Shown here: piece after piece, positions 1 through 32,000 of the stretch
Layout: every line of letters begins with the position of its first letter
How positions within the stretch are numbered: position 1 is the stretch's first letter
DNA from: Phycisphaera mikurensis NBRC 102666
Lineage (GTDB): Bacteria; Planctomycetota; Phycisphaerae; Phycisphaerales; Phycisphaeraceae
Direction of reading: 5' to 3'
Assembly (NCBI RefSeq): GCF_000284115.1
Contig: NC_017080.1
Span: 3,540,001-3,572,000, forward strand
Length of the DNA: 32,000 nucleotides
The notes under the pieces: generated by a model
The model's input: the letters and a program-made list of their open reading frames with translations, nothing else
Databases searched by the model: none
Told to the model about the DNA's origin: nothing
Made by a program: the position numbers and the translations under genes

Positions 1-641
1 AGCTCGACCACCGTGGCGACAAGAAGGACAACTGGCAGCCCGAGGCCGAGAGCCTCATGCAGGACCCGACCCGGGCGATGGGATCGCTGCAGCGGGCGCT
101 GGGGCTCGATGCCGCGACCGACGGCGCACTCCGCTGCATGGAGGCCTTCGACATCGCCCACCTGATGGGCGGCGAAACCGTCGCGAGCAAGGTCTGCTTC
201 GTCGACGGCCGCCCGCTGAAGGACATGTACCGCCGGTACAAGATCACCACCGCCGCCAACGACGACTTCCAATCGATGCGCGAGGTGCTCACCCGCCGCT
301 ACCGCGACGCCGGGAAGGGCGACGAGCTGTACCCCGACGTCATCCTGATCGACGGCGGCAAGGGCCAGCTGTCCGCGGCGATGGGCATCTTCCGCGAGCT
401 GGAGGTGCAGCCCCCGCGGGTCATCTCGCTCGCGAAGAAAGAGGAGCTGATCTACGCCACGTGGCTGGACGAGCCGGTGAAGCTCGGCCGCAACAACCCG
501 GGGCTGAAGCTGTGCATGGCGATCCGCGACGAGGCGCACCGCTTTGCGCAGCACTACCACCACATCCTGCGGCGGAAGAAGGTGCTGGGGATCGAGGGAA
601 CCGTGGCGAAGGCCAAGAAGATCAAGACGAGAGCGAGCTGA
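1..641 (+). CDS. uvrC: Excinuclease ABC subunit C (UvrC), C-terminal part; the 5' end lies outside the window
   Basis: The frame containing ORF 57..641 stays open back to the window edge (codons from nt 3) and ends at TGA 639-641. The translation shows the UvrC RNase-H-like endonuclease domain pattern (FDIAHLMGGETVASKVCF, YRRYKI, PDVILIDGGKGQL, IRDEAHRFA), colinear with the distal half of E. coli UvrC. Confidence 0.85.
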   Translation, partial: LDHRGDKKDNWQPEAESLMQDPTRAMGSLQRALGLDAATDGALRCMEAFDIAHLMGGETVASKVCFVDGRPLKDMYRRYKITTAANDDFQSMREVLTRRYRDAGKGDELYPDVILIDGGKGQLSAAMGIFRELEVQPPRVISLAKKEELIYATWLDEPVKLGRNNPGLKLCMAIRDEAHRFAQHYHHILRRKKVLGIEGTVAKAKKIKTRAS

Positions 642-698
642 GGGCGCCGGCGCCCGACCCCGCGACGGCCCGCCGCCGCGCGGGCCTAGCTTCGCGCC

Positions 699-1703
699 AT
701 GGACGTCGCCATCTTCAGCACCCGGCGCTGGGACCGGGAAGCCCTCACCGCGGCCGCCGCGCGTCCCGAAAACGCGGAGCTGTCGCTCCGCTTCCTCGAG
801 GCCGGCCTCTCCCCCGGCACCGCCTCGCTGGCCCGGGGCTGCGGCGCCGCGTGCGTCTTCGTGAACGACGACGCGGGGGCCGCGACGCTCGAGGAGCTCG
901 CCGGACTCGGCGTCGGCGCCGTGGTCACCCGCAGCGCGGGCTTCAACCACGTCGACCTCGACGCCGCCGGCCGCTTGGGCATCGACGTGCTCCGGGTGCC
1001 GGCGTACGGGCCCGATGGCGTGGCCGAGCACGCGCTCGCCCTGCTGATGACGCTCAACCGCCGCACGCACCGCGCCTTCAACCGCGTGCGCGAGGGCAAC
1101 TTCGCCCTCGACGGGCTCATGGGCTTCGAGCTCCGCGGGAAGACCGTCGGCGTCGTGGGGACGGGGAAGATCGGCGCCGCCGCCTGCCGCATCTTCCTGG
1201 GCTTGGGCTGCGAGGTCCTCGCCTTCGACACCGCGCCCGCGGAGGACCTGCAAAACGCCGGCGTCGCGTTCGTCCCGCTCGACGAGCTCTGGCCGCGCTG
1301 CGACGTCGTGACGCTTCACTGCCCGCTCACGCCCGAAACCCACCACCTCGTAAGCGACCGGGTGCTCGCCGCCCTGCCGGACCACGCGATCGTGCTCAAC
1401 ACGTCGCGCGGCGGGCTCGTCGACACCGCCGCCGCGCTCGCCGCGCTGCGGGCACGCGCGATCGGCGGCCTCGGCATCGACGTGTACGAGGAGGAGGCCG
1501 GGCTCTTCTTCGAGGACCGCACCCAGCAGGGTCTGACCGACGAGCTGCTCGCGCAGCTGGTGGCGCTGCCCAACGTGCTGGTGACAGGGCACCAGGCTTT
1601 CTTCACGCGCGAGGCCGTCGGGCGGATCGCCGGCACGACGATGCAGAACCTCCGGTCGGTGGAGGAGGGCTCGGCCGGCGCGTGCCCCAACCGCGTCGGC
1701 TGA
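699..1703 (+). CDS. ldhA: D-isomer-specific 2-hydroxyacid dehydrogenase, D-lactate dehydrogenase (LdhA) type
   Basis: ATG at 699, stop at 1701-1703, 334 aa. It is colinear end to end with E. coli LdhA as I recall it: VFVNDD, AGFNHVDLDAA, RVPAYGP..VAEHA, NAD-binding GVVGTGKIG, LHCPLTPETHHL, NTSRGGLVD, DVYEEE..LFFED and VTGHQAFFT. Confidence 0.9.
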   Translation: MDVAIFSTRRWDREALTAAAARPENAELSLRFLEAGLSPGTASLARGCGAACVFVNDDAGAATLEELAGLGVGAVVTRSAGFNHVDLDAAGRLGIDVLRVPAYGPDGVAEHALALLMTLNRRTHRAFNRVREGNFALDGLMGFELRGKTVGVVGTGKIGAAACRIFLGLGCEVLAFDTAPAEDLQNAGVAFVPLDELWPRCDVVTLHCPLTPETHHLVSDRVLAALPDHAIVLNTSRGGLVDTAAALAALRARAIGGLGIDVYEEEAGLFFEDRTQQGLTDELLAQLVALPNVLVTGHQAFFTREAVGRIAGTTMQNLRSVEEGSAGACPNRVG

Positions 1704-1748
1704 TCCGCTCCGCGCCCTCACGCACGCGCCGGCCGCGCGGCCGAAGCC

Positions 1749-3776
1749 TCAGCCGCCCCGCTCCGCCAGCAGCTGCGTGTCGTCTTCGTAGCAGTAGACC
1801 CAGCCCGCGCCGGGCTCCCCCGCGTCCACCGGCTCCACGATCGGGTGCTCGGCGGCCCGGGCGTGCGCCCGCGCGTGCCGGTTCGGGGACGCGTCGCAGC
1901 AGCCGACCGCCCCGCACGCGGCGCAGCGGCGGAGGTGGACCCACGGCTCACCGGCCGCCACGCAGGCCGGGCACACGAGCCCGGCCCGCGCGGCTCCGGG
2001 CAGCGGCGGGAGCCGCAGCATCTCCGCGTGCGTGCACGCGGCGGAGGCGCCCGGCCCCGCGTCGACGGGCTCGGCGGGCACGTGGTGCAGCCCCGCCACC
2101 CACGCCGCCAGCTCGCGGCGGAAGGCCGCGTCGTCTCCGCCGGGCACGAAGAGGCGCGGCGGCGTGAGGCGCGGGTCGGCCTCGATCGCGTGCCGCACCG
2201 CCTCGGCCGCCTCGGGCGTGTCGTCGGCGACGATGACGGCCGCCGCGTCGGCTGCGCCCGCGGCGAGCAGGGCCTCGGCGCGCGTGTTGCTCCCGCGGTG
2301 GACGACGAGGGCCCCGCCACCGGCGGGCCGGAGCTCGCGCTCCGCCTCCGCCTCGAGCGTCGACGCCCGCCCCGGGTCCAGCGTCACCACGCTCACGTCC
2401 AGCGGCGAGCTTCGCAGCAACCCCAGCAGCGACTCCGCCCGCTCGCCGTACCCCGCCAGCACCACCCGCGGCCGGTCGCCGCCGCCTCCGGAGCCGCGGA
2501 CCGCCGGCGTTTCCGCCGATCCGGGACCGCGGTCCGCGGATCCCGCTGCCCCCACGAGCTTCCGCGAGGCGGCCGAGAGCAGCGGCGTGGCCAGCATCGA
2601 GACCACCGTCGCCGCGATGAACAGGTTCACGCCGCGCTCCGCAGCGCCGCCGGGCGTCAGCCCCGCCGCCGCCCCGGTCGCCTGCAGCACGAAGGCGAAC
2701 TCGCCCACCTGGGCCGTGAGCAGCCCCGCCGCGCCCGCCACCGCCCAGCGGCCGCCCGCGAGCCGCACCCCCGCCGCCGTGACGAGCGCCTTGAGCGCCA
2801 CCAGCGCCAGCACGCAGCCGACCACGGCCAGCGGGTTCGCCCAGACGAAGCCCGGGTCCAGCCGCATGCCGACCGAGGCGAAGAACACCGCGGAGAACAG
2901 CACCTGCAGCGGCATCACCTCGCCGAAGGCGTGGTGGCTGAAGCGGCTCTCGCTGATGAGCAGCCCCGCGAGGAAGGCCCCCAGCGCGAGGCTCACGCCG
3001 GCCAGCGACGTGAGCCAGGCGAGCCCGAAGCACACCGCCACGAGCGTCAGCAGGAAGACCTCCGCCGAGCACGTGCGTGCCACCCGCTCGATGACCGCCG
3101 GCACGATCCGCCGGGCGAGCAGCAGCACCGCCGCGACGATCCCGCCCGCCTTCGCCAGCGCCCACAGGAGCGCCGGCACGCCCCCGGCCCCGCCGTCCGC
3201 CCCGCCCGCCGCCGAGTCGCCCGCCGAGGTCGCCGCTCCGAGCATCGGCACCACCAGCACCATCGCCACCACCGCGAGGTCCTGGAAGATCAGCACCCCC
3301 AGCGTCGCCTGCCCCTCGTCGCTGCCGGTCCGCCGCTCGCCCGCCAGCAGCTTGAGCACGATCGCCGTCGACGACAGCGACACGAGGCACCCCGTGAAGA
3401 CCGCCGCCCGCCAGCCGACGCCCGCAACCACCAGCACCGCCGCCACCGCGGCGACGGTGCCGATCACCTGCGCGGCCCCCGCGATGAAGATGAGCCGCGA
3501 GATCTTCGCCAGCTTCTCCAGCGAAAACTCGATGCCGATCGTGAACAGCAGCAGCACGACGCCCACCTCGGCAAGCTGCGCAACCATCGCGTCGTCCTCC
3601 ACCACGCCCAAGCCGAAAGGCCCGAGCAACACGCCCGCGAGCAGGAAGCCGAGGATCGGCGCGACGCCGACCTTCACGCACGCGAAGGCGATGGCGGCGC
3701 AGCCCAGCAGCAACGCCACCATCTCCGGCAGCCGCGGGAGGGCGTCGCCGGCGGCGAGGGTGGCTCGGAGCATCAT
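1749..3776 (-). CDS. CPA2/Kef-type monovalent cation:proton antiporter with a TrkA-N/RCK-like segment and a C-terminal UBP-type zinc-finger module
   Basis: ATG (revcomp of 3774-3776), 675 aa. The N-terminal ~400 aa form a multi-pass membrane domain of Kef/CPA2 appearance (ILGFLLAGVLLGPFGLG, LLLFTIGIEFS, many Gly/Ala/Leu helices). A soluble Rossmann-like part follows (RVVLAGYGERAESLLGLL...VVTLD). The last ~95 aa are a Cys/His-rich module (CPAC...WVHLRRCAACGAVGCCDASPNRHARAH...HP...WVYCYEDD). Confidence 0.85.
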   Translation of the reverse strand: MMLRATLAAGDALPRLPEMVALLLGCAAIAFACVKVGVAPILGFLLAGVLLGPFGLGVVEDDAMVAQLAEVGVVLLLFTIGIEFSLEKLAKISRLIFIAGAAQVIGTVAAVAAVLVVAGVGWRAAVFTGCLVSLSSTAIVLKLLAGERRTGSDEGQATLGVLIFQDLAVVAMVLVVPMLGAATSAGDSAAGGADGGAGGVPALLWALAKAGGIVAAVLLLARRIVPAVIERVARTCSAEVFLLTLVAVCFGLAWLTSLAGVSLALGAFLAGLLISESRFSHHAFGEVMPLQVLFSAVFFASVGMRLDPGFVWANPLAVVGCVLALVALKALVTAAGVRLAGGRWAVAGAAGLLTAQVGEFAFVLQATGAAAGLTPGGAAERGVNLFIAATVVSMLATPLLSAASRKLVGAAGSADRGPGSAETPAVRGSGGGGDRPRVVLAGYGERAESLLGLLRSSPLDVSVVTLDPGRASTLEAEAERELRPAGGGALVVHRGSNTRAEALLAAGAADAAAVIVADDTPEAAEAVRHAIEADPRLTPPRLFVPGGDDAAFRRELAAWVAGLHHVPAEPVDAGPGASAACTHAEMLRLPPLPGAARAGLVCPACVAAGEPWVHLRRCAACGAVGCCDASPNRHARAHARAAEHPIVEPVDAGEPGAGWVYCYEDDTQLLAERGG

Positions 3777-3949
3777 CGGAAGAAGCTAGCGCATCGTGCG
3801 CCGAACCCCCCGCGCCGCCTCCGGACCGATCGACCGCCGGCGGGCCACCGCAGAAACCCGAACCCGATGGGAACCCGCCGCCGCTCGCCCGCGTCTGAAG
3901 GTTGAACGCCCCGCCCCGCGGGCCTCCGCACCTCCGCCCGAGCCCCTCC

Positions 3950-5140
3950 ATGCCCCGCCTCCTCGCCGTCAACCTCCCGCTGCTGCTGGCCCTCGCCGCG
4001 ACACCCGCCCCGCTCGCCACCGCCGCGCCCGACCCGGCCCCCGGCGCGGTCCGTGTGCCCGCCGCCAAGGCGGCGGCGCCGGTCGTCGAGCTCGCGATCC
4101 TGCTGGACACGTCCAACTCGATGGACGGGCTGATCGACCAGGCCCGCGCCCAGCTGTGGGGCATCGTCAACCGGGTGGCGAGCAAGACGCGGGGCGGGCA
4201 AGCCCCGCGGCTGCGGGTGGCGCTTTACGAGTACGGGAACAGCTCGATCCCCGTGGAAGCGGGCTACGTCCGGCTCGTGCAGCCGCTGACCGGCGACCTG
4301 GACCTCTTCTCGCGGGCGCTCTTCGAGCTGACCACCAACGGCGGCGACGAGTACTGCGGCGAGGCGATCGGCCGCGCCGTCGAGGAGCTGGAGTGGTCGC
4401 CCGAGAGCGTGAGCGGCAGCGGGTTCAGAGCGATCTACATCGCGGGCAACGAGCCGTTCACGCAGGGCGAGCGCCCCTACGCCTCGGCGTGCGCGGCGGC
4501 CGTCGGCAAGGGCGTGCGGGTCAACACGATCCACTGCGGACCCGAGGCGGTGGGTGCCGAGAGCGGCTGGCGGGACGGCGCGGAGCGAGCGGAGGGCGAC
4601 TTCCTGAACATCAACCAGGACGCCGCGGTCGCGGTCGCGGCCACGCCGATGGACGCCCGGCTGGCGGATCTGAGCAGGGAGATCAACGGGACCTACGCCT
4701 TCTTCGGCGGGCAGCGCCGGGAGCTCGAAGAGAACCAGAAGGTGCAGGATCGCAACGCCTCGCGGCTCGGCCGCGCGATCGCCGCCGAACGCGCGGCGAC
4801 GAAGTCCGGCCCCGGGTACCGCAACCGGGCGGACCTGGTCGACGCCACGCTCGACGCTCCGGCGCCCGCCGCCGCCCTCGCCGCCATCCCCGCCGGGGAC
4901 CTGCCCGAGGAGATGCGGGCCATGACCGACGGCGAGAGGCTCGCTCACGTCGAGAAGCTTGCCGCCGAGCGGGCGGCCCTCCAGGCCGAGATCCAGGAGC
5001 TCAGCATCGAGCGTGACGCCTTCCTCGCGGACCTCGCCGCCGGGGCCGCGGACGGGCCCGAGGCCGAAGACACGTTCGGGTCGGCGATCCTGGCGTCGGT
5101 CGACCGGCAGATGGAAGCCGCGGGCTTCGAGAAGAAGTGA
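3950..5140 (+). CDS. Secreted von Willebrand factor type A (VWA) domain protein with an Ala/Glu-rich C-terminal tail
   Basis: ATG 3950 starts a signal-peptide-like MPRLLAVNLPLLLALAATPAPLATAAP, so I prefer it over the TTG at 3902 used by the ORF track. There is a MIDAS-type motif LAILLDTSNSMDG, followed by the VWA-like LRVALYEYGN...TNGGDEYCGEAI...IYIAGNEPF. Stop is TGA 5138-5140. Confidence 0.8.
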   Translation: MPRLLAVNLPLLLALAATPAPLATAAPDPAPGAVRVPAAKAAAPVVELAILLDTSNSMDGLIDQARAQLWGIVNRVASKTRGGQAPRLRVALYEYGNSSIPVEAGYVRLVQPLTGDLDLFSRALFELTTNGGDEYCGEAIGRAVEELEWSPESVSGSGFRAIYIAGNEPFTQGERPYASACAAAVGKGVRVNTIHCGPEAVGAESGWRDGAERAEGDFLNINQDAAVAVAATPMDARLADLSREINGTYAFFGGQRRELEENQKVQDRNASRLGRAIAAERAATKSGPGYRNRADLVDATLDAPAPAAALAAIPAGDLPEEMRAMTDGERLAHVEKLAAERAALQAEIQELSIERDAFLADLAAGAADGPEAEDTFGSAILASVDRQMEAAGFEKK

Positions 5141-5198
5141 AGCAGCGACGGTGCCGGGACCTCGCGGGCGCACCCGCCGGGCGAGTGCGGAGCGACAA

Positions 5199-5246
5199 CC
5201 CGCGGACCGCCGCCGCTCCCAGCGGTCTCCGCCGCCGGTCCGCGGG
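5199..5246. terminator. GC-rich stem-loop between convergent genes (candidate bidirectional terminator; no U-tract)
   Basis: CCCGCGGACCG (5199-5209) and CGGTCCGCGGG (5236-5246) are perfect 11-bp inverted repeats. An inner CCGCT/AGCGG pairing sits in the 26-nt loop. The element lies between the VWA stop (5140) and the acyltransferase stop (5315). No T/A run flanks it, so its function is uncertain. Confidence 0.3.
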
Positions 5247-5314
5247 AACGCCGGGTGCAGGAGCGGGCCCGGCGGCGGCCCCTCGATGCGGCCGCGCCAC
5301 GCCGCGGCTGCGGC

Positions 5315-6025
5315 TCAAGGTCGGGCGTTCGCGGGCACCTCCCACGCAGTCAGCATCTCGGCGTAAAGCTTCTCGAACGCCGAGCCGAGCTCCGCGGCGT
5401 CGCGCTCCCGCCCGACCCGCCGGGCCTCGCCGGGGACGTCGCCGGCGCCGTCGAAGAGCAGCGGCTCGCCGACCGCCAGGTAGAGCGGGCTCCTGCGCCA
5501 AGGCAGGAAGGCGGCCGGGGACTGCAGACCCTGGCAGCCCAGGACCGCGACGGGCAGGACCGGCACGCCGGCGCGGCGGGCCATCACGCAGACGCCCGCC
5601 TTGGGGGTGGCGCCCAGGAGGAGGCTCCCCTCCCCGCGGACGCAGCCGCCCTCGGGGAAGATGCCGACGGTCTCGCCGGCGGCGAGCAGGCGGTCGGCGG
5701 CGCGGAAGGTCGAGTGCGTCGCGGCGGAGCGGTGCACGCGCACGCAGAGGTGGCGGTGGAGCAGCCAGCGGGCCCAGCGGCGCCGGTAGAACTCGTCGCG
5801 CGAGACGAACCACACGCGGCGCCGCATCGCGGTGCCGAGGATCACCGGCTCGAGGTGCGCCAGGTGGGTCACGGCGAGCAGGTGGCCGGCGGGCGGCGCG
5901 GCGTCGCCGTCGAGGCGCTCGCGGTGCAGCCAGTGCAGGCGGACGAAGCGGCGGAACAGCGTGCCGACGAGCAGGCGGCTGAGCCGGTACACCCGGTCGC
6001 TCCGCTCGGGCGGCCCCGCCGTCAC
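5315..6025 (-). CDS. PlsC-family (lysophospholipid/1-acyl-glycerol-3-phosphate-type) acyltransferase
   Basis: GTG start (revcomp of 6023-6025) overlaps the upstream gene's TGA by 4 nt (GTGA). The translation has acyltransferase block I as VTHLAHLEP (H-x4-E instead of H-x4-D), block III GIFPEGG and the later VPVLPVAV. The first in-frame ATG lies after block I, so the GTG start is required. The 410-aa track ORF 5315..6547 is an over-extension. Confidence 0.75.
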   Translation of the reverse strand: MTAGPPERSDRVYRLSRLLVGTLFRRFVRLHWLHRERLDGDAAPPAGHLLAVTHLAHLEPVILGTAMRRRVWFVSRDEFYRRRWARWLLHRHLCVRVHRSAATHSTFRAADRLLAAGETVGIFPEGGCVRGEGSLLLGATPKAGVCVMARRAGVPVLPVAVLGCQGLQSPAAFLPWRRSPLYLAVGEPLLFDGAGDVPGEARRVGRERDAAELGSAFEKLYAEMLTAWEVPANARP

Positions 6026-6735
6026 GCCTCGCCGCCGGGCTTGCGGAACGCGAAGAGCCAGCTGTGAAACGGCGTGCGGCCCCACAGCGGGCGGGCCTCG
6101 ACGCTGAAGCCGGCGGCGGCGAAGGGCGCAGTGACGCCCTCGACGGTCGGGAAGTGCCGCGCGGGCTGGGTCATCCAGCCGGCGAGGCGGATCGTCGCCT
6201 CCTCGATCCGCGTCGCGGCGTAGCGCCACGAGCGGGCGCGGGGCGTGGCACGCAGGACGACCCAGCCGCCGGGGCGGACGGCGGCGGCGAGAGCGTTCAG
6301 CAGCGGCTCCTGATCCGCGGCGGGGAAGTAGTGCAGCACGTCGAGCATCACGACGTGGGCCCACGCTCCGGGCCCGAGCAGGCCCGGCTCGTCGCCGCGG
6401 CCGACGCGGAGCGTGGTGGCCGCGTCGCCGGCGGCGGCAAGCGCCTGCCGCCCGTCGCGGATCTTCGGCTCGTCGGGATCGACGCCCGTGACCTCGCCGA
6501 CCCAGCCGCACGCGCGCAGCCAGAACGCGAGCAGACCGAGGCCGCACCCCACGTCGAGCAGCGGGCCCGGCGTGACGGGCCCGGCGAGCAGCCGCTCCGC
6601 GACCGCGGCGTACGCCGGGTCGGTCCTGAGCTTGCCCGCCGCGTAGTGGCGGTGGTAGCGGCCGCCAAGCCCGCCGCGGAACCGCCGGGCGATCCGCTGG
6701 ATCGCGTCCGCTCCCGGGGGCGGCGTGCCGCTCAC
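6022..6735 (-). CDS. Class I SAM-dependent methyltransferase
   Basis: GTG start (revcomp of 6733-6735) overlaps the hisI TGA (6732-6734) as GTGA. SAM-binding motif I is LLDVGCGLGLLAFWL, followed by VTGVDPDE, a post-I acidic residue, VVMLDVLHYF and PGGWVVL. The N-terminal 240 aa of track ORF 6022..7455 are Arg-rich shadow sequence overlapping hisI. Confidence 0.8.
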   Translation of the reverse strand: MSGTPPPGADAIQRIARRFRGGLGGRYHRHYAAGKLRTDPAYAAVAERLLAGPVTPGPLLDVGCGLGLLAFWLRACGWVGEVTGVDPDEPKIRDGRQALAAAGDAATTLRVGRGDEPGLLGPGAWAHVVMLDVLHYFPAADQEPLLNALAAAVRPGGWVVLRATPRARSWRYAATRIEEATIRLAGWMTQPARHFPTVEGVTAPFAAAGFSVEARPLWGRTPFHSWLFAFRKPGGEA

Positions 6736-7205
6736 GCGCCCCCGTAGACCTTCTCGGGATCGAACACCCGCTGCTCGACGATCTTCAGCCCCTCGCCCTC
6801 GACCGCCCGGTAGAAGCAGCCCGGGAAGCCGACGTGGCACGACGCCGCGACGCCGCCGGCGCCGTCGGCCGTGGCGGCCCCGATCCGCACCCTCGCGAGC
6901 ACCACGTCCTGGTCGCAGTCGGTCCGCAGCTCCACCACCGCCTGGCTCATCCCGCTGCTCTCGCCTTTCCGCCAGAGCTTGGCCCGGCTCCGCGACCAGT
7001 AGTGGACGAAGCCGGTGTCGATGGTCGCCCGCAGCGACTCCGCGTTCATGAACGCGAACATCAGCACCTCGCCCGTGTCCGCGTGCTGGGTGACGCAGGG
7101 GATGAGGCCTTCCCGGTCGAAGCGCGGCGTGAACGCGTGCCCGAGCTCGAGGGCCTTCTTCTCGGCGGGCGGCTCGGGGAAGCTCTTTGGAGGAGGCGCG
7201 GGCAT
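6732..7205 (-). CDS. hisI: Phosphoribosyl-AMP cyclohydrolase (monofunctional HisI)
   Basis: ATG (revcomp of 7203-7205), 157 aa. HisI signature blocks are GLIPCVTQHADTGEVLMFAFMNAESL, YWSRSRAKLWRKGESSG, LRTDCDQDVVL and CHVGFPGCFYR. There is no HisE (pyrophosphohydrolase) extension. Confidence 0.9.
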   Translation of the reverse strand: MPAPPPKSFPEPPAEKKALELGHAFTPRFDREGLIPCVTQHADTGEVLMFAFMNAESLRATIDTGFVHYWSRSRAKLWRKGESSGMSQAVVELRTDCDQDVVLARVRIGAATADGAGGVAASCHVGFPGCFYRAVEGEGLKIVEQRVFDPEKVYGGA

Positions 7206-7340
7206 CGGGAGAAAGGTACCGGCAGGAAGTCGCGTGGCCGCCGCAGCGCCTCGCCCGAGGGGCTGCTCCTCGGGCTCCGCCGGAGGGAACCCCGCGTACG
7301 CCCGCTCCTGCGGTGGACCGCTGGATCGCGAAGCGATATC

Positions 7341-8057
7341 GCGGCCGGGCTGGCTGCGAGAGCTGAGCGGCGACGCCGCTCTGTCTGCCCTGTGCGCGAG
7401 GGAGCTGCATCGCGGCTCGGACAGCGTGGCGTCGCCACGCAGCTAGCGCGGCCAAGCTGGCTCCGAAAGCTGAGCGGCGACGCCGCTCTGTCTGCTTGTG
7501 CGCGAGGGAGCTGGATGGGGAGTCGGACAGCGTGGCGTCGCCACGCAGCTAGCGCGGCCAGGGGCTGGCTGCGAGAGCTGAGCGGCGACGCCGCTCTTTC
7601 TGCTTGTGCGCGAGGGAGCTGCATCGCGACCCGGACAGCGTGGCGTCGCCACGCAGCTACCGCGGCCAAGCTGGCGGCGAGAGCTGAGCGGCGACGCCGC
7701 TCTGTCTGCCTTGTGCGCGAAGGAGCCGGATCGCGACCCGGACAGCGTGGCGTCGCCACGCAGCTAGCGCGGCCAAGCTGGCTCCGAGAGCTGAGCGGCG
7801 ACGCCGCTCTGTCTGCTTGTGCGCGAAGGAGCTGCATCGCGACTCGGACAGCGTGGCGTCGCCACGCAGCTACCGCGGCCAAGCTGGCGGCGAGAGCTGA
7901 GCGGCGACGCCGCTCTGTCTGCTTGTGCGCGAGGGAGCTGCATCGCGGCTCGGACAGCGTGGCGTCGCCACGCAGCTAGCGCGGCCAGGCTGGCGGCGAG
8001 AGCTGAGCGGCGACGCCGCTCTGTCTGCTTGTGCGCGAAGGAGCTGGATCGGGGCCA
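7341..8057. repeat. Tandem array of ~6.7 copies of a 106-108 bp unit, each with two invariant 17-nt perfect palindromes
   Basis: Unit starts were read off the sequence at 7341, 7448, 7554, 7662, 7769, 7875 and 7981. The last copy diverges after ~8055. GAGCGGCGACGCCGCTC is present and identical in 7/7 copies. GCGTGGCGTCGCCACGC is identical in copies 1-6. The linkers carry substitutions and 1-2 bp indels. The array occupies the ppk-hisI intergenic region. Confidence 0.95.
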
Positions 8058-8137
8058 GACCGCGAGCCCGGAACCGGTGGCCACACCTCTCCCGGCGCGG
8101 CACGCAGATCGGGTCGTGTCCGGAGCTTCACCGCCGC

Positions 8138-10396
8138 TCACTCGTGCCGCGAGCGGGTGAACGCCATCAGACGCTCGTGCGTCCCCGGCGCGTCCTCCCC
8201 GGGCTCGGGTCGCCGCAGGGTGTAGTTGCCGTCGGCGTCCATGTCCCAGGCCAGGCGGCGGTCGGTGCGGAGGATGTCGAGCAGGTGGTCGATGCGCTTC
8301 CGCAACGCCGGGTCGTAGATCGGGGTGATGCACTCGACGCGGTTGTTCAGGTTGCGGTACATCCAGTCCGCGCTGCCGATGAAGGTCTCCGGCTCGCCCG
8401 CGTTGTGGAAGCGGAACACCCGGCTGTGCTCGAGGAATCGGCCGATGACGCTGCTGACCTCGATGTTCTCGGAGAGACCGGGCACGCCGGGGCGGATGCA
8501 GCAGAAGCCGCGCACGAAGAGCTCGACCTTCACGCCGACTCGGCTCGCGGCGTAGAGCCGGCGGGCGATGCCGTGGTCCTCGAGTTGATTCATCTTCGCG
8601 ACGATCGACGGGCGGTCGGGGTCGGCGGGGTCGCTGCCGCGCTCGACCCAGCCCGCGGCGTGATCGATCTCCCGCTGGATGAGCTGGCCGAAGCGGCGGC
8701 GCATGTTGACCGGAGCGATGAGCAGGTGGTCGAAATCTTCCTTCAGGCTGCGGCCGGTGAGGAAGTGGAACAGCTCGACCAGGTCGCGGGTGATCCGCTT
8801 GTCGGCGGTGAAGAGGCCCAGATCGGTGTAGAGGTTGGCGGTCTTGGAGTGGTAGTTGCCGGTGCCGATGTGGGCGTAGACCTTCATCCCGGCGTCCTCC
8901 TCGCGGACGACGAGCGCAGTCTTGGTGTGGGTCTTGAGGCCGACGAGGCCGTAGACGACGTGCACGCCGGCCTTCTCCAGCCGTCGCGCCAGCTGCACGT
9001 TGCGCTCTTCGTCGAAGCGGGCCTTCAGCTCGACCAGGCACACGACCTGCTTGCCGGCCTCGGCGGCGGCGATGAGCGTGGGGATGAAGGGCGAGTCGGT
9101 GCCGGTGCGGTAGAGCGTGAGCTTGATCGCGACGACCTTGGGGTCGCGGGCGGCCTGCTTGATGAAGGCCTCGACGCTGTGCTCGAAGCTCTCGTAGGGG
9201 TGGTGCACGAGCAGGTCCCCCTGGCTGACCGTGGCGAAGACGTCGGACCCGCCCGCGGTGGACTCGCCGGCCACCAGGCGCGGCGGGGTCATCGGCTTCC
9301 ACTTGGGGTACTTGAGGTCGGGCCGGTCGACGGCGGCGTGCACCGCGAAGAGGTCGGTGTAGTCGAGCTCGGCGGTCATCCGGTAGATGTCCTCCTCCCG
9401 CAAGCCCAGCTCGGCGAGCAGGTAGCGGACCATCGGGTGGTCCGCCTCGGCGTCGACCTCCAGCCGCACGCAGCTGGCGAAACGCCGGTCACGCAGCTCC
9501 TGGTTCACCAGCTCGAGCAGGTCTTCGGCGTCCTCCTCGTCGCGCTCCAGGTCGGCGTTGCGGGTGATGCGGAAGGGCTCGCAATGGACGACCTCCATGC
9601 CCTCGAACAGCCGGCCGAGGTTCTGGCGGATGATGTCGATGAGGGCGACGAAGCGGTAGACGTCGCGGCCGTCCTCGTCCCGCTCGCCCGGCCGGTGCAA
9701 CGCGACCCACTGCGGCATCATCGCCGGCACCTTGACGCGGGCGAACTCCAGCGCGGGGCCCTCGGGGTCGTCGGGGTCGTCGAGCACGGCGGCGGCGTCG
9801 GAGTTGGCGCCGATGCCCGACTTCGCCGGCGGGCGGAGCATGACGCCCAGCGAGGTGGACAGGTTGGAGAGGAACGGGAAGGGGTGCCCGGGGTCGACGG
9901 CGAGCGGGGTGAGCAGCGGGAAGAGCTGCTCCTCGAAGTAGGCGTTGGCCGTCTGCTGGTCGGCGTCGGAGAGCTTCGCCCACGGGAGCAGGTGGATGCC
10001 CTCGGCGGAGAGCTTCGGCTTGAGGTCCTCGGCGAAGCACTCCGCCTGCTTGGCGAGCATGGGCAGCACCTGCTCGCGGATGCCGTGCAGCTGCTCGGTG
10101 GCGGTCCTCCCGTCGGGGCTGCGCTGCGTGAGCCCCGCCTTGATCTGCCGCTTCAGCCCTCCCACCCGCTTCTGGAAGTACTCATCGAGGTTGGAGTTGA
10201 AGATCGCGAGGAAGGCGATCCGCTCCAGCAGCGGCGTCCGCTCGTCGCAGGCCATGTGCAGCACGCGCTTGTTGAAGATGAGCCACTGCGTCTCGCGGTT
10301 GAGGAAGTGGTCCTGCTCGTCGGGCGCAGCGATGGCGGCGTCGGGGTCGGGGGCGGGACGCGGGGTCCGTTTGCGGCGGTGGGAGGTCTTGGCCAT
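8138..10396 (-). CDS. ppk: Polyphosphate kinase 1
   Basis: ATG (revcomp of 10394-10396), TGA at 8138-8140, 752 aa. It is PPK1-like throughout: FLNRETQWLIFNKRVL, ERIAFLAIFNSNLDEYF, LLVHHPYESF, the autophosphorylation-region TGTDSPFI, two PLD-like HKD-type blocks (LKTHTKTALVVR, GTGNYH) and SADWMYRNL. Sequence upstream of Met in track ORF 8138..11254 is Pro/Arg-rich shadow. Confidence 0.95.
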   Translation of the reverse strand: MAKTSHRRKRTPRPAPDPDAAIAAPDEQDHFLNRETQWLIFNKRVLHMACDERTPLLERIAFLAIFNSNLDEYFQKRVGGLKRQIKAGLTQRSPDGRTATEQLHGIREQVLPMLAKQAECFAEDLKPKLSAEGIHLLPWAKLSDADQQTANAYFEEQLFPLLTPLAVDPGHPFPFLSNLSTSLGVMLRPPAKSGIGANSDAAAVLDDPDDPEGPALEFARVKVPAMMPQWVALHRPGERDEDGRDVYRFVALIDIIRQNLGRLFEGMEVVHCEPFRITRNADLERDEEDAEDLLELVNQELRDRRFASCVRLEVDAEADHPMVRYLLAELGLREEDIYRMTAELDYTDLFAVHAAVDRPDLKYPKWKPMTPPRLVAGESTAGGSDVFATVSQGDLLVHHPYESFEHSVEAFIKQAARDPKVVAIKLTLYRTGTDSPFIPTLIAAAEAGKQVVCLVELKARFDEERNVQLARRLEKAGVHVVYGLVGLKTHTKTALVVREEDAGMKVYAHIGTGNYHSKTANLYTDLGLFTADKRITRDLVELFHFLTGRSLKEDFDHLLIAPVNMRRRFGQLIQREIDHAAGWVERGSDPADPDRPSIVAKMNQLEDHGIARRLYAASRVGVKVELFVRGFCCIRPGVPGLSENIEVSSVIGRFLEHSRVFRFHNAGEPETFIGSADWMYRNLNNRVECITPIYDPALRKRIDHLLDILRTDRRLAWDMDADGNYTLRRPEPGEDAPGTHERLMAFTRSRHE

Positions 10397-10646
10397 GGGT
10401 CGGGAGCGGAGCGGCCGGGCGAGGGTAAAGCGATCCGAGGAGCGATCGGTCCCGCTCGCTCGAGCCTGGGGCGAGCCGACGCGGCGGGAGGTGGCCCGGG
10501 CAGGACGGGCGTGGCCGCTCCTCCACGGAGCCGCCAGCCAGGGCCCACCGCCCATCGGCCGAGAAGACCCAGCCCGCCGCGGCGTTGTCATGCCCCTTTC
10601 GTTCCTTCGTTTCTGCTTCGCCTGCGCCACGCGGCGGGTGCGTTCT

Positions 10647-12224
10647 TCACCTCGACTCCGTGAGCGCGTAGCAGACGTCGCCGTGGAGGAGGTACAGGCG
10701 CAGCGCGGGCCCGAGCTTCTTGGCCAGGGAGAGGCCCAGGTCGGGCCGGTCGGTGACGAGGTGGGGCACGGGATCGGCGGCGTCGACGCGGCGGTGGGGC
10801 TGGGCGGCCGACAGCCAGTCCTGGTGCTCGCGGGCCCATTCGGCGGCGTCGCGGAGGGCGAGCATCGCCTCGCGGGGGTGGGGGTGCTCGGCGGAGTGGG
10901 TGTGGCGTGCGAGCAGGTGCAGGCGGCCGTTGGCGTCGAGCGCGAGCTGGACGAGCGGCTGGCCGGGGCAGCCGGGCTGGATCGCCTCGAGACGGGGCCC
11001 GGAGGGCCGGGCGGTGGAGAGGCGTTCGAGCAGGCCCTCCAGCGGGGCCGCGGGGTGGGCGGGCGCTTCGTCCTCGGCGTCGCCGGCCGCGGCGTGCCGC
11101 CGGTGGAGGTCGAGCGAGCGGACGGCGGCGGCGCCGCGGATCGCCGGGCTTTCCGGGTCGGAAGGGGCTTGGGTCCGCGGCTCCGCGGGGTCGGGCCCGG
11201 AGCCGGCGGACGCGGCCGGCGGCCCGGGCTCCGGATCCGCCGCCTGCTCGGCATCGGGCAGGCTGCGGAGCCAGCCCAGCAGCGAGGCCCAGGGGTCGGG
11301 GCCGTCGCCGCGGCGGACGAAGCCCAGCGGCGTGCGGGCCACGGGGTTCATCCGCGGCAGGCTGCCCAGCGGCTCGGGCGGGCTGTCGACGTCGTCGACG
11401 AGGGCGCGGGCCAGCGCCCCGGCGGCATCCCGGGCGGCGGGCGGCTCCGAGCCCATCACCATGAGCCCGAAGCCCGCGGAAGCGATCGCGGGAGCGACGC
11501 CGATGAGCCGGCGGAGCATCGCGGCCGCGCCCTCGATGGCGACCGGGTCCGCGCCCGAGAGCAGCGACCAGTCGGCGACGCCGGCGAACCGCGCGGCGGC
11601 CTCGGGGCCGTCGACGCCGGCGTTCACGAGCACGGCCGCCGGCGCGCGGGTGGCGTGGGTCAGCAGCGTCGCGACCCGCTCCCGCAGCCCGGCCTCGGGA
11701 GAGAGGCGCTCCAGCACCGCGGCGGCGTCCCCGCCGCCGGGGCCGATCCACTCCAGCTCGAAGCCTTCGCCGACGCCGCTCTCGGGAGCCGTGCCCAGCG
11801 GGTCCTCCTCGTCTTCCTCCTGGATCGGGTGCAGCAGCAGCACCGGCCCGTCGCGGTGGGCGATCAGCTGGGCGTACTGCGGCAGCCAAGCGGAGGCCAA
11901 GCCCGGCAGGTTGCCGAGCAGGACGGCCTCCAGGGGCGGCGATGCGGCGGGCCGAGGGGCGGGGTCGGCGGGCACCTCGCGGCCGGCGAGCTTGAGGCGG
12001 TGGGCCGGGCCGGCCGCGCCCGGAGGCGGCGCAGCGGGACCCGGGCGGGCGGGAGGCGGGTCGCCCGGGGGCGGAGCCGCGCCGGCCCCGGCGGCGGGCT
12101 TGGGGCGCAGCCGGACGGGTGCCGGGCCGCCGAGGCCCGGCGGCGCATCGCCAGGGGGGCTCAAGAAGAGCGTGGCGAGATCGTCGAGGGTCTGGCTGTC
12201 GTCCATGACAGGGTCTTTCTCCAT
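10647..12224 (-). CDS. Hypothetical 525-aa protein with Pro/Ala-rich disordered segments and a possible degenerate (Walker-A-less) ParA/MinD-like core
   Basis: ATG (revcomp of 12222-12224). It is the only frame in this interval with protein-like composition (acidic N-terminus MEKDPVMDDSQTLDDLATLFL, balanced D/E/L/V). It sits 130 bp downstream of the ParA-like gene on the same strand. I recognise no family with certainty. Confidence 0.6.
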   Translation of the reverse strand: MEKDPVMDDSQTLDDLATLFLSPPGDAPPGLGGPAPVRLRPKPAAGAGAAPPPGDPPPARPGPAAPPPGAAGPAHRLKLAGREVPADPAPRPAASPPLEAVLLGNLPGLASAWLPQYAQLIAHRDGPVLLLHPIQEEDEEDPLGTAPESGVGEGFELEWIGPGGGDAAAVLERLSPEAGLRERVATLLTHATRAPAAVLVNAGVDGPEAAARFAGVADWSLLSGADPVAIEGAAAMLRRLIGVAPAIASAGFGLMVMGSEPPAARDAAGALARALVDDVDSPPEPLGSLPRMNPVARTPLGFVRRGDGPDPWASLLGWLRSLPDAEQAADPEPGPPAASAGSGPDPAEPRTQAPSDPESPAIRGAAAVRSLDLHRRHAAAGDAEDEAPAHPAAPLEGLLERLSTARPSGPRLEAIQPGCPGQPLVQLALDANGRLHLLARHTHSAEHPHPREAMLALRDAAEWAREHQDWLSAAQPHRRVDAADPVPHLVTDRPDLGLSLAKKLGPALRLYLLHGDVCYALTESR

Positions 12225-12354
12225 CCGGGGGTCGCCGGTGGTCCGGCGGTCGCCGCCTCTCCCCGGTGGGGGTGGGGGCGTGGGCTCGATGAGCCGCCGG
12301 CTCGCGGAGCCGGGCGTTGTACGCGGCGTTGCCGCGTGGAGGTCGCAGCGAGCC

Positions 12355-13755
12355 TCAGGCGCCGGCGGGCTCCGGCGCGGCGGGGACGCGAACCGGGCTC
12401 GCGGGCACCCTCGCCGGGTCCGCGACCACCGGCTCCGCGACCACCTCCGCCACGCTGTTCGCCTCGCCGAGCGGGTTCACCTCGGTCAGGCGGTTGAAGG
12501 GATCGGCCGCCCACTGCCCGTCGATGACGAGGCGGTAGGCGTGGCGGCCGGCGGGCAGCTTCACGAGCGCCTGCCAGACGCCGAGCTCGGCGTTGCGGGT
12601 CATCGCGGTCGCTTCGGGGTCCCAGCCGTTCCAGGAGCCGGCGATCGTGATCCGGGCGCCGGCGTCGCCGGGCTGGACGAAGAGCGTCCCGTTGCGGGTG
12701 CAGCGGCATCCGCAGAGCCGCTCGATCGCGGCGGGCAGGACCGCCGGGGTGGGTGCGGCCGGCGGGGTGTCCCGCGCGGCGAGCGACTCCGCGTTGCGGC
12801 GGGAGAGGTCGCGGGTGCGGGCCACGAGCTCGGCGGCGCGGGACAGGCGGGCCGGTCCCGCGGCCCCGGCCGGCGTCGGGTCCGGCGCGGTGTCGCCGGG
12901 GACGGGCGCCGGCGCCTCGCCCGCCGGGTTCGCGTCCCGCGTCTCCGCCGCGAGCGGGGCCAGCATCTCCGCGGGCTCGGGCGGGTGGGCGACCAGCCAG
13001 TCGGCGAGCTTCACGAAGTCCGCCGCGGCCGAGCCGTCGGGATCGTACTCGCCGATCGCCCGACCGAAGCCGGCGGCCTCACGCAGCTTCTCGTCCTCGT
13101 GGATGCAAAGCGGCAGCACCTGCTCGCCGAAGTGCCGCTTCATCTGCCCGAGGATTTCGCGGTCGATGTTCCGGTCGGCCCGGTGCAGCGTGGGCAGCAC
13201 GCTGAAGCGGACGCGGTGGCCGGCCCGGCGGGCGAGCATGTCGATCGTCCGGGCCTGCTTGATGGCGCCCTGGAGCGCGAAGTAGCCGGTCTCCACCGGG
13301 ATGAGCACCTCCTGGCAGGCCCGCAGCGCGTTGAAGGTGAGCAGGCCGATCGACGGCGGGCAGTCGATGATGCAGTGGGCGTAGTCGCCGCCCTCCGCCC
13401 GCCCGAGCACCGCCGCCAGCCGCCGGTCCCGGTCCGAGGCGTTGGAGAGGCGCTGCTCGATGCCGGCGAGCGCGAGGCTGGAGGGCAGCAGGTCGAGGTT
13501 CCGGCGGACCCGCCAGAGGCAGTCCTCGAAGGCGATCGGCTCGCCCTCGGCGTTGCGTCCGCCGCCGAGCAGGTCGGCCACGCCGTGCTCGATCCCGTCC
13601 TCGGGCACCGAGAGGCCCAGGGCGCAGTGGCTCTGGGGGTCCATGTCCACGAGCAGCGTCTTGCGGCCGCGGCGGGCCAGCTCCGAGGACAGGTGGATGG
13701 CGGTGGTGGTTTTCCCGCACCCGCCCTTCTGGTTGATGATCGCCGTGGTTCGCAA
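12355..13755 (-). CDS. ParA/Soj-family deviant Walker-A ATPase fused to a C-terminal CBM48/AMPK-beta-like (E-set) glycan-binding module
   Basis: TTG start (revcomp of 13753-13755) gives MRTTAIINQKGGCGKTTTAIHL, a deviant Walker A with the signature Lys. Further ParA-like blocks are LLVDMDPQ, IIDCPPSIGLLTFNAL and VLIPVETGYFALQG. A ~100-aa Pro/Ala linker follows. Residues ~353-438 (nt ~12442-12699) read TLFVQPGDAGARITIAGSWNGWDP...GVWQALVKLPAGRHAYRLVIDGQWAADPFN, the classical CBM48/AMPK1_CBM pattern. Confidence 0.9.
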   Translation of the reverse strand: MRTTAIINQKGGCGKTTTAIHLSSELARRGRKTLLVDMDPQSHCALGLSVPEDGIEHGVADLLGGGRNAEGEPIAFEDCLWRVRRNLDLLPSSLALAGIEQRLSNASDRDRRLAAVLGRAEGGDYAHCIIDCPPSIGLLTFNALRACQEVLIPVETGYFALQGAIKQARTIDMLARRAGHRVRFSVLPTLHRADRNIDREILGQMKRHFGEQVLPLCIHEDEKLREAAGFGRAIGEYDPDGSAAADFVKLADWLVAHPPEPAEMLAPLAAETRDANPAGEAPAPVPGDTAPDPTPAGAAGPARLSRAAELVARTRDLSRRNAESLAARDTPPAAPTPAVLPAAIERLCGCRCTRNGTLFVQPGDAGARITIAGSWNGWDPEATAMTRNAELGVWQALVKLPAGRHAYRLVIDGQWAADPFNRLTEVNPLGEANSVAEVVAEPVVADPARVPASPVRVPAAPEPAGA

Positions 13756-14005
13756 GAGTCGTCCTCAGTGAGCGGGAGGGGAGGCGGAGCACCGGCCGGG
13801 TTCGACCGCCGATCCCGTTATCGGAGCCGGGTCGGGGACCGCGTGAGGATTGGCGCGGTCGGGCCGCCCCGTCCGTCTGATCGCCGTTCGCACGGCGGGC
13901 GATCCGGTGAGCGCCCGAGCCGCAACGCCCCCGCCGGGGGACGCCGCCCCGGGGCCACGAGGGACGCGGAGCGGCCGGCGGAGCTCCGCCCGCCATAGTG
14001 GCCCC

Positions 14006-15076
14006 GTGCCCGTGGAAGACCGCTACGTCCGCCTCGTCGAGGGCCGCTCCGCCGGCGTGCTCGCCTCCGCCGCCCGCGGGCTGCTGCGGGCGGCGACGCC
14101 GGCCTGGCGGCTCGGGCTCGCGATCGATCAGCAAAGAAAACGGCGCGGCCGCCGGCCGCTCGGCCGGCCGACCGCCTCCATCGGGAACCTCTCCGTGGGC
14201 GGAACCGGCAAGACGCCCGCCGTCGCCTGGGCCGTCCGCCGGCTGCTCGACGCCGGTCACCGCCCCGCCGTGCTCACCCGCGGCCACGGCGGCGACGCGC
14301 AGCGGCCGGCGGACGAGGTGCTCGAGCTGCGCGGGATGCTCCGCGACGCCGCCCCGGTCATCGCCGATCCCGACCGCCACGCCGCCGCCGCCGCCGCTCT
14401 CGCCGCGTCGCCGGGCCTCACCTGCTTCGTGCTCGACGACGGCTTCCAGCGGCTCGACGTCGCACGCGATCTCGACCTCGTGCTCGTCGACGCCAGCCGC
14501 ACGCTCGCCTCGGCCCGCTTGCTGCCCGGCGGCCTGCTCCGGGAGCCGCCCGCCGCGTTGACCCGCGCCGACGCGGTGCTGCTGACCCGCGTCGACCGCG
14601 CCGGCCCCGCCGCCACCGGCGAAACGGCCGCCTGGGTCACCCGCTGGCACGGCCGCCCGCCGCTCGCATCCTTCGCCCACCGCTGGTCGGGCGTCGACGC
14701 GTACCCGCCCGCCGGCGCGGCCCCGGCGATCGCCGGCCGGCGGCTCTACGCCGCCGCGGGCATCGGCCACCCCCGCGCCTTCGCCGAGCAGCTCGCCGCC
14801 GCCGGCGCCGAGGTCGTCGGCGCGGCCCGGCTCGCCGACCACCACCGGCCCACCGCCGGCGGGCTCGCCCGCCTCCACGCCGATGCCCGGGCCGCGGGCG
14901 CCGACGCCGTCGCCACCACGGAAAAGGACCGCGTGAAGTGGGCGATGCTGGATCCGGGACCCGATGCACTCCCGGTGCTGGTCCCCCGCCTCCGCTTCGA
15001 GCCCGTCGCCGGCGAGGCCGCCCTGCTCGCACTCCTCCGCGAGCGGCTCCCGCGGCCGGTCGATCGCCCGGCGTGA
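14006..15076 (+). CDS. lpxK: Tetraacyldisaccharide 4'-kinase (lipid A biosynthesis)
   Basis: P-loop block IGNLSVGGTGKTPAVAW, then VLTRGHGG, VLDDGFQ, LDLVLVD, LPGGLLREP, AGIGHPRAF and TTEKDRVKW, colinear with E. coli LpxK. The start is uncertain. GTG 14006 or 14012 gives an N-terminus of typical length. The track's TTG 13850 adds ~50 Arg/Pro-rich residues and is disfavoured. Confidence 0.85.
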   Translation: MPVEDRYVRLVEGRSAGVLASAARGLLRAATPAWRLGLAIDQQRKRRGRRPLGRPTASIGNLSVGGTGKTPAVAWAVRRLLDAGHRPAVLTRGHGGDAQRPADEVLELRGMLRDAAPVIADPDRHAAAAAALAASPGLTCFVLDDGFQRLDVARDLDLVLVDASRTLASARLLPGGLLREPPAALTRADAVLLTRVDRAGPAATGETAAWVTRWHGRPPLASFAHRWSGVDAYPPAGAAPAIAGRRLYAAAGIGHPRAFAEQLAAAGAEVVGAARLADHHRPTAGGLARLHADARAAGADAVATTEKDRVKWAMLDPGPDALPVLVPRLRFEPVAGEAALLALLRERLPRPVDRPA

Positions 15077-15203
15077 ACCCGCCTCGGGGAGCCACGGCCG
15101 CTCCCTTCCTATGCTGCACGCCCGGGAGGCGCGCGATCCTTGCGCGCCCCCGATCCTCCCGAACCCCCGACAGGAGAAGCGCCCGCCGGCGCTTCCGCCG
15201 CTC

Positions 15204-17093
<1,890 letters not shown>

Positions 17094-17170
17094 TCCGGAG
17101 CGTGCGGGCGTGCGACCCGCGTTGGCGGATCCCGCTGGCCACGACACCCTCCCCGGGGTGGCCTAGAAGT

Positions 17171-17551
17171 TCAATCCTGCGCGTGTTCCCGCAGCGTCTC
17201 GAGCGCCACCACCTCGAGGGCTTTGGCGTGCGTCGCCGCGAGATCGACGCGGGGCGCCCGGCCGGCCGCCTCGGCCTCGGCCCAGCGGCCGGCACAGAGG
17301 CACCAGCGGTCCCCGGGCTTCAGGCCCGGGAACCGGTACTCCGGCCGCGGCGTCGTGAGGTCGTTGCCCGCCTGCTTCGTGAAGACGAGGAAATCCTCCG
17401 TCATCACCGCGCAGACCGTGTGCGAGCCGAGGTCCTGCGGACCGGTCTCGCAGCAGCCGCTCCGGCTGAAGCCGGTGAGCGGGTCCTTCGAGCAGATGGC
17501 GAGCGGCCCACCGAGCACGTTCCGGGCGGCGCTGTGTCCCGAGGCGATCAT
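17171..17551 (-). CDS. DUF2237 family protein
   Basis: ATG (revcomp of 17549-17551), 126 aa. The pattern NVLGGPLAICS..PLTGFSRSGCCETGPQDLGSHTVCAVMT..FL.F....GNDL..P.....FPGLKPGDRWCLCAGRW matches the conserved DUF2237 family as I recall it. Confidence 0.8.
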   Translation of the reverse strand: MIASGHSAARNVLGGPLAICSKDPLTGFSRSGCCETGPQDLGSHTVCAVMTEDFLVFTKQAGNDLTTPRPEYRFPGLKPGDRWCLCAGRWAEAEAAGRAPRVDLAATHAKALEVVALETLREHAQD

Positions 17552-17593
17552 GCACGAAGCGTAGAGACCGCTCCGGGCTCGACGCCTCGCGTC

Positions 17594-18349
17594 TCACTCG
17601 CCGCCACGGAGCACCTCGGGCGCTTCCGCCCCGTCGGCCCAGACCTCGAGCGAAGGGAAGGAGAGCGTGAAGCCCGCGCCCTCGGGGCCGTGGTGCTCCG
17701 TCGCGAAGGTGACACCCGCCGCCGTACGCTCGTTCTCCCACGTCGCGGGCCTGGCTTCCGCGCCGCCGCCCCGCCGGAACGCCCACTCCGCGATCCGCCC
17801 GCTCTCGCCGAGGTAGAGCTCGTACACGTCCGCGGGCGTGTAGCCGCCCTCCGCCGGCCACGCCGCCATCAGCTTCGTCGCGGGTCGCCCGGAGATCGGC
17901 ATCGACGCCTCGCCGACCTCGAGCACCGTCGGATCCGACCAGAGCAGCTGGAAGGGGAAGGTGAGCCAGTAGGTGTCGTTCACGAAGTTCCGCTTCGCGG
18001 CGAAGAGGTCCGTGCCCTCCTCGGGTTCGACCGATGCATCGAAGGAGAGCTCGTCGGGCGTTCCGCGGTTGAGCGTGACGGCGCCGCCGTCGCGCCCGTT
18101 CGGCGCCCAGGACCAGACCCGATCGACCGTCTCCCCGCCGGGCAGCTCGACGTGGAAGGTGAAGTCGACCCGATCGATCCGGCTCCAATGCTCGAAGCCG
18201 TAGGCGGCGGCGAGCGCTTCCGCCGGCGACGCGGACGCCGACGCGGCGGACTCCTGCGCGGACGCGGTCAAAGGGAGCGTGCCGGATCCAAGGCCCAGGC
18301 CGAGCGCGGCGGCGAGGCATGCGGTGCCGGTGCGGGTGATTCTGTTCAT
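17594..18349 (-). CDS. Secreted hypothetical protein
   Basis: ATG (revcomp of 18347-18349). The signal-peptide-like N-terminus is MNRITRTGTACLAAALGLGLGSGTLPLTASAQ. The remainder has balanced, beta-rich composition (W/F/Y/T/E). I recognise no family. The upstream 280 aa of track ORF 17594..19198 are shadow sequence. Confidence 0.65.
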   Translation of the reverse strand: MNRITRTGTACLAAALGLGLGSGTLPLTASAQESAASASASPAEALAAAYGFEHWSRIDRVDFTFHVELPGGETVDRVWSWAPNGRDGGAVTLNRGTPDELSFDASVEPEEGTDLFAAKRNFVNDTYWLTFPFQLLWSDPTVLEVGEASMPISGRPATKLMAAWPAEGGYTPADVYELYLGESGRIAEWAFRRGGGAEARPATWENERTAAGVTFATEHHGPEGAGFTLSFPSLEVWADGAEAPEVLRGGE

Positions 18350-18468
18350 CGGCGAGGCTAGCGCACCCTGCGCCGCTTCCAAGTCGCCCCTGCGGGCGGG
18401 TCGGTTCGGAGGGCGCGAGCGACGCTCGATGCCGCTTGAGCGGGCCGCTGCGGATCCACGCCGCCCGC

Positions 18469-19452
18469 TCAGGGGGCCGTGAGGCGCCAGGTGGGCTGGT
18501 CGACGCCCTCGCTGGTGAAGTACAGCGACCGGCCGTCGGCGGAGAACGCGATCGCCTCTCCCTGGCGGCGCGGGGGCGTCGGCGGCCGCTCCGGCTCGGC
18601 CTCCAGAGCCGACGCCCAGCCTGCTCCGGGCCAAGAGGTGAACACCATGGCTTCGCCATAGGTGCAAACGCCGAGGCGTCGGCCATCCGGGCTGACGTCC
18701 ATCCCGGTCGGCATCAGCGTCGGCATCGTGCCCACACGCGGCACCGGGTCCACCCACCGCGGAGCGACCGGCGCGGCGGGCATGGGCGGCAACGGGATCT
18801 CGTAGAGACCGGAGGCTCCATAGGTCTTGCCGTTCTGATCGATCTCCTTGCTCCCGAGCAAGATGACCCCGCGGGTCACGTCCACGGCGACCGCCTCGCA
18901 GTCCCGGGCACCGTCCGCGAAGGCGAAGCGCAGCGTGAGCAGGACCTCCAACCCCTCTTCCGGGTCGGCATCGGCCGGAGGCTCCTCCAGGAAGTGAAGC
19001 GCCGTCCGCCCGCCGGACCTGAGGTTGTCGCCCGTGTCCGCGATCAGCAGGAACGCCCGCTCCTCCCACTCGAATGCGGCCAAGTCTTCCCAATCGCGGT
19101 TGCGGATGCCTCGCAGGCGGAAGGCCTCCGCGGCCGACAGGCCGTGCGGGTCGTAACGCACCAGCGTCTCGCCCCCCCCGGAGTCGTTGCACGTCCACAG
19201 GCGTCCGGGCACCCGACGGGACGCCGCGAGCCCGGAGCTCTCGTCGATGATCCGCGGCGGCGGAGCGAGTCGCTCGGGCGCCGCTGCCTCATGCTCGGGC
19301 GACGAAGCCCCGGAGGCCCCCGCCGGACCCGCATCCGGAGGCGCCGCTCCCGCGGGCGTCAGCAGCAGCGGGCGTCCGGACGCGAAGAGGAGCACCACGC
19401 CCGCGACCGCGAGCGGAGCACCGACCCTGAGGCTGATCGAGCGGGAACGCAT
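18469..19452 (-). CDS. Secreted protein, probable beta-propeller fold (SdiA-regulated/phytase-like style ESSGL...NDSGG motifs)
   Basis: ATG (revcomp of 19450-19452). The N-terminal hydrophobic signal or anchor is MRSRSISLRVGAPLAVAGVVLLFASG. Then come IDESSGLAAS...LWTCNDSGG, WEDLA..., LLIADTGDN, CEAVAVD and EAIAFSADGRSLYFTSEG, repeating blade-like motifs. The family assignment is tentative. Confidence 0.65.
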   Translation of the reverse strand: MRSRSISLRVGAPLAVAGVVLLFASGRPLLLTPAGAAPPDAGPAGASGASSPEHEAAAPERLAPPPRIIDESSGLAASRRVPGRLWTCNDSGGGETLVRYDPHGLSAAEAFRLRGIRNRDWEDLAAFEWEERAFLLIADTGDNLRSGGRTALHFLEEPPADADPEEGLEVLLTLRFAFADGARDCEAVAVDVTRGVILLGSKEIDQNGKTYGASGLYEIPLPPMPAAPVAPRWVDPVPRVGTMPTLMPTGMDVSPDGRRLGVCTYGEAMVFTSWPGAGWASALEAEPERPPTPPRRQGEAIAFSADGRSLYFTSEGVDQPTWRLTAP

Positions 19453-20536
19453 GGCTGTCCAACGGAGCGAAACGCGCGACGGTTCGACCGCGGCAGGAAG
19501 AACGGGCCCATCGGCGTGTCCGCACCGGCAGATGAGCAGATCGGCCGTGGTTCAACTCGCTCCAGCCTCACGCTCGGGGCTTCTCCAGGCGGCCCACGAT
19601 GCGTCCGCACGCACCGCCGGCAGCGCCCGGCCGGCTCGATCCTGGAGCGCCACGCCCACACAGAACCGAACCCGGCAGCGGGCGCCGGATCGCCGCCACC
19701 GCAGAAGCCGCGGGCGGAGCGGATCCCGGCGGCGTGGGTTGCAGCCGGGTGCTCCGGCGGCGGGCCCGAGAAGCCACCCGCGGGCGGCGGAGCGACGCCC
19801 GCCCGGGGTGGGCTCTGCCCCCGCTTGCGCCCGACCGCGCGCACCTCCTGCTCGGACCGGGGCGGCAAGCGGGCAGGACCGACGGGCGCGGGCATCGCCA
19901 GTCCAGCGGACTGCTCGCCCGTGGCATGCGATCGAGCCGCGGCTTCCGACCGGGCGGTCGTGGCCGCCCGCGGTCCGCGGGCAGAGCGGCCACGCAGCGA
20001 CGCGTGTTCGGACGTTTCGAGCACGAGCTGCTCCCTTCGCCGTGCCCGCGGCCACGGGCAGCCGCGGCACCGACGCCCCGAGGACACGCCGCGGTGGCTG
20101 GATGCGAGGCGTTCGGCGGGCCGGCTTCCGCCGAGGCGCAGCGCAAACCGAAGACGCCTGATCCCGCGCAGGGTGCCGAGCCCCGCCTTTGCCTCTCCGG
20201 CCCCCCGCCGCGTCTCTGCCGCGGTCAAGGGATCCGGCGTCCGCCGAGCCGCCGGATCCGCCGAAGTCTGAGGCGGAGGCGTACGCATTCCGGGTCAAGC
20301 GGGGGCGTGCGGGCGAGGTGCGGGCATCGACGATCCAGCAAGCGTCCCGGACGCGCGGGCCGCGACAGCCGCGGACCGAAGCCAATCCAGCCCGCAACGG
20401 CCGACGGTCCGCGGCAGCGCCGGCAGCGTTGGTTCCTCCACCGCCAACCGCAGCGGACGACGTGACCGCAGCGGTGGAGGATGCGCAAGCCGCTCTCCGC
20501 CGGCGTCTACGGCGCGTCCGCCCGGGCCGCGCATGC

Positions 20537-20566
20537 GAGAACCCGGACCTTTCGGTCCGGGTTCTC
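20537..20566 (-). terminator. Perfect 13-bp stem / 4-nt loop hairpin immediately downstream of 5S rRNA (candidate rRNA operon terminator or processing stem)
   Basis: GAGAACCCGGACC-TTTC-GGTCCGGGTTCTC at 20537-20566, about 5 nt past the 3' end of the minus-strand 5S gene. No U-tract follows on the transcribed strand. Confidence 0.5.
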
Positions 20567-20571
20567 GATCA

Positions 20572-20680
20572 AGCCGGCAATGACCTACTTTCCCGCGGTT
20601 GCAGTATCATCGGCGTGCTGGGCTTAACGGCCGTGTTCGGAATGGGAACGGGTGGGACCCCAGCACTGTTGTCACCGGCA
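20572..20680 (-). rRNA. rrf: 5S ribosomal RNA
   Basis: The reverse complement reads TGCCGGTGACAACAGTGCTGGGGTCCCACCCGTTCCCATTCCGAACACGGCCGTTAAGCCCAGCACGCCGATGATACTGCAACCGCGGGAAAGTAGGTCATTGCCGGC. It contains the universal CCGAAC...GTTAAGC core, the GGGAA.GTAGGTC element and terminal helix I pairing. The ends are +/- a few nt. Confidence 0.9.
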
Positions 20681-20826
20681 AAGCGTTCACCCCGCGTTGG
20701 CGGGGCTCACACTCGCTCTTGCAAGTGAGTGGCTGATGACAGTGGAAGCGTTCACCGGACCCGAAAGGTCCTGAGGTGCGTGACTCACCTCCGACGGACA
20801 CCGATCTACCGAGAGTACCGGTGACG

Positions 20827-23619
<2,793 letters not shown>

Positions 23620-23886
23620 TGGCACCGTCCTCCCAAGGGGAGGACGCGGCCGTCGCGGAGAGGCAAGCACCTCAGGACACTTTCGTGTCGCCTCCTCGTC
23701 CCCACAATGACGGGACGGGAGGTTCTCGATGAACACTTCCCCGCACGCCGAAGCGTGCGGGTGCTTACGTTGTCGGCGTGCCGCCTGAACGGCATGCCGA
23801 CGTCATCAGCCTCTGCACTTGTCAAAGAACACTTCCGGGCGTGACAGCCTCACCGTTTCAGGTGTTGCCGTCGCTTCGGGCCGGAG

Positions 23887-23914
23887 AGTCTATCCCTCCC
23901 CGCTTTCGGGTCAA
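23887..23914 (-). promoter_or_regulatory. Candidate sigma70-type promoter for the 23S-5S transcription unit
   Basis: On the minus strand: TTGACC (revcomp of 23909-23914), a 16-nt spacer, then TAGACT (revcomp of 23887-23892), about 265 nt upstream of the 23S 5' end. This is a pattern match only, and the promoter rules of this taxon are not known to me. Confidence 0.25.
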
Positions 23915-24132
23915 CGGCGTCACCCCTCCGATGCCGGGTGCGGGAGAAGACGTGGAAAATCGCGTCTTCTGTCACCATGGTGCTCGGCACCCCTCCGGCC
24001 GGACGGGTCGGGGTGTCTTGACGCCGGCCGTGGCGCCTCGGGAGGCGGCTCCCAGGGGGGGAGAAGCTCGGCACCGTCGGCGGTTCCGGTCACCTCGCTT
24101 TCCGTCCGTGCCGCGGGGGCCTCACCTGCGTC

Positions 24133-24162
24133 TTGAGCCTCGGCGGCTCCTCCGCGTAGGCT
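24133..24162 (+). promoter_or_regulatory. Candidate promoter for tRNA-Ser
   Basis: TTGAGC (24133-24138), an 18-nt spacer, then TAGGCT (24157-24162), ending 10 nt before the first tRNA nucleotide (24173). This is a pattern match only. Confidence 0.25.
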
Positions 24163-24172
24163 CGGCCCCGCC

Positions 24173-24259
24173 GGTGCGGTGGCTGAGTGGTCGAAGGCTG
24201 CGGTTTTGAAAACCGCCGGGCGGGCAACCGTCCCGTGGGTTCGAATCCCACCCGCACCG
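24173..24259 (+). tRNA. tRNA-Ser, anticodon UGA (87 nt, long variable arm, CCA not encoded)
   Basis: Manual cloverleaf: acceptor GGTGCGG/CCGCACC plus discriminator G; D arm GCT-GAGTGGTCGAA-GGC; anticodon stem GCGGT/ACCGC with loop TT-TGA-AA; an 18-nt variable arm CGGGCGGGCAACCGTCCC; T arm GTGGG-TTCGAAT-CCCAC. It is colinear with E. coli tRNA-Ser(UGA). Confidence 0.95.
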
Positions 24260-24313
24260 TGATGAGCCGTCTTGGGCGGCTCCGCCTTCCCTCAACCCGA
24301 CCCCCACCCCGCG

Positions 24314-24715
24314 ATGGCAGCCACACCCGACGAATCCGACGATCTCCGCCTCCGGGGCCGAAAAATCCTGATCGTGGACGACGACACCGAGGTGCGTGCC
24401 GCAATCGATCACGCCCTGCAGGCGGAGGGGGCGCTGACGCAGACCTGCGGCGACGGCAACACCGCGGTGCGGATCGTCGAGTCGGACCCGCCGGAGCTGG
24501 TCGTGCTGGACATGATGCTCCCCAAGCGGTCCGGCTTCCTCGTGCTCGAGAAGATCAAGGACTTCCCCAAGTGCCCGCGGGTGGTGATGGTGACGGCGAA
24601 CGAGGGCAAGCGGCACCAGGAGTACGCCGAGGCGCGTGGCGTGGACGGCTACCTCCACAAGCCGGTTCGGCTGGAGAAGCTCATCGGCCTCGCCGAGAGC
24701 CTCCTCGCGGGCTGA
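24314..24715 (+). CDS. Single-domain response regulator (CheY-like receiver)
   Basis: ATG 24314 gives MAATPDESDDLRLRGRKILIVDDD (acidic pocket), phospho-acceptor context LVVLDMMLPKRSG, then VVMVTA (Thr) and LHKP (Lys). There is no output domain. Stop is TGA 24713-24715. The track's earlier start at 24272 is non-ATG and abuts the tRNA. Confidence 0.9.
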   Translation: MAATPDESDDLRLRGRKILIVDDDTEVRAAIDHALQAEGALTQTCGDGNTAVRIVESDPPELVVLDMMLPKRSGFLVLEKIKDFPKCPRVVMVTANEGKRHQEYAEARGVDGYLHKPVRLEKLIGLAESLLAG

Positions 24716-24817
24716 AGCGGCTGAACCCGTGGCGTTCCGGCTCGTCCGCCCGGGTTAGGCTCCGCCCAGCATGGCCGGGACACCCCGGCATCCTCCACCT
24801 CCCGAGAAGGTCTCCCG

Positions 24818-26170
24818 ATGGCAAGCTCACCCCGCTCCCGCGTCTCCAGGCTCCCCCGCGTCGGCAGGAAGCCCGCACCGGCGGCGCTGCTCCTCGGCGT
24901 CGCGATGATCGGCGCCACGGGCTCGATCGCCGGCTGCGAGCGCCCTGAAGCGGGTGAGGCCGCCGCCATCTCGCAAGCCCAGGACGACCTCCTCGCCGCG
25001 TCCAACGCGGTACCCGAGGGCGACGGGTCGGCGCTCGAGGGCCGCGTGGAGGCGATGAAGCAGACGCGAGCGACTCTGCAGACCGTTCTCTCCAGCGACA
25101 ACCCCCGGCGGAGGGCGCTCGCGCAGCGGTTGCTCGCGGACATCCACGCGGCGGAGGCGCAATTGCTGGAGCTGCGGGCCCGGCAGGCGGCGGCTTCGCT
25201 CAGGGCGGACCTCACGAGGCTGATGACGTCGGTCGAGACCGTCGAGCGTGATGCTTCCCGCGCGGTGGCCCAGTCGCTCGATGCAGCCCCCGCGGTTGCG
25301 GTCGCGTCGGCCGCGGCGGCGGAGCAGACGCAGCGGCTGGAGGCGAGCCGGGCCGCCGCGGATCGCCTGGCGGCCGAGGCGTCGGCCCTGGAAGCACGCA
25401 TCGCCGACGCCAGCCGGCAGCGGAAGGAAGCGTCCGGCCGCGAAGCCGCCGCGGTCGACGCGGCCTTCGTGCTAGGGGGCGATCAACGCGAACGCGGCCT
25501 CGAAGCGGCGGATGCTTCGCGCGCCCAAGCCGACGCGGCCGCGGCCGTCGAGCGGCGAGCGGCCATCGAACTCCGGAGCGTTCGGGAGGCGGAGGCGCTC
25601 GCGGAGCGGCGTGGCGAGCTCGCGAGCACCGGATTGGAGCGGCTCCGCGAGGCCCGCCGGGGCTTCGAGGACGCCGGCACCGCCGCGGAGGCGGCCGTCG
25701 CCGAGGCGAAGCAAGCGGCCGGGGAGGGCGGCGCCGGCGTGGAGACGCGGGTCGCGGAGCTGTCCGGCGAGCTGCGGGAGCGGGTCCTTTCGCCCGCGGA
25801 CGCGGCCGCCTCGGCGGCGGGAGAGGCCGCTTCGCAGCTGGAGTCCTCCGGGGCGGACGCGGCCGTGGTCGCCGCGGGGAGGCTCCGCCAAGCGGACGCG
25901 GCCGCCTTCGCCGCCGCCTCCGCCTCTTCCTTCGCGGAGGCCTTCGAGGCGTTCGCCAGCCGCCTCGACGCCGCGGACGTGTCCGGGGCGGCGTCGGTCC
26001 GCTCGGCCGCCGGGTCGCTGGAGCAGGAGGCGGCCTCGCGTCGCGACGCCGCTTCGGAGGCGCTCGCGAGCGCTCAGGAGGCGATCGGGGGCGTCGCCGC
26101 CGAAGCGGCCACCCTCGCCGATCTGCGGGCCGCCGCGGAGCGGCTGGCGAGCTCGCTGCGGAGCGGCTGA
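24818..26170 (+). CDS. Ala/Glu/Arg-rich putative lipoprotein, predicted extended coiled coil
   Basis: ATG 24818. The signal peptide has a lipobox (AALLLGVAMIGATGSIAG-C). The rest is low-complexity A/E/R/L/S sequence with a helical, heptad-like character. I recognise no family. The coding call rests on the signal peptide, strand context and the 5-nt spacing to the next gene. Confidence 0.6.
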   Translation: MASSPRSRVSRLPRVGRKPAPAALLLGVAMIGATGSIAGCERPEAGEAAAISQAQDDLLAASNAVPEGDGSALEGRVEAMKQTRATLQTVLSSDNPRRRALAQRLLADIHAAEAQLLELRARQAAASLRADLTRLMTSVETVERDASRAVAQSLDAAPAVAVASAAAAEQTQRLEASRAAADRLAAEASALEARIADASRQRKEASGREAAAVDAAFVLGGDQRERGLEAADASRAQADAAAAVERRAAIELRSVREAEALAERRGELASTGLERLREARRGFEDAGTAAEAAVAEAKQAAGEGGAGVETRVAELSGELRERVLSPADAAASAAGEAASQLESSGADAAVVAAGRLRQADAAAFAAASASSFAEAFEAFASRLDAADVSGAASVRSAAGSLEQEAASRRDAASEALASAQEAIGGVAAEAATLADLRAAAERLASSLRSG

Positions 26171-26175
26171 AGCCG

Positions 26176-27222
26176 ATGGCCCGAGAGCACCCGCCGCCGG
26201 TCGACCCCGCGAACACGCTGGGCCTGGACTACCGCGAGCTCGCCGCGGCGCTGCCGTTCCGCGGGCCCGTGTCGGACGTCCACACCCACGTGACCTCCCG
26301 AGGTGCCGCGGAGCTCTACCTGGAGGTGGCGTCACGCTTCGGCGTCGACCGGACGCTGACGATGACCGGCCTGGCGAAGGCCCGGGAGGTCCACGCGGTC
26401 GCCGGCGACCGCATCGAGTTCATCTGCGTGCCCGACTTCCTCGAGCGGAAGACGCCGGGGACGTTCACCACCCGCTGGCTCGACGACATCCGCGGCTTCC
26501 GGGAAGAGCTCGGCAGCCGCGTGATCAAGTTCTGGGCCGCTCCGCGGGCCATCGACCTGGCGGAGGAGACGCCCGGGCTCGGGCCGGGCTCGATGGCGTT
26601 GGACTCGCCGCTTCGGCTGGAGGGGATGCGGCTGGCCTACGACCTCGGCTACCGCGTCTTCATGACCCACGTGGCCGATCCCGACACCTGGTTCGCCACG
26701 AAGTACGGCGATGCCGCCCGGTACGGAACCAAGGCGCAGCAGTACGAGCCGCTGGAGCGTCTGCTCGACGCGTTCCACGACGTCACCTGGATCGGCGCCC
26801 ACATGAGCGGCTCCCCGGAGAACCTCGATTTCGTGCAGGGGCTGCTGGACCGGCACCCCAACTACGTCGTCGACACGTCCGCCGCCAAGTGGCAGGTGCG
26901 GGAGCTTTCGAAGCACCCCGAGGCCACGGCCGCCTTCATCCGCCGCAATCCCGGCCGCGTGCTGTTCGGCACCGACATCGTCGCCAGCGAGCAGATGCAC
27001 CAGATGGGTGAAGACCTCTTCGCCTCGCGCTACTGGGTGCTGCGGACGCTTTTCGAGACGGAACACCGGGGGAAGAGCCCGATCGTCGACCCCGACCTGC
27101 ACATGGTGGATCCCTCGGTCCCCGAGGACGCGACGCCGGACCTCAACGGCTGCGGGCTGGAGCAAGCGGTGCTGGAGCTGCTCTACCGGGACGCGCTCGA
27201 GACGATCCTCCCGCGCCCCTGA
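26176..27222 (+). CDS. Metal-dependent amidohydrolase-fold (TIM-barrel, amidohydrolase_2-like) hydrolase
   Basis: ATG 26176, 348 aa. It has an N-terminal metal-binding DVHTHV motif, later FMTHVADP, IGAHMSG and LFGTDIV (Asp near the C-terminal strand), typical of the amidohydrolase superfamily. The substrate is unknown. Confidence 0.75.
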   Translation: MAREHPPPVDPANTLGLDYRELAAALPFRGPVSDVHTHVTSRGAAELYLEVASRFGVDRTLTMTGLAKAREVHAVAGDRIEFICVPDFLERKTPGTFTTRWLDDIRGFREELGSRVIKFWAAPRAIDLAEETPGLGPGSMALDSPLRLEGMRLAYDLGYRVFMTHVADPDTWFATKYGDAARYGTKAQQYEPLERLLDAFHDVTWIGAHMSGSPENLDFVQGLLDRHPNYVVDTSAAKWQVRELSKHPEATAAFIRRNPGRVLFGTDIVASEQMHQMGEDLFASRYWVLRTLFETEHRGKSPIVDPDLHMVDPSVPEDATPDLNGCGLEQAVLELLYRDALETILPRP

Positions 27223-28646
27223 GCCGGTGGCTCCGCCGGCGGGCGGGTCTCCGCCACCGCCGGCCCGTCGGCGGGCCCCGCGGCCGGGGCGCCGCCGACG
27301 CCATCGTCGACCAGCGACCACCGCGGCAGCGGCGGGACGAGCCGGACGTGCTCCTGCACGCAAGCGAACGCCTTCATGAGAACCATCCGCCACCGGACGC
27401 TGAAGCGGGCCCGGGGGAAGGCGCGGCCGGTCAGCAGCTCCAAGCTCGCCCGATGCACGCCCAGCGGACCCTCGCCGTGGTGGAGCAGATCGCGGTACGC
27501 GGGCCGGTAGTAGCTGCGGATCATGGAGAAGAGCACGCGGTGGCTCGCTGCGAGGCGGCGGGCGTAGCGGCGGCCGGGTGCGCGGAAGGCGGCGGCGCGG
27601 GCGGCGTCCGACGCGTCGGCGGGAAGCCGGTCGAGCGCGGCCAGCGACGCCTCGGCGGCTTCCGCCGCCCACCGCCCGCTCTTGATCGCGATGGAGACGC
27701 CGCCGGAGAAGACCGGGTCGATGAAGGCCGCGGCGTCGCCGACGAGCAGGTGGCCGGGACCCGCGGTCGGGCCGCACCGATAGGAGAAGTCCGCGGCGAC
27801 CCGGTTGCCGTCGGGGAACGCGGCGTCGCGCGTGCGGCGTGCGACCTCCGGGCAGCGGGCGATCGCCCAAGCCAGCACGCGGTCGGGCTTCACGCGTTGC
27901 TCCCGGGCGAGGCCGGCGGGGAGCACGACGCCGATGCCGGTCCGCTCGTCGTCGATCGGGATGATCCAGAACCAGCCCTCGTCGAGCATGACGACCGTGA
28001 GGTGGCCGCCCTCGGGCATGGGGCTGCGCTCGACGCCGGTGAAGTGGCCGAAGTAGGCGGTCCGCTCGTGGCCGGGCTCGTTGCGGCGGAAGCCGCGGCC
28101 GGCTCTCTCCAGGTGCCGGGCGGCGAGGGTGGCCTGGCCGCTGGCGTCGATCAGGCAGCGGGCGGAGACGGGCCCCTGGGTGGTGCTCAGCCGCACGCCC
28201 CCGGACCCGAGCCGCTCGATGCCGCGGACCGTGACGCCGCGGCGGACGTCCGCCCCGCCGTCCGCGGCCTCCTGCAGCAGCCACGCATCGAAGGGCTCTC
28301 GCTCGGTGTTGGTTGCCGCCTGCGGGTCGGCGTCGAGGGCGTCCGCGAAGCGGAGCGGCCGGCCGGGGGCGGTGCCCGCGGCGGAGACGAAGGTCACGCC
28401 CGGCTTGGGCACGCGGGGGAGCGCCGCCGCCCGCTCGGCGAGGCCCAGGCGGGCGAGGTCGGCTTCCACCTCGGGCAGCAGCGACTCGCCGACGTGGAAG
28501 TGCGGACCCGTCTCGCGTTCGAGGACCGCCACCCGCCGGCCCGAGCGGGCGAGGCACAGCGCCGCGACCGCCCCGCCGGGGCCGCCTCCGACGACAACGG
28601 CATCCAGGGTCTCCTCTCCTGGGCCTGGGTGCGGGTTGGGAGCCAT
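27183..28646 (-). CDS. FAD-dependent oxidoreductase with flavin-dependent halogenase signature motifs
   Basis: ATG (revcomp of 28644-28646), 487 aa. It has the dinucleotide fold DAVVVGGGPGGAVAALCLA, FHVGESLLP, Lys81 in VPKPGVTF, GWFWIIP (W-x-W-x-I-P; nt 27957-27974) and FIDPVFSGG (F-x-x-P-x-x-S-x-G). Confidence 0.85.
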   Translation of the reverse strand: MAPNPHPGPGEETLDAVVVGGGPGGAVAALCLARSGRRVAVLERETGPHFHVGESLLPEVEADLARLGLAERAAALPRVPKPGVTFVSAAGTAPGRPLRFADALDADPQAATNTEREPFDAWLLQEAADGGADVRRGVTVRGIERLGSGGVRLSTTQGPVSARCLIDASGQATLAARHLERAGRGFRRNEPGHERTAYFGHFTGVERSPMPEGGHLTVVMLDEGWFWIIPIDDERTGIGVVLPAGLAREQRVKPDRVLAWAIARCPEVARRTRDAAFPDGNRVAADFSYRCGPTAGPGHLLVGDAAAFIDPVFSGGVSIAIKSGRWAAEAAEASLAALDRLPADASDAARAAAFRAPGRRYARRLAASHRVLFSMIRSYYRPAYRDLLHHGEGPLGVHRASLELLTGRAFPRARFSVRWRMVLMKAFACVQEHVRLVPPLPRWSLVDDGVGGAPAAGPADGPAVAETRPPAEPPAQGRGRIVSSASR

Positions 28647-28760
28647 GTCCGAGCCGGAGCCGTCGAAGCGGTGCGTCGCGAGGCTACGCGTCCCGCCCGC
28701 TGCCCGGCCCCGCGCCCGCGCCCGCGCCCGCAGGCCGATCAGAAGCTCACACGCGATGCT

Positions 28761-29366
28761 TTAGAGGGTCCGGACGTCGATGCCACGCATGCCGGCAGCG
28801 GCGATGCTCTCCAGCCCGAGGTCCGTGTCTTCGTACGCGTCGCAGCCGCCGGGGGCGACGCCGAGCCGCTCGGCGGCGAGCAGGAAGGGCGCCGGATGCG
28901 GCTTGTGCTCGGCCGTGTCGTCGGCGGTGACGACCACGGTGGCGGGGAAGTCGTCGGCGAGGCCGATGGCGGCGAGCGTGGCGGTCGCCGTGCCGCGGTT
29001 GCCGCCGGTGGCGACGGCGCAGGGGACCCCCGCGGCCTGGGCGCTCCGCAGCACGGCGAGCACCTTCGGCGCCGGCTTGCAGGCGGGGATGTGCGAGCGG
29101 AAAGCCTCTTCCTTCTTCGCCGACAGCGCGGCCGCGTCGCGGCTTACGCCGTCGCCGGCCTCGGCGATCAGCGTGTCGAAGATCGTCCGCGTCGGCACGC
29201 CGCCCATGGCGTAGAAGCGTTCCTCCGGGAAGAGAAGGCCCGCTTCGTTCACCACGTCCGTCCACGCGAGGAAGTGGGCGGGCATCGTGTCGGCGAGCGT
29301 GCCGTCGAGGTCGAAGACGATCGCGCGCGGGGTTCGTCCGTCGGGCGCGTGAAGAAACTCGGCCAT
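28761..29366 (-). CDS. HAD-superfamily hydrolase, subfamily IA (beta-phosphoglucomutase/phosphatase-like)
   Basis: ATG (revcomp of 29364-29366), TAA at 28761-28763, 201 aa. Motif I is IVFDLDGTLADT, motif II is AVATGG, then HKPHPAPFL and motif IV YEDTDLGLESIAAAG. Confidence 0.85.
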   Translation of the reverse strand: MAEFLHAPDGRTPRAIVFDLDGTLADTMPAHFLAWTDVVNEAGLLFPEERFYAMGGVPTRTIFDTLIAEAGDGVSRDAAALSAKKEEAFRSHIPACKPAPKVLAVLRSAQAAGVPCAVATGGNRGTATATLAAIGLADDFPATVVVTADDTAEHKPHPAPFLLAAERLGVAPGGCDAYEDTDLGLESIAAAGMRGIDVRTL

Positions 29367-29532
29367 GGGCCGGCCCAACCTAGCAGGCACGCTCCGCGTG
29401 CCGTGGATGGCGCAGCCACGCGTCGGCTCGGGGGCCTCGCGAAGTTCAGCCGCCGGAGCAACAGAAGGGAGTCTGCCGGCTGCTTCTTGCAACGACCGGG
29501 ATTCCGCGGACCGTCGGGCTTCCTCGACGCTT

Positions 29533-31260
29533 TCAGCCGCGGTCCGCGGATTCTTCGGCACCGGCGAGGGCGCCGCCCTTGCGGGAGGCCTCGGCGATGC
29601 GGCGCAGCTCCGGCATCACCGCCGACAGGTCCGCCGCTCTGTCCACGCCCCCGAAGGCGTCGTGCAGCTTCTTGTAGATCGCGAAGAGCTCGGCGTACGC
29701 CGCGACCGAGCGGGGCTCGGGTTGAAAAACGCGCTCCTTCACGTGGGCCATCCTCGCCTGTGCCTCCTCCACCGAGACGAACGCGCCCGCCGCCACGGCG
29801 GCGGAGAGGGCGGCGCCCAGGCCGCAGGTCTGCGAGCTCGCGGCGGTCTTGATGGGGCGGTCGAGCACGTCGGCGTACACCTGCATCGCCATCGGGCTCT
29901 TCTCGGCGATGCCGCCGCAGACCACGACCTCGTCGACGCTCACGCCGCCGCTCTCGAAGCGGTCGACGATGACCTTCGCCCCGAAGGCGGTTGCCTCGAC
30001 GCAGGCCCGGTACACCTCCGCCGCCGTGGTGTGCAGCGTCTGCCCGAGCAGCAGGCCGGACAGCCGCGGGTCCACGAGCACCGTGCGGTTGCCGTTGTTC
30101 CAGTCGAGCGCCACCAGGCCGCTTTGGCCGGGGCTGAGCTTCTCGGCCTCGGCGTTGAGCGCGGCGTGAGCCTCGCCGCCGGTGCCGTAGCGCCCGGGCG
30201 TCAGCTGCGCAACGGCCCAGGCGAAGAGGTCGCCCACCGCGGACTGCCCCGCCTCCAGCCCGGCCATGCCGCCGATGACGCTGCCGTGGACCACGCCGCA
30301 GAGGCCCTCGATCTCCGGCACCGAGCCATCGGCCGCGAGGTCGCCGACGGTGATGTCGCAGGTGCTCGTGCCCATGATCTTCACCAGCACGCCGGGCTTC
30401 ACGCCCGCACCGACCGCCCCCATGTGAGCGTCGAAGGCCCCGATGGCGACGGGGATCCCGCTCGGCAGCCCGCACGCCCGGGCGAGGTCGTCGCGGAGGA
30501 TCCCGGCCTTCTCGTTAGGCGGGAAGGCCTCGGCGTAGAGCCGGTCACGCAGCCGAGCCAGCGCCGGGTCCAGCGCCGCGAGGAAGTCTTCGCTGGGCAG
30601 CCCGCCCCACCGCTCGCTGAACATCGCCTTGTGCCCGGCGGCGCACACGCTGCGCTTGAGCGTCTCCGGCGTGGTGTCGCCGCAAGCCCAGGCCGTCAGG
30701 TAGTCGCAGCACTCCACCCAGCTGTGCGCGGCCTCGAAGACGTCCGGCGCCACCCGCTTGCACCGCAGGATCTTGCTCCAGAACCACTCGCTGGAGTAGG
30801 TGCCGCCGCAGGCGGCGAGGTACGGCTCGCCGCGCTCGCGGGCGAGCGTGGTGATCTCCGCCGCCTCGGCGTGGCCGGTGTGGTCCTTCCAGAGCCACGC
30901 CTGCGCGGCGAGGTTCTCGCTGAAGCGCTCCTGGTGCGACAGCGGGGCCCCGTTGGCGTCGACCGGCAGCGGCGTCGAGCCGGTGGTGTCGATGCCGACG
31001 GCGACGACGCCGGCGGGATCGTGGCCCGCGGCCTCGAGGTCCTCCAGGGCGCCGCTCACCGCCTCGGCGAAGCCGTCGGTCCAGTCCTGCGGCCGCTGGC
31101 GTGCGAGGTCCGGGTCGGCGGGATCGAGCAGGATCCCGTTCTCGCCGGAGGGGTACGCGAAGACGCGGGAGGCGAGCTCGGCGCCGTCTTCGAGCGAGAC
31201 GACGACTGCGCGGCAGGAGTTGGTTCCGTAGTCGATGCCGAGGGAGAGAGGAGCAGGCAT
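29533..31260 (-). CDS. araB: Ribulokinase (FGGY carbohydrate kinase family)
   Basis: ATG (revcomp of 31258-31260), 575 aa. It is colinear with E. coli AraB: LGIDYGTNSCRA, GIDTTGSTP, WKDHT, YSSEWFWSKIL, GAFDAHMGAVGAG, GTSTCD, LEAGQSAVGDLFAW, LDWNNGNRT, ATAFGAKVI and CGGIAEKS. The N-terminal 75 aa of track ORF 29533..31485 are excluded. Confidence 0.9.
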   Translation of the reverse strand: MPAPLSLGIDYGTNSCRAVVVSLEDGAELASRVFAYPSGENGILLDPADPDLARQRPQDWTDGFAEAVSGALEDLEAAGHDPAGVVAVGIDTTGSTPLPVDANGAPLSHQERFSENLAAQAWLWKDHTGHAEAAEITTLARERGEPYLAACGGTYSSEWFWSKILRCKRVAPDVFEAAHSWVECCDYLTAWACGDTTPETLKRSVCAAGHKAMFSERWGGLPSEDFLAALDPALARLRDRLYAEAFPPNEKAGILRDDLARACGLPSGIPVAIGAFDAHMGAVGAGVKPGVLVKIMGTSTCDITVGDLAADGSVPEIEGLCGVVHGSVIGGMAGLEAGQSAVGDLFAWAVAQLTPGRYGTGGEAHAALNAEAEKLSPGQSGLVALDWNNGNRTVLVDPRLSGLLLGQTLHTTAAEVYRACVEATAFGAKVIVDRFESGGVSVDEVVVCGGIAEKSPMAMQVYADVLDRPIKTAASSQTCGLGAALSAAVAAGAFVSVEEAQARMAHVKERVFQPEPRSVAAYAELFAIYKKLHDAFGGVDRAADLSAVMPELRRIAEASRKGGALAGAEESADRG

Positions 31261-31417
31261 CGGGGAAAGGTACCGGCGGCGGAGCCGCCGGAGCCCGGCT
31301 CGAAGGGACGGAATCAGCAAGGGGTGAGCCGAGCGGAGCAACGCTGCGTTCTGCCTGCCGCCGTCTCTTCGTCCGTTCCAAGCCCACCCGGCCACGCGGC
31401 GGCCGTACCGTCCACCC

Positions 31418-32000
31418 ATGAGCGCAGCGAACGTCCTGGTCATCGGTCCCCACCCCGACGACCAGGAGCTGGGCATGGGTGGCACGATCGCGAAGCTCGC
31501 CCGGTCCGGTCACAAGGTCCACGTCCTCGACATGACCAACGGCGAGCCGACGCCGCTGGGCTCGCCGGAGAAACGCCGGGCCGAGTGGGAGGCCGCGACC
31601 CGGATCCTCGACGGCGGCAGCGGGAACGTGACGCGGGAGAACCTCGACCTGCCCAACCGCAGCGTGACGCACACGCTCGAAGCTCGGCACAAAGTGGCCG
31701 CCGTGATGCGGGTGCAGCAAAGCGAGTTCGTCTTCTGCCCGTACTTCGAAGACGCCCACCCGGACCACGTCGCGACGACGCGGATCGTGGAGGACGCCCG
31801 CTTCGACGCGAAGCTGAGCAACACCGACCTCCCCGGCGAGCCCATCCACCCGCGGCGGCTGATCTACTACTACTGCACGCACCTGAAGATCGTGCCGAAC
31901 CCCACGCTGCTGCTGGACATCTCCGGCTTCGAGGACGCGAAGGAGCAGAGCATCCGGGCGTACCACACGCAGTTCGTGCTGCCCGAGAAGAACGCGAAGG
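31418..32000 (+). CDS. PIG-L/LmbE-family N-acetylglucosaminyl deacetylase (BshB-like), 5' part; continues beyond the window
   Basis: This gene is not in the ORF track because it runs off the window. My translation from ATG 31418 is MSAANVLVIGPHPDDQELGMGGTIAKLARSGHKVHVLDMTNGEPTP...FEDAHPDHVATTRIV...ISGFEDAKEQSIRAYHTQF, with no stop to nt 32000. PHPDD-x-E and HPDH are the zinc-binding PIG-L motifs. Confidence 0.85.
   Translation, partial: MSAANVLVIGPHPDDQELGMGGTIAKLARSGHKVHVLDMTNGEPTPLGSPEKRRAEWEAATRILDGGSGNVTRENLDLPNRSVTHTLEARHKVAAVMRVQQSEFVFCPYFEDAHPDHVATTRIVEDARFDAKLSNTDLPGEPIHPRRLIYYYCTHLKIVPNPTLLLDISGFEDAKEQSIRAYHTQFVLPEKNAK

Follow-up and report, generated by a model that had tools for sequence, protein, structure and literature searches.

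Organization of the ppk–hisI intergenic region

In Phycisphaera mikurensis, ppk and hisI both lie on the minus strand and are separated by a 933-bp gap, most of which is occupied by a tandem array (Table 1). All positions refer to the window, i.e., the whole 32,000-nt stretch of DNA analysed here, which has a G+C content of 72%. The array is situated 80 nt from the stop codon of ppk1, and the start codon of hisI lies 135 nt beyond it. In addition, a ParA-like gene (12355–13755), which carries a glycogen-binding CBM48 domain, is located 4.3 kb from the array, with ppk and a 525-aa open reading frame in between. The Pfam assignments agree with the ppk, hisI, 525-aa protein, and ParA-like ATPase calls of the initial annotation, which was made from the sequence alone. 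Neither a ParB nor an HTH domain was found by Pfam in the proteins neighboring the array, no gene for a DNA-binding regulator was found beside it, and a search of the literature on P. mikurensis repeats yielded nothing relevant.

A single array at 7340–8051 is recognized by TRF, with a period of 106, 6.7 copies, 92% matches, 1% indels, and a score of 1192. The successive units measure 107, 106, 108, 107, 106, and 106 bp, exactly as first counted, and are followed by the 77-nt partial unit. Both array edges decay; the last partial long linker degenerates by ~8064, and unit-like sequence in the flanks of the array is not significant when compared with shuffles. The draft assembly GCA_014207395.1 (L001) carries the array base for base and shows 0 mismatches to the window across 17,205 shared nt, an agreement that is not proven to be an independent confirmation. 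Meanwhile, a short-read Logan contig terminates within the first P1 palindrome, at window position 7377, as is expected of short-read contigs in a repeat. The array is real and probably not an assembly artefact.

The GC3 over the array is 0.69–0.75 in every frame, compared with 0.96–0.97 in hisI and ppk, and translations of both strands found no match among 5.8 billion protein clusters. A coding repeat was rejected on the flat GC3, the stops in all six frames, and the unit lengths of 106–108 bp, which are not multiples of three; the non-coding argument put forward initially is thereby upheld.

Table 1. Features of the array and its flanking genes, in window positions.
Feature	Position	Strand	Description
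hisI (phosphoribosyl-AMP cyclohydrolase, 157 aa)	6732..7205	-	Pfam; exact protein in P. mikurensis assemblies
Tandem array, non-coding	7341..8057	.	6 full units of 106-108 bp and a 77-nt partial unit; TRF, unit alignment, GC3
P1 module 1	7361..7385	+	AGCTG-AGCGGCGACGCCGCT-CTGTC; palindrome 7365-7381
Long linker (example)	7386..7419	.	between CTGTC and GACAG; contains the majority of the variable columns
P2 module 1	7420..7444	-	inverted 25-nt module; palindrome 7424-7440
Short linker (example)	7445..7467	.	between CAGCT and AGCTG
P1 module 2	7468..7492	+	
P2 module 2	7526..7550	-	
P1 module 3	7576..7600	+	sole altered module; tail CTGTC changed to CTTTC
P2 module 3	7634..7658	-	
P1 module 4	7682..7706	+	
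P2 module 4	7741..7765	-	
P1 module 5	7789..7813	+	
P2 module 5	7847..7871	-	
P1 module 6	7895..7919	+	
P2 module 6	7953..7977	-	
P1 module 7 (last)	8001..8025	+	followed by partial long linker
ppk1 (polyphosphate kinase, 752 aa)	8138..10396	-	Pfam; L001 gene call; 100% match to P. mikurensis PPK1

Palindromes, modules, and linkers

Each unit was initially described as containing two palindromes, P1 identical in 7/7 units and P2 in 6/6, and exact matching returns the same counts. P1 (GAGCGGCGACGCCGCTC) occurs seven times, starting at 7365, 7472, 7580, 7686, 7793, 7899, and 8005, and P2 (GCGTGGCGTCGCCACGC) six times, starting at 7424, 7530, 7638, 7745, 7851, and 7957. The spacings given at that time, 58–59 bp from P1 to P2 and 48–50 bp from P2 to P1, are likewise correct. 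The palindromes are part of a larger element, an asymmetric 25-nt module, AGCTG-MGYGGCGACGCCRCK-CTGTC, with a 15-nt middle; P1 and P2 represent its two variants. The module lies on the plus strand for P1 and on the minus strand for P2, the orientation alternating across 13 modules. A degenerate module pattern with 21 specified bases matches 13 times in the window at ≤3 mismatches, against 0.00 expected. Each module carries a perfect 8-1-8 palindrome of 17 nt, and the core GGCG-N-CGCC is common to P1 and P2.

The two variants differ in A2-T16 versus C2-G16 and in C4-G14 versus T4-A14, with the dyad kept in both cases. These are the two symmetric pairs (2/16 and 4/14) already noted; the center-base difference reported alongside them is lost when P2 is taken from the other strand, the center being A in P1 and P2 alike in the module frame. 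By simple combinatorics, the chance that four random differences in 25 positions give two complementary symmetric pairs is ~2.5e-4.

Two types of linker alternate between the modules, a long tail-to-tail linker of 33–34 nt and a short head-to-head linker of 23–25 nt. The head-to-head linker is partly self-complementary; hence, the P2 module, the short linker, and the P1 module together form a 73-nt imperfect palindrome, with arms of 35–36 nt that are 77–81% complementary. Both linkers are repeated between units at ~90% identity. A CRISPR array was rejected on this repetition of both would-be "spacers" and on the alternating orientation of the modules.

Sequence constraint

In a MAFFT alignment of the 7 units, 20 of the 109 columns are variable, and none of these 20 falls inside the 34 palindrome columns (hypergeometric P = 2.2e-4, or 1.0e-3 without indel columns), whereas 27% of the linker columns vary, in accordance with the variable linkers and invariant palindromes described at the outset. 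The 50 module columns contain only one variable column. The invariant stretch exceeds the palindromes, with a length of 22 nt at P1 and 28 nt at P2. Variable columns 76–79 directly abut the invariant GGACAG, forming a sharp boundary between module and linker. The distribution of these columns shows the local hairpin or dyad to be the feature held under purifying constraint.

The positions at which P1 and P2 differ distinguish between the local dyad and the longer hairpins that adjacent modules could form. The inter-module helix leaves three of these four positions unpaired and pairs the remaining one as a G-U wobble. Within each palindrome, all four form Watson–Crick pairs; it is thus the local dyad, and not the long hairpin, that has been maintained. 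No covariation between units was found for the long hairpins, the paired columns of which never vary; the copies, being without covariation among themselves, therefore offer no choice between alternative folds.

No G-U-compatible transition was seen in the 13 stems, an observation that agrees no less well with constraint of a DNA-level or sequence-specific kind than with an RNA stem. Furthermore, the asymmetric flanks AGCT and TGTC are unexplained by a local hairpin. Owing to this sequence-level invariance and the conserved asymmetric flanks, readings based on protein recognition stay alive. In one of them, the array would be a protein-binding site in duplex DNA, in which the 13 dyad 17-mers act as high-avidity sites for a dimeric protein, serving as a nucleoid or anchoring factor, in titration, as a gyrase or HU-type structural site, or as a regulator upstream of hisI. 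Perfect palindromes without variation in 13 copies, set against the drifting linkers, point to a constraint on sequence and not only on structure, as such a protein would impose. Sites of the same type are 106–108 bp apart, ~10 helical turns, but unit length drifts by 1–2 bp and the phasing is not strict. E. coli BIME-2 binds gyrase and REP325 works with HU (PMC4550694, PMC6006769), which speaks for this reading. Against it, no DNA-binding regulator gene adjoins the array. Moreover, a symmetric dimer does not explain the asymmetric module flanks, a single protein would have to accept both P1 and P2, which are unlike at two half-site positions each, and the array is absent from relatives, one of which (L010, described below) conserves the ParA-like cluster without it. 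A protein-binding array is unlikely on this evidence, though by no means negligible.

Some variants are common to non-adjacent units in a mosaic pattern, which indicates recombination between units. The same mosaic would be left by a neutral minisatellite, in which slippage or unequal crossing-over enlarged an intergenic segment with a hairpin, and in which concerted evolution plus hairpin-templated (quasi-palindrome) correction, instead of selection, keeps the palindromes perfect. Template-switch repair makes imperfect palindromes perfect and produces symmetric double changes, and a species-specific array with decaying edges at a synteny breakpoint would be in keeping with neutral expansion. 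However, template switching fixes the mutant about as often as the original; symmetric variants would thus be expected in 13 copies, and no such variant is seen. The boundary at columns 76–79 is sharp where a conversion-tract gradient would be gradual, and the invariance reaches into the non-palindromic flanks. Neutral expansion is an improbable account that still carries appreciable weight.

Predicted folding and transcription signals

The 17-nt palindrome is predicted to fold into a 7-bp stem with a triloop, with energies from -11.4 to -11.6 kcal/mol; for the 25-nt module that contains it, the range is -11.4 to -13.9 kcal/mol. Alternatively, adjacent modules are predicted to pair into 83–91-nt hairpins, for which both registers and both strands give energies of -51 to -59 kcal/mol. 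When the whole region is compared with shuffles, the predicted folding is much the stronger, with z = -8.3 for the minus-strand (sense) RNA and z = -12.5 for the plus-strand (antisense) RNA. On the sense strand, a U-tract is absent after all 13 hairpins, which are therefore not classical intrinsic terminators. A sigma-70-like model found no promoter-like site in 6500–9000, a result to be read in light of the fact that planctomycete promoters are poorly known, and a terminator scan of the same interval gave one terminator-like site, on the antisense strand.

With Rfam 15 at the gathering threshold, the matches in the window are rRNA and tRNA only. An Rfam check of the unit, proposed in the initial annotation, brought no family: the array matched only generic miRNA-precursor hairpin models, at 15–30 bits against thresholds of 63–200. 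A known RNA family for the array was rejected, since no Rfam score exceeds ~1/3 of the gathering score.

These results bear on the idea of a tandem array of sRNA genes, as with NsiR1 in Nostoc, with every unit carrying a promoter and a terminator. The stable predicted fold in each unit is consistent with it, as is the relatively T-rich tail (CTGTCTGCTTGTG) that comes after P1 on the plus strand and of which one copy passes the terminator scan. However, no unit contains a promoter by the sigma-70-like model, with the same reservation for planctomycete promoters, the low Rfam scores give no family, and there is no conservation outside the P. mikurensis strain. Such an array of genes is extremely unlikely.

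Distribution of the module and organization in relatives

No copy of the module occurs in the 32-kb window outside 7340–8060 at ≤3 mismatches. A scan of representative genomes (596 Gb) with the exact module gave one match, inside a gene of a Myxococcales MAG, and the corresponding scan of metagenomes gave two, in one dioxygenase-like coding sequence; all three are inside coding sequence and are chance matches. Viral contigs gave 0 matches, and no match to plasmids and phages was found by blastn. The genome scan used the exact module, by which diverged copies would be missed, and it did not return the array itself. Presumably, the P. mikurensis genome is part of the collection with the window masked, and this presumption is the main caveat on the absence of copies elsewhere in that genome. 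Hundreds of dispersed copies of P1 and P2 had been named as the sign of a generic REP-type element, and in the window and the collections scanned none are seen apart from the three chance matches, which by that test makes the array locus-specific.

A separate, dispersed 46-nt element (CCGCGGACCG-N26-CGGTCCGCGG) matches the window five times at ≤2 mismatches, against 0.01 expected. In the loci of relatives, 14 further copies are present, including one that immediately follows ppk in L010. The element bears no sequence relation to the P1/P2 array. Its density of ~1 per 6 kb implies that a REP-like family is readily visible in a window of this size. Unlike the 46-nt element, P1 and P2 do not behave like a dispersed REP-like family.

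In relatives whose HisI is 76–80% identical, unrelated genes lie 44–118 bp upstream of hisI, and no promoter or leader block is conserved upstream of hisI across them. L010, with a PPK at 85% identity, is the one relative with a contig long enough to show the region next to ppk; it retains the ParA-like gene, an unknown protein of about 530 aa, and ppk, with feoAB following ppk after 131 bp. Both array and module are absent from the hisI loci of relatives (L004–L007) and from the ppk locus of L010; in two further ppk loci, the sequence stops 156 nt (L011) and 69 nt (L012) past ppk, and these say little on the array. As judged from the loci compared, P. mikurensis is the only one of the inspected genomes with the ppk–hisI junction and with the array. 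The absence of the array from the closest relatives means that its function would be dispensable at the genus level, and argues against a deeply conserved role.

Comparison with known repeat systems

In the initial annotation, the array was first likened to REP/BIME-2. The architectural part of this reading stands. As in BIME-2, P1 (plus) and P2 (minus) alternate over 13 modules with two alternating linkers, in tandem repeats between co-directional genes, and the 25-nt module is an extragenic palindromic unit with a predicted stem-loop, within the REP size of 20–40 nt. Membership of the family is not supported, as the module is not dispersed, with no further intergenic copies in the window or the collections scanned, lacks a GTAG/CGTC foot, and is accompanied by no Y1 gene in the window.

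The foot of the REP stem is a conserved, unpaired GTAG or CGTC tetranucleotide (PMC3733652). In the array, this foot is absent and the module feet are AGCT and GACA; GTAG stands beside 2 of the 13 modules, 3 nt from the stem, and CGTC occurs only at the P2 center. None of the 19 proteins of the window is a Y1/RAYT transposase by Pfam, and P. mikurensis is absent from two supplementary files of a Y1-transposase survey. The class 3 TnpA-Y1 proteins are found mainly in Planctomycetes, with flanking hairpins that have a 5' CnGA foot (PMC6006769). Both modules, read in one orientation, give C[G/A]GA-CA-palindrome, with the motif 2 nt from the stem; this likeness is a weak lead, as three specified bases at that distance may be a chance match.

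REP and REPIN elements share with the array a short G+C-rich stem-loop, asymmetric conserved flanks, and inverted dimers 20–100 bp apart in tandem (PMC3733652), and in REP clusters the dimers are reiterated in tandem together with the flanking DNA (PMC3733652). The array differs from REP/REPIN–RAYT systems in that it is not dispersed, has no GTAG/CGTC tag, and has no RAYT within the window. As a true member of the family, it would consist of modules that are substrates of a Y1 HUH transposase (RAYT-type or class 3) encoded elsewhere, with diverged copies in existence. A hairpin with conserved asymmetric flanks does match the way in which RAYT and IS200/IS605 enzymes recognize their substrates, and the mainly planctomycete occurrence of class 3 TnpA-Y1 with CnGA-foot hairpins (PMC6006769) would suit the C[G/A]GA reading of the modules. 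Against this, the window contains no second locus at ≤3 mismatches, 596 Gb of genomes gave one match in coding sequence, the GTAG beside two modules is displaced by 3 nt, the window holds no Y1 gene, the species is missing from those two survey files, and the CnGA match is possibly fortuitous for the reasons given. True membership is very unlikely.

The closest described analogue of the array is BIME-2 of E. coli, in particular REP325 (yjdM–yjdN). [quoted passage not shown] Both arrays are built of tandem units (six in REP325, 6.7 here), each with two different palindromic units and constant linkers. Both also alternate in orientation, are intergenic between co-directional genes, and form predicted cruciforms or hairpins on both strands. 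There are, however, significant differences. E. coli has ~355 REP loci, whereas the module of the array is confined to one locus. REP325 has imperfect units of ~35 nt in a 77-bp repeat, in contrast with perfect 17-mers in a 106-bp repeat, and the GTAG foot is absent here. The present host is a planctomycete with 72% G+C, and the array is known from sequence alone.

The second of the original readings, a centromere resembling sopC of the F plasmid, is disfavored. Like sopC, the array consists of direct tandem repeats, each with an inverted repeat, and has a ParA-family gene in the neighborhood. Unlike sopC, it is chromosomal and does not adjoin the ParA-like operon, which lies beyond ppk at the 4.3-kb distance given above, and no ParB-type protein was found; in addition, L010 keeps the cluster without the array.

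NIMEs are short inverted-repeat elements that alternate with longer repeat units. The mycobacterial MIRU and the NIME of Neisseria resemble the array as tandem repeats of 40–150 bp between genes of one direction; they differ in that those families occupy many loci per genome. A MIRU-type repeat was rejected, as MIRU units contain short ORFs that are coupled to their neighboring genes, whereas the array units are not multiples of three and contain no coding frame.

Proposed origin and role of the array

The reading favored here, tentatively and with a probability of roughly 45%, is that the array arose when an inverted pair of hairpin modules was amplified in tandem in this lineage only, and that it most likely acts via stem-loops on the ppk–hisI transcript, with a function that we infer by analogy. 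The inverted P1/P2 pair and its two linkers would have been amplified ~6.7-fold by unequal recombination or replication slippage at the junction of ppk and hisI. Minus-strand transcription would then include the array as the 3' region of ppk or as ppk–hisI intercistronic RNA. Such an RNA is predicted to adopt one of two folds: 13 G+C-rich stem-loops of ~-11.5 kcal/mol each, or six P2/P1 hairpins, which are longer and have energies of -51 to -59 kcal/mol. In enterobacteria, stacks of REP/BIME stem-loops block 3'-to-5' exonucleases, attenuate read-through, and can yield small hairpin RNAs. By analogy, the stem-loops of the array may serve as exonuclease barriers, attenuators, or processing sites, and the expected outcome would be that the expression of ppk and hisI is uncoupled. 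Structured RNAs or stabilizing hairpins on the ppk–hisI transcript, also among the readings offered at the beginning, are plausible; they would parallel REP325 and are consistent with everything seen.

It is distinctly unlikely that the array is a dedicated, locus-specific platform, in which the 13 dyads would load a dimeric DNA-binding or nucleoid protein, or in which two-hairpin RNAs like the naRNAs of REP325 would act with a nucleoid protein. The planctomycete host divides without FtsZ. If such a platform exists, an architecture of the BIME-2 type can arise and persist under selection at one locus, without REP or RAYT.

If the single-locus status holds, the BIME-2 architecture can form where neither a RAYT nor a REP family spread over the genome is present, which bears on the origin of such clusters, by local amplification versus transposase activity. 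Found at one locus and absent from the closest relatives, the array is better regarded as a curiosity than as a new kind of system. Simultaneously, its 13 invariant modules among drifting linkers provide a small, clean experimental target in a phylum with almost no characterized cis-elements. In practical terms, the array breaks short-read assemblies, and it would be usable as a VNTR (copy-number) marker among strains of P. mikurensis.

Dispersed 46-nt element and array as assembly breakpoint

Unrelated in sequence to the palindrome array, a dispersed 46-nt element with the form CCGCGGACCG-N26-CGGTCCGCGG is found in the window, and many of its copies are extended to gAAT...ATTc. Five matches with at most two mismatches occur in the window, against 0.01 expected, and the loci of relatives hold 14 further copies (in L004, L005, L007, and L010). 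Both arms are invariant among the copies, while the interior is variable in sequence and fixed in length, at 26 nt in 18 of the 20 copies. Only the base helix, of 10–11 bp, is supported by RNAalifold. Most copies are situated in intergenic regions or at the 3' ends of genes, including just downstream of the 5S rRNA gene, and a few lie within called ORFs. The element has no Rfam entry, and viral contigs gave 0 matches. Its copies resemble a REP-like or terminator-like family that is spread across the genus.

At the array itself, two short-read contigs (from SRR12223476 and SRR29904083) are interrupted at one point, exactly 172 nt upstream of hisI and within the first copy of the 17-nt palindrome P1. 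Logan contig L002 ends here, at window position 7377, and the identical offset from hisI marks the start of the other Logan contig (SRR29904083). The palindrome array is an assembly breakpoint.

Features of the window and of related locus L010
Feature	Location	Strand	Remark
46-nt element	2494–2539		exact
46-nt element	5200–5245		exact
46-nt element	20369–20414		exact
46-nt element	29504–29549		exact
46-nt element	28222–28267		1 mismatch
46-nt element	11134–11180		degenerate, N27
46-nt element	L010 11919–11964		directly after ppk
Na+/H+ exchanger + TrkA_N + C-terminal zf-UBP zinc finger	1749–3776	-	fused
ppk1	8138–10396	-	
Protein of ~520–530 aa	10647–12224	-	no Pfam match
ParA/MinD-type ATPase + glycogen-binding CBM48 (AMPK1_CBM)	12355–13755	-	fused
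5S rRNA	20572–20679	-	
23S rRNA	20834–23610	-	
tRNA-Ser	24172–24260	+	

Neighboring genes

The cluster of the ParA-like ATPase, the protein without a Pfam match, and ppk1 is kept in a relative (L010, 6195–11902), the PPK of which is 85% identical; in L011 and L012, which carry relatives' ppk, the no-Pfam protein also precedes this gene. Speculatively, the three genes could serve to position a storage granule of glycogen or polyphosphate by a ParA-type system.

In hisI, a 16-bp perfect palindrome, CGCGTTCATGAACGCG, is located at 7041–7056, and three related taxa share it without change (L005 10189, L006 2919, and L007 10153). Its simplest explanation is a conserved peptide motif (AFMNA in one frame) rather than a DNA signal.

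In the fused exchanger gene, one copy of the 46-nt element falls in the linker that joins the exchanger domain to TrkA_N. The Pfam name of the zf-UBP domain at the C-terminus refers to ubiquitin hydrolases.

No 16S gene lies upstream of the 23S and 5S rRNA genes in the window; the next upstream feature is the tRNA-Ser gene on the opposite strand, and after it comes a receiver-domain gene. In Planctomycetes, rRNA genes are usually unlinked. The low-G+C stretch at 21–24 kb is explained by these 23S and 5S genes.

In the contig of one relative (L004, 12708–12953), a stretch of 134 bp is duplicated in tandem, with 1.8 copies at 96% identity, between two neighboring Uma2-family genes.

What the first reader, a model, noticed from the sequence alone, without database searches (positions are those of the whole stretch)
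7341..13755. Co-directional block parA-CBM48 / partner / ppk1 / palindrome array as a candidate storage-granule positioning locus
Four elements lie head to tail on the minus strand: the ParA-like ATPase with a glycan-binding module (13755-12355), its putative partner (12224-10647), polyphosphate kinase 1 (10396-8138) and the palindrome array (8057-7341). The block is bounded upstream by the divergent lpxK. PPK1 makes polyphosphate granules, and CBM48 modules bind glycogen-type polymers. ParA-type motors use the nucleoid or specific iterated DNA sites as a track or anchor. One coherent but speculative reading is a system that spaces or partitions storage granules, with the array as a cis-acting anchor or regulatory site. 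The linkage could equally be coincidental. The gaps of 130 bp and 250 bp between the genes allow independent promoters.
Basis: inference. Interest (0 to 1): 0.65.

Follow-up and report, generated by a model that had tools for sequence, protein, structure and literature searches.

The report
Glycogen-binding ParA ATPase with pseudo-ATPase partner
Two of the four linked elements, a ParA-type positioning ATPase fused to a glycogen-binding module and its unannotated neighbour, form a gene pair conserved across the bacterial class Phycisphaerae, whereas the polyphosphate kinase gene and the palindrome array are recent neighbours that do not belong to it.

Summary
All four elements are at the stated coordinates. 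They are not one system.

In 83 related loci, the ParA-CBM48 gene is followed by the "partner" gene in 71 of 79 informative loci. Two more loci have the partner 6-8 kb away. ppk1 is adjacent only here and in the closest relative. The 106-bp x 7 palindrome array occurs nowhere else, although two assemblies of this genome carry it identically.

- **ParA-CBM48:** it has an intact deviant Walker A ATPase. Its best solved-structure matches are chromosomal ParA/Soj proteins (36% identity to the top hit). It also has a conserved helix and an AMPK-beta-type CBM that keeps all glycan-binding positions.
- **Partner:** this family has no Pfam or NCBIfam match and at least 855 clusters. It has a conserved N-terminal peptide, a MinD/FlhG-like fold whose P-loop is replaced by invariant GNLPG (so a pseudo-ATPase), and an unmatched C-terminal domain.
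- **ParB:** in Phycisphaerae, parB sits next to parS with no adjacent parA, yet keeps its ParA-activating peptide.

Best reading: this is an undescribed two-gene ParA positioning module linked to glycogen. It may also be the chromosome's own ParA. The polyphosphate and array links are incidental.

The parts
12355..13755 (-). ParA-CBM48 gene (466 aa, TTG start): a Soj-like deviant Walker A ATPase with a C-terminal extension
   Evidence: Pfam AAA_31, CbiA and AMPK1_CBM. More than 120 full-length homologues all have the same architecture. At least 577 genome loci were found.
12982..13755 (-). ATPase domain (residues 1-258): invariant KGGCGKTT, VDMDPQxHCALGL, IIDCPPS and K223 (the position of the DNA-binding Arg189 of Soj)
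   Evidence: Alignment A2. PDB matches: ParA 8RAY E 2e-38, Soj 6IUB and 1WCV about 1e-34, against MinD 1e-12 and McdA 1e-8. 36% identity to 8RAY_B.
12781..12849 (-). Conserved helix in the linker (SRAAELVxRxxxLSxR; S305-R320 invariant or nearly invariant) between two variable Pro/Ala-rich stretches
   Evidence: Alignment A2.
12433..12663 (-). AMPK-beta / CBM48-type carbohydrate-binding module (residues 365-441) with W378, R408, W415 and N433 conserved
   Evidence: Pfam AMPK1_CBM 43.2 bits. Aligned to AMPK beta1 CBM 1Z0N/1Z0M, E 1e-8. Invariant columns in A2.
10647..12224 (-). Partner gene (probable start 12206, 519 aa), the conserved downstream neighbour of ParA-CBM48
   Evidence: Homologues lie on the same contigs as ParA-CBM48. 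Synteny in 73 of 79 loci. 855 family representatives.
12042..12206 (-). Partner N-terminal conserved peptides (MDDxxTLDDLAxLFLT, then GPxPxRLxPK) within a disordered region; the proposed ParA-contact region
   Evidence: Alignments A1 and A5. pLDDT below 50 around the motifs. The function is inferred.
11217..11945 (-). Partner middle domain (residues ~88-330): a MinD/ParA-like fold with the P-loop replaced by invariant GNLPG(L/M)A, so a pseudo-ATPase
   Evidence: AF2 model with pLDDT about 90 in this domain. Foldseek hits FlhG 4RZ2 E 9.5e-5, FleN and MinD. Invariant L100 and P101, with no Lys or Thr. No sequence homology to ParA by hhalign.
10650..11039 (-). Partner C-terminal alpha/beta domain (residues ~390-519) with conserved His residues; the fold has no significant solved match
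   Evidence: AF2 pLDDT 85.6. Best Foldseek E 0.02; weak PD-(D/E)xK-like hits, EndoMS prob 0.94.
8138..10396 (-). ppk1 (752 aa), an ordinary polyphosphate kinase 1; a lineage-specific neighbour, not part of the conserved module
   Evidence: Four PPK1 Pfam domains. Adjacent to the module only here and in L001.
7340..8051 (.). Tandem array: 6 full units and 1 partial unit of 106-108 bp. Each unit is two inverted ~36-nt arms carrying 17-nt palindromes (GAGCGGCG-A-CGCCGCTC and GCGTGGCG-T-CGCCACGC). It lies between ppk1 and hisI.
   Evidence: The RNA fold of two units has z = -5.35. No Rfam family matches. Identical in a second assembly.
13850..15076 (+). lpxK, divergent from ParA-CBM48; a conserved upstream neighbour (with maf and hldE) in 35 related loci
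   Evidence: Pfam LpxK E 1.9e-58. Synteny.

Best explanation
The functional unit is a two-gene module, ParA-CBM48 plus the partner, conserved across the class Phycisphaerae. It is not the four-element block. Shown: the ATPase has every catalytic motif of a deviant Walker A ParA and is most similar to chromosomal ParA/Soj. A Lys occupies the position of the non-specific DNA-binding Arg of Soj. The C-terminal module is an AMPK-beta-type CBM that keeps the residues which contact glucan in AMPK beta1. The partner has conserved N-terminal peptides in a disordered region, a MinD/ParA-like fold without a P-loop, and a further conserved domain. Inferred mechanism: ATP-bound ParA dimers sit on the nucleoid. 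The CBM, on a long flexible linker, holds alpha-glucan (glycogen) granules, or reports their presence. The partner contacts ParA through its N-terminal peptides and/or by pairing its pseudo-ATPase domain with a ParA monomer, and so controls ATP hydrolysis and release. The outcome would be nucleoid-based spacing and inheritance of glycogen granules, or coupling of a ParA-driven process to carbon stores. ppk1 is an ordinary PPK1 that became a neighbour only in the Phycisphaera mikurensis-like lineage. The array is a lineage-specific, hairpin-forming tandem repeat in the ppk1-hisI spacer with REPIN/BIME-like architecture and no detectable link to the module.
For: Domain content. Class-wide distribution: more than 120 full-length homologues all with the CBM, and at least 577 genome loci, the best 80 almost all labelled Phycisphaerae or unclassified Planctomycetota (three carry Planctomycetia-order labels). 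Partner immediately downstream in 71 loci and nearby in 2 more, out of 79 informative. Partner family of 855 clusters with the same three-module layout. Pseudo-ATPase fold. ppk1 adjacent in only 2 of 84 loci. Array absent elsewhere. No paper describing such a fusion was found in the searchable library.
Against: Nothing here shows glycogen binding, nucleoid binding, or an interaction between the two proteins. No glycogen-metabolism gene is a conserved neighbour. In known ParA systems the partner, not ParA, carries the cargo-binding function, so a CBM on the ATPase is atypical and could be regulatory. The near-universal presence in the class and the Soj-like sequence fit a housekeeping role at least as well as granule positioning. 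In Poriferisphaera the partner is separated from ParA-CBM48 and stays with dnaJ-clpB.
Confidence: 0.45

Rival explanations
1. ParA-CBM48 is the chromosome-partitioning ParA (Soj orthologue) of Phycisphaerae. It works with the unlinked ParB-parS system. The CBM, the conserved helix and the pseudo-ATPase partner are lineage-specific regulatory additions, for example tying segregation or division to carbon status. This overlaps with the best explanation rather than excluding it.
For: The ATPase domain is far closer to chromosomal ParA/Soj than to MinD, McdA, ParF or ParA2. In three complete or near-complete Phycisphaerae chromosomes, parB has no adjacent parA, yet it keeps the N-terminal RLGRGLSSLM peptide. 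From established knowledge, this is the ParA-activating motif of chromosomal ParB. parS-like TGTTCCACGTGGAACA sites sit at parB. In two species parB lies only 4 kb from ParA-CBM48. The gene appears to be single-copy and class-wide.
Against: 36% identity to a chromosomal ParA is at the low end for orthologues. No parB or parS is in this window. A second, canonical ParA elsewhere in these genomes could not be excluded with the tools available. A dedicated non-ParB partner is unexpected for Soj.
Confidence: 0.3
2. The pair is a MinD/MipZ/PomZ-like spatial regulator of division, or of another non-glycogen cargo, in these FtsZ-less bacteria that divide by binary fission. The CBM-like beta-sandwich would serve as a protein-interaction or sensing domain rather than a granule tether.
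For: The pair is class-wide and sits in a housekeeping context (maf-lpxK-hldE, dnaJ-clpB, aroB, rsfS, clpX). The partner fold is closest to FlhG/FleN/MinD.
Against: All glucan-contact positions of the AMPK-beta CBM are invariant across the family. That is hard to explain without carbohydrate binding. No division genes are linked.
Confidence: 0.15
3. One reading: ParA-CBM48, partner, ppk1 and the array form one storage-granule (polyphosphate plus glycogen) positioning locus, with the array as a cis-acting anchor.
For: The elements are co-directional and adjacent in this genome. ppk1 adjacency is kept in one close relative. The array's tandem units with 17-bp palindromes resemble plasmid centromeres such as sopC (own knowledge).
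Against: ppk1 is absent from the other 81 distinct related loci. That close relative has no array. No comparable intergenic array lies near the module in any locus. The unit is not found elsewhere.
Confidence: 0.04
4. The array is a protein-binding site array, with 13 palindromes sharing the core GGCG-W-CGCC, for some dimeric DNA-binding protein. Alternatively it is a transcribed hairpin array acting on ppk1/hisI mRNA. In either case it is unrelated to the ParA module.
For: There are perfect 17-bp palindromes at regular 47/59-bp spacing. Predicted hairpin stability is strong (z -5.35). The array lies between co-directional genes. It was not found dispersed in about 41 kb of the genome, which argues against a dense REP family.
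Against: No cognate binding protein was identified. No Rfam family matches. There is no conservation in relatives.
Confidence: 0.3

Closest known systems
Chromosomal ParA/Soj of ParABS systems (e.g. Thermus Soj 1WCV, Helicobacter Soj 6IUB, ParA 8RAY)
   Same: Deviant Walker A with the signature lysine, Walker A' and B aspartates, and a basic residue at the Soj Arg189 position. These are the best sequence matches among solved structures.
   Different: It carries a ~210-residue C-terminal extension (conserved helix plus CBM48). It is not next to parB or parS. It is paired with a non-ParB partner. Its Walker A reads KGGCGKTT.
Cargo-positioning ParA/partner pairs such as McdA-McdB (carboxysomes)
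   Same: A two-gene ParA-plus-adaptor layout. The partner has a disordered N-terminal region with conserved short peptides and evolves fast.
   Different: Here the cargo-binding module (CBM) sits on the ATPase itself. The partner contains a pseudo-ATPase domain. There is no sequence similarity to McdB, and McdA is a distant match (E 1e-8).
AMPK beta-subunit CBM / CBM48 glycogen-binding modules (1Z0M, 1Z0N; SEX4)
   Same: Pfam AMPK1_CBM scores above its threshold. W100, K126, W133 and N150 equivalents are conserved as W378, R408, W415 and N433.
   Different: It is fused to a bacterial ParA ATPase rather than to a kinase scaffold or a glucan-active enzyme. Binding was not tested.
MinD-like ATPases FlhG/FleN
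   Same: These are the best structural matches of the partner's middle domain (Foldseek E 1e-4 to 1e-3, prob 1.0, TM to target about 0.46).
   Different: The partner lacks the Walker A Lys/Thr (invariant GNLPG instead). It has no detectable sequence homology and carries extra N- and C-terminal modules.
REP/BIME and REPIN extragenic palindromes; plasmid centromere arrays such as sopC
   Same: ~36-nt imperfect palindromes in alternating orientation, clustered in tandem in an intergenic spacer.
   Different: No dispersed copies were seen in about 41 kb of the genome or in any relative. No RAYT transposase is nearby. The array is not adjacent to the par-like genes and is not conserved with them.

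Membership tests
ParA/MinD (deviant Walker A) ATPase superfamily | Deviant Walker A xKGGxxGK[ST] with the signature lysine | tested here: met
   NQKGGCGKTT is invariant in 24 of 24 family members. Pfam AAA_31 136 bits and CbiA 60.8 bits are above their cut-offs.
ParA/MinD (deviant Walker A) ATPase superfamily | Walker A' and Walker B aspartates | tested here: met
   D37/D39 (VDMDPQ) and D131 (IIDCPP) are invariant and align to Soj/ParA structures.
ParA/MinD (deviant Walker A) ATPase superfamily | ATP-dependent dimerisation and partner-stimulated ATPase activity | not testable with these tools
   Requires biochemistry.
Chromosomal ParABS partition system | ParA most similar to Soj-type chromosomal ParA | tested here: met
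   Best PDB matches are ParA 8RAY and Soj (116-136 bits), against 51 bits or less for MinD, McdA and ParF. 36% identity.
Chromosomal ParABS partition system | parA adjacent to parB, with parS sites nearby | tested here: not met
   No ParB domain in the window. No parS-like site in the window, or in related loci unless parB is present. parB is an orphan in L204-L206.
Chromosomal ParABS partition system | It is the only Soj-like ParA in the genome, i.e. the cognate of ParB | not testable with these tools
   Whole genomes could not be enumerated. ParB keeps its ParA-activating N-terminal motif, which implies that some cognate ParA exists.
CBM48 / AMPK-beta glycogen-binding module | Profile match above the curated threshold | tested here: met
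   AMPK1_CBM 43.2 bits against 26.8. CBM_48 itself scores 19.8 bits against 22.4, below its cut-off. PDB AMPK beta1/beta2 CBM E 1e-8.
CBM48 / AMPK-beta glycogen-binding module | Glucan-contact residues (AMPK beta1 W100, K126, W133, N150; residue list from own knowledge of the beta1-cyclodextrin structure) | tested here: met
   These align to W378, R408, W415 and N433, all invariant in 24 family members.
CBM48 / AMPK-beta glycogen-binding module | Binding to glycogen or alpha-glucan | not testable with these tools
   Requires a binding assay.
McdAB-type cargo-positioning system | Partner homologous to McdB, and ParA of the McdA type | tested here: not met
   The partner has no Pfam or NCBIfam hit. 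McdA is only a distant match (E 1e-8).
MinD/FlhG-type ATPase (for the partner) | SIMIBI/MinD-like fold | tested here: met
   Foldseek top hits are FlhG, FleN and MinD, E 9.5e-5 to 3e-3, prob 1.0, on a model with pLDDT about 90 in that domain.
MinD/FlhG-type ATPase (for the partner) | Functional Walker A P-loop | tested here: not met
   The equivalent segment is the invariant GNLPG(L/M)A, without Lys or Thr, in 40 diverse members. No sequence-profile similarity to ParA.
Polyphosphate kinase 1 | The four PPK1 domains (N, middle, C1, C2) | tested here: met
   All four match with E 1e-37 to 1e-70.
REP/BIME/REPIN extragenic palindromes | ~35-nt imperfect palindromes in alternating orientation in intergenic clusters | tested here: met
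REP/BIME/REPIN extragenic palindromes | Many dispersed copies across the genome, often with a RAYT transposase | tested here: inconclusive
   No other copy in the 32-kb window or in 9.3 kb of extra flank.
Plasmid-type centromere array (sopC/parC-like) belonging to the par genes | Array co-conserved with, and adjacent to, the ParA/partner genes | tested here: not met
   The array is separated from them by ppk1. It is absent in L001 and in all 83 related loci.

The most novel reading that the evidence does not exclude
Phycisphaerae, which divide without FtsZ, have rebuilt their chromosomal ParA into a three-part machine. A Soj-type ATPase has captured an AMPK-beta-like glycogen-binding module. 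It is controlled by a pseudo-MinD/ParA partner and serves the orphan ParB-parS system. Chromosome segregation, and perhaps division-site choice, would then be physically coupled to glycogen granules, either by partitioning the granules on the nucleoid or by sensing carbon reserves in the way AMPK does in eukaryotes.
Probability: 0.2. Interest if true: 0.8.

Novelty: new variant of a known kind. Interest (0 to 1): 0.55.

Why it matters
ParA/MinD ATPases are known to position chromosomes, plasmids, carboxysomes, chemoreceptor arrays and flagella. The 2025 review of bacterial organelle positioning read here (PMC13052382) never mentions glycogen, and names the DNA-binding protein AlgP, not a ParA, for polyphosphate granules. 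A ParA with a built-in glycogen-binding module, conserved across a whole class, gives a direct and testable handle on whether bacteria actively organise glycogen. The partner would add a large unannotated family (at least 855 clusters at 50% identity) with a pseudo-ATPase domain, a new type of ParA regulator. Phycisphaerae lack FtsZ and their parB has no adjacent parA, so the pair may also bear on how these bacteria segregate DNA and divide. The result also warns against reading function from single-genome adjacency: ppk1 and the palindrome array looked coherent, but they are recent neighbours.

Tried and rejected
- **Metagenome scan for the array:** a scan with the 17-nt core palindrome returned only single chance hits in high-GC contigs and no arrays.
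- **Other array searches:** there was no match in plasmids. Rfam gave nothing at gathering thresholds, and at permissive thresholds gave only sub-threshold generic hairpin (miRNA precursor) hits. An nhmmer profile of the unit found no copy in any related locus or in the extended flank.
- **Partner as a diverged duplicate of ParA:** hhalign found no sequence similarity (probability 0.5%). Only the fold resembles ParA/MinD.
- **Partner C-terminal domain:** Foldseek gave no significant match. The weak PD-(D/E)xK-like hits are not backed by a conserved D...(D/E)xK motif, so no nuclease call is made.
- **Failed look-ups:** two encoding-contig look-ups failed because stop-to-stop ORFs were used instead of the true starts. 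They succeeded after the starts were corrected.
- **Literature:** searches for ParA plus glycogen, CBM48, Planctomycetes or polyphosphate found no description of this fusion.
- **Promoter and terminator scan:** it was uninformative in 74% GC DNA.
- **Unresolved:** whether a second, canonical ParA exists in these genomes. All genome-wide scans were capped.
Full report
**Setting.** The window has about 74% GC. The ParA-CBM48 protein is on record from a 3,803,225-bp contig, and all of its relatives are from Phycisphaerae or Planctomycetota. The window also holds a 23S-5S rRNA pair with no adjacent 16S. A second public assembly (GCA_014207395.1) matches base for base over the 11,003 bases where it overlaps the window (positions 701-11703), array included.

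**Observation.** All four elements are real and on the minus strand.
- **ParA-CBM48 (12355-13755):** a 466-aa protein with ParA-type Pfam domains (AAA_31 E 1.5e-39, CbiA). It also has AMPK1_CBM at residues 365-441, at 43.2 bits against a cut-off of 26.8.
- **Partner (10647-12224):** a 525-aa ORF with coding-type GC3 and no Pfam or NCBIfam hit. The database gene model starts at 12206 (519 aa).
- **ppk1 (8138-10396):** a PPK1 with all four domains.
- **Array (7340-8051):** a tandem array of period 106, 6.7 copies, 92% matches.
- **Flanks and gaps:** lpxK is divergent at 13850-15076. The array lies in the 932-bp spacer between the ppk1 stop and the hisI start at 7205. The stated gaps of about 130 and 250 bp are correct.

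**Synteny test.** I aligned 24 ParA-CBM48 proteins (A2) and scanned one genome per GTDB species. More than 600 stretches matched the family-specific peptides [IL]NQKGGCG and DPQ[SG]HCALG, and 577 were confirmed. The best 80 loci were fetched with 10-kb flanks. Most are labelled Phycisphaerae (Phycisphaerales, Tepidisphaera, Sedimentisphaerales) or unclassified Planctomycetota. Three carry Planctomycetia-order labels (L040, L072, L082).

Six-frame ORFs were searched with a partner HMM and with the proteins of the window and its neighbours. After one duplicate and three contig-truncated loci were set aside, 79 loci were informative.
- **Partner:** present in 73 of 79. It lies immediately downstream on the same strand in 71. 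In the two Poriferisphaera genomes it is 6-8 kb away, inverted together with dnaJ-clpB.
- **ppk1:** next to the module only in the window and in L001, the closest relative at 72% identity.
- **Other recurrent neighbours:** all are housekeeping genes. They are maf-lpxK-hldE upstream (35 loci), dnaJ-clpB downstream (about 15), and aroB, rsfS and clpX in another subclade.
- **Storage-polymer genes:** no glycogen or polyphosphate gene is a conserved neighbour.

**The array.** Each unit of 106-108 bp has two ~36-nt arms in inverted orientation, about 78-81% complementary, separated alternately by 1-3 nt and 33 nt. Each arm has its own 17-nt palindrome, GAGCGGCG-A-CGCCGCTC or GCGTGGCG-T-CGCCACGC.
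- **Not coding:** unit lengths of 106, 107 and 108 bp rule out a coding repeat.
- **Folding:** two units fold far better than shuffled controls (z = -5.35).
- **No known RNA family:** Rfam has no family for it. Permissive hits are generic long hairpins.
- **No other copies:** the unit occurs nowhere else in the window. It is also absent from 9.3 kb of extra flank from the second assembly, from L001, from all 83 related loci and from plasmids.
- **No equivalents in relatives:** no comparable intergenic array lies near the module in any relative.

The architecture resembles BIME or REPIN clusters. The defining dispersed-copy feature could not be shown. The array is a real, lineage-specific repeat and is not part of a conserved system.

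**ParA-CBM48.** Across 24 diverse members the following are invariant:
- the deviant Walker A NQKGGCGKTT;
- VDMDPQxHCALGL;
- the Walker B motif IIDCPPS;
- K223, which aligns with the Arg in the "NVRLSE" segment of chromosomal ParA. From established knowledge, this is the non-specific DNA-binding Arg189 of B. subtilis Soj.

Among solved structures, the ATPase domain matches chromosomal ParA/Soj far better than other family members. ParA 8RAY scores E 2e-38, and Helicobacter and Thermus Soj about 1e-34. MinD scores 1e-12, McdA 1e-8, and ParF and ParA2 about 1e-5. Identity to 8RAY_B is 36%.

After a variable linker comes an invariant helix (SRAAELVxRxxxL), then a second variable linker, then the CBM. 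The CBM aligns to the AMPK beta1 CBM (1Z0N/1Z0M) at E 1e-8. The residues I know to contact cyclodextrin there (W100, K126, W133, N150) correspond to W378, R408, W415 and N433. All four are invariant in the family. This pattern argues for real alpha-glucan binding.

**The partner.** Word-based search found only 14 relatives. An exhaustive profile search with the middle domain found 855 cluster representatives at E up to 1e-3, and 371 at E up to 1e-10. Typical length is 450-750 aa, with the domain at the same relative position.

Alignments of 14 and of 40 members show three conserved parts:
- **N-terminal peptides** MDDxxTLDDLAxLFLT and GPxPxRLxPK, within a disordered region;
- **a middle domain;**
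- **a C-terminal domain** with several nearly invariant His residues.

The AlphaFold model (pLDDT 73.5 overall, about 90 in the domains) shows that the middle domain has a MinD/ParA-type fold. Foldseek top hits are FlhG 4RZ2 (E 9.5e-5), FleN and MinD. The P-loop position reads GNLPG(L/M)A, without Lys or Thr, and L100 and P101 are invariant. I therefore call it a pseudo-ATPase. Profile-profile comparison finds no sequence homology to ParA-CBM48.

The C-terminal domain, modelled alone at pLDDT 85.6, has no significant solved match. There are weak hits to PD-(D/E)xK-fold proteins, such as EndoMS at prob 0.94 but E 0.08. I do not rely on these.

**Relation to ParB.** In L002 and L049 a full-length parB lies 4 kb from ParA-CBM48, with no parA next to it. 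In three complete or near-complete Phycisphaerae chromosomes, parB is likewise an orphan.

These ParB proteins keep the N-terminal RPSRLGRGLSSLM motif, the region known to activate ParA/Soj. Palindromes of the form TGTTCCACGTGGAACA, two mismatches from consensus parS, occur only at parB. A cognate ParA is therefore expected, and ParA-CBM48 is the obvious candidate. I could not list all ParA genes of a genome, so this remains open.

**Mechanism.** I rank the explanations as follows.
- **Nucleoid-based ParA module tied to glycogen (0.45).** The ATPase itself carries the granule-binding domain, and the partner controls hydrolysis through its N-terminal peptides or by pseudo-dimerisation.
- **The chromosomal Soj of the class, with these parts as add-ons (0.30).** This overlaps with the first explanation.
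- **A division or other-cargo regulator in which the CBM has a non-glycan role (0.15).**
- **The four-element model (0.04).**

Shown here: domain content, residue conservation, fold, synteny. Inferred: DNA binding, glycan binding, the interaction between the two proteins, and the cellular outcome.

**Novelty.** Searches of the open-access literature found no description of a ParA-CBM48 fusion or of a ParA system for glycogen. A 2025 review of bacterial organelle positioning never mentions glycogen. For polyphosphate granules it names the DNA-binding protein AlgP, not a ParA-type system. I class the pair as a new variant of a known kind, the ParA/MinD positioning systems. The ppk1 gene is ordinary, and the array is unexplained but unlinked.

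Noticed in passing
window 20572-23610 (-), 24172-24260 (+): The 23S and 5S rRNA genes have no 16S gene upstream of the 23S. The next feature is tRNA-Ser(TGA) on the other strand, so this is a split rRNA operon. GC falls to about 55% here.
   Followed up: partly
L002 11549-17458; L003 14910-21353; L009 12915-19932: The partner gene is often followed by dnaJ-clpB (about 15 loci). In the two Poriferisphaera genomes an inversion separated the partner from ParA-CBM48 but kept partner-dnaJ-clpB together. This hints at co-transcription with chaperone genes.
   Followed up: partly
L204 5871, L205 6153, L206 5712/5899, L002 5823, L049 4834/5076: parS-like palindromes (TGTTCCACGTGGAACA) lie in or just upstream of orphan parB genes. 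In L204-L206, a small histidine-kinase gene (HisKA/HATPase_c) lies divergently upstream of parB each time.
   Followed up: partly
window 10650-11039 (-), partner residues ~390-519: The partner's C-terminal domain has four nearly invariant His residues (H430, H461, H482, H505) and a conserved Cys (ARCP motif). This could be a metal-binding site. The fold has no significant PDB match.
   Followed up: partly
window 1749-3776 (-): A Na+/H+ exchanger with a TrkA_N domain and a C-terminal zf-UBP zinc finger (E 2.7e-10), an unusual fusion for a bacterial transporter.
   Followed up: no
window 13725-13701 (-) and family-wide: The Walker A of this ParA family has Cys where most ParA proteins have Val (KGGCGKTT). 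A second invariant Cys lies in DPQxHCALG, and the two peptides are diagnostic enough to retrieve the family from 185,579 genomes. A possible redox-sensitive pair.
   Followed up: no
window 8138-11254 (-) and many others: Very long spurious ORFs are produced by the 74% GC content. One example is the ppk1 frame, which stays open 858 nt upstream of the real start and overlaps the partner gene. Antisense shadow ORFs of ParA-CBM48 were recovered as a 'conserved' cluster in 80 loci.
   Followed up: yes
L001 8132-10222 (-): In the closest relative, the database gene calls miss lpxK upstream of ParA-CBM48 and list small unannotated genes instead. A six-frame search finds LpxK there at E 3e-119.
   Followed up: partly

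Follow-up and report, generated by a model that had tools for sequence, protein, structure and literature searches.

ParA/MinD ATPases position chromosomes, plasmids, carboxysomes, chemoreceptor arrays and division sites. We know of no active positioning system for glycogen. What, then, does a ParA-like protein do when it carries a predicted glycogen-binding module in the same polypeptide? The question is raised by a gene of Phycisphaera mikurensis, located in a stretch of 32 kb that we analysed as a whole (hereafter the window). A preliminary description of this DNA had proposed that the gene starts at TTG and encodes a ParA ATPase, a Pro/Ala-rich linker and a CBM48-type module. We recovered all three parts using Pfam, a search of the PDB and an AlphaFold model. 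The protein, which we call ParA-CBM, joins a Soj-type ParA, a long tether and an AMPK-beta/CBM48-type module in one chain:

12355..13755 (-), ParA-CBM gene, 466 aa, TTG start, WP_014438369.1 / UniProt I0IIS3 (ORF, Pfam, NCBI annotation)
13762..13766 (-), GAGGA, Shine-Dalgarno-like motif 6 nt 5' of the TTG start (direct sequence reading)
12982..13755 (-), Soj-type ParA ATPase domain, residues 1-258 (Pfam AAA_31/CbiA, PDB matches, conservation)
13705-13734 (-), Walker A NQKGGCGKTT, within the ATPase domain
12712..12981 (-), Pro/Ala-rich flexible linker, residues 259-348 (composition, pLDDT below 50)
12775..12843 (-), conserved helix within the linker, residues 305-327, SRAAELVxRxRxLSxR (alignment, model)
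12433..12711 (-), predicted AMPK-beta/CBM48-type glycogen-binding module, residues 349-441, with W378, R408, W415, L429 and N433 (Pfam, PDB search, model superposition, conservation)

The TTG start agrees with the upstream GAGGA motif, with the identical 466-aa product in the NCBI annotation, and with homologues that share the first residue (MRT(I/T)AIINQKGG). The nucleotide range previously given for the module (12442-12699) also matches. ParA-CBM begins directly at the P-loop strand; hence, it has no signal peptide and should be cytoplasmic. The linker (27% Ala, 18% Pro) is predicted to be disordered in the AlphaFold model, and its length differs by about 200 aa among species. Its helix motif is invariant across an alignment of 28 sequences, and other subgroups have different helix motifs. 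We consider it practically impossible that the fusion arose from an assembly or annotation artefact, or from a chance pattern match. Nothing was found in favour of such an origin, and it is refuted by the presence of the same architecture in all 120 best protein clusters and by a survey that found the fusion in at least 585 species genomes of the class Phycisphaerae. Among the best 80 genomic matches, 79 span residue 1 to at least residue 436, and the exception (L057) is cut by a contig end.

The motifs of the N-terminal domain are intact and predict a ParA/MinD ATPase (SIMIBI, deviant Walker A). Pfam assigned residues 1-177 to AAA_31 (E = 1.5e-39, 136 bits for a threshold of 27), CbiA scored 60.8 bits (threshold 25.4), and the matches to CbiA and CBP_BcsQ span residues 5-253. 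The signature Lys (K10) and K15 of the deviant Walker A, D39 of Switch I/Walker A' (LLVDMDPQ) and D131 of Walker B (IIDCPP) are invariant in 85/85 sequences. In the PDB, the best solved relatives of the domain are chromosomal ParA/Soj proteins (8ray, 6iub and 1wcv, E = 1e-34 to 1e-39). Matches to MinD were far weaker (E ~1e-12 versus 1e-38 for ParA) and ParA-CBM is not a MinD orthologue. McdA (6non) is also a weaker match than chromosomal ParA, both in structure and in sequence; to our knowledge, the signature Lys kept by ParA-CBM is absent from cyanobacterial McdA. The curated BcsQ models remained below their cut-offs (TIGR03371, 85 bits versus 157.85; PRK10037, 34 versus 399).

ParA-CBM shares with the chromosomal ParA/Soj of Thermus thermophilus (1wcv/2bek), Helicobacter pylori (6iub/8jmj) and Bacillus subtilis, and with ParA 8ray, the deviant Walker A with its signature Lys, the switch and Walker B Asp, the full-length ParA fold (34-41% identity) and, in most members, an Arg equivalent to R189, a DNA-binding residue of Soj. 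When compared with B. subtilis Soj, the ParA domain is 40-41% identical in most members and only 34.6% identical in P. mikurensis. The R189-equivalent position is an Arg in 55/85 sequences, and Asp194, adjacent to Arg195, in P. mikurensis. ParA-CBM differs from the chromosomal proteins by its C-terminal extension of about 200 aa (linker, helix and CBM), by its location outside a parAB operon, where a different conserved gene follows it, and by the family-specific Cys13, His43 and Cys44 that lie beside the nucleotide/dimer interface where Soj has Val, Asn and Ala.

The C-terminal module was identified by the Pfam family AMPK1_CBM (PF16561, residues 365-441, E = 4.5e-11, 43.2 bits for a gathering score of 26.8), which bears out its assignment to the E-set/CBM48 group. 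CBM_48 (PF02922) was sub-threshold in ParA-CBM (19.8 versus 22.4), reached 27.1 in the relative P0246 and was recorded for most relatives. The PDB search with the protein sequence retrieved the CBM of AMPK beta1 (1z0n, E = 1.9e-8) and also SEX4. Residues ~340-440 were modelled with pLDDT above 90, and the model superimposes on 1z0m_C (TM 0.86, rmsd 1.5 A, 81 columns) and on 4yef_D (TM 0.88). [quoted passage not shown] We analysed the equivalent positions in 84-85 sequences (38-100% identity): W378 and W415 are each present in 84/84, R408 is Arg in 83 and Lys in one, and position 429 is F/Y/L. Over the 85 sequences, N433 is essentially invariant together with W378, R408 and W415. Four of the five residues of the rat beta1 contact set (W100, K126, W133, L146, T148) are therefore kept. 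The equivalent of T148 is a near-invariant Glu431, hence ligand specificity may differ. A strictly conserved pair of stacking Trp with basic and hydrophobic contacts is the pattern expected of a working alpha-glucan site, and this conservation strengthens the earlier idea that the protein may tether directly to a glycan. AMPK beta, SEX4 and plant PTST also carry a CBM48 module that targets a non-hydrolytic protein to glycogen or starch, but ParA-CBM is bacterial and its module is fused to a P-loop ATPase.

Orphan ParA/MinD cargo positioners, such as McdA-McdB (carboxysomes), PomXYZ, ParC-ParP, PpfA and MipZ, recognise their cargo through a separate adaptor. In ParA-CBM, the predicted cargo-binding module is fused in cis, and the preliminary description had taken such a fusion to suggest direct tethering. 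That the motor is self-sufficient is at odds with the neighbourhood of the gene, where a conserved partner of about 520 aa directly follows it in the same orientation in 60/85 sequences:

12207..12354 (-), spacer of 148 nt between ParA-CBM and the partner, checked for terminators on this strand
10647..12206 (-), gene of the conserved partner (519 aa when read from the second ATG), WP_014438368.1 / I0IIS2, outside any Pfam family
12162..12206 (-), conserved acidic helix MDDxQTLDDLAxLFL at the N-terminus of the partner, followed by a GPAP(V/I)RLxPK motif
11247..11945 (-), central alpha/beta domain of the partner, residues ~88-320, predicted MinD/FlhG/FleN-like fold (AF2, Foldseek)
10662..11039 (-), C-terminal alpha/beta domain of the partner, residues ~390-515 (predicted model, alignment)

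The spacer has two short G+C-rich inverted repeats and no terminator-like site was found on its (-) strand. The median gap between the two genes is ~110 nt in the 44 sequences with a mappable partner start. The central domain of the partner (pLDDT above 90 in the AF2 model) has its closest folds in FlhG/FleN (Foldseek E = 6.7e-5 to 4e-3, probability 1.0), with 4rz2_A as a match at E = 6.7e-5 and TM 0.46. The partner differs from these proteins in having an invariant GNLPGLA at the P-loop position, hence no Walker A, and in its additional N-terminal motifs and C-terminal domain. Its core is thus predicted to resemble MinD/FlhG but to lack the P-loop. No family was found by Pfam in 14 partner homologues, and the profile-profile comparison with ParA gave an hhalign probability of 0.2%; without profile-level similarity, the MinD-like fold is a call made solely from the predicted model. 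The partner defines a new protein family, apparently of ParA/MinD fold with a lost P-loop, and it is not McdB-like. It was undetected in 21/85 sequences, mainly in a Sedimentisphaerales-like subgroup, and also in a Poriferisphaera-like genome (L004) and in two loci truncated by contig ends (L036, L057). The short downstream ORFs of the Sedimentisphaerales-like subgroup were considered as reduced partners and rejected, since they encode secreted-type P_proprotein/PEP-CTERM proteins. As the partner is undetected in part of the class, the mechanism cannot depend on it everywhere.

Divergently upstream lies lpxK, which we give for context only:

13850..15076 (+), lpxK, recurrent in 25/85 sequences, usually with maf

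Downstream, dnaJ-clpB is found in 13-15 of the 85 sequences. We attribute the maf-lpxK and dnaJ-clpB neighbours to a gene order inherited from a common ancestor and not to a functional link. A local GC-skew peak near 13-14 kb tracks gene orientation and is uninformative on the replication origin. A link with polyphosphate was discarded: ppk1 lies two genes downstream in P. mikurensis, yet it occurs in only 2/85 sequences, which are close relatives, and there is no conserved association. Genes of glycogen metabolism are not among the conserved neighbours of ParA-CBM, which counts against a link with glycogen, and no cellulose or EPS synthase genes were found in the loci examined. Phycisphaerae genomes nevertheless commonly contain clusters of CAZyme genes for which glycogen is the predicted substrate (PMC11266412).

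We then asked if ParA-CBM is a true orphan. As previously described, no ParB-like gene is adjacent: neither phmmer with B. subtilis Spo0J nor Pfam on the ORFs revealed one in the window, and the parS consensus TGTTTCACGTGAAACA had 0 matches within 3 mismatches in the same 32 kb. The Spo0J query found ParB at two other loci, which served as a positive control. Within 7 kb of ParA-CBM, parB occurs in only 2/85 sequences, there in a divergent cluster; in L085, it is ~4 kb away, at the end of a divergent maf-lpxK-hldE-parB cluster. In three large Phycisphaerae contigs, no gene of the ParA family lies within 8 kb of a chromosomal-type ParB (ParB_N + HTH_ParB + ParB_C), and in one of these the ParA-CBM gene of the same genome is 447 kb from parB. 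Altogether, parB lacks an adjoining ParA-family gene in 4/4 loci, from four Phycisphaerae genomes, except for the ParA-CBM ~4 kb off in L085. These ParBs are 37-41% identical to Spo0J, similar to the ParA domain relative to Soj, and they retain the canonical N-terminal ParA-activating motif RPSRLGRGLSSLM, with RLGRGLSSLM in 5/5. The label of orphan therefore stands as to the absence of parB and parS nearby, but is unproven otherwise, since parB is unlinked in this class and yet keeps the ParA-activating peptide.

The interpretation that we prefer, to which we give slightly less than an even chance, is that ParA-CBM dimers with bound ATP sit on the nucleoid and hold glycogen particles by two flexible arms that carry the CBM. 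Binding of ATP would produce the usual ParA sandwich dimer, which would bind DNA of the nucleoid non-specifically. The Arg at the R189-equivalent position of most sequences, and the Arg one position later in P. mikurensis, would favour nucleoid binding, whereas the Asp at the position itself in P. mikurensis speaks against it. Since the dimer would display two CBM arms, it would hold to the multivalent surface of a cytoplasmic glycogen (alpha-glucan) particle with an avidity that depends on ATP. The logic is that of the two membrane-targeting helices of MinD, where a weak surface-targeting element in cis would similarly double its avidity on ATP-dependent dimerisation, except that the surface would be here a polysaccharide particle and not a membrane. 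Particles bridged to the nucleoid would be spread over it, and as a consequence be inherited by both daughter cells. Hydrolysis of ATP would free the bridge, and its stimulus might come from the presumably co-transcribed, P-loop-less partner, from the unlinked ParB, or from the two together. The classical diffusion ratchet requires an ATPase activator on the cargo, and the placement of the partner or of ParB on glycogen is hypothetical here. We regard as unlikely, though worth stating, the stronger proposal that ParA-CBM and its P-loop-less MinD-fold partner form an ATP-driven machine that actively places glycogen granules along the nucleoid and partitions them. Like the orphan cargo positioners, ParA-CBM has a non-ParB partner directly downstream, a presumed nucleoid matrix, and a proposed role in the distribution of a large cytoplasmic body.

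The unlinked parB with its activating motif, together with the 40-41% identity to Soj, suggests that ParA-CBM may instead be the chromosomal ParA of the class, i.e. a Soj orthologue that segregates the chromosome with the unlinked ParB-parS. The CBM would then be an accessory input, e.g. for glycogen or energy status to modulate segregation, or a means for granules to hitchhike passively. This is a minority view in our assessment, and it overlaps with the tethering of glycogen rather than competing with it. It accounts for ParBs that have no ParA-family gene within 8 kb, for the proximity of parB in one lineage, and for the comparable divergence of the ParA and ParB proteins from their B. subtilis counterparts. 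It also fits the observation that ParA-CBM is found class-wide and its partner is not, which calls for a universal activator such as ParB. However, the window lacks both parB and parS, the two genes are rarely within 7 kb of each other, and the usual position of parB is held by a different conserved protein. The P. mikurensis copy also departs from Soj in overall identity and in lacking Arg at the R189-equivalent position.

Glycogen could also be a signal and not a cargo. ParA-CBM would then sense glycogen and act as a MipZ/MinD-type spatial regulator: glycogen would sequester or activate the ATPase, which with its MinD-fold partner would govern another process, e.g. the placement of the division site. 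The AMPK-beta-type CBM makes AMPK a glycogen sensor (PMC2642990), the core of the partner is predicted to be MinD/FlhG-like, and the gene neighbourhood is one of housekeeping and envelope functions (maf, lpxK) rather than of glycogen metabolism. In addition, FtsZ is missing from Planctomycetes, and Phycisphaerales still undergo binary fission by a mechanism that is unknown (PMC5147048). We nonetheless judge this reading improbable: there is no direct evidence for a role in division, the partner is missing from part of the class, and its MinD-like call is one predicted model with a modest TM and no sequence-profile support. Even less probable, in our opinion, is that the CBM-like domain has lost its binding of alpha-glucans, being a protein-protein module or recognising another glycan in a BcsQ-like organiser of a polysaccharide synthesis or secretion machine. 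The Glu that replaces T148 of AMPK, the distance from glycogen genes and the weak BcsQ matches (Pfam E = 2.5e-14; 85 bits versus ~158 for TIGR03371) could be explained in this way. Against this, both stacking Trp are strictly conserved, as are the contact residues of basic and hydrophobic character, the BcsQ matches fall well short of the curated cut-offs, and cellulose and EPS synthase genes are absent from the loci examined.

If glycogen tethering is confirmed, ParA-CBM would be the first ParA to recognise in cis a target that is neither protein, nor DNA, nor membrane. If it also partitions granules actively with its partner, no earlier system would be known to segregate a polysaccharide store in this way. 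ParA-CBM may provide a physical connection between the chromosome and granules of stored sugar, which has not been described in bacteria. Full-text searches found no literature on an architecture of ParA with a glycogen-binding module, several queries being swamped by the prefixes 'para' or 'mcda'. If ParA-CBM is also the sole Soj of the class, a single motor would couple chromosome segregation in the FtsZ-less Phycisphaerae to the carbon reserve, and their chromosomal ParA could be wired to carbon storage. In either case, the class-wide fusion of a motor with a glycogen-binding module provides a directly testable candidate for glycogen positioning. The order of the parts has a parallel in plants: a helix precedes the CBM of PTST, as it does in the model of ParA-CBM.

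The two genes analysed here encode the fusion of a ParA ATPase, a linker and an AMPK-beta/CBM48-type module (ParA-CBM; residue numbers follow its 466 aa) and its downstream neighbour (the partner):

12355-13755, minus strand: ParA-CBM reading frame, 466 aa, TTG start.
10647-12206, minus strand: partner gene (WP_014438368.1, 519 aa), the next same-strand gene after ParA-CBM.

The predicted ParA-CBM protein is 100% identical to WP_014438369.1 (UniProt I0IIS3), which public annotations call only "AAA family ATPase", "chromosome partitioning protein" or "Soj-like". The TTG start given in the preliminary description is supported by a GAGGA motif 6 nt 5' of it and by homologues that start at the same residue (MRT(I/T)AIINQKGG). 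The two-domain description was likewise borne out by Pfam, by PDB matches and by superposition of the AlphaFold model, which was built from a 28-sequence alignment. The N-terminal domain matches AAA_31 (E = 1.5e-39), with CbiA and BcsQ-type matches over residues 1-253, and in sequence searches its PDB matches are chromosomal ParA/Soj proteins (8ray, 5e-39; H. pylori Soj; T. thermophilus Soj). It is a bona fide ParA/MinD-family ATPase; we rejected BcsQ because the equivalog scores are far under the cut-offs. The C-terminal module agrees with the nucleotide range first proposed (~12442-12699). Residues 365-441 match AMPK1_CBM (PF16561) with 43.2 bits for a gathering score of 26.8, and the CBM_48 model falls slightly under its threshold. 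In the PDB this region matches SEX4 and the glycogen-binding domain of AMPK beta1 (1z0n, 1.9e-8). Its model has pLDDT > 90 and fits AMPK beta CBM structures at TM 0.86-0.88, with an rmsd of 1.5 A. The linker is Pro/Ala-rich, as had been described, predicted to be disordered, and varies between species over a range of ~200 aa. Among closer relatives, one short helix within it is invariant (residues 305-327, SRAAELVxRxRxLSxR); in other subgroups the helix motifs differ. The lack of a signal peptide indirectly supports a cytoplasmic location.

The fusion is solid and class-wide. We excluded an artefact, because the architecture occurs in all 120 best protein clusters and at least 585 genomes encode a relative in a scan of one genome per species. 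Among the best 80 genomic matches, 79 extend from query residue 1 to residue 436 or beyond, and only locus L057, broken by a contig end, does not. Taxon labels of the matches are Phycisphaeraceae, Phycisphaerales, Sedimentisphaerales, Phycisphaerae or Planctomycetota, with a few Pirellulales MAGs. The architecture was at first not known to have been characterised, and our full-text literature searches found no description of it; it would surprise specialists.

We measured conservation in 85 ParA-CBM sequences (38-100% identity). All of them retain K10, K15, D39 and D131 of the ATPase. In AMPK beta1, W100, K126, W133, L146 and T148 contact carbohydrate, and several mutants lose glycogen binding (PMC2642990). 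Mapped through a HMMER alignment to 1z0n, W100 and W133 correspond to W378 and W415 (each kept in 84/84), K126 to R408 (Arg in 83, Lys in one) and L146 to position 429 (Phe, Tyr or Leu), while T148 is replaced by a near-invariant Glu. N433, at the AMPK N150 position, is Asn in 78 sequences and Asp in five. By sequence, fold and four of five contact residues, the module is a bona fide member of the AMPK-beta/CBM48 type. Catalytic and glycan-contact residues are thus intact, and purifying selection on ParA-CBM extends across the class. A search of the C-terminal 171 aa against 1.84 billion cluster representatives gave 5910 matches. All six full-length single-CBM matches scanned with Pfam are ParA fusions (45-53% identity in the single or best matched stretch), and both higher-scoring multi-repeat matches scanned are tandem CBM-only proteins. 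A great many of the best CBM matches (P0135-P0200) are such tandem AMPK1_CBM-only proteins; those of ~480 aa have four repeats, and match P0135 (1812 aa) has up to 18.

ParA-CBM differs from Soj-type ParAs at three positions, where the latter have Val, Asn and Ala: Cys13 of Walker A (KGGCGKT, window 13705-13734; 81/85) and His43-Cys44 of DPQ(S/G)HC (window 13624-13629; 85/85). All three are neighbours of the nucleotide and of the dimer interface, so dimerisation could conceivably be switched by redox state or by a metal.

The gene had been called an orphan. In the window we found neither a parS consensus nor, with B. subtilis Spo0J as query, a ParB. A conserved partner lies 3' in most loci, and ParB is ~4 kb away in two. 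An HMM of the partner places it directly 3' on the same strand in 60/85 loci, with a median spacer of ~110 nt in the 44 loci with a mappable partner start; in three others, truncated or weak, the two reading frames overlap at the end of ParA-CBM. Partner homologues share contigs with ParA-CBM genes; in Poriferisphaera corsica and Poriferisphaera sp. WC338 the partner is 6-8 kb off on the opposite strand. No terminator-like site was found between the two genes in the window; the arrangement is operon-like. The spacer (12225-12354, minus strand) holds two short G+C-rich inverted repeats lacking a T-run (cgcggc...gccgcg and ccggctc...gagccgg), which might influence how stable the mRNA is or how strongly each gene is expressed relative to the other.

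The partner matches no Pfam or NCBIfam family. It starts with a conserved acidic helix (MDDxQTLDDLAxLFL) and a basic GPAP(V/I)RLxPK motif, followed by conserved central and C-terminal alpha/beta domains. The central domain (modelled with pLDDT > 90) best matches the solved structures of the MinD-like ATPases FlhG and FleN (E = 6.7e-5, probability 1.0, TM ~0.46), then other SIMIBI NTPases. An invariant GNLPGLA, which lacks Lys, Ser and Thr, occupies the P-loop place throughout the family, and profile-profile comparison found no similarity to the ParA domain. From the model, we read the partner as a probable ParA/MinD-fold protein that has lost nucleotide binding. It was not detected beside ParA-CBM in a more divergent Sedimentisphaerales-like group, where the 3' gene often encodes a small secreted-type P_proprotein/PEP-CTERM protein. 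Proprotein-convertase P-domain proteins of ~200-230 aa directly follow ParA-CBM in five loci of this group, one of them with an additional sub-threshold PEP-CTERM match:

L046, 8416-9114.
L058, 5225-5869.
L060, 8222-8878.
L069, 8303-8908.
L071, 8391-9071.

A classical parABS locus has parB adjacent and parS near, whereas the ParA-CBM locus of the window has neither. Like McdAB and other orphan cargo-positioning ParAs, ParA-CBM has a non-ParB gene downstream; unlike McdAB-type systems, it bears the putative cargo-binding module on its own chain, and its partner is of another kind. The Spo0J query recovered ParB from two related loci, which shows that the search works. In both, the gene for a full chromosomal-type ParB closes the divergent maf-lpxK-hldE-parB cluster at ~4 kb from ParA-CBM, and parB has no second ParA next to it. 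This divergent cluster adjoins a che gene cluster in one lineage (L085, 4992-9728; also L006 and L037), and a che cluster is likewise near parB in L088. No ParA-family gene lies within 8 kb of parB in three of three large Phycisphaerae contigs, and strain D3-23 has 447 kb between ParB and ParA-CBM on one chromosome. Ahead of the unlinked parB, three Phycisphaerae genomes have a divergent 259-319-aa HisKA and HATPase_c gene without a sensor domain, which looks like a conserved parB neighbour:

L086, 6762-9059: parB and divergent HisKA/HATPase_c gene.
L087, 6988-9017: the same pair.
L088, 6561-9224: the same pair.

All five ParB sequences examined keep the canonical N-terminal motif RPSRLGRGLSSLM, the peptide with which ParB and Spo0J stimulate the ParA ATPase. 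These genomes should therefore also encode a ParA with which ParB works. Phycisphaerae ParB is 37-41% identical to Spo0J, the same range as the ParA domain to B. subtilis Soj (40-41%; 34.6% in P. mikurensis). The position equivalent to the DNA-binding R189 of Soj is Arg in 55/85 members; P. mikurensis has Asp there and Arg one position on. An unlinked ParB with the stimulating motif, together with Soj-range identity, suggests that ParA-CBM could be the chromosomal ParA of the class.

Our leading reading, still tentative, is that ParA-CBM forms an ATP-switched bridge between nucleoid and glycogen; we infer every biochemical step, as we do all function. The ParA domain would cycle, Soj-like, between an ATP-bound DNA-binding dimer and monomers, and the dimer would have two CBMs, each at the end of a long flexible tether. 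As a lone AMPK-type CBM binds weakly, a dimer should hold on to a multivalent glycogen surface with greater avidity, much as dimerisation raises the avidity of MinD for the membrane. The resulting bridge would join glycogen particles to the nucleoid, spread granules across the chromosome and favour equal inheritance, until hydrolysis, set off by the partner, ParB or both, undid it. As indirect support, Phycisphaerae genomes commonly contain gene clusters whose predicted substrate is glycogen (PMC11266412). Somewhat less probable, and compatible with the bridge, is a chromosomal ParA for which glycogen is a modulator, to which the ParB observations are pertinent. We consider it unlikely that ParA-CBM senses glycogen in order to regulate some other process spatially, for instance division in these FtsZ-less bacteria, and more unlikely still that the CBM-like domain has a non-glucan role: strict retention of the AMPK ligand-contact residues is the pattern expected of a working glycan site. 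The fusion makes the organisation of glycogen granules testable.

Besides the partner, further neighbours of ParA-CBM are housekeeping genes: divergent maf-lpxK in ~25/85 loci, dnaJ-clpB downstream in 13-15/85, and ppk1, adjacent in P. mikurensis, in only 2/85. In the ppk1 reading frame, ~300 codons precede the start of the Pfam match. Very long frames (up to 1092 aa; 8138-11254, minus strand, and 9945-13998, plus strand) overlie ppk1, the partner and ParA-CBM in other frames or on the other strand. We rejected them as high-GC artefacts, codon-position GC picking the ParA-CBM and ppk1 frames; for the partner an opposite-strand stop-to-stop frame scores similarly, so this call rests on homologues. 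Window GC is ~0.70-0.80, falling to 0.54-0.58 at ~20.5-24 kb because of rRNA genes: a 23S and 5S pair (20572-23610, minus strand) with an adjoining tRNA-Ser(TGA) (24172-24260, plus strand). The 32-kb window has no 16S gene, so the operon appears split. At 1749-3785 (minus strand), a Na+/H+ exchanger with TrkA_N carries a C-terminal zf-UBP, a ubiquitin-hydrolase-type zinc finger (E = 2.7e-10), an unusual combination on a bacterial transporter.
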